Positions 1-41,459 of a DNA stretch of 41,459 bases are shown here, piece by piece. The DNA is from Candidatus Aminicenantes bacterium RBG_16_66_30 (lineage in GTDB: Bacteria > Acidobacteriota > Aminicenantia > Aminicenantales > Saccharicenantaceae), in the NCBI GenBank assembly GCA_001775715.1, contig MEYC01000077.1, positions 1-41,459 on the forward strand, read 5' to 3'. How positions within the stretch are numbered: the stretch's first letter is position 1; the number at the start of each line of letters is the position of its first letter. Both the position numbers and the translations under genes were made by a program. Below the pieces are notes generated by a model. The model did no database searches. It was not told the DNA's origin and saw nothing but the letters and a program-made list of their open reading frames with translations.

Positions 1-1
1 G

Positions 2-78
2 TCCGGCGACGCGAAGGCCGCGCCCGTCAAGTGGACGGCCAAGCGGGACCCGAAGACGGCCGTTCCGATCGCCAAGTA
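2..78 (+). CDS. 3' end of an unidentified CDS entering from the left edge (partial)
   Basis: Frame 2 reads SGDAKAAPVKWTAKRDPKTAVPIAK followed by TAG at 76-78. Nearly every codon ends in G/C, matching the GC3 bias of the confident genes. It is too short to name. Confidence 0.35.
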
Positions 79-94
79 GGCGGGTTCACCGGCC

Positions 95-1420
95 TCAATC
101 GAGGGCGAAGGCCCTGGAGGATAGGGCCATCAGGGCGACCAGGCCGGCGTCGAGGTCGGCCAAGCGGTCGCATCCCGGCGGCGTCCTGTCCTTGATCCGG
201 CCCCGGAGCTTCTCGAGATAGGAGAAGCGGGCCGGAAAACCCCGCCGCGCCCGGCGGACGAAGGACCTCCGGAAATACTCCGGATGTTTCCCCACCGACT
301 CCCGGAACATCAGGGTCAATCCTGCCTCGATGGCGTCGCAGAGGGCCATCCGTCGCGGCGACGCCCCGCGCCGGGCCCGCTCCAGCACGGCGGCGAGGTA
401 GTTCTCGAGCCGGGCCGCCGTCGCCCCGAGGGCGTCGCGGCCCGCCCCCGCCGCGAAAAGCGTCCGGTGTCCGCGGCGCAAGTCCTCGGTGATGTCCTGA
501 AGGTCGTCGGCCAGCTGAAGGATCGTCCCGAACCCGAAGCAGAACTCCTGGTCGGCGGGCGCGAGGGACCCGGCCACGAGGAAGCCGTCGGCGAGGACCG
601 ATGTGCCGCCCTTTTCCAGGCTGATGGCCATGACCTCGTCCGGCGGCGCGGCGGCCCCCGGCCTCTGCTGGAGAAGGCTCTTCACCTGGGCGTTGGAGAT
701 CGCCAGGAGCGAACGGTAAACGTCGGGGAAGCCGCTCCGGGGGAAGCGGCGCTCCATGAGGTCGACGAGGGAGCGGAGCTTCTTCTCCGCCGGGGCCTCG
801 GCCGGCCGGTCCGATCCCTCGAGCCAATCCCTGAGCTTGGCGACCAGGTCGAGCTTGGCGGCCTCATCGGCCCGGTCGTCGTCGAGGACGTTGTCGAGGT
901 AGGGATAGACCATGCTGTAGGCGAAGACGGCCTCGGTGGGCTCGACGGCGAAGCCGAGGTCGAACTGGAGCGAGTTCATGATCCAGACGTTGCGGAGCGC
1001 CTGGTAAGCCGAGTCCAGCCGGAGCTCCGGATCGAAGTCGCGGGCGTCCCGGATGAAGAGGCGGGTCGATTCGACGAAGCTGGCGTCGTAGACCGCTTCG
1101 AGGGGCAGACCGATGAGCCCGAGGAGCTTCTTGAAGGCGGGCTTGAGGCCCGCGGCCATCTCTTCGAGGCGCGCGGGTTCGAGCGACCCGGCGAGAAAGG
1201 CGGCCCTTACCGGCTCGGAGGACAGCCGGCTGACCACGGCCGAGAGCTCCCGCTCGACGGCCTTCTTCTCCGCGCGGCGGAAGCTCTTTTCGAGCAGCCG
1301 CGGCCCGTCCGGGGCGTTCCGCCAGAGAGCTTCGTGGATGCGGACGAGCTCTTCGACGCGGCCGCCGAGAGGCCCGACTCCGGCCGAGAGGAAGGATCCG
1401 AGATCGGTCATCCCGCCCAT
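95..1420 (-). CDS. Class I isoprenoid-synthase-fold protein (terpene synthase / prenyl-diphosphate-utilising enzyme-like), specific product unknown
   Basis: 441-aa ORF with two Asp-rich motifs about 130 aa apart. The first is YLDNVLDDDRAD (DDxxD-type) and the second is LQLADDLQDITED (second DDxxD / NSE-DTE-like). This spacing is the hallmark of the class I isoprenoid synthase fold. It is the last gene of a co-directional ispH-polyprenyl synthase-PilZ string. An alternative start at 1411 (MTDLG...) lies 7 nt after a TATAAT. Confidence 0.65.
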   Translation of the reverse strand: MGGMTDLGSFLSAGVGPLGGRVEELVRIHEALWRNAPDGPRLLEKSFRRAEKKAVERELSAVVSRLSSEPVRAAFLAGSLEPARLEEMAAGLKPAFKKLLGLIGLPLEAVYDASFVESTRLFIRDARDFDPELRLDSAYQALRNVWIMNSLQFDLGFAVEPTEAVFAYSMVYPYLDNVLDDDRADEAAKLDLVAKLRDWLEGSDRPAEAPAEKKLRSLVDLMERRFPRSGFPDVYRSLLAISNAQVKSLLQQRPGAAAPPDEVMAISLEKGGTSVLADGFLVAGSLAPADQEFCFGFGTILQLADDLQDITEDLRRGHRTLFAAGAGRDALGATAARLENYLAAVLERARRGASPRRMALCDAIEAGLTLMFRESVGKHPEYFRRSFVRRARRGFPARFSYLEKLRGRIKDRTPPGCDRLADLDAGLVALMALSSRAFALD

Positions 1421-1521
1421 TATAAACCAAAGCCCGCTCGCCCGGGAACGAGATCCGTTGACAGCGCAGGAAAGACGGGGAGACGAGAACCGGGAGGCCC
1501 TGGAGAACGGCCCGGGCCCGA

Positions 1522-1899
1522 TCAGTTAGAGATGGCCGTGGGGATGCCGCCGTTCCGCTCGGCGTAGAGATGCTTGATCAGCGAGAGGAGCGTCTGGGAG
1601 ATGCTGTGCAGGAACTCGACGCCGCTCTCGAAAAGGTCGTCGTCCTCCTCGCTCTTCTTGGTCCACTTGACCTCGCCGTCGACCTTGATGGACTGGTGGG
1701 TCCTCTCGAGGTCGATGACGATGCGGACGACGCTGCCGACGGGGAAGTAGTGCGGCGTGCAGATCCTCGCCCCGGACAGGGAGAGGTCGTGAGTGTGGGC
1801 GTTGATGCCGTGGCCGTAGAGGATCTCGTTGTTCTCCGAGGTCGACTTGATGAATACGGTGTTCCGTTCCATGAACCGCTTGTCTTTGCGATTGTCCAT
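1522..1899 (-). CDS. PilZ domain protein (predicted c-di-GMP receptor)
   Basis: 125 aa. The RxxxR motif (KRFMER) is near the N-terminus and the D/NxSxxG motif (DLSLSGA) is about 30 aa later. GGGAGGA Shine-Dalgarno sequence upstream. Confidence 0.85.
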   Translation of the reverse strand: MDNRKDKRFMERNTVFIKSTSENNEILYGHGINAHTHDLSLSGARICTPHYFPVGSVVRIVIDLERTHQSIKVDGEVKWTKKSEEDDDLFESGVEFLHSISQTLLSLIKHLYAERNGGIPTAISN

Positions 1900-1940
1900 C
1901 GTCCGCGTCCTCCCACGAGGCTATGATGAATTCCGCGACG

Positions 1941-1969
1941 ATTTTCGCCCTGGAGGTGACCGCGGTCAA
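1941..1969 (-). promoter_or_regulatory. Candidate sigma70-type promoter for the PilZ gene (TTGACC-17-GAAAAT)
   Basis: On the minus strand, TTGACC lies at 1969-1964 and GAAAAT at 1946-1941 with a 17-nt spacer. The site sits inside the idsA-pilZ spacer and overlaps the inverted repeats there. Confidence 0.3.
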
Positions 1970-2024
1970 TCACCTCTAAGGGTGATTCGCGAGGTGATAT
2001 CTCACCCCTCGCGTCTGAGGGGCG

Positions 2025-3089
2025 TTAGCTCCGCCGGCTGAGCCCGTGGGCGAGGACGCTCAGCAGGGCCGCCCGGCGCCGTTCGTCGACGTCGAGCGAG
2101 CGGATCGAGGCCGCCGCGCGCCGCCCCAGGCCGGCCATTATCTGACGGACCTCTTCCCGGACCCCCAGGCGCTCGGCCAGGTCCCTGACGAAGAAGATGT
2201 CCGCGTCCGGGGCGTCCGGCCGGCCGAAGATCCCTCCGATCCGGACCCGGTCCGGGCCGGCCGCTCGCTCCATCAGCCGCACCGCGTAGAGGGTCTTCTT
2301 TCCCTGGCGGACGTCGGAGCCGACCGGCTTGCCGGTAGCCTTGGGGCTCCCGAAGAGGCCCAGCTCGTCGTCCTTGATCTGGAAGATCAGGCCGAGGTCC
2401 TCGCCGAGGCCGCGCAGGACGGGAAGAGCCGCCGCGCGCCCGCCTCCCAGGATCCAGCCTAGGGCGATGGGCAGGGAGAAGGAATAGCGGGCGGTCTTGA
2501 CCCGGTAGGTGTCGAGGATGTCCCGCTCCGAAGGGGTGCGCCGGGAGCTTCCGGCCTCGACGTCGCGCATCTGGCCGAGGCCGACCAGCCCGAACTCGGC
2601 GGCGAAAAGCCTTTGCGCGGCCGCGGCCCGTTCCGCGGGGCCGGGCAGGCCGGCCATGGCTTCGAAAGCGAGGAAGATGGCGATATCCCCGGCGCAGATG
2701 GCCAGGCTCATCCCGTAATGGGCCGCGGCCGGACCGCCGGGCTCCTCGGCCAGCCGGGCGTATTGCTCGTGGATGGACGGCGCGCCGCGCCGCCGGGCGT
2801 CCCGGTCCATGATGTCGTCGTGGATGAGCAGGCCCGATTGGATGAGCTCCATGGCCGTGCCGGCCCGGACCGCCGAGGGGGCGACCCTGCCGGAGGCCAT
2901 CTCGCAGCCGAGCGCGACGAGCCCGCCGCGGATCATCTTGCCCTTCCGGGTGAACGTCGCCAGGCGGCGGATGACATCGCGGCCCCAGGGCCTGAGAGGG
3001 GCGAGGTCCTTCCGCTTGGCGGCCAGGAACCGGTCGAGGTCCTCGAGGAGCCGGCGACGCGTCCGTCCGAAATAGGCGGTGTAGGTCAC
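2025..3089 (-). CDS. Polyprenyl diphosphate synthase (trans-IPPS; FPP/GGPP synthase family)
   Basis: The first Asp-rich motif LLIHDDIMDRDARRRG and second Asp-rich motif FQIKDDELG are both present. GTG start at 3089 (VTYTAYFG...) with GGAAGGA upstream. The GTG overlaps the ispH stop as GTGA. The upstream 88 aa of the 442-aa track ORF are Pro/Arg/Gly junk. Confidence 0.9.
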   Translation of the reverse strand: MTYTAYFGRTRRRLLEDLDRFLAAKRKDLAPLRPWGRDVIRRLATFTRKGKMIRGGLVALGCEMASGRVAPSAVRAGTAMELIQSGLLIHDDIMDRDARRRGAPSIHEQYARLAEEPGGPAAAHYGMSLAICAGDIAIFLAFEAMAGLPGPAERAAAAQRLFAAEFGLVGLGQMRDVEAGSSRRTPSERDILDTYRVKTARYSFSLPIALGWILGGGRAAALPVLRGLGEDLGLIFQIKDDELGLFGSPKATGKPVGSDVRQGKKTLYAVRLMERAAGPDRVRIGGIFGRPDAPDADIFFVRDLAERLGVREEVRQIMAGLGRRAAASIRSLDVDERRRAALLSVLAHGLSRRS

Positions 3090-3960
3090 GAGGCCCCGTC
3101 CTTCCGGGCCGGGGCCCGGTCCCGGGCCTCGAGCCGCCGGACGACCTCGACGATAAGCTCCATCGGCGTCGAGGCGCCCGAGGCGATGAAGACCGTCGCG
3201 TCGGAAGGGATGGCCAGGGCGTCGACGCTCTCCGGCCTGTCGATGAGATGGGCCCGCGGGTTGATGGCCCGGGCGATATGGAACAGGTGCCGCGGTTGGC
3301 GCTGTGGCGGGAGCCGATGACGATGACATCGTCAGCCTTGCGGGTATGGGCATCGACCTCGCGCTGGCGGGTCTTCGTCGGCTGGCAGATCGTGTCGTGG
3401 AAGACGACGTCCGGGACGAGGGCCCGGACCCGCTCGACGATGCGCCGGGCCTCCTCTTCGATGAAGGTCGATTGGGCGACGATCCCGGCCCGGGAGACGC
3501 CGGCGAAGAGCTCCGGCGTCACCTCCTCCGGCGTCTTGACGACGATGGCCCGGGCGACCTGGCCGACGATGCCCCGGACCTCCTCGTGGCCGACCTGGCC
3601 GATGACCACGGGCGTGCGGCCCTCGGCCTCGACCTCGCGGATGCGGTCATGGATGATCCTGACCATGGGACAGGTCGCGTCGACGCACTCGAGCCCGCGG
3701 CGCTCGAGCTCGCGGTAGCGGTCCCGGGCCGAGCCGTGGCTCTGGAGGATGACGACGCCGCCCGGAGGCACCTCGTCGAGGGTCTGGACGATGCGCAGGC
3801 CCTCGGCCTTGAGGGCCTCGACGACGTGCTCGTTGTGGACGATCTCGCCGAGCATGTAGTAGGTCCGGTCGGGGCGGTCGGCCAGGAGGCGGTTCGTCAT
3901 CTCGAGCGTCTTACGGACGCCGAAGCAATAGCTGAGAGTCTCCGAGAGGACGATCTTCAT
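3086..3960 (-). pseudogene. ispH: 4-hydroxy-3-methylbut-2-enyl diphosphate reductase IspH/LytB, reading frame broken by an apparent 1-nt deletion near 3293-3295
   Basis: The N-terminal part, MKIVLSETLSYCFGV...ATCPMV...DTICQPT...VIVIGSRHSAN, carries the three conserved Cys contexts. After AAC (3297-3295) the homologous sequence continues in another frame: RHLFHIARAINPRAHLIDRPESVDALAIPSDATVFIASGASTPMELIVEVVRRLEARDRAPARKDGAS, then TGA at 3088-3086. The span is 875 nt, which is 3n-1. This could be a true frameshift or a sequence/assembly error. Confidence 0.85.
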
Positions 3961-3978
3961 GGCTCGCGTCCGCATGGC

Positions 3979-4007
3979 ATTTTATGCGCAGGTCGAACAC
4001 CTGTCAA
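3979..4007 (-). promoter_or_regulatory. Near-consensus sigma70-type promoter for the ispH operon (TTGACA-17-TAAAAT)
   Basis: On the minus strand, TTGACA lies at 4007-4002 and TAAAAT at 3984-3979 with a 17-nt spacer. The -10 element ends 3 nt before the ATG at 3975. This favours the ATG at 3960 (MKIVL..., the typical IspH N-terminus) as the real start. Confidence 0.5.
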
Positions 4008-4013
4008 CGACGA

Positions 4014-4043
4014 TTGACGGGGAGGGGCCGCCGGGGCTATCAT
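4014..4043 (+). promoter_or_regulatory. Candidate promoter for the CocE/NonD hydrolase gene (TTGACG-18-TATCAT)
   Basis: TTGACG at 4014-4019 and TATCAT at 4038-4043. It is divergent and back-to-back with the ispH promoter. An AAGGAG Shine-Dalgarno sequence at 4062-4067 precedes the ATG at 4074. Confidence 0.4.
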
Positions 4044-4073
4044 CGTCAGCCGCCGATAGGAAAGGAGCCCACG

Positions 4074-5948
4074 ATGCGCATTCCCCCGAGAAAGAACACG
4101 GTCCTCCCGGCGATCCTGCTCCTGATCCTGGCGATCGCGGCGGGAGGGCGGGCGGTGTCCTCCGGTCAGGCATCCGCCCCGGTACCTGAGTTCACCATGA
4201 GCGAGGCCATGGTCCCGATGCGGGACGGGGCGAAGCTCCATACGGTCGTCTTCGCTCCGAAGACGGCCGGGGCGCCGCTGCCCTTCCTGTTCGTCAGGAC
4301 GCCCTATGGGGCCCCCGGGTCGGCCCGGCCGCTCACCGGGGACGCCTACCGCGAGCTCGCGGCCGAGGGCTACATCTTCGTCTTCCAGGACATCCGCGGC
4401 CGCTACAAGTCTGAGGGTCAGTTCGTCATGATGCGGCCGCCTCGCGACCGTCGCGACGCCAAGGCCGTCGACGAGAGCACGGATGCTTACGACACGGTCG
4501 CCTGGCTCCTCGCCAACGTCCCGGGCCACAACGGGCGGGTCGGGCTCAAGGGCATCTCGTACGACGGCTGGCTTACGGCCATGGCCATGATCGATCCGCA
4601 CCCGGCGGTCAGGGCCGTCTCGCCTCAGGCCCCGCCGGCGGACATGTACCTCGGCGACGACTTCCATCACAACGGCGCCTTCCGCCTCAGCTACGGCTTC
4701 GAATACGCGACGAGGATGGAAACGACAAAGGAGCAGACGAACTTCCGCTTCGACCGCTACGACACCTACGAGTGGTACCTTCGGCTCGGGCCGCTCGCGG
4801 CCGCGAACGAGGTCCACCTGCTCGGCCGGATCCCGACGTGGAACGACTTCGTGGCCCACCCGAACTACGACGCTTTCTGGCAAAGACAGGCCATGGCCCC
4901 TTATCTGACGCGGGTGACGGTGCCGACGCTGACCGTGGGAGGCTGGTGGGACCAGGAGGACCTGTACGGTCCGCAGAAGCTCTATGAGACGCTCGAACCG
5001 CTCGACGCCCGCGAGGTCAGCTTCTTCGTCGCGGGACCCTGGAACCACGGAGGGTGGGCCCGAAGCGACGGCAGCTCCCTCGGCCGGATCAAGTTCGGCG
5101 CCAACGCCTCCAGGTATTACCGGGAGAGGATCGAAGCGCCGTTCTTCGCCTATTTTCTCAAGGACAAGGCCGGCTGGGATGTCCCCGAAGCGATCACTTT
5201 CCAGACGGGCGCCAATGCCTGGCAGGTCTATGACGAGTGGCCGCCGCGCCGCCTGACCGAGGACCGCGGCTTATACTTCCGGGAGGACGGGCGGCTGGCG
5301 TTCGAAGCCCCGGCTGCCGGCGACGAAGGCGCCTTCGACAGCTACGTCTCCGACCCCGCGCGCCCGGTGCCTTACAGGCCGCGCCCGATCGAGGCGACCT
5401 ACGACTCTCGCGGCTCGGGCTGGGGGACCTGGCTCGTCGGCGACCAGCGCTTCGCCCACCTCCGTCCCGACGTCCTGAGCTGGGAGACGGAACCGCTCGC
5501 CGAGGACGTCACCGTGACCGGCCGCATCGTCGCCCGCCTGTTCGCGTCGACGTCCGGCACCGACGGCGATTGGATCGTCAAGCTCATCGACGTCTATCCC
5601 GAGGACTATCCGGCCGATCCGTCGATGGGGGGCTACCAGCTGATGATCGCGAGCGAGGTCTTCCGCGGCCGGTTCCGGTCGAGCTTCGAGAAGCCCGAGG
5701 CCCTCGTCCCCGGCAAGGTCACCGAATTCCCGATCGACCTCCACGCCGCCGACCACCGCTTTCTCAAGGGGCACAAGATCATGGTCCAGGTCCAGAGCAC
5801 ATGGTTCCCGCTGATCGACAGGAATCCTCAGACCTTCGTCGAGAACATCTTCCTGGCCAAGGCCTCGGATTACCGGGCGGCCACCCAGCGCGTGTACCGC
5901 TCCCGGGCACACCCTTCGCGCCTCATCCTGCCGATCCGCGTCCGGTAG
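4074..5948 (+). CDS. Exported CocE/NonD-family serine hydrolase (X-Pro dipeptidyl-peptidase S15-like)
   Basis: Start at MRIPPRKNTVLPAILLLILAIAAGG (signal-peptide-like) behind AAGGAG. Contains the FVRTPYG motif and the GISYDGW nucleophile elbow (GxSxxG). The C-terminal beta-sandwich region is typical of the family (WFP...NPQTF). Confidence 0.85.
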   Translation: MRIPPRKNTVLPAILLLILAIAAGGRAVSSGQASAPVPEFTMSEAMVPMRDGAKLHTVVFAPKTAGAPLPFLFVRTPYGAPGSARPLTGDAYRELAAEGYIFVFQDIRGRYKSEGQFVMMRPPRDRRDAKAVDESTDAYDTVAWLLANVPGHNGRVGLKGISYDGWLTAMAMIDPHPAVRAVSPQAPPADMYLGDDFHHNGAFRLSYGFEYATRMETTKEQTNFRFDRYDTYEWYLRLGPLAAANEVHLLGRIPTWNDFVAHPNYDAFWQRQAMAPYLTRVTVPTLTVGGWWDQEDLYGPQKLYETLEPLDAREVSFFVAGPWNHGGWARSDGSSLGRIKFGANASRYYRERIEAPFFAYFLKDKAGWDVPEAITFQTGANAWQVYDEWPPRRLTEDRGLYFREDGRLAFEAPAAGDEGAFDSYVSDPARPVPYRPRPIEATYDSRGSGWGTWLVGDQRFAHLRPDVLSWETEPLAEDVTVTGRIVARLFASTSGTDGDWIVKLIDVYPEDYPADPSMGGYQLMIASEVFRGRFRSSFEKPEALVPGKVTEFPIDLHAADHRFLKGHKIMVQVQSTWFPLIDRNPQTFVENIFLAKASDYRAATQRVYRSRAHPSRLILPIRVR

Positions 5949-6945
5949 CTTTCTTGACCTTCTCTTGAAAGTAGGCCAAGCCGTCCGCGATCGTCCTGTC
6001 GGCGTCGATATAGGCGTGGTCGAATTCGCGGCGGCTCTTGGCGTTGTCGTAGTAGGCCGTCCAGCCGCTCAGACGGCCATAGGCCGCGGTGAGGAGGGGC
6101 GGCCTGCCGGTCCGCCGGCTGCGCCATTCGAGGAAGCGGCCGGCCGCGGCGAGCAGGGGCGCGGGGATGGGGAACGGAAAAGCCCTGCGGCCGCCCGCCC
6201 GGGCGATGCGCCGGACGACGTCGCGATAAGCCAGGTTGGCCCCGACGACGAGGTAGCTCTCGCCGTCGCGGCCCCGCCCCTCGACCGCCTTAAGGATGAC
6301 GGCGACGAGATCGCGGACGTCGACGATGGCCAGGCCGCCCGAGAAGGAGCCGATCTGGGTCCGGCCCGCGATCCTCCGGTAGAGCGCGTTGTGCGGCGTC
6401 GCCGGATCGCGGTCGCCCGGTCCCATGATCGAAGCGGGGTTGAGGATCACGGCCCTCAGGCCGCGCTCCCGGACCGCCCGTTCGACGATGTCCTGGCCGC
6501 GGCGCTTGGAGACCATATAAGGGATGTCCTCCGGCCAGTTGAAGGGAACCGTTTCGTCCGCGGGCGAGCCGTCCGCGCGGAAACCAACCGCGCCGACCGA
6601 CGACACGTGGACGAGACGCTCGACGTCCGCCGCGACGCAGGCCTCGACGACCGCCCGGACGCCGGCCTCGTTGACCCGCCGGAGCCGCTCCCCGTCGCCC
6701 TTCCAGTAGGAGATGAGGCCGGCCAGATGGACGACGACGCGGTGGCCGGCGACGGCCGCGCGCACGGCCGCGCCGTCGGCGATATCGCCGGCGAACGTCC
6801 GCACGCCGGCGTCCCGCCAGCTTTCCGGGATGGCCTCGCCGGGGAGGACGAAGGCGTCGACCGCGCCGGCGCCGTGGCGCCCGACGAGCTCGGGCATGAG
6901 GACTGCGCCGACGAACCCGGTCGCCCCGGTGACGAGGACCGTCAT
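5923..6945 (-). CDS. NAD(P)-dependent epimerase/dehydratase-family SDR (3-beta-HSD / DFR-like), copy C
   Basis: VLVTGATGFVG Rossmann motif and YMVSK (YxxxK). The start ATG overlaps the upstream CPBP stop as ATGA. The 3' end overlaps the convergent hydrolase gene by 26 nt. Confidence 0.85.
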   Translation of the reverse strand: MTVLVTGATGFVGAVLMPELVGRHGAGAVDAFVLPGEAIPESWRDAGVRTFAGDIADGAAVRAAVAGHRVVVHLAGLISYWKGDGERLRRVNEAGVRAVVEACVAADVERLVHVSSVGAVGFRADGSPADETVPFNWPEDIPYMVSKRRGQDIVERAVRERGLRAVILNPASIMGPGDRDPATPHNALYRRIAGRTQIGSFSGGLAIVDVRDLVAVILKAVEGRGRDGESYLVVGANLAYRDVVRRIARAGGRRAFPFPIPAPLLAAAGRFLEWRSRRTGRPPLLTAAYGRLSGWTAYYDNAKSRREFDHAYIDADRTIADGLAYFQEKVKKATGRGSAG

Positions 6946-7655
6946 CCGCGCTCCCTATGGCGGCTGAGGAACAGGAACGTGTCGGTGGAGATCCCGGTCG
7001 CCGCGTGGAGGACGAGCGTGTAGAAGAAGGATCCCGTGAAGTAGGCGATGAGCCCGTAGACCAGGCCGCCGACGATCGCCGCGAGGACCTCGCTGCCGGG
7101 GTGGCCGATGTGGAGGAGCGTCGAGGCCGTCACCTGGACGGCCAGGGCCGGCACGAGCCCGATCGCCGGGATGAGGGGCAGGAAGAGGACGCCGCGGAAG
7201 ACGAACTCCCAGGGCAGGTAATAAAGCAGGACATAGGAGATCTCATACCCGGCGAACGCCTGGGCGTCGGTGAAGGCGGCCTTGGCCAAGGGATAGAATT
7301 TCCGGAGGCCCTCGTCGCGCGAGCCGACGAACCCGGCCAGGACGGCCAGGGGCAGGCCGGCGAGCGTGATGGTCAGCCCCAGTCCCGCCCGGCCGAATGT
7401 CCAGCCGATCGCTTCAAGCGTCTCCCCGGGCCGGGGCGAGGCGAGGATCGCGAGGCCGCAGGGAAGGGCGAGGAGCAGGACGAAGAAGGCCACGAAATAG
7501 CGCCGCACGGCGGCCCGCTCCTCGTCCGGCTTTTCGCGGGACCTGCGGAAATGGAAGACCGAGGCGACGAGGATCAGGCCGACGAGAAGCGCCAGGGCGA
7601 TGAGGGCCACGGCCAGGCCGCCCGGCCCGCCCGCCCGCTCAAGCCATCCGGCCAT
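6942..7655 (-). CDS. CPBP-family intramembrane glutamic endopeptidase (CAAX protease/Abi-like)
   Basis: Polytopic membrane protein starting at MAGWLERAG (ATG at 7655). Conserved WEFVFRG (ExxxR) motif followed by HIGH and HAATG His motifs. The N-terminal 75 aa of the track ORF are Ser/Arg/Pro junk. Confidence 0.8.
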   Translation of the reverse strand: MAGWLERAGGPGGLAVALIALALLVGLILVASVFHFRRSREKPDEERAAVRRYFVAFFVLLLALPCGLAILASPRPGETLEAIGWTFGRAGLGLTITLAGLPLAVLAGFVGSRDEGLRKFYPLAKAAFTDAQAFAGYEISYVLLYYLPWEFVFRGVLFLPLIPAIGLVPALAVQVTASTLLHIGHPGSEVLAAIVGGLVYGLIAYFTGSFFYTLVLHAATGISTDTFLFLSRHRERG

Positions 7656-8640
7656 GACATTTCTCCTTGAGGTACCAGGCGACGACCTCGGCGAACTGGC
7701 GGACATGATCGTCGTCGGGCCGGTAACCCAGCTCCTCGATCGTCCTCGAGATGTCGTACGTCGTCTCCGAGGTGACGCGCCGGACGCGGTAGCGGTTGAC
7801 CGTGGGCTCGAAGCGGGGGAGGAGGGCCTGGGCGAGGCCCGAGACCGCCGCCGCGAGCCGGACCGCGAAGACGGGCACATAGATCCGCTGCCTCTTTCCC
7901 ACGCCCCGCTGGAAAGCCTCGAAGAGGTCCCGCCACATGGGCAGAACCCCGTTCGTCACGGTGTAGGCCCGGCCCTCGATCCCCTCGGTGACGAGGGCCA
8001 GCTCCGCCGCCTGACAGAGGTTCCCGACATAGCAATACGCGAAGCGCCAGCGGCCGCGCCCGACGATCAGCGGCAGGCCCTTCTCACAGCCGGCGAGAAG
8101 CCTGGCCGACGTGACGCGGTCGTTCGGCCCCAGGACATCGCCCGGCCTCAGGATGACGACCGGGAAGCCCCGGAGCGCGTGCTCGTCCCGGAGCTCGCAC
8201 TCCGTCCGGATCTTATGACGGACGTAGGGAACGAAGGCCGCCGACCGGCCCGGCCGGTCCTCGGAGATCGCCCGGCCGTCGAAGCCGAGCGTCAGGGCGG
8301 TCGAGATGTAGACGAAGCGCCGCAGGGGCGTCCCCGACTCCCGGATCCTGCGCACGAAGCTCCGGGTCATGTCGGCGATGTTCCGGGCGCAGTCCTCGTC
8401 GTTAGCCGTGTCGGAGACGAGCGACGCGGCGTGGACGATGCAGCTCGTCCCGGCCGGCAGCTCGATCCGTTCGGCGTAGCGGAGGTCCCCTTTGACCAGG
8501 CGGACGTCGAGGCCGTCGAGGAAGCGGAGGTCGGAGGACTCGCGGACGAGGGCGTCGACCTCCCAGCCCCGCTCGCGGAACCAGCGGCAGAGATTGGATC
8601 CGACGAACCCGTTGGCGCCGGTGACCAGGACCCGCTTCAT
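7639..8640 (-). CDS. NAD(P)-dependent epimerase/dehydratase-family SDR, copy B
   Basis: Starts MKRVLVTGANGFVGSNL (ATG at 8640, overlapping the PAP2 stop as ATGA). YVRHK (YxxxK) is present. Overlaps the CPBP start by 17 nt. Confidence 0.85.
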   Translation of the reverse strand: MKRVLVTGANGFVGSNLCRWFRERGWEVDALVRESSDLRFLDGLDVRLVKGDLRYAERIELPAGTSCIVHAASLVSDTANDEDCARNIADMTRSFVRRIRESGTPLRRFVYISTALTLGFDGRAISEDRPGRSAAFVPYVRHKIRTECELRDEHALRGFPVVILRPGDVLGPNDRVTSARLLAGCEKGLPLIVGRGRWRFAYCYVGNLCQAAELALVTEGIEGRAYTVTNGVLPMWRDLFEAFQRGVGKRQRIYVPVFAVRLAAAVSGLAQALLPRFEPTVNRYRVRRVTSETTYDISRTIEELGYRPDDDHVRQFAEVVAWYLKEKCHGRMA

Positions 8641-9554
8641 GGCCCGGCTCCCGGACGGACGGCCCGCCGCCCGTCCCAAGCCCTCTTGATCGCCGGAGCG
8701 GCCAGGAGGCAGAGCCCGGCCGCGGCGATGCCGGCGACCGCGTCGGAGACGTAATGGAAGCGGCCGTAGACCGTCGAGATGTAGAGCGAAAGGATGACCG
8801 GGGCGAGCCAGAGGAAGCCCCGCTTCGTGTATTTCCGGGCCATGAACCACATGACCGTGGCCACGGCGCAATGGGCGCTCGGGATGGAGCCTCCGGCCTG
8901 GTGGATATGGACGCGGATCCATTCGGCCACGGCGCCGAAGGTCCCGGACGCCAGGGGCGTCGTCAGGAGGGTCCGGACCTCCTGCCAATACATGGGACTG
9001 GCCACGGGGAAGAGGATGAAGCCGATCCCGCAGAGGAGGTTGACCAGGCCGAGATGGAAGAGGTAATCCTCGTTGGCCTCCTCGCCGTGCTTGAAGAAGA
9101 TGATCGCGCTAAGCACGGGGTAGAGGACGACATAGACAACGTAGACGAAGAACATCCACTCCGTCAGGAGGACCGAGTAGATCTCTTGGATGGCGACGAC
9201 GGGCTGGAGGCCGAAAAGCGCCTGCTCCCAAGCGAGGACACGGTCGTCCTGCCAGTCGAAAAAGAGGAGCTGGAGGTAGTTGCAGGTCTGGTAGATCTGG
9301 ATGTAGGTCAGCTGGACCGAGCCGGTCCGGACGAGGAACCGGAGCTCCCGGCGGCGGAGGCGCTTGAGGACGAGCAAGGATCCGACATAGAAGGCGATGA
9401 ACAGGAGGTTGACGCCGATGACGAAGACGGGGCGTTCGAGGCGCCCGGCGAAGGCGACCGCAAGGAGCGTCAGGCCGACCAGCCCGCCGAGCGTGACGGC
9501 GTCCGTCAGCCGGATCTCGAGCCCGGCCAGAACAAGGCGTCGCTGGGACATCAC
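8637..9554 (-). CDS. PAP2-superfamily integral membrane protein (PAP2_3 / inositol-phosphorylceramide-synthase-like phosphotransferase or lipid phosphatase)
   Basis: Multi-TM protein with the PAP2 C2 motif PSAH and a C3-type motif GRFHYVSD. The N-terminal half (DWQDDRVLAWEQALFGLQP) resembles the PAP2_3 branch. Call is by motif only; no search was run. Confidence 0.7.
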   Translation of the reverse strand: MMSQRRLVLAGLEIRLTDAVTLGGLVGLTLLAVAFAGRLERPVFVIGVNLLFIAFYVGSLLVLKRLRRRELRFLVRTGSVQLTYIQIYQTCNYLQLLFFDWQDDRVLAWEQALFGLQPVVAIQEIYSVLLTEWMFFVYVVYVVLYPVLSAIIFFKHGEEANEDYLFHLGLVNLLCGIGFILFPVASPMYWQEVRTLLTTPLASGTFGAVAEWIRVHIHQAGGSIPSAHCAVATVMWFMARKYTKRGFLWLAPVILSLYISTVYGRFHYVSDAVAGIAAAGLCLLAAPAIKRAWDGRRAVRPGAGP

Positions 9555-10552
9555 CCCCCCGTCCCCGGGCCCGCGGGCCGGGCCGCGGACCCGAGCGCCT
9601 CGACCGTCCGGCGCACCGATTCGCGCATGGCGTACCGCGGCCGGAAGCCGAGCTCACGCTCGATCTTCGATCCGTCGTAGATCCAGAAGTGGTCGCGGCC
9701 GGCCCGGACGATTTCCCGGGTCAGCCGCGGCGGCCGCCGGGTCCGCCGGGCGGCCGCTTCGGCCAGGCGCGCGGCCAGGAGCTGAACGACGAAGGGGACG
9801 CGCACCCTGAAGCCGCGAACGCCGAGCTCCTCGGCGATGGCCGCCGTGATCTCGGGCCAGGCATAGGCCCGGCCGTCCGTGACGAAATAGGTCTGGCCCG
9901 GGCTGCGGGGGCTCTCGGCGGCCAGGATCAGGGCTTCGACGAGATCGTCCACGTCGACGAGGCTCGTTCTCGGCCGTCCGTCGCCGATCGCCGGGACGAT
10001 CCTCCGGCGCACGAGCCGGATCGCCTGCTCGAGCTCCTTCGATCCCGGGCCGAGGACGTTCGGCGGACGGACGACGGTCACGGGCATGCGGGCCGCGGCC
10101 TCCAGGACGAAGCGCTCGGCGGCGAGCTTGCTCCGCCCGTACGGGGAGACCGGGCGGGGAAGATCTCCCTCGGTGGCCGGCCGTTCCGAGACGTTCGGGC
10201 CGGCCGCGGCGATGCTCGAGACGAAGACGAACCGGCCGGGCCGGGGAGCGGCCCGGAGACAGGCCTCGACGAGGTTCCGCGTCCCCCCCGCGTTGCACGC
10301 CTCGAAGGCCGCCTCGTCGACCGCATGGACGACCCCGGCCAGATGGAAGACGCGGTCACGGCCGGCGACGGCCCGGTCGAGCGAGGCCGGATCGGCGAGG
10401 TCGCCGACGACGAGCGCGACGGGGAGGTTCCGGAGGGGCGCCGTGAGGCTTGTCCGTCGGACGAGGCACGCAACATCGTGCCCCCGCGAAGCGAGCTCCC
10501 CGGCCAGACGGCGGCCGATGAATCCGCTCGCCCCTGTGATCAGGGCTTTCAT
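9551..10552 (-). CDS. NAD(P)-dependent epimerase/dehydratase-family SDR, copy A (first gene of the operon)
   Basis: MKALITGASGFIGRRL Rossmann motif and YGRSK (YxxxK). The stop overlaps the PAP2 start. Confidence 0.85.
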   Translation of the reverse strand: MKALITGASGFIGRRLAGELASRGHDVACLVRRTSLTAPLRNLPVALVVGDLADPASLDRAVAGRDRVFHLAGVVHAVDEAAFEACNAGGTRNLVEACLRAAPRPGRFVFVSSIAAAGPNVSERPATEGDLPRPVSPYGRSKLAAERFVLEAAARMPVTVVRPPNVLGPGSKELEQAIRLVRRRIVPAIGDGRPRTSLVDVDDLVEALILAAESPRSPGQTYFVTDGRAYAWPEITAAIAEELGVRGFRVRVPFVVQLLAARLAEAAARRTRRPPRLTREIVRAGRDHFWIYDGSKIERELGFRPRYAMRESVRRTVEALGSAARPAGPGTGG

Positions 10553-10559
10553 CGCCCTG

Positions 10560-10568
10560 ATTCTATCA
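10560..10568 (-). promoter_or_regulatory. Extended -10 element (TGATAGAAT) 7 nt upstream of the ATG at 10552, implying a leaderless transcript for the SDR-PAP2-SDR-CPBP-SDR operon
   Basis: The minus strand reads TGATAGAAT-cagggcg-ATG. There is no Shine-Dalgarno sequence between the element and the start. The -35 region is weak (TTTTCT-like). Confidence 0.4.
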
Positions 10569-10597
10569 GAACTCGTCCGGGAAGAAAAAGACGCGGA

Positions 10598-10627
10598 TTG
10601 ACGGGGTCCCCCGGACTATGCTAGCTT
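10598..10627 (+). promoter_or_regulatory. Candidate promoter for the TonB-type OMP gene (TTGACG-18-TAGCTT)
   Basis: TTGACG at 10598-10603 and TAGCTT at 10622-10627. Followed by a roughly 45-nt leader with a strong AAAGGAGGA Shine-Dalgarno sequence before the ATG at 10677. Confidence 0.3.
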
Positions 10628-10676
10628 CATCCTAGGGGGATATCACCGGATCCTCGAAGCAAAAGGAGGAATACAA

Positions 10677-13415
10677 ATGAGCGTCAAGACCAAGTTCCTC
10701 GCGTGGGGCCTCGTCATCTGCATCCTGGCCGGCGCCCCAGCCTTGGCCGCCCAGGAGCGCGGCTCCGTCCGCGGCGTCGTCAAGGACGCCGACGGCACCG
10801 CCGTCGAGGGGGCCACGGTGTCCATCACCGGGTCCCTCATTCCGCAGGGCCGGGAGTTCGTGACCAAGAAGGACGGCGTCTTCCTGTTCCAGGGCGTGCC
10901 GCCGGGGACCTACACGGTCCTCGTCACCCATCCCCAGATGATGGACTACGCCGTCGAGGTCATGGTCACGGTCGACCGGCAGACGACGGTCAACGTCTCC
11001 ATGTCCGCCGTCGGCCGCGTCTCCGAAGAGATCACCGTCCAGGCCGTCTCCCCGGTCATCGACCTGAAATCGACCGAGATCTCGGCCAGCTGGCAGAAGG
11101 ACCTCGTCGAGAAGCTGCCCATCGGGCGGTCCTACGCCTCGCTCTTCCAGCTGGCGCCGGGCGTCGCCGACAACCGCGACTTCGCCCCGAACGCCGGCGG
11201 CAACAAGCAGGACAACGTCTACCTCTACGACGGGTCGAACATCACCAATCCGCTCTTCGGCTACCTGGGCGCCAATTTCTCCGAGATGGACATCCAGGAG
11301 GTCAACATCAAGCGGGGCGGCATCACCGCCGAGTTCGGCCGGGCCGCCGGCATGGTGACCAACGCCATCACCAAGTCCGGCTCCAATCAGGTGACCGGGT
11401 CGCTGCGGTTCATCTTCGAGCCATCGTCCTTCATGGCCGGCCCCAAGACGGCGACGATCATCACGCCCTACGACGCGTACGCGCCCTCGATCGGGATCGG
11501 CGGCCCGTTCATCAAGAACAAGCTTTTCTGGTACGTTTCGGCCAACCTGCCCTATTCGAAGACGTCCGGACGGATCAACAACCTCGGACCCGTGCCCGAC
11601 TCCAAGACGACGTCGCGCGAGTTCTTCGGCAAGGTCAGCGCCAACCCGTTCAAGGCCCACCTCTTCTCGGTCAGCGTCCGCAACAACAACTACTCTTCGA
11701 ACAATTACGGGGTCGGCGTCAACGACGCCCCCTCCGTGGCCGTCGACGGAAAGAACGACGACTGGATCATCTATGGGTCGTGGGTCTGGACGATCACGCA
11801 ATCGACCCTTCTCGAGACCCGATACGACCACGTCAAAGAAGACTATGCGATGGCGCCCATCACCGACCTCGGCTACCGGCCGGCGTTCGACATCGCCCAC
11901 CTCGACCAGATGGGCTATTTCCGGACGGCGACCGGCTATATCTATCCCCCCGCGACCCTCAGCGGCCAGTATGTCGGCGGGGCGTCGGAGTACAACACCC
12001 AGAACTTCTTCCGCGACGAGTTCAAGATGGTCCTCAGCCAGTACCTCGACTTCGCCTGGAGCTCGCACATCATCAAGTTCGGCTTTTCCTACGATGACGG
12101 CGGCGAATACCTCTGGCGCAAGGCCAACGGCTGGGGCTCGATCATCACCACGACCTACACCGGCGTCAACGCCTTCCGGGCCCGGCACTACACCGAACAG
12201 CCGGCCCAGGATTCCCGCGGCCGGACCTACTCCATCTTCCTCCAGGACAACGTCACGTTCGCCGAGCGCGTGACATTGACGGCGGGCCTGCTCCTCAACC
12301 GGGACGAGCTCAGCGCCAAGACTGGCGGCGGGAAGAACACCTTCCTCCGGTTCAGCTTCGATAGGGAGGTCCAGCCGCGCCTCGGGCTCGCGTTCACGCT
12401 ATTCCCCCGGGTCGGCGATAAGATCTACGTCAACTGGGGCCGTTACAATAATATGGACAACCGCAGTCTGGCCCGGGCCGCCGCGCCGATCCGGATCTTC
12501 CGGACGGACGCCTATTTCAGCCGGGCCGACGGGACCCTGCTGGCCGAGGTCATCCAGGCGGGGGAGACCGGGAAGGTCATCCTGCCCGGCCTCAAGCCCA
12601 TGTACACCGACGAGTTCGTCGCCGGCTACAGCCGGCCGTTCGGCCGGGTCTGGAGCGTCGAGATCTGGGGTCAGTACCGGAAGGTCCGCAACGTCATCGA
12701 GGACTTCCCGACCCGCAACCGGGACCTCTCCTCCGCGAGCGCCTACGTCTACGGCAACCTCAACGGCCAGACCATGTCCTACGGCGGCTACCCCGAGTTC
12801 ACGGTCGGCAAGGCCCGCCGGATTTATAAAGCCCTGAACTTCGAGCTCAAGAAGCAGTACGCCGGCAAATGGTCCCTGAACTTCATGTATACATGGAGCA
12901 GGCTCGCCGGGAACTGGGACCTCGACTACGCGTCCGGCACAGCCCTTTTCTACGCGTCCTCCTACCTCGAGGACGCGCCCGGGCTCTACATCGGCGACCC
13001 CGATGACCCGGCCAACCTCCGCGTCGGGCTCATGACCGGACACCGCGAGCACGTCATGAAGCTCTTCGGGACGTGGGAGTTCTTTAAGAACGCCTCCGTC
13101 GGCTTCTACGGCCGGCTTCAGAGCGGACGGCCCTGGGAAGCCCGGACCCAGGACGCCTACGGCAACTACTACCGCTACGCGGAGAAGGCCGGGACGAACA
13201 CCCTCGATACCTGGATCAACGCCGATCTCCAGCTCACCTACGATATTCCCTTCAACTCCCGGTTCAGCGGCACGCTCGAGGCCCGGTTCATGAACCTGTT
13301 CGATACGCAGACGGTCCTCGGCATCGACCAGCGCCAGGACCAGCCGACGTTCACCAACCCGACTTCCTACGCGTCGCCGCGGAAATTCGCGCTCTCGTTC
13401 TATTTCAACTTTTAA
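10677..13415 (+). CDS. TonB-dependent-receptor-like outer-membrane beta-barrel with an N-terminal carboxypeptidase-regulatory-like domain
   Basis: Signal peptide (LAGAPALAAQ). CarboxypepD_reg-like segment GSVRGVVKDADGTAVEGATVSI...GVFLFQGVPPGTYTV, followed by a plug-like region. The long body has alternating beta-strand character and ends in a C-terminal aromatic residue (FYFNF). Confidence 0.85.
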   Translation: MSVKTKFLAWGLVICILAGAPALAAQERGSVRGVVKDADGTAVEGATVSITGSLIPQGREFVTKKDGVFLFQGVPPGTYTVLVTHPQMMDYAVEVMVTVDRQTTVNVSMSAVGRVSEEITVQAVSPVIDLKSTEISASWQKDLVEKLPIGRSYASLFQLAPGVADNRDFAPNAGGNKQDNVYLYDGSNITNPLFGYLGANFSEMDIQEVNIKRGGITAEFGRAAGMVTNAITKSGSNQVTGSLRFIFEPSSFMAGPKTATIITPYDAYAPSIGIGGPFIKNKLFWYVSANLPYSKTSGRINNLGPVPDSKTTSREFFGKVSANPFKAHLFSVSVRNNNYSSNNYGVGVNDAPSVAVDGKNDDWIIYGSWVWTITQSTLLETRYDHVKEDYAMAPITDLGYRPAFDIAHLDQMGYFRTATGYIYPPATLSGQYVGGASEYNTQNFFRDEFKMVLSQYLDFAWSSHIIKFGFSYDDGGEYLWRKANGWGSIITTTYTGVNAFRARHYTEQPAQDSRGRTYSIFLQDNVTFAERVTLTAGLLLNRDELSAKTGGGKNTFLRFSFDREVQPRLGLAFTLFPRVGDKIYVNWGRYNNMDNRSLARAAAPIRIFRTDAYFSRADGTLLAEVIQAGETGKVILPGLKPMYTDEFVAGYSRPFGRVWSVEIWGQYRKVRNVIEDFPTRNRDLSSASAYVYGNLNGQTMSYGGYPEFTVGKARRIYKALNFELKKQYAGKWSLNFMYTWSRLAGNWDLDYASGTALFYASSYLEDAPGLYIGDPDDPANLRVGLMTGHREHVMKLFGTWEFFKNASVGFYGRLQSGRPWEARTQDAYGNYYRYAEKAGTNTLDTWINADLQLTYDIPFNSRFSGTLEARFMNLFDTQTVLGIDQRQDQPTFTNPTSYASPRKFALSFYFNF

Positions 13416-13422
13416 TTAAGAA

Positions 13423-13519
13423 AAGGGGTCAAATCTTTAATCACGCAATTCTCATATCGAAAGCGTCTCTTCATCGGCAAAAGCGAGGGAACATTGCGTG
13501 ATTTAAGATTTGACCCCTT
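13423..13519. repeat. Palindromic repeat element, copy 1: 27-nt inverted arms with a 43-nt spacer. Also likely the terminator of the OMP gene.
   Basis: The left arm is AAGGGGTCAAATCTTTAATCACGCAAT (13423-13449). The right arm is ATTGCGTGATTTAAGATTTGACCCCTT (13493-13519). The arms match at 25 of 27 positions and are followed by CTTTT. The same arms recur at 34761-34815. Confidence 0.8.
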
Positions 13520-13532
13520 CTTTTATCTGGGT

Positions 13533-13561
13533 TTGACCCCATCCCCTAAAGATGGGATAAT
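13533..13561 (+). promoter_or_regulatory. Sigma70-type promoter (TTGACC-17-GATAAT) 9 nt upstream of the small ORF and czc operon
   Basis: TTGACC at 13533-13538 and GATAAT at 13556-13561. The ATG at 13571 follows with no Shine-Dalgarno sequence, giving an effectively leaderless transcript. Confidence 0.5.
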
Positions 13562-13570
13562 CATCAAAGC

Positions 13571-13876
13571 ATGAAAAAGGCTGTGGCCGTTGTTTTTATC
13601 CTCGTCTTCGCCGCCGCGATGTTCCATTACTTCTATGGCGAGGACCACGGCGCCGTCCGCTTCCCCCCGGCCGACGGCGGATTCACCCACGTTCACCATC
13701 ATCATGGGAACGCTTCGACATGCCTGTGTTTCGTAAGCGCGCTGGCGGGCCCCGAAGCCGATGACTGGGTTCGGGCCACGGACTTCCGGATCATGCTGAC
13801 CCCTCCCGGCGAAAGCCGCCTTCGCGCTTCTCTGGGCTCCGACATCGCCCACCCTCCCAGAATCCTCCCCGCCTGA
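13571..13876 (+). CDS. Small hypothetical protein with an N-terminal hydrophobic segment and an HVHHHHG motif (possible metal-binding accessory of the czc operon)
   Basis: 101-aa ORF with high GC3. MKKAVAVVFILVFAAAMF is an anchor or signal segment, followed by a His cluster and two Cys. It sits directly behind a good promoter and immediately upstream of czcC-like. No recognisable family. Confidence 0.45.
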   Translation: MKKAVAVVFILVFAAAMFHYFYGEDHGAVRFPPADGGFTHVHHHHGNASTCLCFVSALAGPEADDWVRATDFRIMLTPPGESRLRASLGSDIAHPPRILPA

Positions 13877-13921
13877 GCCTTCTGCCGGTCTCCCCTCGAC
13901 GCCCCGAAAAGGAGGACTCTT

Positions 13922-15163
13922 ATGTGGCGAAAAAGCGCCGCGTTCCGTGCCGCCCTAGCGGCGGTGATCTTGGTCACCACCCTTTCCGCCCAGGAAGGCG
14001 GTCTCACCATCGAAAAGGCCGTGGAGATCGCCCGATCTCGCAACCCGGACGTCCTCGCGGCCCGGACCGCGATCGAGGCCGCCCGAGGCCGGACGCTCCA
14101 GTTCAAGGCCCGGCCCGAGCCGTCGATCCTGGCCAGCGTCGAGGGCGTGCCCATTCCCGGACTCAAAAAAGAAGGCGATCAAACCGAGGTCAACCTCGGG
14201 ATCGAACAAGTCTTCGAATACCCCGGCAAACGCTCTCTGAGGACAGAGATCGGCCTTCAGGGGGAGAGCCTGGCCCAGGCCGAGCTCGAAAGAGTCCGAC
14301 TCCTCGTCGCGGCCCGGGTGAAGAAAGCCTATTGGAAAGCGGCCTTCGCCGATAGCGCGGTCGACGCCCTGGGACGGTCCGAGTCCCGGCTCGATGCCCT
14401 CCTGGCCGACCTTCAGGCGAAATACAGGACGAGCGCCGCTTCCTATGCCGACATCCTGCGGGCACGGGCCGAAAAGGCCCGCTTGCGAAACCAGATCATC
14501 GAGCAGACAAAGGAGAGGCACGCCGCCGGCTTGGAGCTGAACGTGCTCTTGGGGAGGGCCTCCGACGAGCCTGTCGAGCTCCTGACCGCCATGTCCTTCA
14601 CGCCGCTCACAGCGGACCTCCCCGGCCTTTGGGAGAATGCCCAGGCGACCCGGCCGTCCTTCATGATCGCAGCCTTGCTGAAGGACCGCGCGGCCTCGGC
14701 CGTCAAGCTGGCCGGGCTCAGCCGTCGTCCCGATTTTCTGGCCGGCTTCCTCATCCCCAGCGTCCGGCCCAACGCCTGGGGGATCTCGTTCGGCCTGACC
14801 ATGCCCTTTCTCCGTCCGGGAAGGGCCAAGGGAGCGGCCATGGAGGCGGGCGCCGAGGCGGACCTCGCCAGGATCGCGGCCGAGGCCCTGGACAGGCGCG
14901 TCCGGTCGGTCCTGGAGAGGGCCTACACCGCAGCCAAGGCGGCCGAAGAGCAGGTCCTCGTCTTTGAGAAGAGCTTGCTTTCGGAGCTGGAGAACGAGCT
15001 CAAGATCCAGCTCGAGTATTTCCGCTACGGCAAGGTCGAGGCCTTCAGCCTTCTCGACCTCCACCGGACCTATGTCCTGGCCGAGGTCGAGCATCTGCGC
15101 GCCCTCCTTTCTTACAACCTCGCCCTGATCGATCTGGAAGTCGCCGGCGAGGAAACGGAATAA
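13922..15163 (+). CDS. czcC: TolC-family outer-membrane efflux protein (CzcC/CusC-like)
   Basis: Signal peptide plus the typical LTIEKAVEIARSRNPDVLAARTAIEAARG opening and two coiled-coil repeat halves. First component of a C-B-A efflux operon. AAAGGAGGA Shine-Dalgarno sequence. Confidence 0.85.
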   Translation: MWRKSAAFRAALAAVILVTTLSAQEGGLTIEKAVEIARSRNPDVLAARTAIEAARGRTLQFKARPEPSILASVEGVPIPGLKKEGDQTEVNLGIEQVFEYPGKRSLRTEIGLQGESLAQAELERVRLLVAARVKKAYWKAAFADSAVDALGRSESRLDALLADLQAKYRTSAASYADILRARAEKARLRNQIIEQTKERHAAGLELNVLLGRASDEPVELLTAMSFTPLTADLPGLWENAQATRPSFMIAALLKDRAASAVKLAGLSRRPDFLAGFLIPSVRPNAWGISFGLTMPFLRPGRAKGAAMEAGAEADLARIAAEALDRRVRSVLERAYTAAKAAEEQVLVFEKSLLSELENELKIQLEYFRYGKVEAFSLLDLHRTYVLAEVEHLRALLSYNLALIDLEVAGEETE

Positions 15164-15175
15164 CGGAGAATCCCC

Positions 15176-16306
15176 ATGAAGAATCTTGCCCGATGGATCA
15201 TCGGAGCGGCCCTCCCGGCCCTCTTTATCGTCGCCGCCTGCCGCGACAAGGCGCTCGTTGAACCCGGTCACCAAGCCGAAGGGGCTGGGCCCGCGACGGC
15301 GCCGAATTCGGTGACGCTGACTCCCGAGGGTGTCGTCACCGCGAACATCAAGGCCGAACCGGCCGCGATGCGTGTTCTCGCCCGGCGCGTAACGGCTGCA
15401 GGCGATCTCGAATTCAACGTCCGCCGCCTCGTCCATCTTACGGCCCGGACGCCGGGCCGGATCGAGCGCGTCCTCGTCGTCCCTGGAGACCGGGTCCGCG
15501 AAGGCCAGGTCCTGGCTGAGATCTATAGTCCGGACTATCTGACCCTCCAGGCCGAATATCTCCTGGCCGCCGAGCGGGCCAAAAGGCTAGCCGGAGACCC
15601 GGCTGAAGCGGGCCAGGCCCGAGCGCTGCTCGACAGCTCCCGTGAGCGCCTCCTCCTCGTGGGCGCATCTCCGGCCGAGGTCGAAGGGCTCGTAGCTTTG
15701 TCCCTGCCCCGGCCGCTCCTCTCCGTCCGGGCGACCCTGTCGGGGACGGTCATCGAAGCCGGCGTTCTGGCCGGCGACTGGGTCGATCTCGGGTCCAACC
15801 TTTTCCGGCTGGCCGACCTCACCACCCTCTGGGCGTGCCTTCATATCCAGGAAAAGGACCTGGCCTCCGTGAAGGCGGGGGCCGAGGCCGTGCTGAGGAC
15901 GCAAGCCTATCCCGGCGAGGATTTCCGCGGCCGGCTCGTCCTCGTCGGCGATGTCGTCGATGCCGGGACCCGGACGGTCGAGGGCCGGGTCGAGGTTCCC
16001 AATCCTCGAGGCCGGCTCAAGCCGGGAATGTACGTCGATGCATCGGTCGCGGCCGCCGGCGAAGGGGCCGTCCTCGCCGTGCCCGAATCCGCGCTTCAGG
16101 ATGACGAAGGCCATACCGTGGTCTTCGTCAAGACCGGGGAGCGGACGTTCACCCGGCGCGAGGTCAAGGCCGGCGAACGGTTCGCCGGGTACGTCGAGAT
16201 CCTCAGCGGCCTCACGGAAGGGGAGACCGTTGTCACTTCGGGAGGCTTCCTCCTGAAATCCGAGATGCGCAAGGGCGGGCTGGGAGACGAACATGGGCAT
16301 GATTGA
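15176..16306 (+). CDS. czcB: Efflux RND periplasmic adaptor (membrane fusion protein, CzcB/CusB-like)
   Basis: Lipoprotein-like N-terminus (FIVAAC). HlyD-type barrel-sandwich signatures (G.V.....V..GD.V..GQVLAEIYSPD; LKPGMYV). Confidence 0.85.
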   Translation: MKNLARWIIGAALPALFIVAACRDKALVEPGHQAEGAGPATAPNSVTLTPEGVVTANIKAEPAAMRVLARRVTAAGDLEFNVRRLVHLTARTPGRIERVLVVPGDRVREGQVLAEIYSPDYLTLQAEYLLAAERAKRLAGDPAEAGQARALLDSSRERLLLVGASPAEVEGLVALSLPRPLLSVRATLSGTVIEAGVLAGDWVDLGSNLFRLADLTTLWACLHIQEKDLASVKAGAEAVLRTQAYPGEDFRGRLVLVGDVVDAGTRTVEGRVEVPNPRGRLKPGMYVDASVAAAGEGAVLAVPESALQDDEGHTVVFVKTGERTFTRREVKAGERFAGYVEILSGLTEGETVVTSGGFLLKSEMRKGGLGDEHGHD

Positions 16307-19300
16307 CGGCATTATCGAGCGCTCGCTCCGCAAGAGGGCTTTCGTCGTCGTCGGCGTCCTCTTCCTTGTCGCCCTGGGCGTTTGGTCCGTCCTGAGCATC
16401 TCCATCGACGCCTTTCCCGACGTGACCAACGTCCAAGTCGAAGTCCTGTCCGCGGCCCCGGGCATGTCCCCTCCCGAGGTGGAGCGGTTCGTCACCTTTC
16501 CCGTCGAGATCGCCATGCGCGGCCTGCCCCGGCTCGCCCAGGTCCGGTCGATCTCGAAGTCGGGCCTGTCCGTGGTCACCGTCGTCTTCGAGGACGGGGT
16601 CGACATCTATTTCGCCCGGCAGCTCGTCCTCGAGCGGCTGATCGAGGCCAGGGAGCGCGTCCCCTCCGGAACGGAGATCGCGATGGGCCCCATTTCCACG
16701 GCCATGGGCGAGATCTATCAGTACACACTCGGCGGAGACCTGCCGGCCGGGATGAGTGAGATCGAACACCTGACCCAAGTCCGGACCGTCCAGGACTGGA
16801 TCCTGGCCCCCCTGCTCAAATCCATACCCGGCGTCAACGAGATCAACTCCTTCGGCGGGTACATCAAGCAGTACCACGTCATCGTGGATCCGGAGAAGCT
16901 CCTGGCTTATGACCTCACTCTCGGAGCTATCGGCGATGTGCTCCGCCGGAACAGCCTCAACGTCGGAGGCAATATTCTGGAGCGCGACGAACGGCAGTTC
17001 CTCGTCCGGGGGATCGGCCTGCTCCAGAACGTCGAGGATATCGGTTCCGTGGCCCTGAAGACGGAGGGGGGGGTGCCCGTGCTCCTGAGAGATGTTGCCG
17101 GGATCGAGGCCGGACAGGCCGTTCGTCAGGGCGGCGCGGTCAAGGACGGAACGGGCGAGGTCGTCGGCGCTGTGGTCATGATGCTCCGGGGCGCCAACGG
17201 GCGGGCGGTCGTCCGGGCCATCGAGCACAGGGTCGGTGAGATCAACGCTTCCGGCGTCCTCCCGCTCGGGCTTCGCATCGAGCCTTATTACAGGCGCTCG
17301 GACATCATCAACCGGGCCATCCACACCGTGACCGAGGCCCTGCTCATCGGGTCGGTCCTCGTCGTCATCGTCCTGGTCCTTTTCTTAAGGAGCTTCCGCG
17401 GCGCGTTCATCGTCGTCTTGGCCCTGCCGCTCTCGGTCCTGTTCACATTCGTCACGATGAAGGCCTTCGGGCTGTCGGCCAACCTCATGTCCCTCGGAGG
17501 CCTGGCCATCTCGATCGGCATGATCATCGACGCGACCATCATCCAGGTGGAAAACGTCCAGCGGCACCTCTCGGAGAAAGGGGTCGGAACCCATAAGCTA
17601 TCGACGGTCCTCAAGGCCATCCTCGAGGTCCGAAAACCGTCCATCTTCGGCGAGCTCATCATCGCCTTGACCTTCATCCCGATCATTGCGCTCCAGGGCA
17701 TCGAAGGCAAGATGTTCCTGCCCTTAGCCTTCACCCATGTCATCGCCCTAATCGCTTCGCTCTTGCTGTCGCTCTTTGCGATCCCGGCATTCTGCTACAT
17801 GGTCCTCAAGCCTCATCCGGAACGGAAGAGCTTCATCGTCGAGGGGGCGAAAAAGGCTTATCTGCCGCTCCTCCGCTGGGGGCTGAGACGCAAACCCTAT
17901 GTCGTTGCGGTTGCGATCATGCTCCTCGCAGGGACGGTGGCCCTCATTCCCAGGCTGGGGACGGAATTCATGCCCATTATGGACGAGGGCGCGCTCGACA
18001 CCGATATCCAGTTCCTGCCGGGCATCTCCCTCGATGAGTCCCTGGCCATGAGCCGGAAGGTCCAGGCCCGCCTCATGGAATTCCCCGAAGTCGTGACGAT
18101 CATCGGCAAGACAGGGCAGACCGGCATCGCTCTCGAGGCCCGGGGGGTCGAGAAGACCGGCTATGTCGGCGTGCTCAAGCCGAGGGAGGAGTGGACGTCG
18201 GCCCGGAACCGCGAGGAGCTCATCGACCTCATGCGGGAAGCGGTCGAGGGCTTCCCAGGGATGACCATCTCCTTTAGCCAGCCGATCGCCTGCCGCATCG
18301 ACGAGCTGGTGGCCGGCACGCGGGCCCAGCTCATCATCAAGCTCTTTGGGGAGGACCTGGACGTCCTCAAGAACAAGGCCGGGGAGATCGCCGCCATTCT
18401 CGGCGGAATCCGGGGCGCGACCGATATCAACGTCGAGAAGGTCGCGGGACAACCCTATATCACGGTCCGACCCGACCGAGGCCGGATCGCCCGCCTCGGC
18501 CTCAACGTCGAGGACGTTCAATCCATCGTGGAGGCGGCGGTCGGGGGGAAGACCGTGACCCAGATCTACGAGGGGGACAAATATTTCGACCTGCAGATCC
18601 GCTACCCGGGGCCGCGGCGAGATTCCCTGGAGGCGATCGGGGCCATCCTCGTCCGCACCCCGGGCGGCGCCCGCATCCCCCTGAGCCAGGTGGCGGACAT
18701 CGCCATGCTCGAGGGACCCAGCCAGATCAGCCGGGAGTCCGGCCAGCGCCGGATCGGGGTCGAGTGCAACATCACCAGCCGCGACCTGGGCGGTTTCGTC
18801 GCCGAGGCCCGCGGGGCGATAGCGCGCGACGTCGCGCTTCCCCCGGGATATTTTCTCGACTGGGGAGGACAGTTCGAAAGCCAACAGAGGGCCATGCAGC
18901 GGCTGGCGATCATCCTGCCGGCGACCATCGGTCTCATCCTGCTCCTTCTTTTCGTGACCTTCGGCTCGCTCCGGGTCTCGCTTCTGGTCATCCTCAACCT
19001 GCCCTTCGCCCTGATCGGCGGGGTCCTGGCGCTCTATATTTCGGGGCTCTATCTCTCTGTCCCGGCCTCGGTCGGCTTCATCGCGCTCTTCGGCATCGCC
19101 GTCCTCAACGGCATCGTCCTCCTCTCGTACATCGCCCAGCTCCAAGAGGAGGGGAGGACGGTGGGTGAGGCCATCATCCAGGGCTGCCTCAACCGCTTGC
19201 GCCCGGTGCTGATGACGGCCACGATCACGATCTTCAGCCTGGTGCCGCTCCTCTTCGCGCAGGGGCCGGGATCCGAAATCCAGCGGCCGCTGGCCGTCGT

Positions 19301-19412
19301 GGTCGTCGGCGGACTGGTCTCCTCGACACTCCTGACGCTCCTGGTGCTCCCGGTGCTGTACAGCTGGCTCGGCAGGGGGAAACACAGAAACGTGTCCGAG
19401 ATCTCGCGTTAA
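16293..19412 (+). CDS. czcA: CusA/CzcA-family heavy-metal efflux RND transporter
   Basis: 1039 aa. IIERSLRKRAFVVVGVLFL...IDAFPDVTNVQVEV is the canonical HME-RND N-terminus. It has 12-TM topology with two large periplasmic loops. Overlaps the adaptor gene by 14 nt. Confidence 0.95.
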   Translation: MGMIDGIIERSLRKRAFVVVGVLFLVALGVWSVLSISIDAFPDVTNVQVEVLSAAPGMSPPEVERFVTFPVEIAMRGLPRLAQVRSISKSGLSVVTVVFEDGVDIYFARQLVLERLIEARERVPSGTEIAMGPISTAMGEIYQYTLGGDLPAGMSEIEHLTQVRTVQDWILAPLLKSIPGVNEINSFGGYIKQYHVIVDPEKLLAYDLTLGAIGDVLRRNSLNVGGNILERDERQFLVRGIGLLQNVEDIGSVALKTEGGVPVLLRDVAGIEAGQAVRQGGAVKDGTGEVVGAVVMMLRGANGRAVVRAIEHRVGEINASGVLPLGLRIEPYYRRSDIINRAIHTVTEALLIGSVLVVIVLVLFLRSFRGAFIVVLALPLSVLFTFVTMKAFGLSANLMSLGGLAISIGMIIDATIIQVENVQRHLSEKGVGTHKLSTVLKAILEVRKPSIFGELIIALTFIPIIALQGIEGKMFLPLAFTHVIALIASLLLSLFAIPAFCYMVLKPHPERKSFIVEGAKKAYLPLLRWGLRRKPYVVAVAIMLLAGTVALIPRLGTEFMPIMDEGALDTDIQFLPGISLDESLAMSRKVQARLMEFPEVVTIIGKTGQTGIALEARGVEKTGYVGVLKPREEWTSARNREELIDLMREAVEGFPGMTISFSQPIACRIDELVAGTRAQLIIKLFGEDLDVLKNKAGEIAAILGGIRGATDINVEKVAGQPYITVRPDRGRIARLGLNVEDVQSIVEAAVGGKTVTQIYEGDKYFDLQIRYPGPRRDSLEAIGAILVRTPGGARIPLSQVADIAMLEGPSQISRESGQRRIGVECNITSRDLGGFVAEARGAIARDVALPPGYFLDWGGQFESQQRAMQRLAIILPATIGLILLLLFVTFGSLRVSLLVILNLPFALIGGVLALYISGLYLSVPASVGFIALFGIAVLNGIVLLSYIAQLQEEGRTVGEAIIQGCLNRLRPVLMTATITIFSLVPLLFAQGPGSEIQRPLAVVVVGGLVSSTLLTLLVLPVLYSWLGRGKHRNVSEISR

Positions 19413-19610
19413 GGCGCCGGAAAGACGGGCGAGGCCGCGGGAGAAGGGATTGAGGGGTATCGCGAAGTGAGCATAAAGCGGTGAATTAGCCGGCATCGGG
19501 ACGGAGACCTAAGAACGGGCTCCGGACTGGGACGGCGTGAAGATTCACCGCAGCGAACGGAGACGATCCCCGAGATCCCTCGGTGGCCGAGTCTCCCATA
19601 CCCGCGCGTT

Positions 19611-19640
19611 TTGACTTCTCGCGAGCCGCTATGCTATAAG
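19611..19640 (+). promoter_or_regulatory. Sigma70-type promoter (TTGACT-18-TATAAG) 8 nt upstream of the permease ATG
   Basis: TTGACT at 19611-19616 and TATAAG at 19635-19640. ATG at 19649 with no Shine-Dalgarno sequence, implying a leaderless transcript. Confidence 0.45.
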
Positions 19641-19648
19641 TCGGCTCC

Positions 19649-21100
19649 ATGAAGAGCGTCCTGTTCGCCACGAAGAGCCTCGAAGAGCTCACCCGCGAGG
19701 CCTCGTCCGACGCTTCGGGTCTCAAGCGGGTCCTCGGCCCCTGGCACCTCATCTTCCTCGGCGTCGGGGCCATCGTCGGGGCCGGCATCTTCGTCATCAC
19801 CGGCCACGCCGCGGCCCAATACGCCGGTCCGGCCGTCACGATCTCGTTCATGCTGGCCGGGCTGACCTGCGCTTTCGCCGGCCTTTGCTACGCCGAGTTC
19901 GCCTCGCTCATCCCCATCGCCGGGAGCGCCTACACCTACGCGTACTCGACCCTGGGCGAGTTCTTCGCCTGGATCATCGGCTGGGACCTCATCCTGGAAT
20001 ACTCCCTCGGCGCGACCACGGTGGCCATCGGCTGGTCCGGCTATGTCGTCAACTTCCTCAAGGGGATCGGGATCGAGTTCCCCGCGGCCCTCGCCCAGGC
20101 GCCCTTCGCGTTCGATCCGCAGACGGGCGACTGGACGAGGACCGGCGCGGTGATCAACCTGCCCGCCGCCCTGGTCATCGCCCTGATCACCGTTATCCTC
20201 GTCCGGGGGATCAGGGAATCGGCCACCGTCAACTCGATCATCGTTTTTCTCAAGATCGGCATCATCCTCGTCTTCATCGGGGCCGGCCTGTTCTTCCTCA
20301 AGCCGGACCTGTGGAAGCCGTTCATCCCGCCGAACACGGGCCAGCCCGGCTTCTTCGGCCTGAGCGGCATCCTGCGCGGCGCCGGCATCATGTTCTTCGC
20401 CTATCTCGGCTTCGACGCCGTCTCGACCGCCGCCCAGGAGGCCCGCAATCCCAAGCGGGACATGCCCATCGGCATCCTCGGCTCGCTCTTCGCCTGCACG
20501 GCGATCTACATCGCCTTCTCGCTCGTGCTCACGGGCGTCGTGCATTACAGCCAGCTCAACGTCCCGGCGCCCGTGGCCGTGGCCATCGACGCCATGCGGC
20601 TCTTCTGGCTCTCGCCGCTGGTGAAGATCGCCGCCATCATCGGCCTGATGTCGGTCATGATGGTCCAGCTCATCGGCCAGCCGAGGATCTTCTACACCAT
20701 GGCCAAGGACGGCCTCCTGCCGCCCGTGGCGGCCAGGGTCCACCCCAAGTACGGCACCCCCCACGTCACGACCATCGGCACCGGTATCCTCGTCGCTGTC
20801 GCCGCCTCGCTCCTGCCCATGGGCATCGTCGGCGAGCTCGTCAGCATCGGGACGCTCTTCGCTTTCGCCATCGTCTGCGGCGGCGTCCTCGTCCTCCGCT
20901 ACACGCGGCCCGACATCCCCCGGCCTTTCAAGACCCCGCTCGTCCCGTTCGTCCCCGTCCTGGGCATCCTCTCCTGCCTCTACCTCATGCTCAACCTGCC
21001 CAAAGACACCTGGATCCGCCTGTTCGCCTGGATGGGGATCGGTCTCGTCATCTACTTCACCTACGGCATCCGGAAAAGCAAGCTGAGGAGACGGATATGA
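19649..21100 (+). CDS. APC-superfamily amino-acid permease (cationic amino-acid transporter-like)
   Basis: [28 protein letters not shown] and [25 protein letters not shown] are typical CAT/APC signatures. About 12-14 TM segments. Confidence 0.9.
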
Positions 21101-22554
21101 AGGAGCCCGCCGGCTTCAAGCGCGAGATGTCCCTCTTCGACGCCATGATGATCGTCATGGGGGCCATGATCGGCTCGGGCATCTTCATCGTCAGCGCCGA
21201 CATCGCCCGGACGGTCGGCTCGCCCGGCCTCCTGCTCATCGTCTGGCTCGTCACGGGCATCGTCACCGTGATCGGCGCCCTGAGCTACGGCGAGCTGGCC
21301 GGCATGATGCCCCACGCCGGAGGGCTCTACGTCTATCTCCGGGAGGCCTACAATCCGCTCATCGGATTCCTCTACGGCTGGACCACCTTCCTCGTCATCC
21401 AGACCGGGACCATCGCGGCGATCTGCGTCGCCTTCGCCAAGTTCACCGGTCTTCTCATCCCCTGGTTCAGCGAGAAGCACGTCCTGCTGACCGTCCTGGG
21501 ACTGAAGATCACGGCCGCCCAGCTCCTGGCCATCGCCTGCATCATCGTCCTGACCGCCCTCAACATGCGCGGGCTGCGCACGGGGAAGATGATCCAGGGC
21601 GTCTTCACGGTGACCAAGACGGTCGCGCTCGCCGGGCTCATCCTGCTCGGATTCATCGTCGGCGCCAACGCCGGGGCCATCAAAGCCAACCTGGCCAATT
21701 TCTGGAAGGCGAGCTGGACCCACATGGCCGACGGACGGATCGCCTCGGTCGAGCCGCTCTCCGGACTGATGATCCTGGCCGCGATCGGAGCGGCCATGGT
21801 CGGCTCGCTCTTCGCCTCGGACTCGTGGTATCAGGTCACCTATATCGCCGGCGAGGTCAAGAACCCCCGCCGGAACATCCCGCTGAGCCTCATCCTCGGC
21901 GTCGGGATCGTCATCTTCCTCTATTTCCTGGCCAACCTCGCCTATGTCGTCACTCTCCCCGTTCAGGGAGTTCCCGAAGCGGCCGACGTCATTGGGCGGG
22001 GCATCCAGTTCGCCCAGTTCGACCGGGTCGGGACGGCGGCCGCCGAGATGATCTTCGGGGCCCCGGCGGCGATCATCATGGCCGTGATGATCATGATCTC
22101 GACCTTCGGCTGCAGCAACGGGCAGATCCTGGCCGGGGCCCGGGTCTATTACGCCATGGCCCAGGACGGGCTGTTCTTCAAGGCCACGGGCAAGCTGAAC
22201 CGGAGGTCGGTCCCCGGGACGGCCCTCGTCGTCCAGGCCGTCTGGGCCAGCCTGCTCTGCCTGAGCGGGACCTACAGCGACCTGCTCGACTACGTGATCT
22301 TCGCCGTCCTCATCTTCTTCGTCCTGATCGTCTCGGGGATCTTCATCCTGAGAAAGAAGCGCCCGGATTGGGAGCGCCCCTACAAAGCCTGGGGCTATCC
22401 CGTCCTGCCCGCCCTCTATATCCTGGTCGCGGCGGCCATCGCCGTCGACCTGCTCATCGTCAAGACGAAGTACACCTTCCCGGGGCTGCTCATCGTGCTC
22501 GTGGGGATCCCGGTCTACTTCGTCCGCAAGGCGCTGGCGAAGCGCCCGGCCTGA
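21097..22554 (+). CDS. APC-superfamily amino-acid permease (LAT/SteT-like exchanger)
   Basis: Starts [33 protein letters not shown] at the ATG at 21097, overlapping the upstream stop as ATGA. The 404 aa upstream in the track ORF are out-of-frame read-through of the first permease. Confidence 0.9.
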
Positions 22555-22572
22555 CCGACGCCGGCGCGATCC

Positions 22573-22770
22573 TTACTTCGGCTTGTTCTTATCCGCTGCC
22601 AGGACCCCGGCCGCCATGTATTCCTTCGGCGAGAACTCCTGGACCCAGACCCTGATCGTCTCGAGCGGGGCGCCGATCGAATCATGGACGGCCGCCGTGA
22701 CCGCCGTGAGCAGGGCCTTCTTCTGTTCGTCCGTCCGCCCTTCGAGAAGGTGGATCTCAACGAGAGGCAT
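22573..22770 (-). CDS. 4-oxalocrotonate tautomerase-family enzyme
   Basis: 65 aa. MPLVEIHLLEGRT..EQKKALL..VT.AV is the canonical 4-OT fold sequence with catalytic Pro-1. AAGGAG Shine-Dalgarno sequence 6 nt upstream. Confidence 0.8.
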   Translation of the reverse strand: MPLVEIHLLEGRTDEQKKALLTAVTAAVHDSIGAPLETIRVWVQEFSPKEYMAAGVLAADKNKPK

Positions 22771-22805
22771 GAGGGGCTCCTTAAGAAAGATGGGGTCAAA
22801 CCTAC

Positions 22806-22835
22806 CTTTTACACTTCTCTCGCACGTCGCGTCAA
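22806..22835 (-). promoter_or_regulatory. Candidate promoter of the tautomerase gene (TTGACG-18-TAAAAG)
   Basis: On the minus strand, TTGACG lies at 22835-22830 and TAAAAG at 22811-22806. It is back-to-back with the STAS-gene promoter. Confidence 0.35.
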
Positions 22836-22839
22836 ATGA

Positions 22840-22868
22840 TTGACTTTACGGCGGGGTTTTGGTAAACA
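22840..22868 (+). promoter_or_regulatory. Candidate promoter of the STAS / partner-switching operon (TTGACT-17-TAAACA)
   Basis: TTGACT at 22840-22845 and TAAACA at 22863-22868, with an 18-nt leader to the ATG at 22887. Confidence 0.4.
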
Positions 22869-22886
22869 CTTAGCGGACAGGGACCC

Positions 22887-23228
22887 ATGGTCATCAAGAT
22901 CCGAGAGGCGGACAAGGTCGTCATCTTCGACGTCGAGGGAGAGATCCGCCGGTCCGATATCCCGCAGACGACCCTCCACAGCCTGGTCGAGGCCCAGCTC
23001 GACCGGGGCCGGCGGAAGGTCCTGGTCAACCTCCGCGGGGTGGATTTCATCGACAGCTTCGGCGTCGGCCAGATCCTGGCCAGCTACACCTCGACGCAGA
23101 ACCTGGGCGGCAAGTTCAAGCTTTGCGGGATATCCCAGAAGCTCCTCCTCATCTTCCAGATCACGATGCTGCACAAGGTCCTCGAGATCCACGAGGATTG
23201 CGACCGCGCCCTGGAGAGCTTTGGCTAA
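22887..23228 (+). CDS. STAS-domain anti-sigma-factor antagonist (RsbV/SpoIIAA-like)
   Basis: 113 aa. VVIFDVEGEI...LVNLRGVDFIDSFGVGQIL carries the conserved phosphorylatable Ser context (DFIDSxG). LKLCG-type strand (FKLCGIS). Confidence 0.85.
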   Translation: MVIKIREADKVVIFDVEGEIRRSDIPQTTLHSLVEAQLDRGRRKVLVNLRGVDFIDSFGVGQILASYTSTQNLGGKFKLCGISQKLLLIFQITMLHKVLEIHEDCDRALESFG

Positions 23229-23263
23229 GCGTTGCTCCGGGCGGGTCTGACGGGAGTGGCCGC

Positions 23264-25828
23264 GTGTCGCACGGCCGGCTCGAGCGCTTCCTGATCAAGT
23301 TCGGTGACGTCCGCGGCCGCGAGGCCCGGGCGGCCCTGAGCTTTTCCGCCTACTTTTTCCTCGTGACCTTCACCTTCTACATCATCAAGCCGATCAAGGA
23401 GAGCTTCCTTATCGGCTTCGCCAGGCCCGGCTGGTGGCCGTACGCCGACCTGGCCACGGCCCTCCTCATCGGCTTCGTCGTCGCCCTGAACGCCCGGCTG
23501 CTCAACCGGATGCCGCGGCGGACCTACCTCACGGCATCGCTTCTCTTCTTCGTCGCCGGCCTGTTCGCCTTCTGGTACGTCTTCGACGTCTTTCAGACCC
23601 AGGCCATCACGACCCCCGTCATCGATCCCTCCGGCATCGTCTTCTTCCTCTGGACGCAGGTCTTCATCATCAAGTCCTGGCCCCTTGCGGTCTTCGCCTT
23701 CTCCTTTTGGACCGACGTCTTCATCGCCATGTCCGTCACCCAGTTCTGGATCGCCGTCAACGACGTTTTCGATCCCCACCAGGCCAAGCGGCTCGTCGGC
23801 CTGTTCGTGACGGGCGGGCTTTTCGGCGGCATCGCCGGCTCGGCCGTGGCCGCGCTCGCCACCTTCGCCCGGATCCTCCGGCCGGAAGATCTGCTCCTCG
23901 TCGCTCCCGTCCTCCTGGCCCTGGCCTTGATCTCGGTCAACGTCGTCTACGCCGGGCAGCGCCAGGTCGACGCCGCCGTCGGGGACGGGCGCATCTCCGC
24001 CCCGGCCCGGGTGGGCCTCTGGGAAAGCTTCCGGGCGGTCCGGTCGAGCCGCTATCTCGTCCTCCTCGCGGCGATGCTGACCTCGGCCGTGGTCGCCGGG
24101 TCCCTCATCGGCTACCAGTTCAGGACCGTCGTCCGGAACGCCATCCAGAACCCCGCACAGCAAACGTCTTTCATTGCCGCCCTGTTCATGGGCATCCTGA
24201 TCGTCTCCACCGTGTTCCACCTGATCACAACCCGCCGCGTCCTCCAGTCCTACGGCATCCGCTGGGCCATCGTCATCGCCCCGGCCTTCCTTATCGCCGG
24301 GTCCCTGGCCGTCCTCCTCATCCCCGCCGGCCTCATCCTCTTCTGGGCTTGCGCCATCCGGGGCGCCGACAAGACCTTCGACAATACCATCAGCCAGTCC
24401 GTCCGGGAGCTTCTCTACATCCCCGTCCCGGCCGACGTCAAGTACAAGGGCAAGATCTTCATCGACATGTTCGTCAGCAAGTTCGCCACGGGCCTCGGCG
24501 CCGCCCTGTTCCTGGCGTTATACGGGCTCAGGAACTTCGCCTACCGGGACGACCAGACCCTCGCCAGCGCCCTGGTGATCGCCCGGGAGACGGGCTACGT
24601 GGCCCTGTTCTTCATGGCCCTCTGGCTCGTCCTGACGAGGCTCGTCTACCGGGAGTACCCGGCCATCCTCAAGAAGGATATCCGGAGGAAATGGCAGGAA
24701 GGCCAAGAGGCCCTCGACGCGAACGTCGACATCGATCTGACCCTCAAGATCTTCAACACCATCCAGAGCCGCGAGAGGAGCACGACGCTCTATTACATGA
24801 ACATCTTCAATCTCGTCCGCCACCGGAACCTGGCCCCCGAGCTCAAGGAGCTCCTCGGCATCAAACGGGACGAGCTCAAGGCCCGGGCCATGGACGCCCT
24901 CTTCGACGTCGGCGGCGGAGGCTTCTTCCCGGGTCTCGAGGAGACCATCGCCGACGCCGAATTCCAGAACGAGATCGACCTCATCTTCCTCCTGCCGTCC
25001 TACCAGGAGATCATGGGCAAGAGGCTCGGCGAGATCGTCGGCTCCGCCTCCGAAGTGGACCGGATCGAGGCGGCCAACAGCATCAGCCGGATGGTCCCGA
25101 CCGAGCCCACTCTCGAGGCCCTCGGCCGGCTCCTCCAGGACCCCTCCTCGGAGGTCGTCCTCTACGCCCTCGGCAGCGCGTCCGTCCACCGGCGTCCGGA
25201 ACACGTCCCTCTGATCCTCCTCCTGCTGGCCAATCCGGTGGCCCGCGACGAGGCCCAGAGGACGCTGGCCGCCTACGGCCCCGGCGTCGAGGACCTCCTC
25301 GCCGCGGCCCTCCGGGAGGAGACCGAGCCGCTGGACGTCCGCCGGGCCGTCCCGGAAGTCCTGGCCCGGATCGGCACTCAGCGCGCCGCCGACATCCTCC
25401 TCGAGACACTCGCCCTCCGCCGGGACGACCTGGAGCCGGCCCTCGTCGACGCCCTCTACAAGATCCGGGCCGACCGCCCCGGGGTCCGCTTCCGGGAGAG
25501 GTCCGTCCGGCCCGAGCTCCTGTCCCTGGCCCGGAAGGCCTGCGACGCCGCCCTCAACCCGTCCGGCTCCGGCGACGAGGCCCGGGCGGCCTTGACCATC
25601 CGGATCAAGCGCGTCTTCGACCTGATGACGCTCCTGTACCCCCGCGAGGACGTCGTCAACGCCTATCAGAACCTCATCCAGGGGACGGCCCGCTCCGCCG
25701 ACTACTCCCTGGAGAGCCTCGACATCCTTCTCGACCGCGACCTCAAGGGGCTCCTCTGGCCGCTCATCGAGGACCTCCCCGCGGAGGAGAGGGACCTGCG
25801 CCTGAAACGGGCGATGAGGTTGAAATGA
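23264..25828 (+). CDS. TLC-family (ATP/ADP translocase / Npt-like) membrane transporter fused to a roughly 390-aa C-terminal HEAT-repeat domain
   Basis: GTG start at 23264 behind GGGAG. The N-terminal half has TLC-type signatures: FFLVTFTFYIIKPIKESFL (compare LNYSTLRSIKD of rickettsial Tlc) and FWIAVNDVFDPHQAKRLVGLFVTGGLFGG (compare FWQFANQITKIAEAKRFY). About 12 TM segments. From about 24650 onward there are repeated helical-hairpin units (LGRLLQDPSSEVVLYALGSA..., VRRAVPEVLARIGTQRAADILLETL...) typical of HEAT/PBS-lyase repeats. Confidence 0.8.
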   Translation: MSHGRLERFLIKFGDVRGREARAALSFSAYFFLVTFTFYIIKPIKESFLIGFARPGWWPYADLATALLIGFVVALNARLLNRMPRRTYLTASLLFFVAGLFAFWYVFDVFQTQAITTPVIDPSGIVFFLWTQVFIIKSWPLAVFAFSFWTDVFIAMSVTQFWIAVNDVFDPHQAKRLVGLFVTGGLFGGIAGSAVAALATFARILRPEDLLLVAPVLLALALISVNVVYAGQRQVDAAVGDGRISAPARVGLWESFRAVRSSRYLVLLAAMLTSAVVAGSLIGYQFRTVVRNAIQNPAQQTSFIAALFMGILIVSTVFHLITTRRVLQSYGIRWAIVIAPAFLIAGSLAVLLIPAGLILFWACAIRGADKTFDNTISQSVRELLYIPVPADVKYKGKIFIDMFVSKFATGLGAALFLALYGLRNFAYRDDQTLASALVIARETGYVALFFMALWLVLTRLVYREYPAILKKDIRRKWQEGQEALDANVDIDLTLKIFNTIQSRERSTTLYYMNIFNLVRHRNLAPELKELLGIKRDELKARAMDALFDVGGGGFFPGLEETIADAEFQNEIDLIFLLPSYQEIMGKRLGEIVGSASEVDRIEAANSISRMVPTEPTLEALGRLLQDPSSEVVLYALGSASVHRRPEHVPLILLLLANPVARDEAQRTLAAYGPGVEDLLAAALREETEPLDVRRAVPEVLARIGTQRAADILLETLALRRDDLEPALVDALYKIRADRPGVRFRERSVRPELLSLARKACDAALNPSGSGDEARAALTIRIKRVFDLMTLLYPREDVVNAYQNLIQGTARSADYSLESLDILLDRDLKGLLWPLIEDLPAEERDLRLKRAMRLK

Positions 25829-25863
25829 CCCCGGCGCGTCATCTAGTATAGAGTAGTATAGAG
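25820..25863 (+). promoter_or_regulatory. Candidate internal promoter (TTGAAA-18-TAGTAT) overlapping a perfect tandem 10-mer (TAGTATAGAG x2)
   Basis: TTGAAA at 25820-25825. TAGTATAGAG lies at 25844-25853 and again at 25854-25863. This AT-rich patch sits in the 48-nt spacer before the ATG at 25877. Confidence 0.35.
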
Positions 25864-25876
25864 AGAGGCGAGACCC

Positions 25877-27556
25877 ATGGCCCAACTCTACATCTATCCG
25901 AAGACGGGGGAGCCCTCGAGCTTCCCGCTGGGCGCGCGCCGCGTGACGATCGGGCGCGCCTCGACGAACGATATCGTCCTGTCCGATCAGTACAGCTCGG
26001 GCGTCCACGCCGTCCTCGCCCCGTCCGAGAAGGGCTATGTCCTCATCGACCAGGGCAGCAAGAACGGGACCTTCGTCAACGGGCGCCGCGTCAACGGCGA
26101 GCTCGACCTCACCCGGGGCGACGAGATCCTCATCGGCTCGACCCGCTTCTACTTCGACCGGGACGTCCAGCCGGCCGTCGAGACGGTCGAAGGGACGACC
26201 TTCACCCACAGCTCCAACACGATCATCCAGGTCAAGGACATCCTCCGGAAGCCGTCCGCCACGTCCGTCCCCTTGAAGACCCCCGGCGGAGGGCTCGACC
26301 TCCAGCGCTTCCAGCAGGACCAGAAGATGAGCGCCGTCATCGGCGAGGTCAGCCAGGCCCTGATCTACCACATGCCGCTCGACAAGCTCCTCGAGCATAT
26401 CATGGACGTCCTCATCCAGCACCTGCCCATGGACCGGGGCGTCCTCATGCTGAAGAACGAGGTCTCCCAGGCCCTCGAGCCCAAGGTCGTCCGGGTCCAG
26501 AACGGGGCCCTGCGCACGCAGAGCATCTTCGTCAGCCAGACCATCGTCAAGACGGCCCTGGAGCGCAACTCGGCCATCCTCATCTCGGACATCCAGGCCG
26601 ACGAGGGGCTGCGGGCCCAGGCGAGCGTCGTGCAGGCCCAGATCCACTCGGCCATGTGCGTGCCGCTCTGGAACAACCAGGACATCATCGGCCTGATCTA
26701 CTGCGACCGAGCCTCCCTGCTCGAGCAGTTCTCCGAGGACGACCTGCGGCTCCTGACGCTCCTGGCCAACCTGGCCGCCGTCAAGATCGAGAACGCCCGT
26801 CTCTACGAGGAATCCGTCAAGGCCATGCAGTACGAGCGGGAGATGTCGCTGGCCGTTCAGATCCAGAAGAACTTCCTGCCCCGCGACGAGCCCGACTTCG
26901 CCCCCTACGACATCAGCGGCAACGCCCGGGCCTGCCGCCACGTCGGCGGCGACTACTACGACTACATCCCCGTCGAGAAGGACCGCCTGGCCATCGTCAT
27001 CGCCGACGTGTCCGGCGTCGGCGTCAGCGCGTCCCTCCTCATGGCTTCCCTCCGGGGCGCGCTCCACGAACGGTTCCCGGCGGACTTCGGGCTGAGCGAC
27101 CTGACCTCGAAGCTCAACGACTTCGTCTACGCGAGCTCGGACAGCCACTGTTTCATCTCCTTCTTCCTGGCCGTCCTCGACCGCCGCGCGCACGAGCTCG
27201 CTTACGTCAACGCCGGGCACAATCCGCCCCTCGTCGTCGGGGCCGGAGGCGGGGTCCAGACGCTCGCGTCGACGGGGCTCTGCCTGGGGATGTTCCCCGC
27301 CCAGCCCTACGAGGAACGCCGGCTCACCCTCGCCCCGGGCGACATCCTCTGCCTGTACACGGACGGGATCGTCGAGAGCCGGAAGGGCGAGGCCGAGGAA
27401 TACGGGGACGCCCGGCTGGCCGAGCGGGTCCGGGAGCACAGCGGCCTCACGGCCATGGAGATCCGGGACAGGATCTTCGAGGACGTCTTCGCCTTCAGCG
27501 GCTGCACCGAAGCCGGGGACGACATGACGCTCGTCGTCGTCAAACGGGAGCGGTGA
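25877..27556 (+). CDS. FHA-GAF-PP2C (SpoIIE/RsbU-type) serine phosphatase
   Basis: FHA domain: RVTIGRASTNDIVL...SGVHAVL...LIDQGSKNGTFVNG. The central domain is GAF-like. PPM domain: GGDYYDY, IADVSGVGVSASLLMA, LYTDGIVE, GDDMTLVVVK. Confidence 0.9.
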   Translation: MAQLYIYPKTGEPSSFPLGARRVTIGRASTNDIVLSDQYSSGVHAVLAPSEKGYVLIDQGSKNGTFVNGRRVNGELDLTRGDEILIGSTRFYFDRDVQPAVETVEGTTFTHSSNTIIQVKDILRKPSATSVPLKTPGGGLDLQRFQQDQKMSAVIGEVSQALIYHMPLDKLLEHIMDVLIQHLPMDRGVLMLKNEVSQALEPKVVRVQNGALRTQSIFVSQTIVKTALERNSAILISDIQADEGLRAQASVVQAQIHSAMCVPLWNNQDIIGLIYCDRASLLEQFSEDDLRLLTLLANLAAVKIENARLYEESVKAMQYEREMSLAVQIQKNFLPRDEPDFAPYDISGNARACRHVGGDYYDYIPVEKDRLAIVIADVSGVGVSASLLMASLRGALHERFPADFGLSDLTSKLNDFVYASSDSHCFISFFLAVLDRRAHELAYVNAGHNPPLVVGAGGGVQTLASTGLCLGMFPAQPYEERRLTLAPGDILCLYTDGIVESRKGEAEEYGDARLAERVREHSGLTAMEIRDRIFEDVFAFSGCTEAGDDMTLVVVKRER

Positions 27557-27571
27557 GGGACGGGGCAGGCC

Positions 27572-27991
27572 ATGGCGCGAACGGACCTCCGCGAGATCGT
27601 CGTCCCGGCCGACCTCAAGGACGTCGACCGCGTCCGGGGGTTCCTGAACGACTACACCGCCGGCCTGGGGCTCGACGAGGAAGACCGGCTCAAGATCGAG
27701 CTCGCGCTCCACGAGATCTGCGTCAACATCGCCATGTACGCCTACCCCCAGGAGCCCCGCGGCCTCATGGCCATCCGCATCTGGCGCGAAGGCGGAGCGC
27801 TCGTCATCGAGGTCCGGGACAAAGGCGTTCCGTTCAATCCGGTCAAGAGGAAGAACCCCGACCTGATGCTCAAGCTGCGGCGCGGGCTGCCCGGAGGCCT
27901 GGGCGTGTATTTCTACCGGACCCTCATGGACGGCCTGTCCTACCGGCGGGCGCGGGGCGAGAACGTCCTGACTGTCCGCAAAGCCCTTTGA
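27572..27991 (+). CDS. RsbW/SpoIIAB-like anti-sigma-type serine protein kinase (HATPase_c_2)
   Basis: 139 aa. N-box HEICVNIAMYA, VRDKGVPFNP (D-box-like) and GLPGGLGVYF (G-box). Last gene of the STAS operon. Confidence 0.85.
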   Translation: MARTDLREIVVPADLKDVDRVRGFLNDYTAGLGLDEEDRLKIELALHEICVNIAMYAYPQEPRGLMAIRIWREGGALVIEVRDKGVPFNPVKRKNPDLMLKLRRGLPGGLGVYFYRTLMDGLSYRRARGENVLTVRKAL

Positions 27992-28067
27992 CCTGACCTA
28001 TTCATAAAAAACGCCCGGTTCTTCTCCATTGCGGTCTTAATAGGGCGTTTTTATGAATAAGTCAGGT
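27991..28067. terminator. Bidirectional intrinsic terminator / long AT-rich inverted repeat between the two convergent modules
   Basis: ACCTGACCTATTCATAAAAAACGCCC (27991-28016) pairs with GGGCGTTTTTATGAATAAGTCAGGT (28043-28067), with one mismatch and one indel. The inner CGCCC/GGGCG stem is flanked by an A-tract and a T-tract, so it reads as a terminator in both directions. It fills essentially the whole 79-nt spacer. Confidence 0.65.
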
Positions 28068-28070
28068 GGA

Positions 28071-28901
28071 TCAGTAGAGGACCTTAGCCTCCCCGTTGAC
28101 CTTGATGAGCCGGTCGATCTCCTGCAGGATGAGGTCGCGCCGGACGAGGACGGCCTCGATCTCCGCGTCCGTGAGATACTCCCCGACGACGGCCTTGATG
28201 CCCGCGAGATCGAGGCTCCGGACCTTGTCGACGATGGCCCGGGGCAGCTCGCTCATGAGCTTCGGGCCCTCGGGGTTCTTGGCCGAATAGAGCAGGGTCT
28301 TGACGAACCGGCCCGAGGTCCGGAACGAGCGGGAGTGGTCGATGAGGATCATCCGCCAGTCGGGCGCGATGAAGACGTTGTTCTTATGCCGGTCCTCGTT
28401 GGCGATGAGGTTGTCGAAGAACCGCTGGAGGTAGGTCGCCCGGTTCCAGGAGAAGTTCTTGGCCAACGGCATCTTGATCCTTTTTTCGTCGCGGTCCCGG
28501 AGCGACATGCTGTCATCGATCCAGTACTGGCAGGACCCCCGCTCGCCGCGGAACCGGCGCTCGACGGTCGGCGGGACCATACCCAGGCCGAGATGCTTGT
28601 CGAGCAGGTAGGCGGCGATCTCGTAGGTCCAGCCCTCCCAGTAGCCGCCCATGCGGCCCTGGGCGTTCTTCCAGAGGCCCCGGTGAGTGACCTCGCCCTT
28701 CTCGAGCGTCAGGATCCAGGGCTTGGTCACGGCCTCGGACCCCCCCATCTGCTCGCTCGAGACGACCTCCGCGGTCCTGAGGAAGTCCTCGCAGGTCTCG
28801 CGCTGTTTGAGCTCGTCAGCCGTGAATTGGAGGGCCAGGAGGGACCCCGCGGCCAGGGACAGAGCCGCGACCGATATCACCCATCCACGTCGTCTGTGCA
28901 T
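28071..28901 (-). CDS. Exported PI3/PI4-kinase-like (protein-kinase-fold) domain protein, paralogue K1
   Basis: Start MHRRRGWVISVAALSLAAGSLLA (signal or anchor) behind GGAGGA. Kinase-like landmarks: LWKN (candidate beta3 Lys), YEIAAYLLDKHLGLGMVPPTVER, QYW, NEDRHKNN (equivalent to DRHxxN of the PI3/4K catalytic loop) and LIDHSRSF (DFG-equivalent). The functional call is by motif only. Confidence 0.65.
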   Translation of the reverse strand: MHRRRGWVISVAALSLAAGSLLALQFTADELKQRETCEDFLRTAEVVSSEQMGGSEAVTKPWILTLEKGEVTHRGLWKNAQGRMGGYWEGWTYEIAAYLLDKHLGLGMVPPTVERRFRGERGSCQYWIDDSMSLRDRDEKRIKMPLAKNFSWNRATYLQRFFDNLIANEDRHKNNVFIAPDWRMILIDHSRSFRTSGRFVKTLLYSAKNPEGPKLMSELPRAIVDKVRSLDLAGIKAVVGEYLTDAEIEAVLVRRDLILQEIDRLIKVNGEAKVLY

Positions 28902-28958
28902 CCTATCCTCCGTCAGCCTCGGTAATCCCGCACGCACCGGGGGCGGCCCGGGCCGCCC

Positions 28959-29798
28959 TCAATAGATGACCGCGGCCTCTCCCAACTCTTTGATCATGCC
29001 GGCGATCTCCGCGAGCAGGAGGTCGCGGCGCGCGAGGACGGCCTTGATCTCCCGGTCCTTGAGCGTCTCCCCGACGGCGGCCTTGATATTCTCGAAGGTC
29101 AAGGTCCGGATCTTGTCGACGAACCAGCGGGGCAGGCGGCGGAAGAGCCACGGCGTGCCCTGCGAGGACACCTTGATCCCGTCGCGGCCGAACATGAGGC
29201 GCTTGATGAACTCCCCGGTCGACCGGAAGGCCCGGGAGTGGTCGAAGAGGACCATCCGCCAGTCCTCGGTGTAGAGGACGTTCTGCTGGGTCCGGTCCTC
29301 GTTGGCGATGAGGCTGTCCCAGGCCCGGGCGATATATTTCATCTTCTCGGTGTGGTCGAGAACCTCGTCGGGGATGCGGATCCCGTCCTCGGCGATCTTG
29401 AGCAGGCTGTATTTGCTCTCGGCCCAGAGGACGAGCGCGCCGGGGCTTCCGAGGAACTTACGCTCAACGGCCGGCGGGACCATGTTCAGGCCGATGAGCT
29501 TGTCGAGACGGTAGGCAGCGATCTCGTACTGCCAGCCCTCGAGATAGCCGCCCATCTGGCCGTGAGGGTTCTTCCAGGCGGCCTTCCCCTCGACGTCGCC
29601 CTTCTTGAGATAGAGCTTCCAGGGCTTGGTCACGCCCTCGCCGATGGGCTCGGACCGGACGATCTCGGCCGTGCGCAGGAACTCCTCCTGGGACTCTCGT
29701 TGGGCGATCTCCTCGGGCCGGAACTGGGCCGAGGCCGGCCGGGGCGCGGCTGCCAATGCGAACGCCAGGGCCACAGCGAGAATGGTGACGCGTTTCAT
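28959..29798 (-). CDS. Exported PI3/PI4-kinase-like domain protein, paralogue K2
   Basis: Start MKRVTILAVALAFALAAAPRPASAQ (classic signal peptide, AxA site) behind GGGAGGGAG. Collinear with K1: EEFLRTAEIV, AAWKN, YEIAAYRLDKLIGLNMVPPAVER, NEDRTQQN, LFDHSRAF. Confidence 0.65.
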   Translation of the reverse strand: MKRVTILAVALAFALAAAPRPASAQFRPEEIAQRESQEEFLRTAEIVRSEPIGEGVTKPWKLYLKKGDVEGKAAWKNPHGQMGGYLEGWQYEIAAYRLDKLIGLNMVPPAVERKFLGSPGALVLWAESKYSLLKIAEDGIRIPDEVLDHTEKMKYIARAWDSLIANEDRTQQNVLYTEDWRMVLFDHSRAFRSTGEFIKRLMFGRDGIKVSSQGTPWLFRRLPRWFVDKIRTLTFENIKAAVGETLKDREIKAVLARRDLLLAEIAGMIKELGEAAVIY

Positions 29799-29857
29799 GG
29801 GCTCCCTCCCGTCGACCGGGCCATCTGAAAAAATCATAGCCCCTTTGGGCCTTGATT

Positions 29858-31360
29858 TCAAGCCGCCGCCGCGGCCCCTTCAGCGGCCGCCTTGCGCCTC
29901 TTGTAGGCCTTGATGATCCGGAGGCAGATCACGAAGAGGACGGCGACAACGGCGACGTTGAGCAAGGCGTAGCGCTCGATCGGGAGGCCGAGGAGCGTGA
30001 CCCCGGCGAACACGGCCAGGGCGGAGAGCGTGTCCCCGCCCCGGACGAAGAAGGTGTCGATGGCCGCCTTGGCCTTGTATTTCTCCTCCCTCTTAGTGAC
30101 GAGGAAGAGGGCGGCCTTGGTCGTGTTCTGGAGGGAATAGTCCGTGCCGTTCTCGACGGCCTTGACCCAGCGGACGAGGAGGAAGACGGCCCCGAAGGAG
30201 ATCAGGGCGTAGCCGCCCAGGGCGATGATCGGCAGAAAGAGCAGGGCCCCGCCGACGCCGACCCACTTGAAAACTCGCGAGACGAGGAAGAGCTGGATGA
30301 CCAGGGCGATCAGGTTCGTCAGGAACTGGTAGTTCATGAAGGCGCTATGGATGGCCTTGCTCTCTGTCTTCGTCGCGACGGGGGGCGAGGCGGACGGCAG
30401 TCCCTCCGCAGCCGCCGCCCCGGCCTCCGCTCCCGGCCGGAGGGCCGGCGCGTCCGCGGGCGCCGGGGCGGCGGCCGCGATCGACCGCTTGACCGTGACG
30501 TCGGTCATGATGAACTCCCCGGTCGCGTTGACGAAGTTGTAGAGGCCGATCATGACGGCGATGAGGAGGAGATAGCGGCTCCCGAAGATGAGGCGGAATC
30601 CGCCGCCGGTCTTGAGGGGTTGCTCCTGGACCTGGGCCCTTTCTTCGGCCCCGGCCAGGCCCTTCTCCCGCTCGTCGCGGGTTTTGCGGACGTCCCGCCG
30701 GTGGATCAGCCTGGCCAGGACGATGCAAAGGAGGAGGATCACCCCGGCGATGAGCATGAGCTTGAATTCCCAGTTTCCGCCGAGGAGGTCCCTCAGCTTC
30801 TTCATGAACGGCAGGGTCGCGATGAGCCCGCCGAGCGTCGCGCCCAGGGCGACGAGGGGAAAGGTCCGCTTGCCGACTTCCTCCGAATAGAGGTCGTTGG
30901 CGAAGCCCCAGAACTGGGCGATGACGAAGTAGTTGAAGATGCCGACCCAGATGAAGAACATGATGCCCATGGGCTTGACGGCCATGCCGCCGGCGTGGAG
31001 GGCGTAAAAGAGGACGAGATTGGAGATGAAGAACGATGTCGTCCAGGTTATAAGGGCATGCCGGGGGACCTTGGAGGCCAGGCGGCTGAAGGCCTTGATG
31101 ACGAAAACGAACAGGACGGCTTGGGCCCCGCTCAGGTAGCTTTTGACGGGGGCGGAGTCCTTGTCCACGAGGAGGAGCGACTCGCGCAGGGGCTTGAGGA
31201 TGTAATAGGCGAGGAGCAGGAGGAAGATGTTGAGCGCCAGGAGGAGCGCCTTGGGGGCCTCGCCTTGCCGGACGTCGGCGAAGATCCTCAGCAACCTGTA
31301 GCCGACGCCGTAGCGGGCCGCGCCCGGGGGCGGTGAGGCCGCCGGCGGGGCATCGGGCAT
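29858..31360 (-). CDS. TLC-family (ATP/ADP translocase / Npt-like) nucleotide transporter homologue
   Basis: 500 aa and about 12 TM segments. LLLAYYILKPLRESLLL and AQFWGFANDLYSEEVGKRTFPLVALGATLGG match the two best-conserved TLC blocks. AAAGGAG Shine-Dalgarno sequence in the 22-nt gap after the upstream gene. Ala/Pro-rich insert at aa 294-333. Confidence 0.85.
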   Translation of the reverse strand: MPDAPPAASPPPGAARYGVGYRLLRIFADVRQGEAPKALLLALNIFLLLLAYYILKPLRESLLLVDKDSAPVKSYLSGAQAVLFVFVIKAFSRLASKVPRHALITWTTSFFISNLVLFYALHAGGMAVKPMGIMFFIWVGIFNYFVIAQFWGFANDLYSEEVGKRTFPLVALGATLGGLIATLPFMKKLRDLLGGNWEFKLMLIAGVILLLCIVLARLIHRRDVRKTRDEREKGLAGAEERAQVQEQPLKTGGGFRLIFGSRYLLLIAVMIGLYNFVNATGEFIMTDVTVKRSIAAAAPAPADAPALRPGAEAGAAAAEGLPSASPPVATKTESKAIHSAFMNYQFLTNLIALVIQLFLVSRVFKWVGVGGALLFLPIIALGGYALISFGAVFLLVRWVKAVENGTDYSLQNTTKAALFLVTKREEKYKAKAAIDTFFVRGGDTLSALAVFAGVTLLGLPIERYALLNVAVVAVLFVICLRIIKAYKRRKAAAEGAAAAA

Positions 31361-31382
31361 CGCTGGGCTCCTTTCCGCGTCG

Positions 31383-33239
31383 TCAGAAGAGGACGTTCTG
31401 CTCCCCGGCCATCTTGATCCGAAGGCGGATCGTGCGGACGATCTCGGCCCGGCGGGCGTTGAGGGCGGCGGTCTCCGCCGGATCGAGGAAGCGGCCGACG
31501 TATTCGGCGACGGTCCTGTCGTCCCAGCCGAGGAGCTTCTTGTAGAGGAGGCGCGAGACCCGGAGGATGGGGCAGCGGGCCGGGGGACGCTTGTCCGGCG
31601 CGAAGGCCTCGGAGAAGTCGACCCGGTAGATCCGGCCGTCGTCGCCGCTGATCAGGGTGTCCCGCTCGTTGTGGCAGTCGTCGAAGGCGAGGTTCTGGAA
31701 GACCAGGAGGTCGGCCAGGGCCTTTTCGTGCGCGTTGGGATCGATAAGATCGACCTTCTTTTCCTTGCGCTCCGCTTCCGACATGGCGTTGGGGACGAAG
31801 ACCTGGACGGCCCCGGGGGTTCCCTCGACGGTCCGCTCGACGATGGGCGGGACGATGCCGACATCGAGGTACTTGTTGAGGGCGTAGGCGGCGAGCTCGT
31901 ACCGGTAGCTGTCCGCGAGCGGCTCGGGCCGTCGCCGGTCGACATACTTGAAAAGGGCCGTGAGGACGACGCCCTGGGATTCCAGGGTGAGCTTCCAGGC
32001 GTCGGTCCGGCCGCCGGGCCCGGGCCCGCGGCCGGTGATCGAGGCCGTCCGGAGGAAGGTCTCCATCTCCTTGCGGGTCAGCGGTTTGAGGGGAGGCGGC
32101 TTGATGCCGCTGCGGGCGGCCACCTCCTCGGTCTCGCCCCAGAGCCGGAACTCGCCGTTCTCGTAGATCAAGGCCGAGGGGACGCCGCCGTAGCTTCCGG
32201 CGATGCCCGTATCCATGATCCAGACCTTGTCCTGGAAGCGGGCGATGTGCTGCTTCGTGATGACCGGGCTCCGGCCGCCGCCGTAGGCGAAAAAATTGTG
32301 CCCGATGACCATGGCCCGGGCGCCCATGTTTTGCAGGATCCGGTCCACCTCGGCCTGGGCCGCCCGTCCGCTTTCGGCCAGCCCGCGGAACCAGAGCGGG
32401 CCGTCGGGGTTGTAAACGACCTTCGGCTTGAAGGGGCGGGCGGTCCGCTGGGGGTCGCGCATGATCGCTCGGAACTGCTGGAGCTCCGAGCGGACGACAG
32501 TGTTGATCTCCCGGAGCGGCCATTTGGAGAATTCCTCGCTGATGCCCCCGTGGACATAGACGACGCCGTTGATCATAACGACAGTGTTCTTCTTGATGAA
32601 CCAGTCGCCGACGCTGTCGTTGAAGCCCTCGACGTAGGCCCGCCGGGCCTCGGGGTCCTTGCTGGCGATGATCGATCGCCAGAAGTCGGCCACCCCCTGA
32701 TCGGTCTCGACGTCGAGGCCGTCGATCTCGGCGCGCCTACGCTCCTCCGGGGGGAGGGACCGGATGTACCCGGCCTCGCGGGCCCTGCGGAAATCCTCGG
32801 GCAGGAACGACACGAGCTGCTCGACCGTGACGTAGTTCGGGTAGTCCAGGGCGATCCCGGTGACGTTCATCTCTTCGTGGTTGCCGAGGAGCACATGGAC
32901 CATGCCGCCGGCGGCCTCGGCCTCCTTCTCGAGGCGCATGAGCAGATCGATGATCCGGCGGGCGTGGGGGCCCCGGTCCAGGATGTCGCCGAGCTGGACG
33001 AGGTGGGCCTTGCCGCCGATCCAGCGGAGGTCGTTGTCGATGAGGGCGACCTGAGGGTGGGCGAGGATGTAGATGAACTGCTCGAAGTCGCCATGGAGGT
33101 CGGCGACGGCCACGACGCGGTCGATGCCCGTCCAGGCGTAGGGGGTCTCCTCGGCCGGGGAGGAGAGGGCGAGCAGGGCGAGAAAGAGCAGGAGAAGAAG
33201 GAGCGGCGATCGGAGGCGGTCCTTCCTTCGAGCTGACAT
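31383..33239 (-). CDS. Exported fusion protein: PPP-family (Shelph/ApaH-like) metallophosphoesterase plus a C-terminal PI3/PI4-kinase-like domain (paralogue K3)
   Basis: Signal peptide LLLLLLFLALLALSSPAEE. PPP motifs VADLHGD, GDILDRGP, GNHE, VHGG and IGHN. The C-terminal 230 aa are collinear with K1/K2 (METFLRTASI, ALFKY, YELAAYALNKYLDVGIVPPIVER, RVDFSEAF). The catalytic loop is altered (DDCHNERD). Confidence 0.85.
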   Translation of the reverse strand: MSARRKDRLRSPLLLLLLFLALLALSSPAEETPYAWTGIDRVVAVADLHGDFEQFIYILAHPQVALIDNDLRWIGGKAHLVQLGDILDRGPHARRIIDLLMRLEKEAEAAGGMVHVLLGNHEEMNVTGIALDYPNYVTVEQLVSFLPEDFRRAREAGYIRSLPPEERRRAEIDGLDVETDQGVADFWRSIIASKDPEARRAYVEGFNDSVGDWFIKKNTVVMINGVVYVHGGISEEFSKWPLREINTVVRSELQQFRAIMRDPQRTARPFKPKVVYNPDGPLWFRGLAESGRAAQAEVDRILQNMGARAMVIGHNFFAYGGGRSPVITKQHIARFQDKVWIMDTGIAGSYGGVPSALIYENGEFRLWGETEEVAARSGIKPPPLKPLTRKEMETFLRTASITGRGPGPGGRTDAWKLTLESQGVVLTALFKYVDRRRPEPLADSYRYELAAYALNKYLDVGIVPPIVERTVEGTPGAVQVFVPNAMSEAERKEKKVDLIDPNAHEKALADLLVFQNLAFDDCHNERDTLISGDDGRIYRVDFSEAFAPDKRPPARCPILRVSRLLYKKLLGWDDRTVAEYVGRFLDPAETAALNARRAEIVRTIRLRIKMAGEQNVLF

Positions 33240-33247
33240 CTGCCTCT

Positions 33248-33276
33248 TTTATATCGCTTTTCCGGCGGTGAATCAA
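33248..33276 (-). promoter_or_regulatory. Sigma70-type promoter (TTGATT-17-TATAAA) 8 nt upstream of the ATG at 33239, driving the phosphatase/TLC/kinase-like operon
   Basis: On the minus strand, TTGATT lies at 33276-33271 and TATAAA at 33253-33248, followed by agaggcag and the ATG. This gives a leaderless or near-leaderless transcript. Confidence 0.5.
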
Positions 33277-33289
33277 GAGGCCGGCGCGG

Positions 33290-33319
33290 TTGACGGAGGG
33301 CCGGCCGCGCTGATATCCT
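33290..33319 (+). promoter_or_regulatory. Candidate promoter of the NamZ-like gene (TTGACG-18-TATCCT with an upstream TG)
   Basis: TTGACG at 33290-33295 and TGATATCCT at 33311-33319. Followed by a GGAGGAAAGGA Shine-Dalgarno sequence and the ATG at 33359. Confidence 0.3.
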
Positions 33320-33358
33320 GAACGGGCGGGCGGATCCCGGAGGAAAGGACGGTCGACG

Positions 33359-34756
33359 ATGAACGGACGGTCTGGCGGCGGAGAGACGAGGGCGAAGGGC
33401 GAATGGCTGCGGGGGCGGGGAGCGGCGGTTGCCTTGCTGGCCTTGGCGTCGGTCCTGGCTTTGAGCGCGTGCGGGGGCGGGGGCGATCGGCCTTCCGCCA
33501 CGGGGCCGGAGGGGTCCGGTCCGGGCGCGACCGGGGCGGCGCCGGTCTGGGCGGGCGTCGACGTCCTCTTGGCGAAGCGCCTCGACCTCGTCGAGGGAAA
33601 GCGGGTCGGGCTGATCACGAACCAGACGGGCGTCGACGGGTCCCTCCGGACGACGATCGACCGGCTCAAAGCGGAGCCCGCGATCCGGCTCGTCGCGCTC
33701 TACGGCCCTGAACACGGAGTCCGCGGGAACGCCCAGGCCGGCGAGTACGTGCCGTTCTATTTCGACGACAAATTCGGGCTCCCGGTGTTCAGCCTCTACG
33801 GGCAGTCCATGAAGCCCGATCCGGGCATGCTCAAGAACATCGACGCCTACATGCGCGCGTTCGACACGAAGGAGGCGGGCAAGGTCCCCGCGGCGGCCAT
33901 GGTCGAGGGCATCGACGTCCTGATCTTCGACATCCAGGACGTCGGGACGCGCGTCTACACCTACGTCTCGACCATGGCCTACGCGATGCAGGCCGCGGCC
34001 GAGGCGGGCATCGATTTCGTCGTCCTCGACCGGCCGAACCCCGTCAACGGCGTCGGCATGGAGGGGCCTATCCTCGAATACCCTCAATACAGCTCGTTCG
34101 TGGGGCTTTTCCCCATCCCCGAGCGGCACGGCATGACGGCCGGCGAGCTGGCCCGGCTGTTCAACGACAAGTTCCTGGCCCGCAAGGCCCGGCTGACGGT
34201 CGTGCCCATGGAGGGTTGGAAGCGGGAGATGTGGTTCGACGAGACCCGCCTGCCCTGGGTCATCCCGTCGCCCAACATGCCGACCCTCGACACGGCCACG
34301 GTCTACCCCGGGCTCGTGGCCATCGAGGGGACGAACCTCAGCGAGGGCCGGGGGACGACGCGGCCGTTCGAGCTCTTCGGGGCGCCCTGGATCGACGCCT
34401 ACGGCTTGGCCGCGAAGCTCAACGCCCTGGGCCTGCCCGGGGTGCGGTTCCGGGAGGCCTGGTTCACGCCCTACTTCTCGAAGTTCGCCGGGGAGCGCTG
34501 CGGCGGCTGCCAGGTCCACGTGACGGACCGGGCCGCGTTCCGGCCGTTCGCGACGATGCTCCACATCGTCAAGACTGTCCGGGACGCCTATCCGGCCGAG
34601 TTCGCGTTCCACCCGGACTACTTCGACAAGGTCATGGGCACGGCCTCGGTGCGGGCGGCCCTCGAGGCCGGTTCCGACGTCGCGGCCATCCTCGAGACGT
34701 TCGAGCCCGGCCTCCGGGCCTTCGCCGCCCTCCGCCAACCCTATCTGCTTTATTAG
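33359..34756 (+). CDS. DUF1343-family lipoprotein (exo-beta-N-acetylmuramidase NamZ-like)
   Basis: Lipobox LALSAC. GKRVGLITNQTGVD, LYGPEHG, LIFDIQDVGTRVYTY and VVLDRPNP are the conserved DUF1343/NamZ blocks, recalled from memory; no search was run. Confidence 0.8.
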   Translation: MNGRSGGGETRAKGEWLRGRGAAVALLALASVLALSACGGGGDRPSATGPEGSGPGATGAAPVWAGVDVLLAKRLDLVEGKRVGLITNQTGVDGSLRTTIDRLKAEPAIRLVALYGPEHGVRGNAQAGEYVPFYFDDKFGLPVFSLYGQSMKPDPGMLKNIDAYMRAFDTKEAGKVPAAAMVEGIDVLIFDIQDVGTRVYTYVSTMAYAMQAAAEAGIDFVVLDRPNPVNGVGMEGPILEYPQYSSFVGLFPIPERHGMTAGELARLFNDKFLARKARLTVVPMEGWKREMWFDETRLPWVIPSPNMPTLDTATVYPGLVAIEGTNLSEGRGTTRPFELFGAPWIDAYGLAAKLNALGLPGVRFREAWFTPYFSKFAGERCGGCQVHVTDRAAFRPFATMLHIVKTVRDAYPAEFAFHPDYFDKVMGTASVRAALEAGSDVAAILETFEPGLRAFAALRQPYLLY

Positions 34757-34760
34757 GAAT

Positions 34761-34815
34761 AAGGGGTCAAATCTCGAATCACGCAATTATTGCGTGATTC
34801 AAGATTTGACCCCTT
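34761..34815. repeat. Palindromic repeat element, copy 2: the same 27-nt arms with only a 1-nt centre. Likely the terminator of the NamZ-like gene.
   Basis: AAGGGGTCAAATCTCGAATCACGCAAT, then T, then ATTGCGTGATTCAAGATTTGACCCCTT. The arms match at 26 of 27 positions and are followed by CTTTTT. It begins 5 nt after the TAG stop. Confidence 0.8.
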
Positions 34816-34878
34816 CTTTTTGATAAAATAGGGGTCTTCCCCTTTCGGGGGCGACCGACCGATAAGGAGAGAGGCCCG

Positions 34879-36450
34879 ATGGCGACGAAAACACCCCCGT
34901 TAGCCCTGACCAACCCCCTGTCCCTCATCCTCGACAAGCCGGCCGCCGAATTCACCCGGACTGATATCCTCAAGGCCATCGAGACCAAGGGCATCGAGCG
35001 GATCACCTTCCACTACACGGCCATCGACGGCAAGCTCAAGGAGCTCACCGTCCCCGCCGCCGACCGCTATCACCTCGAGGCCGTCCTCGCCGAGGGCGAG
35101 CGGGTCGACGGGTCGTCACTCTTCAAGGGCATGGTCGATATGGCCCTCTCGGACCTCTATGTCGTGCCCCTCTACCGGACGGCCTTCTTCAACCCCTTCG
35201 ACCCGGGCAGCCTCGACTTCGTCTGCCGCTATCTGACGCGCGACGCCGCCCCCGCGCCATTTACGCCCGACTCCATTCTGGCCCGGGCCGCGGCCATCTT
35301 CCGCAAGTCGACCGGCCTCGAGCTCAACGCCCTCGGCGAGCTCGAGTTCTTCCTCCTGACGGCGCCTGCCGACCGGACCTTCCCGGTCGAGCCCCACCGG
35401 GGCTACCACGGCTCGGCGCCGTTCACGAAGAGCGGCCCGATCCTGCACGAGATGGTCCGCAACATCGCCCGGGTGACCGGGGCGGTCAAGTACGCCCACA
35501 GCGAGAACGGCTTCATCGACGCCATCCGCAGCAACGTCCCCGAGATCGCCGGCCGCCTGGCCGAACAGGCCGAGATCGAGTACCTACCCCGGCCCATCGA
35601 GGAGATGGCCGACGCCCTCGTCCTCGGCCGCTGGATCATCCGCAACACCGCCTACGCCCACGGCGCCATCGCCACGTTCACGCCCAAGCTCGAGGAGGGC
35701 GTCGCCGGCAACGGCCTGCACTTCCACCTCGAGCTCGCCAAGCACGGCCGAAGCATCATGCGCGGCGAGGACGGCAAGCTCTCGGTCGAGGCCCGCAAGC
35801 TCATCGGCGGCCTCTGCGAGTACGCCGATTCCCTGACCGCCTTCGGCAATACCGTCTCCTCGGCCTACCTCCGTCTCGTCCCCAACCAGGAAGCGCCGAC
35901 GCGGATCTGCTGGAGCGACCTCAACCGGAGCGCTCTCATCCGCGTCCCCCTCGGCTGGACGGGCGTCGCCGGCCTGGCCCGCAAGGTCAATCCCGCCGAG
36001 ACCTCCGATTATGTCGACGAGCGCGGCGGCCGGCAGACCGTCGAGATCCGCAGTCCCGACGGCAGCGCCAACATCCACCTGACCCTGGCCGGGATCGCCA
36101 TGGCCGCCAACTGGGCCTTCCGCGGCGACCTGACCCTGTTCAAGGAATACGGTCCTCTCGAGCTCGCCGACAATCTCTACGTCAAGGGCAACATCTTCTC
36201 CGACAAGGAGCTCCTCAAGCGCCTGCCGGTCCTGCCGACGAGCTGCGTCGAATCGAGCCGGGTCCTCCTCAACAAGCGGGCCCATTACGAGCGCGACGGC
36301 GTCTTCCCGCCGGCCGTCATCGACTACGTCGCCGGGATGCTCCAGGCCGAGAACGACGAGTTCATGAACAAGAAGCTCTCGGACCTGCCCGCCCATGACC
36401 GGCTCCACGAGATCCGCAAGATCATGCACAAGGACCTGCATAAGCATTGA
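34879..36450 (+). CDS. Glutamine-synthetase-family ligase (GS-like, 523 aa)
   Basis: GS catalytic blocks are present: LGELEFFLL, KYAHSENG, AGNGLHFHLEL, SSAYLRLVPNQEAP and VEIRSPD. AAGGAGAGAGG Shine-Dalgarno sequence. Confidence 0.85.
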   Translation: MATKTPPLALTNPLSLILDKPAAEFTRTDILKAIETKGIERITFHYTAIDGKLKELTVPAADRYHLEAVLAEGERVDGSSLFKGMVDMALSDLYVVPLYRTAFFNPFDPGSLDFVCRYLTRDAAPAPFTPDSILARAAAIFRKSTGLELNALGELEFFLLTAPADRTFPVEPHRGYHGSAPFTKSGPILHEMVRNIARVTGAVKYAHSENGFIDAIRSNVPEIAGRLAEQAEIEYLPRPIEEMADALVLGRWIIRNTAYAHGAIATFTPKLEEGVAGNGLHFHLELAKHGRSIMRGEDGKLSVEARKLIGGLCEYADSLTAFGNTVSSAYLRLVPNQEAPTRICWSDLNRSALIRVPLGWTGVAGLARKVNPAETSDYVDERGGRQTVEIRSPDGSANIHLTLAGIAMAANWAFRGDLTLFKEYGPLELADNLYVKGNIFSDKELLKRLPVLPTSCVESSRVLLNKRAHYERDGVFPPAVIDYVAGMLQAENDEFMNKKLSDLPAHDRLHEIRKIMHKDLHKH

Positions 36451-36461
36451 GCGGGGATGCC

Positions 36462-37505
36462 ATGACCTCCCGGGAGCGCTGGCGGGCCCTCTTCGCCGGC
36501 CAGAAGCCCGACCGCGTGCCGACCGATTACTGGGCGACGCCCGAGTTCGACCGCAAGATCATGGGCCGCCTCGGCTGCCGGACCCGGCGCCAGATGCTCG
36601 ACGGACTCGGCGTCGACTACGAGGTCCGGCTCGCGCCCGAATACGTCGGGCCGCGCCTGCCGCGCATGCAGGACGAGTTCGGCCGCCGCTTCCGGAGCAT
36701 CGACTACGGGACGGGGAAGTACCGCGAGTGCGTCCACTTCCCCCTGGCCGGCTTCAAGAGCGTCGCCGAGATCGAGAGGAACTACACCTGGCCCACCGCC
36801 GACTGGTGGGATTTTCGCGTCATCCCCGGCCAGGTCCGGCGCGCGGCCGGCCACCCCATCCGCGGCGGCGGCTCCGAGCCCTTCCTCATCTACAAGGAGC
36901 TCCGCGGCATGGAGCAGGCCTTCGTCGACCTCGTCGAGAACCCCGAGATCGTCCACTACGGCCTGGGCAAGCTCTTCGGCCTGGCCTATGAAACGGCCGT
37001 CCGGATCTACGAGGCCGTCCCCGGCCGCGTCGACATCTCCTACATCGCTGAGGACATGGGCGGGCAGGCGGACCTGATGATCTCGGTCCGCCACATCCGC
37101 GAATACCTGCTCCCCGGGATGAAACGGATGATCGACCTCGCCCACCAGGCCGGCGCCTACGCCTTCCACCACAACGACGGCAGCTGCTGGCGCATCATCC
37201 CCGACATGATCGGGCTCGGCATCGATCTCCTCAATCCCCTCCAGTGGCGCTGCCCGGGCATGGAGCGGCAGCGCCTCAAGGCGGAGTTCGGCCCTCACGT
37301 CGTCCTCCACGGCGGCATGGATAATCAGTACACCCTGCCCTTCGGGACGGTCGATGAGGTCCGGCGCGAAGTCGAGGACAACCTGAGGATCCTGGGGGAG
37401 GGCGGGGGCTACATCCTGGCGCCCTGCCACAACATCCAGGCCCTGACGCCGGTCGAAAACGTGCTCGCCATGTACGAGACCGCGAGGGAGTTGGGCCGGC
37501 TCTAA
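36462..37505 (+). CDS. Uroporphyrinogen-decarboxylase (URO-D) family protein (MtaA/CmuA-like methyltransferase or decarboxylase)
   Basis: Overall URO-D-family layout: RVPTDYW, IAEDMGGQ, LLP..KR.IDL.H..G....HH.DG and ILAPCHNIQ..TP.ENV.AM. ATG at 36462 (MTSRERW), 11 nt after the GS-like stop. Confidence 0.75.
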   Translation: MTSRERWRALFAGQKPDRVPTDYWATPEFDRKIMGRLGCRTRRQMLDGLGVDYEVRLAPEYVGPRLPRMQDEFGRRFRSIDYGTGKYRECVHFPLAGFKSVAEIERNYTWPTADWWDFRVIPGQVRRAAGHPIRGGGSEPFLIYKELRGMEQAFVDLVENPEIVHYGLGKLFGLAYETAVRIYEAVPGRVDISYIAEDMGGQADLMISVRHIREYLLPGMKRMIDLAHQAGAYAFHHNDGSCWRIIPDMIGLGIDLLNPLQWRCPGMERQRLKAEFGPHVVLHGGMDNQYTLPFGTVDEVRREVEDNLRILGEGGGYILAPCHNIQALTPVENVLAMYETARELGRL

Positions 37506-39031
37506 GCGGGAAGTCCCAACCGGCGGGCCTCGAACTCGGGCGTCAGCCGCTTCCAGAGCGAGTTGAAGCGGCCCTGGAGGTCCGCGTAAAGGGGGGCGTT
37601 CTTAGGATCGGGCTCGGCGGCCAGCCGGCCCTTGGCCACCCAGCTCGCGGCGATGTCGGCGATGGCCACCTTCTCGCCCGCGGCCAGACGCCAGTTCCAG
37701 ACGGACTGGAGGGCCGCCCCGTAGGCCGCGGCCTCGGCCTCTTTCAAGGTCACGACTGGCGTACCGAAGACGTCGGCGACGATCTGGAGCCAGAGCCGGC
37801 TCTTCGCCCCGCCTCCCGTCGCCCGGATCTCCGACGGCTTCAAGCCAAGGTCCCTCATGCGGGCGAATCCGTAGCCCAGGTTGAGGACCGTGCCCTCCAT
37901 GACCGCCCGGACGATGTGCGCGGCGCCGAACGTTTTCCGGTCGAGGCCGAAGAAGACCGCGCTAGCGGAAGGGAGGACGGGCACCCGCTCGCCATCGACG
38001 AACGGCAAGAAGATGAGGCCGTCCGCGCCCGCCCCGGCCCGCCTTGCCAGCCTTTCGAGCTTAGCGTTGTCGAGCCCGAAGAGCGACTTGACGATCTCGG
38101 TCGCATTGGTCACGTTCATCGTGCAGAGGAGCGGCAGCCAGCCGCCCGTGCTGTCGCAGAAGGCGGCGATCTCGCCCTCGGGGTCGACGAAAGGCCGGGA
38201 GAAATGCGAATAGACCGTCCCCGACGTCCCGAGGCTGAGCGTGCATACGCCGGGCGTGACGTTGCCGCTGCCGATCGCCCCCATCATGTTGTCGCCGCCG
38301 CCGCTCGCGACGAGGACCCGGACGAGGCCGAAACGCGCGGCCCAGCTTCTCTTGGCCTCGCCCACGGGCTCGCGGGGATGGCTGAGCGGCGGGAGCCTCG
38401 CCGAGAGGCCGTCATCGACGGCCCGGACGGCCGCCTCGTCCCAGCGGAAACCGCGGATGTCCATGAGCCCCGTCCCCGAGGCGTCGCCGTACTCCATGTG
38501 GGCCCGGCCCGTCAGGTGGAAGTTCAGGTAGTTGTGGGGCAGGAGGACGGTCGCGAGCTTCTCGAAGCGGCGCGGCTCGTTCCTCTTGAGCCAGAGGATC
38601 TTCGAGGCCGTGAACCCGACGGCCAGGGCGATGCCCAGCCGCTCGATGAACGCTTTCTTCCCGCCGAGCGCGGCGACGATCTCTTCGGTCTCGCGAACGG
38701 TTGTCGTGTCGTTCCAGAGCTTGGCCGGGCGGATAGGCCGCCCCTTCGCGTCGAGAGGGACGAAGCCGTGCTGCTGGCCGGAGACGCCGAGCGCCACGAC
38801 CTTTCCGGGATCGATCCGGGCTTCCTTGAGCGCCGCGGCTAAGGCCGCGTCCATAGCATGGACCCAAGTCGCCGGGTCCTGTTCGCTCGCGCCCGGCGGC
38901 AGTCCTTCGATCATGGCGTGGGGGGCCCGGCCCCTCCCGACGACGCGGCCGCCGTCGCATTCAACGACGAGAGCCTTGGTCCCCTGGGTCCCGGAATCGA
39001 TGCCGATAGCGTACCGGAGGTTCTTCTTCAT
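37502..39031 (-). CDS. xylB: FGGY-family carbohydrate kinase, xylulokinase-like
   Basis: Starts MKKNLRYAIGIDSGTQGTKALVV (ATG at 39031). GVSGQQHG, KLWND, GGGDNMMGAIG, LGTSGTV, FLPF..GER.P and TGGGAKS..W.QI.ADV are FGGY/XylB blocks. The 143 aa upstream in the track ORF are Arg/Pro/Gly junk. Confidence 0.85.
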   Translation of the reverse strand: MKKNLRYAIGIDSGTQGTKALVVECDGGRVVGRGRAPHAMIEGLPPGASEQDPATWVHAMDAALAAALKEARIDPGKVVALGVSGQQHGFVPLDAKGRPIRPAKLWNDTTTVRETEEIVAALGGKKAFIERLGIALAVGFTASKILWLKRNEPRRFEKLATVLLPHNYLNFHLTGRAHMEYGDASGTGLMDIRGFRWDEAAVRAVDDGLSARLPPLSHPREPVGEAKRSWAARFGLVRVLVASGGGDNMMGAIGSGNVTPGVCTLSLGTSGTVYSHFSRPFVDPEGEIAAFCDSTGGWLPLLCTMNVTNATEIVKSLFGLDNAKLERLARRAGAGADGLIFLPFVDGERVPVLPSASAVFFGLDRKTFGAAHIVRAVMEGTVLNLGYGFARMRDLGLKPSEIRATGGGAKSRLWLQIVADVFGTPVVTLKEAEAAAYGAALQSVWNWRLAAGEKVAIADIAASWVAKGRLAAEPDPKNAPLYADLQGRFNSLWKRLTPEFEARRLGLPA

Positions 39032-39846
39032 GATCTCCCCAGCTCGCGGAAGTAGGCCAGGTGATCGACCGGCTCCCGGACGGCGGCCCGGCCGTAGATC
39101 TCGAGCCAGCCGTCCGGCCCGCGGCGGGCGTCGCGGCGGGCGGCCACGGTGTTCTCCAGGATTGTGGCCTGCGACGCGAACGCGGCCAGGGCCTTGCGAA
39201 CGGCCTGTTCGTCCCGGTCGCCGGCCAGGATGCCCAGGTCCGCGCCGAGGCCGCCGCCGGCCTTGGGAGCGAGATCGCCCCATACTGAATAGACGAGCAT
39301 CGAGAGGACGGGCGACGGCGTCCCGAGGTCGGCCAGGATGGGGTCTCCCGCCTGCGGCGCGACGTACATGCCCAGATAATGGACGGCGGTATGGTCCCAG
39401 TTCTCGTAATGCGGGCTGGTGAAGACGACCCGGCCCGCCCGCCGGGCGCGGAGGACGCAAAGGAGCTCGTCGACGACGCCCTTCCGGCCATCCGCCATGA
39501 TCCTGTCGACGTGGCCCATGAGGGAGAGGTCGGGCCGGCCGAAGAAGTGGACGTCCTCCGGCGGGACTCCGAGCAGGCCATAGGCCGCCACGGCCTCGCG
39601 GCGCCTCCGGGTGACGATCGTCCGCTTCTCTTCGGCCGTCGAATAGCCCGCGTCGCCTTTGCAGAAGACGAAGACGAGCGGACGGCCGCCGGCCTTTTTC
39701 ACGGCCCGAAGGAGATAGCCGGCGCCGAGCGCGGCGTCGTCATCGTGAGGGGAAAGGAAAGCTACGGACTCGCCCTTTTTCCAGCCGGGGAAGAGAAGGC
39801 CGATGTCGCCGCCGCGCGCCCCGGTCCCGAAGTCGACGAATTCCAT
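39028..39846 (-). CDS. PIG-L/LmbE-family N-acetylglucosaminyl deacetylase
   Basis: AFLSPHDDDAALGAG (the PHxDD zinc motif), plus downstream HxxH-type residues (DHTAVH). The stop overlaps the xylB start as ATGA. Confidence 0.8.
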   Translation of the reverse strand: MEFVDFGTGARGGDIGLLFPGWKKGESVAFLSPHDDDAALGAGYLLRAVKKAGGRPLVFVFCKGDAGYSTAEEKRTIVTRRRREAVAAYGLLGVPPEDVHFFGRPDLSLMGHVDRIMADGRKGVVDELLCVLRARRAGRVVFTSPHYENWDHTAVHYLGMYVAPQAGDPILADLGTPSPVLSMLVYSVWGDLAPKAGGGLGADLGILAGDRDEQAVRKALAAFASQATILENTVAARRDARRGPDGWLEIYGRAAVREPVDHLAYFRELGRS

Positions 39847-41429
39847 CAGAAGACCCTCAGCGGCTCCCGGAGCATGCGGGCCAGCCGGTCGAGCTCGCGG
39901 GGCGTTCCCTCGTCGAGGCGGAGGACGACGTAGGCGTTCTTCTCGTAAAAGAAGCTCCCTTCCGGGACGAAGCTCAGGAGGTTGTTCGTGGCGTATTCGG
40001 CCCAGGTGTAGATGAGCGGCCGGACCCAGTAGACGTAGTCGCCGTCGGAGGGCGCGTAGAAATAGGTCCCGGCCTTGAGGGCGAAATCGCCGCCGAGGCC
40101 CAGGTTCGACGCCGCCGCCGCGAGGCGGACGCTGAAAAAGCCGAATTTTTCCTTGGTGTTGACGAGCCCGACCCAGGCGAGGTCGGGCGGGGCGATGTGG
40201 GCGAGCCCGAAGGGCATCTCGGGGAGCTCCGCGAGCGGGCCGGTGACGACCTCGCCGTCCGCGGTCCTGTACATATAGCTATCGAAGAGCTCTTTGTAGA
40301 GGACCATCTCGTCGTTGCGGACGGCGATCGCGCCGACGTCCTCCGCGAAGGTCATCATCGTCTCCGAGATGAACCAGGGATGGAAAGCGTCGACCCGGTA
40401 GCGGACCTCGAGCGAGACGTCCCGGATCCGCGGCATCGGGCCTTTTCGCGCGTTGATGTAGACGAAGGGGCCCGGCTTATCCTCGAACGATGCCGGGGGA
40501 TTCCAGTCGAACGAGTGGTCCCAGGCGACGCCCGGGACGAAGACGTCGGGGTTCCAGTGGATGACGCCGGCCTTGTTCCAGAGCTTGATCCCCGCGGCGG
40601 GCGCGTCGATGGTCAGGATCTGCCCGCTCTTCGGATGGAAGCCGAGGACGAGATGAGGCGTCGTCAGGGTTTTTCCAAGGCCTTCGCCGGCGAGGCTGAT
40701 CCCTTTTATCGTTTCTAGGGGCTGGGCCCAAGACTTGGGCTTGAGGACAAGGAGGAGCTTTCTCCCGTTCGGGTCGATGCTGAGGGGGCAGGCGAGCTTC
40801 GCCGTTACAGAGGGGGGATTCGATCCGGCTACGCTCTGCACGGGATCGGAGCCCTCGAAAGCGATGACCTGGAAGGGGAGAGGGCTCTCCGCATAAGGGA
40901 TAGGGTTCTCCCCGTCGAACACCAGGAATTCCGGGGCCGGGAGGGCCGCTCTCGAAGCCGTGACAATGAGCTCGACGACCTCATCGGTCCGCCGGATCCC
41001 GGCGCTCTCCACGACCTTGAAGACGCGGTGAAAGCCTTCGGCACATCCCAGGGGGACGCCGCCTGCGGCGGGAGAGAGCGCATCGAAAGCGCGCTTGTCG
41101 ATCTTGGCCGGGTCCGTCCCATGGCAGAGGACGGTGAACGCATAGCGCTTTTTCGAGGCCCAGGCATGGTCGAGGACGATCTCGTAGGCGCCCTTTTCGA
41201 GCGGCTGGGAGACGTCGGCGGGCTTGCCGGCGCGAAAGACCCGGAAAGGCCCGAAGGGGGCCCCGTCGAGGAGGACCCCCTTGAGGGAGAGCGGTGTCGC
41301 GGCGACCTCGAACGGCAGGCGGATCTCGTAGCGGGGCGCGTCCCAGGTAGGGGCCGTGAATCGCACCTCGGCCGCGACGACGACGGACGGAGCGAGAAGG
41401 GCGAGGGTCGCCAGCACAGATCGCTTCAT
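39846..41429 (-). CDS. Exported hypothetical protein (527 aa), first gene of the operon with the PIG-L deacetylase and xylulokinase-like kinase
   Basis: Signal peptide MKRSVLATLALLAPSVVVAAE and GGAGGGAAAG Shine-Dalgarno sequence. High GC3 throughout. I recognise no family. Its stop and the PIG-L start are juxtaposed as TGATG. Confidence 0.7.
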   Translation of the reverse strand: MKRSVLATLALLAPSVVVAAEVRFTAPTWDAPRYEIRLPFEVAATPLSLKGVLLDGAPFGPFRVFRAGKPADVSQPLEKGAYEIVLDHAWASKKRYAFTVLCHGTDPAKIDKRAFDALSPAAGGVPLGCAEGFHRVFKVVESAGIRRTDEVVELIVTASRAALPAPEFLVFDGENPIPYAESPLPFQVIAFEGSDPVQSVAGSNPPSVTAKLACPLSIDPNGRKLLLVLKPKSWAQPLETIKGISLAGEGLGKTLTTPHLVLGFHPKSGQILTIDAPAAGIKLWNKAGVIHWNPDVFVPGVAWDHSFDWNPPASFEDKPGPFVYINARKGPMPRIRDVSLEVRYRVDAFHPWFISETMMTFAEDVGAIAVRNDEMVLYKELFDSYMYRTADGEVVTGPLAELPEMPFGLAHIAPPDLAWVGLVNTKEKFGFFSVRLAAAASNLGLGGDFALKAGTYFYAPSDGDYVYWVRPLIYTWAEYATNNLLSFVPEGSFFYEKNAYVVLRLDEGTPRELDRLARMLREPLRVF

Positions 41430-41459
41430 CTTTCCCTCCAGGCCCCTATTCTACGACAG

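Follow-up and report, generated by a model that had tools for sequence, protein, structure and literature searches.

In the window, by which we mean the whole 41,459-nucleotide stretch of DNA analysed, genes for a STAS protein, a TLC/NTT-family carrier with a HEAT-repeat tail (TLC-HEAT), an FHA-GAF-PP2C phosphatase and an RsbW-like kinase follow one another on the same strand, and comparison with related genomes supports the view that TLC-HEAT and the genes of the switch belong together as a functional unit kept through evolution, rather than being neighbours by chance. The TLC-HEAT carrier is part of a larger conserved set, in which it is joined by a plain TLC carrier, two exported proteins with a kinase fold and a phosphoesterase that is likewise exported. 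We tentatively suggest, with a confidence that stops a little short of even, that the four genes make up a single operon, whose Rsb-type phospho-switch serves specifically the TLC-HEAT carrier system and not a sigma factor.

Gene content of the window

The DNA derives from an uncultured Candidatus Aminicenantes bacterium. Pfam matches and open reading frame calls, with the true reading frames chosen by their GC3 of 0.91-0.96, place the four co-directional genes at 22887-27991, where 22887 is the ATG of the STAS gene and 27991 the final base of the kinase stop codon, which agrees to the base with a preliminary description made from the sequence. That description was exact for the four genes, but overlooked an adjoining minus-strand operon (28071-33239) that lies 80 nt past the kinase gene and includes a second TLC gene (29858-31360). 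The features are:

22887..23228, plus strand: STAS single-domain protein, 113 aa, anti-sigma-antagonist-type phosphoprotein (PF01740, 1.8e-13)
23264..25828, plus strand: TLC/NTT-family carrier with HEAT-repeat tail, 854 aa (PF03219, 7.9e-13; PF13646, 2.4e-8)
25877..27556, plus strand: FHA-GAF-PP2C (SpoIIE-type) phosphatase, 559 aa (FHA, 1.2e-18; GAF, 7.6e-17; SpoIIE/PP2C, 1.9e-48)
27572..27991, plus strand: RsbW-like GHKL serine kinase, 139 aa (HATPase_c_2 PF13581, 3.6e-27)
27991..28067, no strand: long palindromic hairpin (inverted repeats and folding energy)
28071..28937, minus strand: exported kinase-fold protein, SCOa, 288 aa (TIGR03843, Fam20-like profile, signal or anchor sequence)
28959..29861, minus strand: exported kinase-fold paralogue, SCOb, 300 aa (profile match, signal sequence, identity to SCOa)
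29858..31360, minus strand: second, plain TLC/NTT-family carrier without HEAT tail, 500 aa (PF03219, 8.7e-18)
31383..33239, minus strand: exported metallophosphoesterase, 618 aa (PF00149, 3.1e-10; signal peptide)

We read the plus-strand genes as one operon because they share a strand, are separated by only 35, 48 and 15 nt, begin back to back with a tautomerase gene on the minus strand (22573-22770) and end at a strong hairpin, beyond which the next gene is convergent. This hairpin (27991..28067) contains a 20-nt and a 10-nt inverted repeat and has a folding energy of -33.2 kcal/mol (z = -6.5); it fills the convergent gap between the kinase and SCOa genes and probably either terminates transcription in both directions or represents a palindromic element that was inserted there. 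In relatives whose gene calls were read, the gap is a few nt at most, with the two genes abutting in L001 and L003 and overlapping in L087. The convergent junction, abutting or within a few nt, is kept in most orthologous loci, and carries an insertion of ~2.2-2.5 kb in L101 and L105. No sigma factor gene had been seen in or beside the string, and domain and profile searches of ~35 ORFs across the window likewise found no sigma-70 domain; a 41-kb window leaves room for a sigma target encoded elsewhere.

The most likely start codon of the carrier gene is GTG 23264, which is preceded by a GGGAG Shine-Dalgarno site and gives 854 aa, equal to the length of a 100%-identical database protein (P0001). 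The PF03219 match covers aa 62-512 of the long ORF. By hydropathy the last membrane helix lies at ~aa 463, giving a tail of 391 aa where roughly 390 aa had been estimated. The 12-helix membrane domain spans ~aa 18-473 (23315-24682) and the tail, predicted to be cytoplasmic, aa 464-854 (24653-25825). In an AlphaFold2 model (pLDDT 82) the tail is confidently predicted as an alpha-solenoid (565-852), a protein-docking shape, joined to the membrane domain by a flexible linker (aa 473-565) modelled with low confidence.

In the STAS protein, the predicted phosphorylatable serine of the DSxG motif, already recognised in the preliminary description, is Ser57 in FIDSFGVG (D56-S57-F-G-V-G); D56, S57 and G59 are each retained by 90-91 of the 91 orthologues, and the protein reaches 64.2 bits against TIGR00377 (cut-off 53.45). 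The phosphatase comprises FHA (aa 23-87), GAF (aa 168-304) and PP2C (aa 368-557) domains, and both the FHA residues G26, R27, S41, H44, N63 and G64 and the PP2C motifs GGDYYD, DVSGxG, TDGxxE and DDxT are invariant across 90 orthologues. Invariance in the orthologue alignment extends to the N-box E/N, G1 DxG and G2 GGxG residues of the kinase. This protein is a plain 139-aa GHKL domain, as in true anti-sigma factors, and its sequence alone is indecisive on the target.

Of the proteins of the minus-strand operon, SCOa is SCO1664-like (TIGR03843 at 1.1e-11, under the cut-off) and has a predicted N-terminal signal or anchor sequence. The SCO family profile matches FAM20A/B/C at 6.5e-7 to 1e-3, and K90, E106, E126, D182 and D200 are conserved; SCOb shares 47-49% identity with SCOa. 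The metallophosphoesterase has a signal peptide and two domains, one at the N-terminus that is PPP/ApaH/PrpE-like and one at the C-terminus that is SCO-like; its PrpE/ApaH and TIGR03843 matches are weak, and the C-terminal one can be aligned with both SCOa and SCOb.

Conservation across Aminicenantes

Gene order around the TLC-HEAT homologues, a comparison proposed in the preliminary description, was followed through 80 species-level Aminicenantes genomes with carrier identities of 34-76%. The STAS gene lies immediately upstream of TLC-HEAT in all 60 assessable loci, and the PP2C phosphatase gene immediately downstream in 77 of 77; both adjacencies are also kept in loci with two tandem TLC-HEAT copies. 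STAS stays beside TLC-HEAT through three gene arrangements. In type A, which is that of the window, the switch genes are indeed wrapped around the carrier gene, as had been described, but this does not hold for type B, seen in about half of the species, where the kinase gene lies ~7 kb upstream, past the minus-strand operon. In the third, L085, the PP2C gene is divergent and the STAS-TLC-HEAT adjacency is retained, while plain TLC and exported kinase-fold genes are absent and no kinase gene was found within the 17.6-kb locus, which extends just 4.6 kb upstream of STAS.

A kinase-centred scan covered 58 metagenomic loci with a kinase at 36-89% identity, and in nearly all of these, where flank exists, the kinase gene is inside the same cluster; the next tier, at 30-39% identity, falls outside it. 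The plain TLC gene is found in most orthologous clusters, and a nine-gene set co-migrates as a whole across the orthologous loci. The preliminary description had held that absence of TLC-HEAT from orthologous loci, with a sigma factor as the conserved partner, would speak against its reading. TLC-HEAT is present, and neither a sigma nor a transcription factor gene was found in the Pfam-annotated orthologous loci. The switch probably controls the carrier system rather than transcription, because it is always encoded together with the carrier. The earlier suggestion that its output may be the transporter is partly supported, as regards the conserved pairing of switch and TLC-HEAT, while the unit is larger than then stated, taking in exported proteins and a second carrier.

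Proposed role of the switch and its alternatives

To judge from the families to which these proteins belong and from their invariant catalytic residues, the kinase would use ATP to phosphorylate STAS Ser57, and the FHA-GAF-PP2C protein would remove this phosphate when its FHA and GAF domains report the right state, the likely inputs being a phospho-threonine partner and a small ligand, respectively. Gene linkage points to the STAS protein as the output, which, most likely in its unphosphorylated form, would bind the predicted cytoplasmic HEAT solenoid and alter transport. STAS is a better candidate than the RsbW-like protein for the partner of the carrier, since the kinase is loosely linked and kinase-phosphatase fusions occur, with natural PP2C-kinase fusion ORFs in three loci (L025, L129, L131). 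Such a fusion is a layout typical of partner switches with a STAS protein as output. Because RsbW-type kinases depend on the ATP/ADP ratio, one may speculate that the circuit could couple carrier activity to the energy charge of the cell. Gene linkage does not separate action on the carrier protein from action on cluster transcription or on another cluster member.

The confinement of kinase orthologues to the cluster in nearly all loci with flank, and the absence of a sigma gene within ~10 kb in Pfam-annotated orthologous loci of all three arrangements, speak against a classical partner switch acting at a distance, which we consider rather unlikely; in that reading the RsbW-like protein would hold back a sigma factor whose gene lies elsewhere in the genome, STAS would release it when unphosphorylated, and the carrier genes would be merely co-transcribed or regulon targets. 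All three canonical components are nevertheless present with intact catalytic residues, and while STAS passes the anti-sigma-antagonist superfamily cut-off, the kinase is far under the NCBIfam equivalog cut-offs for RsbW, SpoIIAB and RsbA. Its fusion to the phosphatase in some lineages and its absence from the L085 locus are hard to square with a free sigma-sequestering protein. The window is just 41 kb of a several-Mb genome, and the chlamydial Rsb system, which likewise has no sigma gene beside it, reportedly acts on sigma-66, encoded at a different locus (PMC4552016).

It also seems to us improbable, though worth weighing against control of the TLC-HEAT carrier by STAS, that the switch acts on a different cluster member or by a different route, the HEAT tail serving another purpose. 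STAS might for example act on the plain TLC carrier, or govern how the secreted kinase/phosphoesterase set is exported or how active it is, in keeping with the co-migration of all nine genes and with the fact that the gene most constantly found beside the kinase gene is that of the first exported kinase-fold protein and not that of the carrier. However, direct contact is impossible between cytoplasmic switch proteins and exported proteins, and the tightest and most constant linkage is that of STAS and TLC-HEAT, which persists in L085 without the plain TLC and exported kinase-fold genes. Alternatively, the phosphatase might bind through its FHA domain to a phosphorylated threonine in the carrier and dephosphorylate the carrier directly; the low-confidence linker could bear phosphosites, and the phospho-threonine residues of FHA are invariant, yet the cluster is without a Hanks-type kinase or an obvious phospho-threonine partner.

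Shared gene order without a functional tie is very hard to credit, for although synteny in the closest relatives extends to the outer flanks (amino-acid permeases, AcrB-type pump, NamZ, glutamine synthetase), the core stays intact while flanks change (L001 versus L002; L085; type B). Down to 34% identity it has withstood a cyclic permutation, a duplication of the carrier gene and the fusion of genes, and in relatives it contains 4-nt gene overlaps, whose overlapping stop and start codons indicate co-translation.

Comparison with known systems

The Bacillus subtilis RsbU/RsbV/RsbW-sigmaB and SpoIIE/SpoIIAA/SpoIIAB-sigmaF switches use the same trio of DSxG STAS protein, small GHKL serine kinase and SpoIIE-type PP2C phosphatase. 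Here, in contrast, the Pfam-annotated orthologous loci have no sigma gene within or close to the operon, the switch genes form part of a carrier operon, the kinase falls short of the RsbW and SpoIIAB equivalog cut-offs, and the phosphatase has FHA and GAF input domains. Switches with non-sigma outputs include SypE-SypA of Vibrio fischeri, HsbR-HsbA of Pseudomonas, BtrU/V/W of Bordetella and the IcfG cluster of Synechocystis. Such outputs have been described (PMC10120452, PMC8256260), as has a STAS-based module for the heterocyst polysaccharide layer of Anabaena (bioRxiv 10.64898/2026.04.08.717354). The present module resembles them in that the STAS phosphoprotein is the likely output and that kinase and phosphatase are sometimes one polypeptide, but its inputs are FHA and GAF in place of a receiver domain, and the target proposed for it is a membrane carrier whose gene directly follows that of STAS, whereas none of these five systems is linked to a TLC/NTT carrier.

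For the carrier itself, the best Foldseek matches in the PDB are the NTT1 structures of Chlamydia pneumoniae and Arabidopsis (9j3n, 9j3l), with which it shares the membrane-domain fold (TM-score 0.68-0.74 on target), profile similarity (1e-43 and 8e-36; 1.1e-43 for the family profile against NTT1) and the AKR and K-x-K-x-x-I-D motifs. It differs in its extra 391-aa tail and in an identity of 16-19%, and is far under the TIGR00769 cut-off. Energy parasitism is not expected, because the host belongs to a lineage of free-living anaerobes. The C-terminal STAS domain of SLC26/SulP carriers regulates the transporter. The STAS protein MlaB is bound to the MlaF ATPase (PMC7367683). In both, the STAS fold is a cytoplasmic regulatory subunit of a membrane transporter, as binding would make it here; those STAS units are, however, fused or constitutively bound to transporters of unrelated classes, and no RsbW/PP2C pair operates them.

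In other phyla, distant TLC-HEAT genes are preceded by a plain TLC gene and, instead of having STAS, are followed by a gene for a 139-143-aa cNMP-binding protein or fused to a cNMP-binding part; an ECF sigma gene lies beside the carrier in two of six such loci, and a Metallophos gene beside TLC-HEAT is also present in L085, L089, L091 and L093. This pairing or fusion is consistent with a carrier that works together with a small cytoplasmic regulator, a role in which the cNMP-binding protein may be equivalent to STAS; with STAS encoded upstream of the carrier and the cNMP-binding protein downstream, the analogy is functional, not positional. Carriers of the NTT-HEAT and NTT-HEAT-cNBD fusion types have been described (Major, Embley and Williams, 2017; PMC5381601). 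The carrier studied here is a full-length homologue of this clade, with NTT domain and HEAT tail, at an identity of just ~25-30% to proteins of a clade without a characterised member. As in that clade, a small cytoplasmic regulator is encoded in the same operon, but here it is a predicted phospho-STAS protein with its own kinase and phosphatase rather than a cyclic-nucleotide-binding domain.

The switch genes in the window

The four co-directional genes of the preliminary description were recovered at 22887-27991 with exact coordinates when ORFs were checked against Pfam and NCBIfam. The window is GC-rich (about 66%) and therefore contains many spurious ORFs; the true frame of each gene was chosen by its third-position GC, which lies between 0.91 and 0.96. 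Gaps of 35, 48 and 15 nt separate the genes of the string, a 65-aa tautomerase gene diverges from its 5' end, and a minus-strand operon (28071-33239) lies 80 bases downstream.

Features of the switch gene string and the convergent operon
22887-23228, plus strand: STAS protein, 113 aa
23264-25828, plus strand: TLC-HEAT carrier, starting at the GTG at 23264 with a GGGAG site upstream; the resulting 854 aa equal the length of the identical database protein
25877-27556, plus strand: FHA-GAF-SpoIIE/PP2C phosphatase, 559 aa
27572-27991, plus strand: RsbW-like kinase, 139 aa
27991-28067: AT-rich palindromic hairpin of 77 nt with 20-nt and 10-nt arms (folding energy -33 kcal/mol, z = -6.5)
28071-29861, minus strand: two paralogous putative kinase-fold proteins, 288 and 300 aa, SCO1664-like, with predicted signal or anchor sequences
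29858-31360, minus strand: plain TLC carrier, 500 aa
31383-33239, minus strand: metallophosphoesterase, 618 aa, with a predicted signal peptide and a PPP/ApaH/PrpE-like domain

Purifying selection acts on every part needed for a working phospho-switch, and the module is predicted to be active. The STAS protein matches PF01740 (1.8e-13) and scores 64.2 against the cut-off of 53.45 for TIGR00377, the anti-sigma-antagonist superfamily; its phosphorylatable serine lies in the motif D56-S57-F-G-V-G, of which D56, S57 and G59 are kept in 90-91 of 91 orthologues. The match of the kinase to HATPase_c_2 (PF13581, 3.6e-27) identifies it as a putative GHKL serine kinase, and its N-box (E47/N51), G1 (D81/G83) and G2 (G106/G107/G109) residues are invariant among 12 diverse orthologues. 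The phosphatase matches PF07228 at 1.9e-48, and 90 sequences show no variation in the metal motifs GGDYYD, DVSGxG, TDGxxE and DDxT. In structure this is an Rsb-type switch, one that has no local sigma factor and whose kinase falls below the equivalog cut-offs: against the NCBIfam models for RsbW, SpoIIAB and RsbA the kinase reaches 22-39 bits, the cut-offs being 135-210 bits, and among the roughly 35 ORFs scanned with Pfam and NCBIfam across the 41-kb window none has a sigma-70 domain, which bears out the earlier statement that no sigma factor lies in or beside the string.

The borders of the string show several local peculiarities. The palindrome occupies the whole space between the stop codon of the kinase gene and that of the convergent gene; where gene calls of related loci were read, this space never exceeds a few nucleotides. 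The palindrome is possibly an insertion that also acts as a bidirectional terminator. The carrier and phosphatase genes are separated by 48 nt of unusually AT-rich sequence (25829-25876) that contains the direct repeat AGTATAGAG twice; their counterparts in relatives overlap or lie 40 nt apart. The one promoter-like match of sigma-70 type in the region also falls at this gap (TTGAAA-18-TAGTAT, 25820-25849); it is a single consensus match and is given no weight. Upstream of the cluster are an RND efflux operon (13922-19412) and tandem amino-acid permease genes at 19649-21100 and about 21097-22554, the second masked by a long out-of-frame ORF; this permease/RND flank is syntenic in the closest relatives only. 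Two further long, high-GC3 ORFs on the minus strand (95-1420 and 39846-41429; 441 and 527 aa) have no Pfam match at E <= 0.01.

The carrier and its relatives in other phyla

The carrier matches PF03219 (7.9e-13; 48.5 bits, gathering score 21) and the HEAT family PF13646 (2.4e-8), and hydropathy places the end of the membrane domain at about residue 463, followed by a tail of 391 aa. An AlphaFold2 model built with 117 homologues (mean pLDDT 82) predicts a membrane domain of 12 helices, an ill-defined linker (about 473-565) and a confident alpha-solenoid at 565-852. The top five Foldseek matches of the model in the PDB are NTT1 structures, which outrank other MFS carriers, the best being the 2025 Chlamydia pneumoniae NTT1 and Arabidopsis NTT1 (PDB 9j3n and 9j3l) with TM-scores of 0.68-0.74 on the target; for the tail, the matches are designed HEAT-like repeat proteins (alphaRep/HEAT). 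The family profile of the carrier reaches 1.1e-43 with NTT1 and 7.7e-36 with AtNTT1, and the HMM alignment reveals two shared motifs, AKR and K-x-K-x-x-I-D. As a single sequence it scores 30.4 bits with NCBIfam TIGR00769 (NTP/NDP exchange transporter), far below the cut-off of 387.2; it is a distant branch of the family and not a canonical ATP/ADP translocase.

An exhaustive search returned 6,275 homologues, among which the Aminicenantes-type carriers pass gradually into a large set of longer proteins (900-1,260 aa; 25-30% identity); the carrier of the window aligns over its full length with the 900-1100-aa NTT-HEAT proteins of other phyla. This set corresponds to the NTT-HEAT and NTT-HEAT-cNBD fusions, which have been described from various bacterial phyla, from Chlamydia and from oomycetes, with no member characterised (Major et al., 2017; PMC5381601). 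The alignments place our carrier in this NTT-HEAT clade, with an NTT domain and C-terminal HEAT repeats predicted in one protein.

Outside the Aminicenantes, the gene contexts of TLC-HEAT carriers come from a small sample of six loci. The recurring neighbours in these contexts are the metallophosphoesterase (four loci), a plain TLC gene directly upstream (two loci) and a gene whose product is recognisably related to the exported kinase-fold protein (two loci); the small regulator is exchangeable. No STAS gene was found near the carrier in any of the six, and a HAMP-PP2C gene is present in one. A cyclic-nucleotide-binding protein of 139-143 aa is encoded immediately downstream of the carrier in three (PF00027 in L089, L090 and L092), and the same domain is fused to the carrier in many database proteins; PF00027 is absent from the window and from the Aminicenantes loci read. 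At two of the six (L088:5170-5763 and L092:4701-5994) an ECF sigma gene adjoins the carrier together with a gene for a protein of about 150 aa without Pfam match, a candidate anti-sigma factor, and control of the carrier in these lineages may be transcriptional.

Conservation in the Aminicenantes and the proposed output of the switch

The relatives of the carrier are annotated as Candidatus Aminicenantes (Acidobacteriota), and a scan with one genome per species gave 80 loci, all from Aminicenantes, with carrier identities of 34-76%. A comparison of gene order around TLC-HEAT homologues had been proposed as a check, and mapping the window proteins onto the six-frame ORFs of these species loci shows that the linkage to STAS and PP2C is kept. 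The phosphatase gene lies directly 3' of the carrier in every locus with sufficient downstream sequence (77/77), and the STAS gene directly 5' of it in all 60 with a readable upstream end; an automated count had given 57 of 63, and on hand checking three of the misses were stop-to-stop ORF overlaps and three were carriers cut by contig ends. The phospho-STAS switch within an NTT-HEAT operon is conserved across the whole class, and in relatives both the STAS/carrier and the carrier/PP2C junctions occur as stop-start overlaps of 4 nt.

Three gene orders are evident. Type A, that of the window, has STAS, TLC-HEAT, PP2C and kinase followed by four convergent minus-strand genes. In most loci little or no sequence separates the kinase gene from the first of these four; L101 and L105 have some 2.2-2.5 kb inserted at this point. 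Type B, which about half of the species share, Saccharicenans among them, lacks a downstream kinase and carries a tandem pair of TLC-HEAT genes between a single STAS gene and PP2C (e.g., L081:5514-10499 and L094:3959-8951). Each copy of the pair is about 30-40% identical to the clade of the other, and the metallophosphoesterase is split into two genes, one for the Metallophos part and one for the kinase-fold part. A kinase-centred metagenome scan, for which an alignment query was productive and a single kinase query (from L039) gave no matches, located the type-B kinase on the strand of the switch genes, some 7 kb upstream and beyond the four minus-strand genes, so that type B is a cyclic permutation of type A. 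The metagenome scan yielded 58 loci whose kinase is 36-89% identical, nearly all of which show the cluster wherever flanking sequence exists; kinases of the next tier (30-39% identity) belong to ordinary STAS/PP2C modules without a carrier. Fused PP2C-kinase ORFs of 708-740 aa occur at L025:10519-12738, L129:1085-3208 and L131:1075-3198, resembling SypE or HsbR in having phosphatase and kinase in one polypeptide. In the third gene order, that of L085, the second locus of one genome, a divergent PP2C gene is followed by STAS, TLC-HEAT and a short metallophosphoesterase, and no kinase was found in the 17.6-kb stretch, which extends only 4.6 kb upstream of STAS.

We tentatively propose, at somewhat less than even confidence, that the switch is dedicated to the TLC-HEAT carrier, with the kinase and the PP2C setting the state of Ser57 and the STAS protein as the output on the HEAT tail. 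The kinase would phosphorylate Ser57, the FHA-GAF-PP2C protein would reverse this, and one state of the STAS protein would bind the tail and alter transport; more speculatively, the kinase could sense energy charge, an idea drawn by analogy from the behaviour of RsbW of Bacillus. Support comes from the conserved operon, the intact catalytic residues, the solenoid tail, the lack of local sigma or transcription factors and the confinement of the kinase family to the cluster. Kinase-phosphatase fusions are typical of systems in which the STAS protein is the effector, such as SypE-SypA and HsbR-HsbA. We favour the STAS protein over the kinase as the partner of the carrier because its adjacency to the carrier is absolute, because the kinase may lie 7 kb off, form one protein with the phosphatase or be lacking from the sequence stretch covering a locus, because such fusions typify STAS-effector switches, and because a cyclic-nucleotide-binding protein takes the equivalent role in relatives.

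That the switch acts instead on a sigma factor encoded elsewhere, for which the chlamydial Rsb system, reported to target sigma-66, provides a precedent (PMC4552016), seems to us unlikely; no sigma factor was found within about 10 kb of orthologous modules in the Pfam-annotated loci. We likewise assign a low probability to the switch acting on another member of the cluster, or to an FHA-guided phosphatase that would dephosphorylate the carrier directly; in favour are the phospho-threonine residues of the FHA domain (G26, R27, S41, H44, N63 and G64), invariant in 90 sequences, and the minus-strand four-gene set, which accompanies the switch in most Aminicenantes loci; against it stands the invariable position of the STAS gene beside the carrier. 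Since the outer flanks vary among loci, simple shared synteny fails to explain the linkage, and a chance neighbourhood, to which we give a negligible probability, is ruled out by the conservation data.

The exported proteins and comparison with known systems

The paralogues at 28071-29861 are putative kinase-fold proteins, probably Fam20-like, and their domain recurs as a third copy at the C-terminus of the metallophosphoesterase. A profile of 46 such domains matches FAM20A, B and C in the PDB at 6.5e-7 to 1e-3 over short stretches only, and type II PI4-kinases weakly; K90, E106, E126, D182 and D200 are conserved, including a D-R-x-x-x-N loop and a second aspartate. The proteins score under the cut-off of TIGR03843, and the Pfam models PI3_PI4_kinase, Fam20C and HipA_2 give sub-threshold values (E 0.02-0.09); a structure prediction from the three window sequences was unusable (pLDDT 42). 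Given the sub-threshold Pfam scores and the failed model, the label stops at this point. In many relatives the exported-protein operon also contains, on the opposite strand, a gene for an SdiA-regulated/phytase-like beta-propeller lipoprotein (L081:426-1289, L039:2272-3153, L086:12048-12893), which is absent from the window.

The carriers are found in constant company with the exported phosphoesterase and kinase-fold proteins, which prompts one to ask what purpose inner-membrane nucleotide traffic serves in free-living anaerobes; one possibility is the supply of ATP to the periplasm. In a periplasmic phosphorylation machine of this kind, which we regard as doubtful, both TLC/NTT carriers would serve as ATP exporters that take in ADP in return. 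The exported ATP would be consumed by the two exported Fam20-like kinases, whose action the exported PPP-type phosphoesterase would undo; the STAS/PP2C/RsbW module, acting on the HEAT tail, would open or close this ATP route according to the energy charge of the cell, and in other phyla the cyclic-nucleotide-binding protein would do the gating instead. Such a machine, if real, would be the bacterial equivalent of the import of ATP into the ER and Golgi for Fam20C, and it would give the uncharacterised NTT-HEAT family a role in free-living bacteria.

Partner-switching modules are widespread, many of them without a known output, and the genomic evidence presented here points towards a concrete target for one, a membrane carrier with a predicted docking tail. 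Non-sigma partner switches, SLC26 transporters regulated by STAS domains and NTT-HEAT fusions are already known. A further STAS-regulated transporter is established in MlaB-MlaF (PMC7367683). The searchable literature contained no case of a phospho-STAS switch in an NTT-HEAT operon combined with exported proteins of the kinase-fold and phosphoesterase types, and publications using the term 'NTT-HEAT' contained nothing on partner switching. In SLC26/SulP and MlaFEDB the STAS domain or protein is attached to the transporter; for the present pair, the signs of a possible association are gene adjacency and co-translation signals. Within the NTT-HEAT clade a cyclic-nucleotide partner, fused or encoded just downstream, is frequent but not universal, the carrier of the window being one without it; the occurrence of two unrelated types of regulator, a phospho-STAS protein and a cyclic-nucleotide sensor, on one carrier family suggests that the HEAT tail serves as a regulatory socket.

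Follow-up and report, generated by a model that had tools for sequence, protein, structure and literature searches.

A four-gene cluster and its promoter-like sites

Can a bacterium sustain phosphorylation outside its cytoplasm, and does a single gene cluster encode the means? The question is raised by four co-directional minus-strand genes (28071-33239) in a window of 41,459 nt, the whole stretch of DNA analysed here, which spans forward-strand positions 1-41,459 of contig MEYC01000077.1 from Candidatus Aminicenantes bacterium RBG_16_66_30, an uncultured member of the Acidobacteriota. These genes encode a PPP phosphatase fused to a kinase-like domain (K3), a TLC/NTT-family transporter, and the kinase-like proteins K2 and K1. 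The open reading frames described in an earlier note on this DNA are all present, and its intergenic gaps of 22, 59 and 57 nt were reproduced by taking the ATGs at 29798 and 28901 as the likely starts of K2 and K1. One good promoter had been claimed for the four genes. The element in question, TTGATT-17-TATAAA, does exist (33248..33276, minus strand; -35 at 33276-33271, -10 at 33253-33248, read from the sequence), but was not called by a consensus promoter scan because the final base of its -10 is A. Its 3' end lies 8 nt short of the first gene's ATG, which would leave the mRNA with little or no leader. However, a second promoter-like site, TTGAAA-17-TATGAT (29833..29861, minus strand; 10/12 matches in the consensus scan), is located in the TLC-K2 gap in front of K2, and therefore transcription of all four genes from one promoter is not established.

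Within Aminicenantes, the entire neighbourhood is syntenic, including NamZ, a glutamine synthetase and a STAS operon. NamZ, an exported recycling muramidase, adjoins the cluster, an adjacency confined to this synteny. Convergent with K1 lies a gene that we tentatively associate with the cluster, a second, distant TLC paralogue with HEAT repeats (23264..25828, plus strand; about 850 aa; Pfam TLC and HEAT_2), whose start is uncertain, its reading frame opening at 23123, and whose operon holds STAS, FHA-GAF-SpoIIE and HATPase_c_2 genes.

Predicted exported kinases related to FAM20

K1 (28071..28901, minus strand) is a protein with a FAM20-like kinase domain, 276 aa long from the ATG of MHRRRGW, in which the loop NEDRHKNN is followed by LIDHSRSF. 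K2 (28959..29798, minus strand), of the same type, has 279 aa from the ATG of MKRVTIL (278 aa in two of its orthologues), the loop NEDRTQQN and a predicted Sec signal peptide ending ASA-Q; both proteins are predicted to be exported. That three of the products share a domain is upheld by their alignment: K1 is 51% identical to K2 (E 5e-85) and 29% identical to K3, the last 230 aa of the 618-aa fusion (E 5e-22), and all the blocks listed in the earlier note are collinear (FLRTA, [WF]K, YE[IL]AAY.L[DN]K..VPP.VER, NEDRHKNN / NEDRTQQN / DDCHNERD, and [IFV]D[HF]S..F). The signal-peptide-like N-termini ascribed to all three are likewise borne out, positive charge being followed by strong hydrophobicity, with a maximal 10-residue Kyte-Doolittle value of 2.4-3.5; three cytoplasmic proteins encoded in the window, taken as controls, reach 0.5-1.5.

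Model and sequence profile both give the K domain a protein-kinase-like fold, and among solved structures the profile places it nearest to FAM20A, FAM20C and FAM20B. The AlphaFold (AF2) model of K1 (pLDDT 84.6, pTM 0.84) retrieved PI4KII alpha/beta with Foldseek (E 1e-7), together with PI3K and CtkA (E 1e-7 to 3e-5 and TM 0.47-0.61 for the set), and the K3 domain of the PPP-K3 model (pLDDT 79.7) retrieved FAM20C/A/B (8e-8 to 6e-6). A diverse K profile searched against solved structures matched FAM20A best (1.2e-14), then FAM20C (3.7e-10 and 1.4e-9), FAM20B (3.9e-8), Fam20 of C. elegans (6.5e-8) and, more weakly, PI4KII (1e-3); the aligned region spans the beta3 Lys, EIAAY..VPPTV.R, FD.LI.N.DR and IDHSRAF, up to the C-terminal helices. 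The PI3/PI4-kinase-like identity proposed earlier was thus right as to the kinase fold, but the closest relatives are the FAM20 secretory kinases and the SCO1664 family rather than PI3/PI4-kinases proper.

Curated models are matched below their thresholds: K1 reaches 44.6 bits with TIGR03843 (E 1e-11, cut-off 172.4), and the K domain scores 15 bits with PF00454 (PI3_PI4_kinase, cut-off 27.1) and 13 bits with Pfam Fam20C (cut-off 26.8). Among 43 diverse K members, TIGR03843 was matched by all 43 (best E 1.8e-18), PI3_PI4_kinase by 29, HipA_2 by 28 and Fam20C by 21, and every family matched by more than four members is a kinase family. No curated family covers the K family, which counts 4259 representatives at 50% identity. 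On this profile and model evidence, K1 and K2 are members of a large uncharacterised bacterial protein-kinase-like family, homologous to animal FAM20.

The proposed catalytic residues are conserved across homologues. In 150 diverse K representatives (141, 140 or 146 scored, by position), the catalytic Asp is kept in 116/141, the Mg-binding Asn in 114, and the DFG-like metal-binding Asp in 138/140; K1 and K2, like about 80% of the family, carry the full D-x4-N plus Asp set. At the position of the beta3 Lys, only 86/146 have K, the others having R, Q or H. Cys replaces the catalytic Asp in K3 and in 11/150 representatives, and about 18% lack the Asp. While K1 and K2 keep the Lys, the Glu, D-x4-N and the DFG-like Asp, the K3 loop is degenerate (DDCHNERD), with Asp in place of Asn and a Cys at the catalytic Asp position that is invariant in 51 orthologues. 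K3 is probably a pseudokinase, so that the three kinases claimed earlier are probably two kinases and one pseudokinase. Predicted export extends to the family: an N-terminal hydrophobic signal was found in 125/150 representatives versus 6/150 for an internal control segment, a signal peptide or lipobox is predicted near-universally, and 47 of the 119 K1 orthologues carry a lipoprotein lipobox.

A phosphatase fused to K3

The PPP-K3 fusion (31383..33239, minus strand; 618 aa) consists of a predicted signal peptide (aa 1 to about 28), the PPP domain (about 36-368), a low-confidence linker and K3 (about 386-618). Its assignment to the PPP phosphatases stands, Pfam Metallophos scoring 41.3 bits (cut-off 21.5) and the motifs DLHGD, GDILDRG and GNHE being invariant in 51 orthologues; a signal is present in 115/115 orthologues. 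The PPP domain matches the Shewanella cold-active tyrosine phosphatase by sequence (1v73/2z72, E 2e-33) and in Foldseek (1v73, E 1e-15, TM 0.67), with weak matches to the Ap4A hydrolases PrpE and ApaH. Sequence and model thus point to an exported, catalytically intact phosphatase of the Shewanella tyrosine-phosphatase type. Its metal and catalytic motifs are all in place, these Shelph enzymes and plant RLPH2 being its closest known counterparts, and it differs from Shelphs in its C-terminal kinase-like domain and its linkage to a carrier; we know of no Shelph described with a kinase-like fusion or a carrier context.

A divergent TLC/NTT-family carrier

The transporter (29858..31360, minus strand; 500 aa) belongs to the MFS-like TLC/NTT family, lacks a HEAT domain and has a variable Ala/Pro-rich loop at about aa 290-335. 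The earlier note called it a clear TLC homologue, which agrees with Pfam TLC (PF03219, 64.8 bits versus a cut-off of 21), but it is a divergent member that scores 54 bits with TIGR00769 (cut-off 387). Its profile matches solved NTTs (9j3n, E 1.4e-20; 9j3j, E 2.7e-11), with the common motifs FWGFAN and K.K[GA]KAAID, and its orthologues, 77-99% identical, are annotated as ATP:ADP antiporter or Npt1/Npt2. These comparisons indicate a protein under strong constraint, homologous to solved ATP/ADP carriers. The NTT antiporters of plastids and intracellular bacteria exchange ATP and ADP (plus Pi). The protein resembles Chlamydia Npt1 and plastid NTT1 in its Pfam TLC membership, profile matches and motifs and differs from such importers in its great divergence and its apparently free-living host; the ATP export proposed below would reverse their classical role. 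The NTTs characterised so far are all nucleotide importers, and those of free-living bacteria, NTT-HEAT proteins included, are uncharacterised (PMC5381601).

K and PPP genes are genomically coupled to TLC genes

The genes for K and PPP are genomically coupled to a TLC/NTT-family carrier. We surveyed 119 K loci of other species, found by a K-only motif: a PPP is fused or within 1.5 kb at 40, and a TLC gene lies within 3 kb at 34 and within 500 bp at 25. All 24 neighbours tested passed Pfam TLC. In other orders these are usually TLC-HEAT proteins (15/24 with HEAT, 5 with cNMP_binding), architectures known from the NTT-HEAT(-cNBD) proteins of free-living bacteria (PMC5381601), and 15/24 also matched MFS_1. 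The adjacency of K, PPP and TLC recurs in Bryobacterales, Thermoanaerobaculia, Vicinamibacterales and Terriglobales of the Acidobacteriota and in three Gammaproteobacteria, one of them the cultured Thioalkalivibrio sp. XN8; the genes variously run in the same direction, converge or diverge, and PPP and K are repeatedly one fused polypeptide. No other gene family was found to recur beside K in the neighbourhood survey. The linkage therefore reaches other orders and another phylum, but TLC is in the minority outside Aminicenantes, being within 1.5 kb at only 18/107 K loci. Where both flanks could be followed for 2 kb or more, at 26 of the non-Aminicenantes loci, TLC was found at none and PPP at 5, and solitary K paralogues are numerous. 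It follows that most of the K paralogues function with no carrier encoded alongside.

Comparison with known kinases

In animals, FAM20C is the Golgi casein kinase, FAM20B a xylosylkinase and FAM20A a pseudokinase, and the ATP of the ER and Golgi is delivered by a nucleotide exchanger. FAM20 and K have in common the motifs EIAA[FY].LD..L....VPP.V.R, FD.LI.N.DR and [LI]D[NH].R.F, the C-terminal helices, a signal peptide leading out of the cytosol, a pseudokinase paralogue and a need for ATP in a non-cytosolic compartment. By contrast, the bacterial K domain has about 240 aa, far fewer than FAM20, contains none of the FAM20 insertion domains and stays below the Pfam Fam20C threshold; its catalytic loop reads DR[NHT]xxN instead of DRHHYE, and its genomic partners are a PPP phosphatase and a TLC/NTT carrier, not an SLC35-type carrier. 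The uncharacterised actinobacterial PI3/PI4-kinase-like family TIGR03843/SCO1664 is the best curated-model match, yet all K scores are far under its cut-off; to our knowledge, neither an export signal nor TLC/PPP linkage has been described for it. PI4KII, PI3K/PI4K and H. pylori CtkA, the top structural matches of the K1 model, share the DRHxxN-type loop, whereas sequence similarity is marginal and K lacks a lipid-kinase accessory domain. CotH enzymes act in the mother-cell cytoplasm, so that they need neither export signal nor carrier. No K domain matched the Pfam CotH model, although both groups are atypical, FAM20-related bacterial protein-kinase-like enzymes. CotH spore-coat kinases are a known bacterial family with similarity to FAM20C (PMC12189002).

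A candidate extracytoplasmic phosphorylation module

We consider an extracytoplasmic phosphorylation module the best reading of the cluster and give it about an even chance. Its central mechanistic claim is an ATP export that we infer to feed a kinase/phosphatase cycle. The TLC carrier would swap cytoplasmic ATP for periplasmic ADP (plus Pi), like the NTTs of plastids and intracellular bacteria, and this ATP would supply the exported kinases. K1 and K2 could then phosphorylate a substrate that is secreted or resides in the envelope, whether protein, glycan or lipid, the PPP phosphatase would reverse or edit the mark, and K3, as a pseudokinase, may target or regulate either the phosphatase or the kinases, much like FAM20A in relation to FAM20C. 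We know of no described bacterial system with this K, PPP and TLC composition. The idea of the earlier note is partly supported, and none of the four findings that it named as refuting it emerged: the fold is kinase-like, the catalytic residues are conserved, export signals are predicted, and TLC linkage recurs in other genomes. As caveats, the TLC protein is divergent and characterised NTTs import, a TLC gene lies near a minority of K loci outside Aminicenantes, the beta3 Lys varies, ATP in a periplasm behind a porin-containing outer membrane would leak, and a kinase fused to a phosphatase would run a futile cycle unless regulated or acting on different sites.

Nucleotide or phosphate scavenging, in which the TLC protein would import external nucleotides and the exported phosphatase and K proteins would process or bind nucleotides or organophosphates before uptake, is unlikely. 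It agrees with the import direction of all characterised NTTs (PMC5381601), with a phosphatase that Pfam places among generic metallophosphoesterases and that weakly matches PrpE/ApaH, and with the neighbouring muramidase NamZ. Yet it gives no role to the conserved kinase apparatus, which needs an extracellular phosphate donor, the phosphatase is closest to protein-tyrosine phosphatases (1v73, RLPH2) rather than nucleotidases, and NamZ is adjacent only within Aminicenantes synteny. To a similar degree we doubt that the K proteins, as real exported kinases, draw on a donor or ATP source other than the TLC carrier, such as polyphosphate or the ATP of a host, of prey or of lysed cells nearby, the adjacency then reflecting co-regulation or another shared envelope function. 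TLC adjacency is far above plausible chance and outlasts gene-order change across phyla, and the lipoprotein anchoring of many K1 orthologues favours action in the cell's own envelope; against this, the majority of K loci lack an adjacent TLC gene, secreted bacterial kinases such as the structural match CtkA exist where ATP is already present, and TLC belongs to the MFS clan, with MFS_1 matches in 15/24 neighbours, so that the cargo need not be a nucleotide.

There is a slim chance that the K domains have no catalytic role and serve as scaffolds or to bind ligands, steering the phosphatase or sensing the nucleotides that the carrier transports. The Cys substitutions, the representatives without Asp, the variable beta3 Lys and a top PDB sequence match that is itself a pseudokinase would fit, whereas D-x4-N plus Asp in K1, K2 and most of the family, and above all the near-invariant metal-binding Asp, would be difficult to account for if the domains were not catalytic. 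That the adjacency is merely inherited synteny, its genes functionally unconnected, is very improbable: the whole neighbourhood is indeed syntenic within Aminicenantes, but the three families occur together in distant orders and in Gammaproteobacteria, with differing orientations and no other common neighbours, and a single polypeptide repeatedly combines PPP and K. Read as an extracytoplasmic phosphorylation module, the gene cluster suggests a supply of ATP to the periplasm, a compartment that textbooks treat as ATP-free.

A four-gene cluster, possibly in two transcription units

The cluster consists of four co-directional minus-strand genes: PPP-K3 (31383-33239, 618 aa), TLC (29858-31360, 500 aa), and K2 and K1 (about 280 aa each), whose likely start codons, the ATGs at 29798 and 28901, respectively, agree with the lengths of database orthologues. 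With these two starts, the gaps of 22, 59 and 57 nt described in the earlier note were reproduced. GC content is uniform across the region (about 63-69%), giving no sign of recent insertion, and for each of the four proteins the closest database relatives belong to metagenome-assembled genomes of Candidatus Aminicenantes or Acidobacteriota. The promoter sequence proposed to drive the cluster, TTGATT-17-TATAAA, is present and ends 8 nt ahead of the first gene's ATG, but was not called by a consensus scan, which found a better, sigma-70-like site (TTGAAA-17-TATGAT, 10/12) in the TLC-K2 gap (29833-29861, minus strand). A single promoter for all four genes was thus not confirmed. A small terminator-like hairpin follows the site before K2 (29851-29838). 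Two long contigs of related genomes, L001 and L123, have the cluster broken precisely at K2. L001 (3.18 Mb, GCA_041304185.1) carries K2-K1 with unrelated DUF6599, DUF362 and RmuC genes upstream, and L123 (2.43 Mb, GCA_041320535.1) carries PPP-K3, TLC and K2, then unrelated genes; this break could reflect a true rearrangement, or else the paralogous K genes may have given rise to a chimeric assembly. Taken together, the promoter-like site and the split suggest that K2-K1 may be transcribed apart from PPP-K3 and TLC, from their own promoter. The full cluster is present in loci L002 and L125, other assemblies encoding an identical K1 or PPP-K3 protein.

Convergent with K1 lies a plus-strand operon of four genes (22887-27991), an arrangement conserved in Aminicenantes (L002, L003, L125). 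Its first gene (22887-23228) encodes a STAS anti-anti-sigma-like protein and its second (ORF 23123-25828) a further, distant TLC paralogue fused to HEAT repeats; genes for an FHA-GAF-SpoIIE (PP2C) phosphatase (25877-27556) and for an RsbW-like HATPase_c_2 kinase (27572-27991) follow. The operon is a partner-switching module around the TLC-HEAT transporter, which it might regulate. A 65-aa 4-oxalocrotonate-tautomerase-like ORF is located upstream of the STAS gene (22573-22770, minus strand), and the gene for an exported exo-beta-N-acetylmuramidase, NamZ, whose N-terminus resembles a lipobox (LALSAC), is divergent from the cluster (33359-34756, plus strand); both are shared in Aminicenantes synteny only. 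Long antisense ORFs (290-1064 aa) over real genes, such as 24518-27712 (minus), 28053-28925 (plus) and 29852-31336 (plus), were rejected as high-GC artefacts.

The K domain is predicted to adopt a kinase fold nearest to FAM20 kinases

K1 shares 51% identity with K2 (E 5e-85) and 29% with K3, which makes up the last 230 residues of the 618-aa protein (E 5e-22), and every collinear block proposed as common to the three paralogues was found in their three-way alignment. Pfam yielded only sub-threshold catalytic-loop matches, to PI3_PI4_kinase, HipA_2, Fam20C and FAM198. K1 scored below the gathering thresholds of Fam20C (PF06702, 12.9 vs 26.8 bits), PI3_PI4_kinase (PF00454, 15.1 vs 27.1 bits) and HipA_2 (PF20613, 12.4 vs 27 bits), indicating that the K family is a relative, and not a member, of these families. 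K1, K2 and K3 likewise scored 44.6, 26.9 and 19.3 bits against NCBIfam TIGR03843 (SCO1664 family, cut-off 172.4 bits). When PDB sequences were searched with a profile of the three paralogues, the FAM20A pseudokinase was matched at E 7e-6. A more diverse profile, built from 43 family members, matched FAM20A (E 1.2e-14), FAM20C (E 3.7e-10 and 1.4e-9), the FAM20B xylosylkinase (E 3.9e-8) and C. elegans Fam20 (E 6.5e-8), as well as PI4KII alpha/beta at E about 1e-3. The alignment with FAM20 spans the beta3 Lys, EIAAY.LD..L....VPPTV.R, FD.LI.N.DR, IDHSRAF, for which FAM20 has LDNGRGF, and the C-terminal helices. Scanned individually, the 43 members matched TIGR03843 (43/43), PI3_PI4_kinase (29), HipA_2 (28), Fam20C (21), Kdo kinase (10), ABC1 (8) and FAM198 (6); the few non-kinase Pfam matches each occurred in at most four members, with weak E-values.

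The structural models point to the same fold. The AlphaFold2 model of K1 (pLDDT 84.6, pTM 0.84) had its best Foldseek matches among type II PI 4-kinases (PI4KII alpha/beta, E about 1e-7), followed by PI3Ks and the secreted H. pylori kinase CtkA, and the K3 domain of the fusion model matched FAM20C, FAM20A and FAM20B (E 8e-8 to 6e-6). Profile and Foldseek searches thus bear out a bilobal kinase fold for the K1 model and the K3 domain. The PI3/PI4-kinase-like identity first assigned to the K proteins stands as regards the fold, with PI4KII on top for the K1 model, but their nearest sequence relatives are FAM20 kinases. Both lines of evidence indicate that the K domain has a kinase fold nearest to the FAM20 secretory kinases, and members of this family are, of the bacterial proteins found here, the closest relatives of FAM20 kinases. 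Membership of the CotH family was rejected, as the CotH model was unmatched, and so was a role in anti-phage defence, PADLOC models matching over the length of the catalytic loop only (E >= 7e-4). No Pfam, NCBIfam or PADLOC model describes the K family, and its members are named 'hypothetical protein' throughout the databases.

K1 and K2 keep the catalytic residues that K3 has partly lost

The beta3 Lys (K78, K1 numbering) and the alpha-C Glu (E94) are present in K1, K2 and K3. K1 (DRHKNN and IDHS) and K2 (DRTQQN and FDHS) both keep D170/N175 (Asp-x4-Asn) and the metal-binding D188. Conservation was assessed in 150 representatives, one per 50%-identity cluster. The catalytic Asp is retained in 116 of the 141 that aligned, the Mg-binding Asn in 114, and the DFG-like Asp in 138/140. 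The alpha-C position is Glu in 112 and Asp in 12 of the 150, and the beta3 position is Lys in 86, Arg in 33 and Gln in 17, and is therefore not universal. The expectation that the catalytic residues would be conserved in homologues thus holds for the Asp, the Asn and the DFG-like Asp, and less generally for the variable beta3 Lys. In K3, the loop reads DDCHNERD, with Cys for the catalytic Asp, His for Arg and Asp for Asn, leaving the DFG-like Asp as the sole one of the three loop and metal residues. This Cys is invariant in 51 orthologues, and the K3-like Cys pattern defines a small clade (11/150 representatives). Given the altered loop and its conserved Cys, the best interpretation of K3 is that it is either a pseudokinase or an enzyme whose chemistry has changed.

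The phosphatase domain (about residues 36-368 of PPP-K3) resembles the Shewanella cold-active protein-tyrosine phosphatase in sequence (1v73, 2z72, 2zbm; E 2e-33) and, by Foldseek, in structure (1v73, E 1e-15, TM 0.67), with a weaker match to plant RLPH2. It passes PF00149 (Metallophos, 41.3 vs 21.5 bits), and the PPP motifs GDxHG, GDxxDRG and GNHE noted earlier are borne out, all metal and catalytic residues (D47/H49/D51, D85/D88/R89, N120/H121, H230, H314) being invariant in 51 PPP-K3 orthologues. By analogy with its nearest solved relatives, it would be a phosphoprotein (pTyr or pSer) phosphatase. In the fusion-protein model (pTM 0.57) the PPP-K3 linker is of low confidence, and the relative arrangement of the domains is not fixed by it.

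Export signals and a divergent TLC/NTT-family transporter

The N-termini of K1, K2 and PPP-K3 are basic, then strongly hydrophobic, and the K2 signal peptide ends in ASA-Q. An L-x-[GAS]-C lipobox was found in 47/119 K1 orthologues. A heuristic hydropathy test with controls detected a hydrophobic N-terminal segment in all 115 full-length PPP-K3 orthologues and in 125/150 K-family representatives, vs 6/150 for an internal control region. The test and the lipobox count support the signal-peptide-like N-termini reported earlier as Sec or lipoprotein signals, and, with the signal either cleaved or retained, the positive-inside rule would place the domains on the periplasmic side. Tat export of a pre-loaded folded kinase was judged unlikely: the twin Arg is unconserved (often KK or KR), and the strongly hydrophobic or lipobox-bearing regions of orthologues also disfavour it.

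The assignment of the transporter to the TLC family was upheld by PF03219 (64.8 vs 21 bits), but the protein missed the cut-off of the NCBIfam NTP/NDP exchange transporter model TIGR00769 (54.2 vs 387.2 bits). A profile of TLC and its relatives matched solved NTTs over most of the protein (9j3n, E 1.4e-20; 9j3j, E 2.7e-11), sharing the motifs FWGFAN and K.K[GA]KAAID. By these comparisons TLC is a distant branch of TLC/NTT (TC 2.A.12). Its orthologues are 77-99% identical, tighter than the K proteins. An Ala/Pro-rich low-complexity loop between the two halves (residues about 290-335) varies in length and sequence even where orthologues are 80-90% identical elsewhere.

Linkage to PPP and TLC recurs in distant orders

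In Aminicenantes, the cluster and its entire neighbourhood are syntenic, which alone proves little. To reach distant loci, each GTDB species was represented by a single genome, and these genomes were surveyed with a degenerate DNA motif hand-designed from the K catalytic region only (D.L[IV].N.DR...N-12-DH.R.F). All 119 motif loci were true K genes. They are mostly from Acidobacteriota (Aminicenantes, Vicinamibacterales, Thermoanaerobaculia, Bryobacterales, Terriglobia), with some Gemmatimonadota, one Chondromyces assembly and three Gammaproteobacteria. The loci are 8-kb blocks in which the K gene may lie anywhere, leaving its neighbours only partly visible, so that the linkage counts are lower bounds. 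PPP is fused or within 1.5 kb in at least 40/119 loci (14 in the same ORF), and a TLC-like gene lies within 3 kb in at least 34/119 (25 within 500 bp). Among the 107 loci whose K is <60% identical to the window's, PPP is within 1 kb in at least 33, a TLC-like gene within 1.5 kb in at least 18 (14 within 600 bp), and both are present in at least nine. In 26 of the distant loci, 2 kb or more can be seen to either side of K; none of these has TLC and five have PPP. Linkage thus recurs in distant orders, but most K paralogues are solitary. TLC genes are rare, at an estimated handful per several thousand genes; if this is assumed, the 13-21% of loci with adjacency exceed the chance level by about two orders of magnitude.

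K and TLC are co-directional in some loci (L028, L030, L083), convergent in others (L033, L044, L104) or divergent (L042, L113). In L038 (3012-5522) and L066 (2007-4511), from Candidatus Saccharicenans subterraneus and another Aminicenantes, three tandem stand-alone K genes, not two, sit beside TLC. All 24 TLC-like neighbours tested passed Pfam TLC; 15 carry HEAT repeats and five a cNMP-binding domain, the same architectures as the NTT-HEAT(-cNBD) proteins of free-living bacteria catalogued as functionally unknown (PMC5381601). In the cultured Thioalkalivibrio sp. XN8 (L044), a signal-peptide PPP-K fusion with an intact site (DRNLGN / IDHSRAF) lies tail-to-tail with a TLC gene. The latter (4576-6339 of the locus, plus strand) has a C-terminal extension, probably the source of the lone He_PIG (putative Ig domain) match among the 24 neighbours, and its ORF apparently overlaps the convergent PPP-K 3' end by about 100 nt. 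All-against-all clustering of all locus ORFs revealed no further family recurrent beside K. It otherwise yielded an antisense artefact (an ORF antisense to K genes, forming a 107-locus 'family'), Aminicenantes-specific synteny and a Pkinase/sigma-54 regulator cluster, likely background, as such families are expected to be abundant in these genomes.

A candidate extracytoplasmic phosphorylation module

The best-supported reading, which we regard as evenly poised between right and wrong, is an extracytoplasmic phosphorylation module. In it, the exported FAM20-like kinases K1 and K2 and the exported PPP phosphatase would act on an envelope or secreted substrate, K3 would serve as a targeting or regulatory pseudokinase, and the TLC carrier would feed ATP by ATP/ADP(+Pi) exchange, a stoichiometry that would exactly recycle the products of the kinase/phosphatase cycle. 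This is the cycle envisaged in the earlier note, amended in that K3 would be a pseudokinase. What the analysis shows is the homology of the proteins, the fold and conserved residues of the K domain, the export signals and the genomic coupling; catalysis, substrate, nucleotide cargo and transport direction are what we infer. The module common outside Aminicenantes would pair a TLC or TLC-HEAT carrier with a PPP-K fusion whose kinase site looks active. Duplication of the K domain in Aminicenantes would have produced the free K1 and K2, which are often lipid-anchored, and the fused copy there would have lost its catalytic Asp.

Several rival explanations bear on this module. Mere synteny would account for the conserved neighbourhood within Aminicenantes, but linkage is also seen at loci with distant K genes. 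The K domains might be non-catalytic, as the K3 loop and the variable beta3 Lys would allow; against this stand the conserved Asp, Asn and DFG-like Asp. The carrier might instead scavenge or import nucleotides; its divergence is a main weakness of the module reading. Finally, the K kinases might be fed from another source, in keeping with the many solitary K genes, another main weakness, set against the excess of TLC adjacency over chance. Two further main weaknesses of the module reading are that the outer membrane would be expected to let periplasmic ATP leak out, and that a fused kinase-phosphatase, if unregulated, would be a futile cycle.

More tentatively, and with failure the likelier outcome, we propose that in some bacteria an NTT-type carrier run ATP-out / ADP(+Pi)-in energises the periplasm for widespread exported FAM20-like kinases, paired with or fused to PPP, giving reversible phosphorylation; this would provide a role for NTT and NTT-HEAT carriers and relatives or a source for FAM20.

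The components belong to known superfamilies, but no prokaryotic counterpart of the system described so far came to light: in full-text literature searches, neither exported FAM20-like kinases in bacteria, nor a kinase-PPP-NTT module, nor a carrier that supplies the periplasm with ATP turned up. The arrangement most like it is that of the eukaryotic ER/Golgi, with FAM20 kinases and a lumenal ATP exchanger. Even when read most conservatively, the finding defines a family of exported kinase-like proteins that is large (4259 clusters at 50% identity) and unannotated. A module working in the way inferred would overturn the working assumption that ATP-dependent chemistry is missing from the Gram-negative periplasm and would be a bacterial counterpart of eukaryotic secretory-pathway phosphorylation, with lumenal kinase, pseudokinase, phosphatase and nucleotide exchanger. 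It would also, for the first time, put into a functional context the NTT/TLC carriers that free-living bacteria possess and that were catalogued without an assigned role (PMC5381601). The PPP-K/TLC pair of cultured Thioalkalivibrio sp. XN8 renders the hypothesis testable. Should the wider proposal be true, envelope or secreted substrates would undergo ATP-dependent reversible phosphorylation in a compartment considered ATP-free, a function would be assigned to the NTT and NTT-HEAT transporters that are so puzzling in free-living bacteria, and the evidence would point to exported bacterial kinases as evolutionary relatives or the source of the animal secretory-pathway FAM20 kinases, including their kinase and pseudokinase arrangement.
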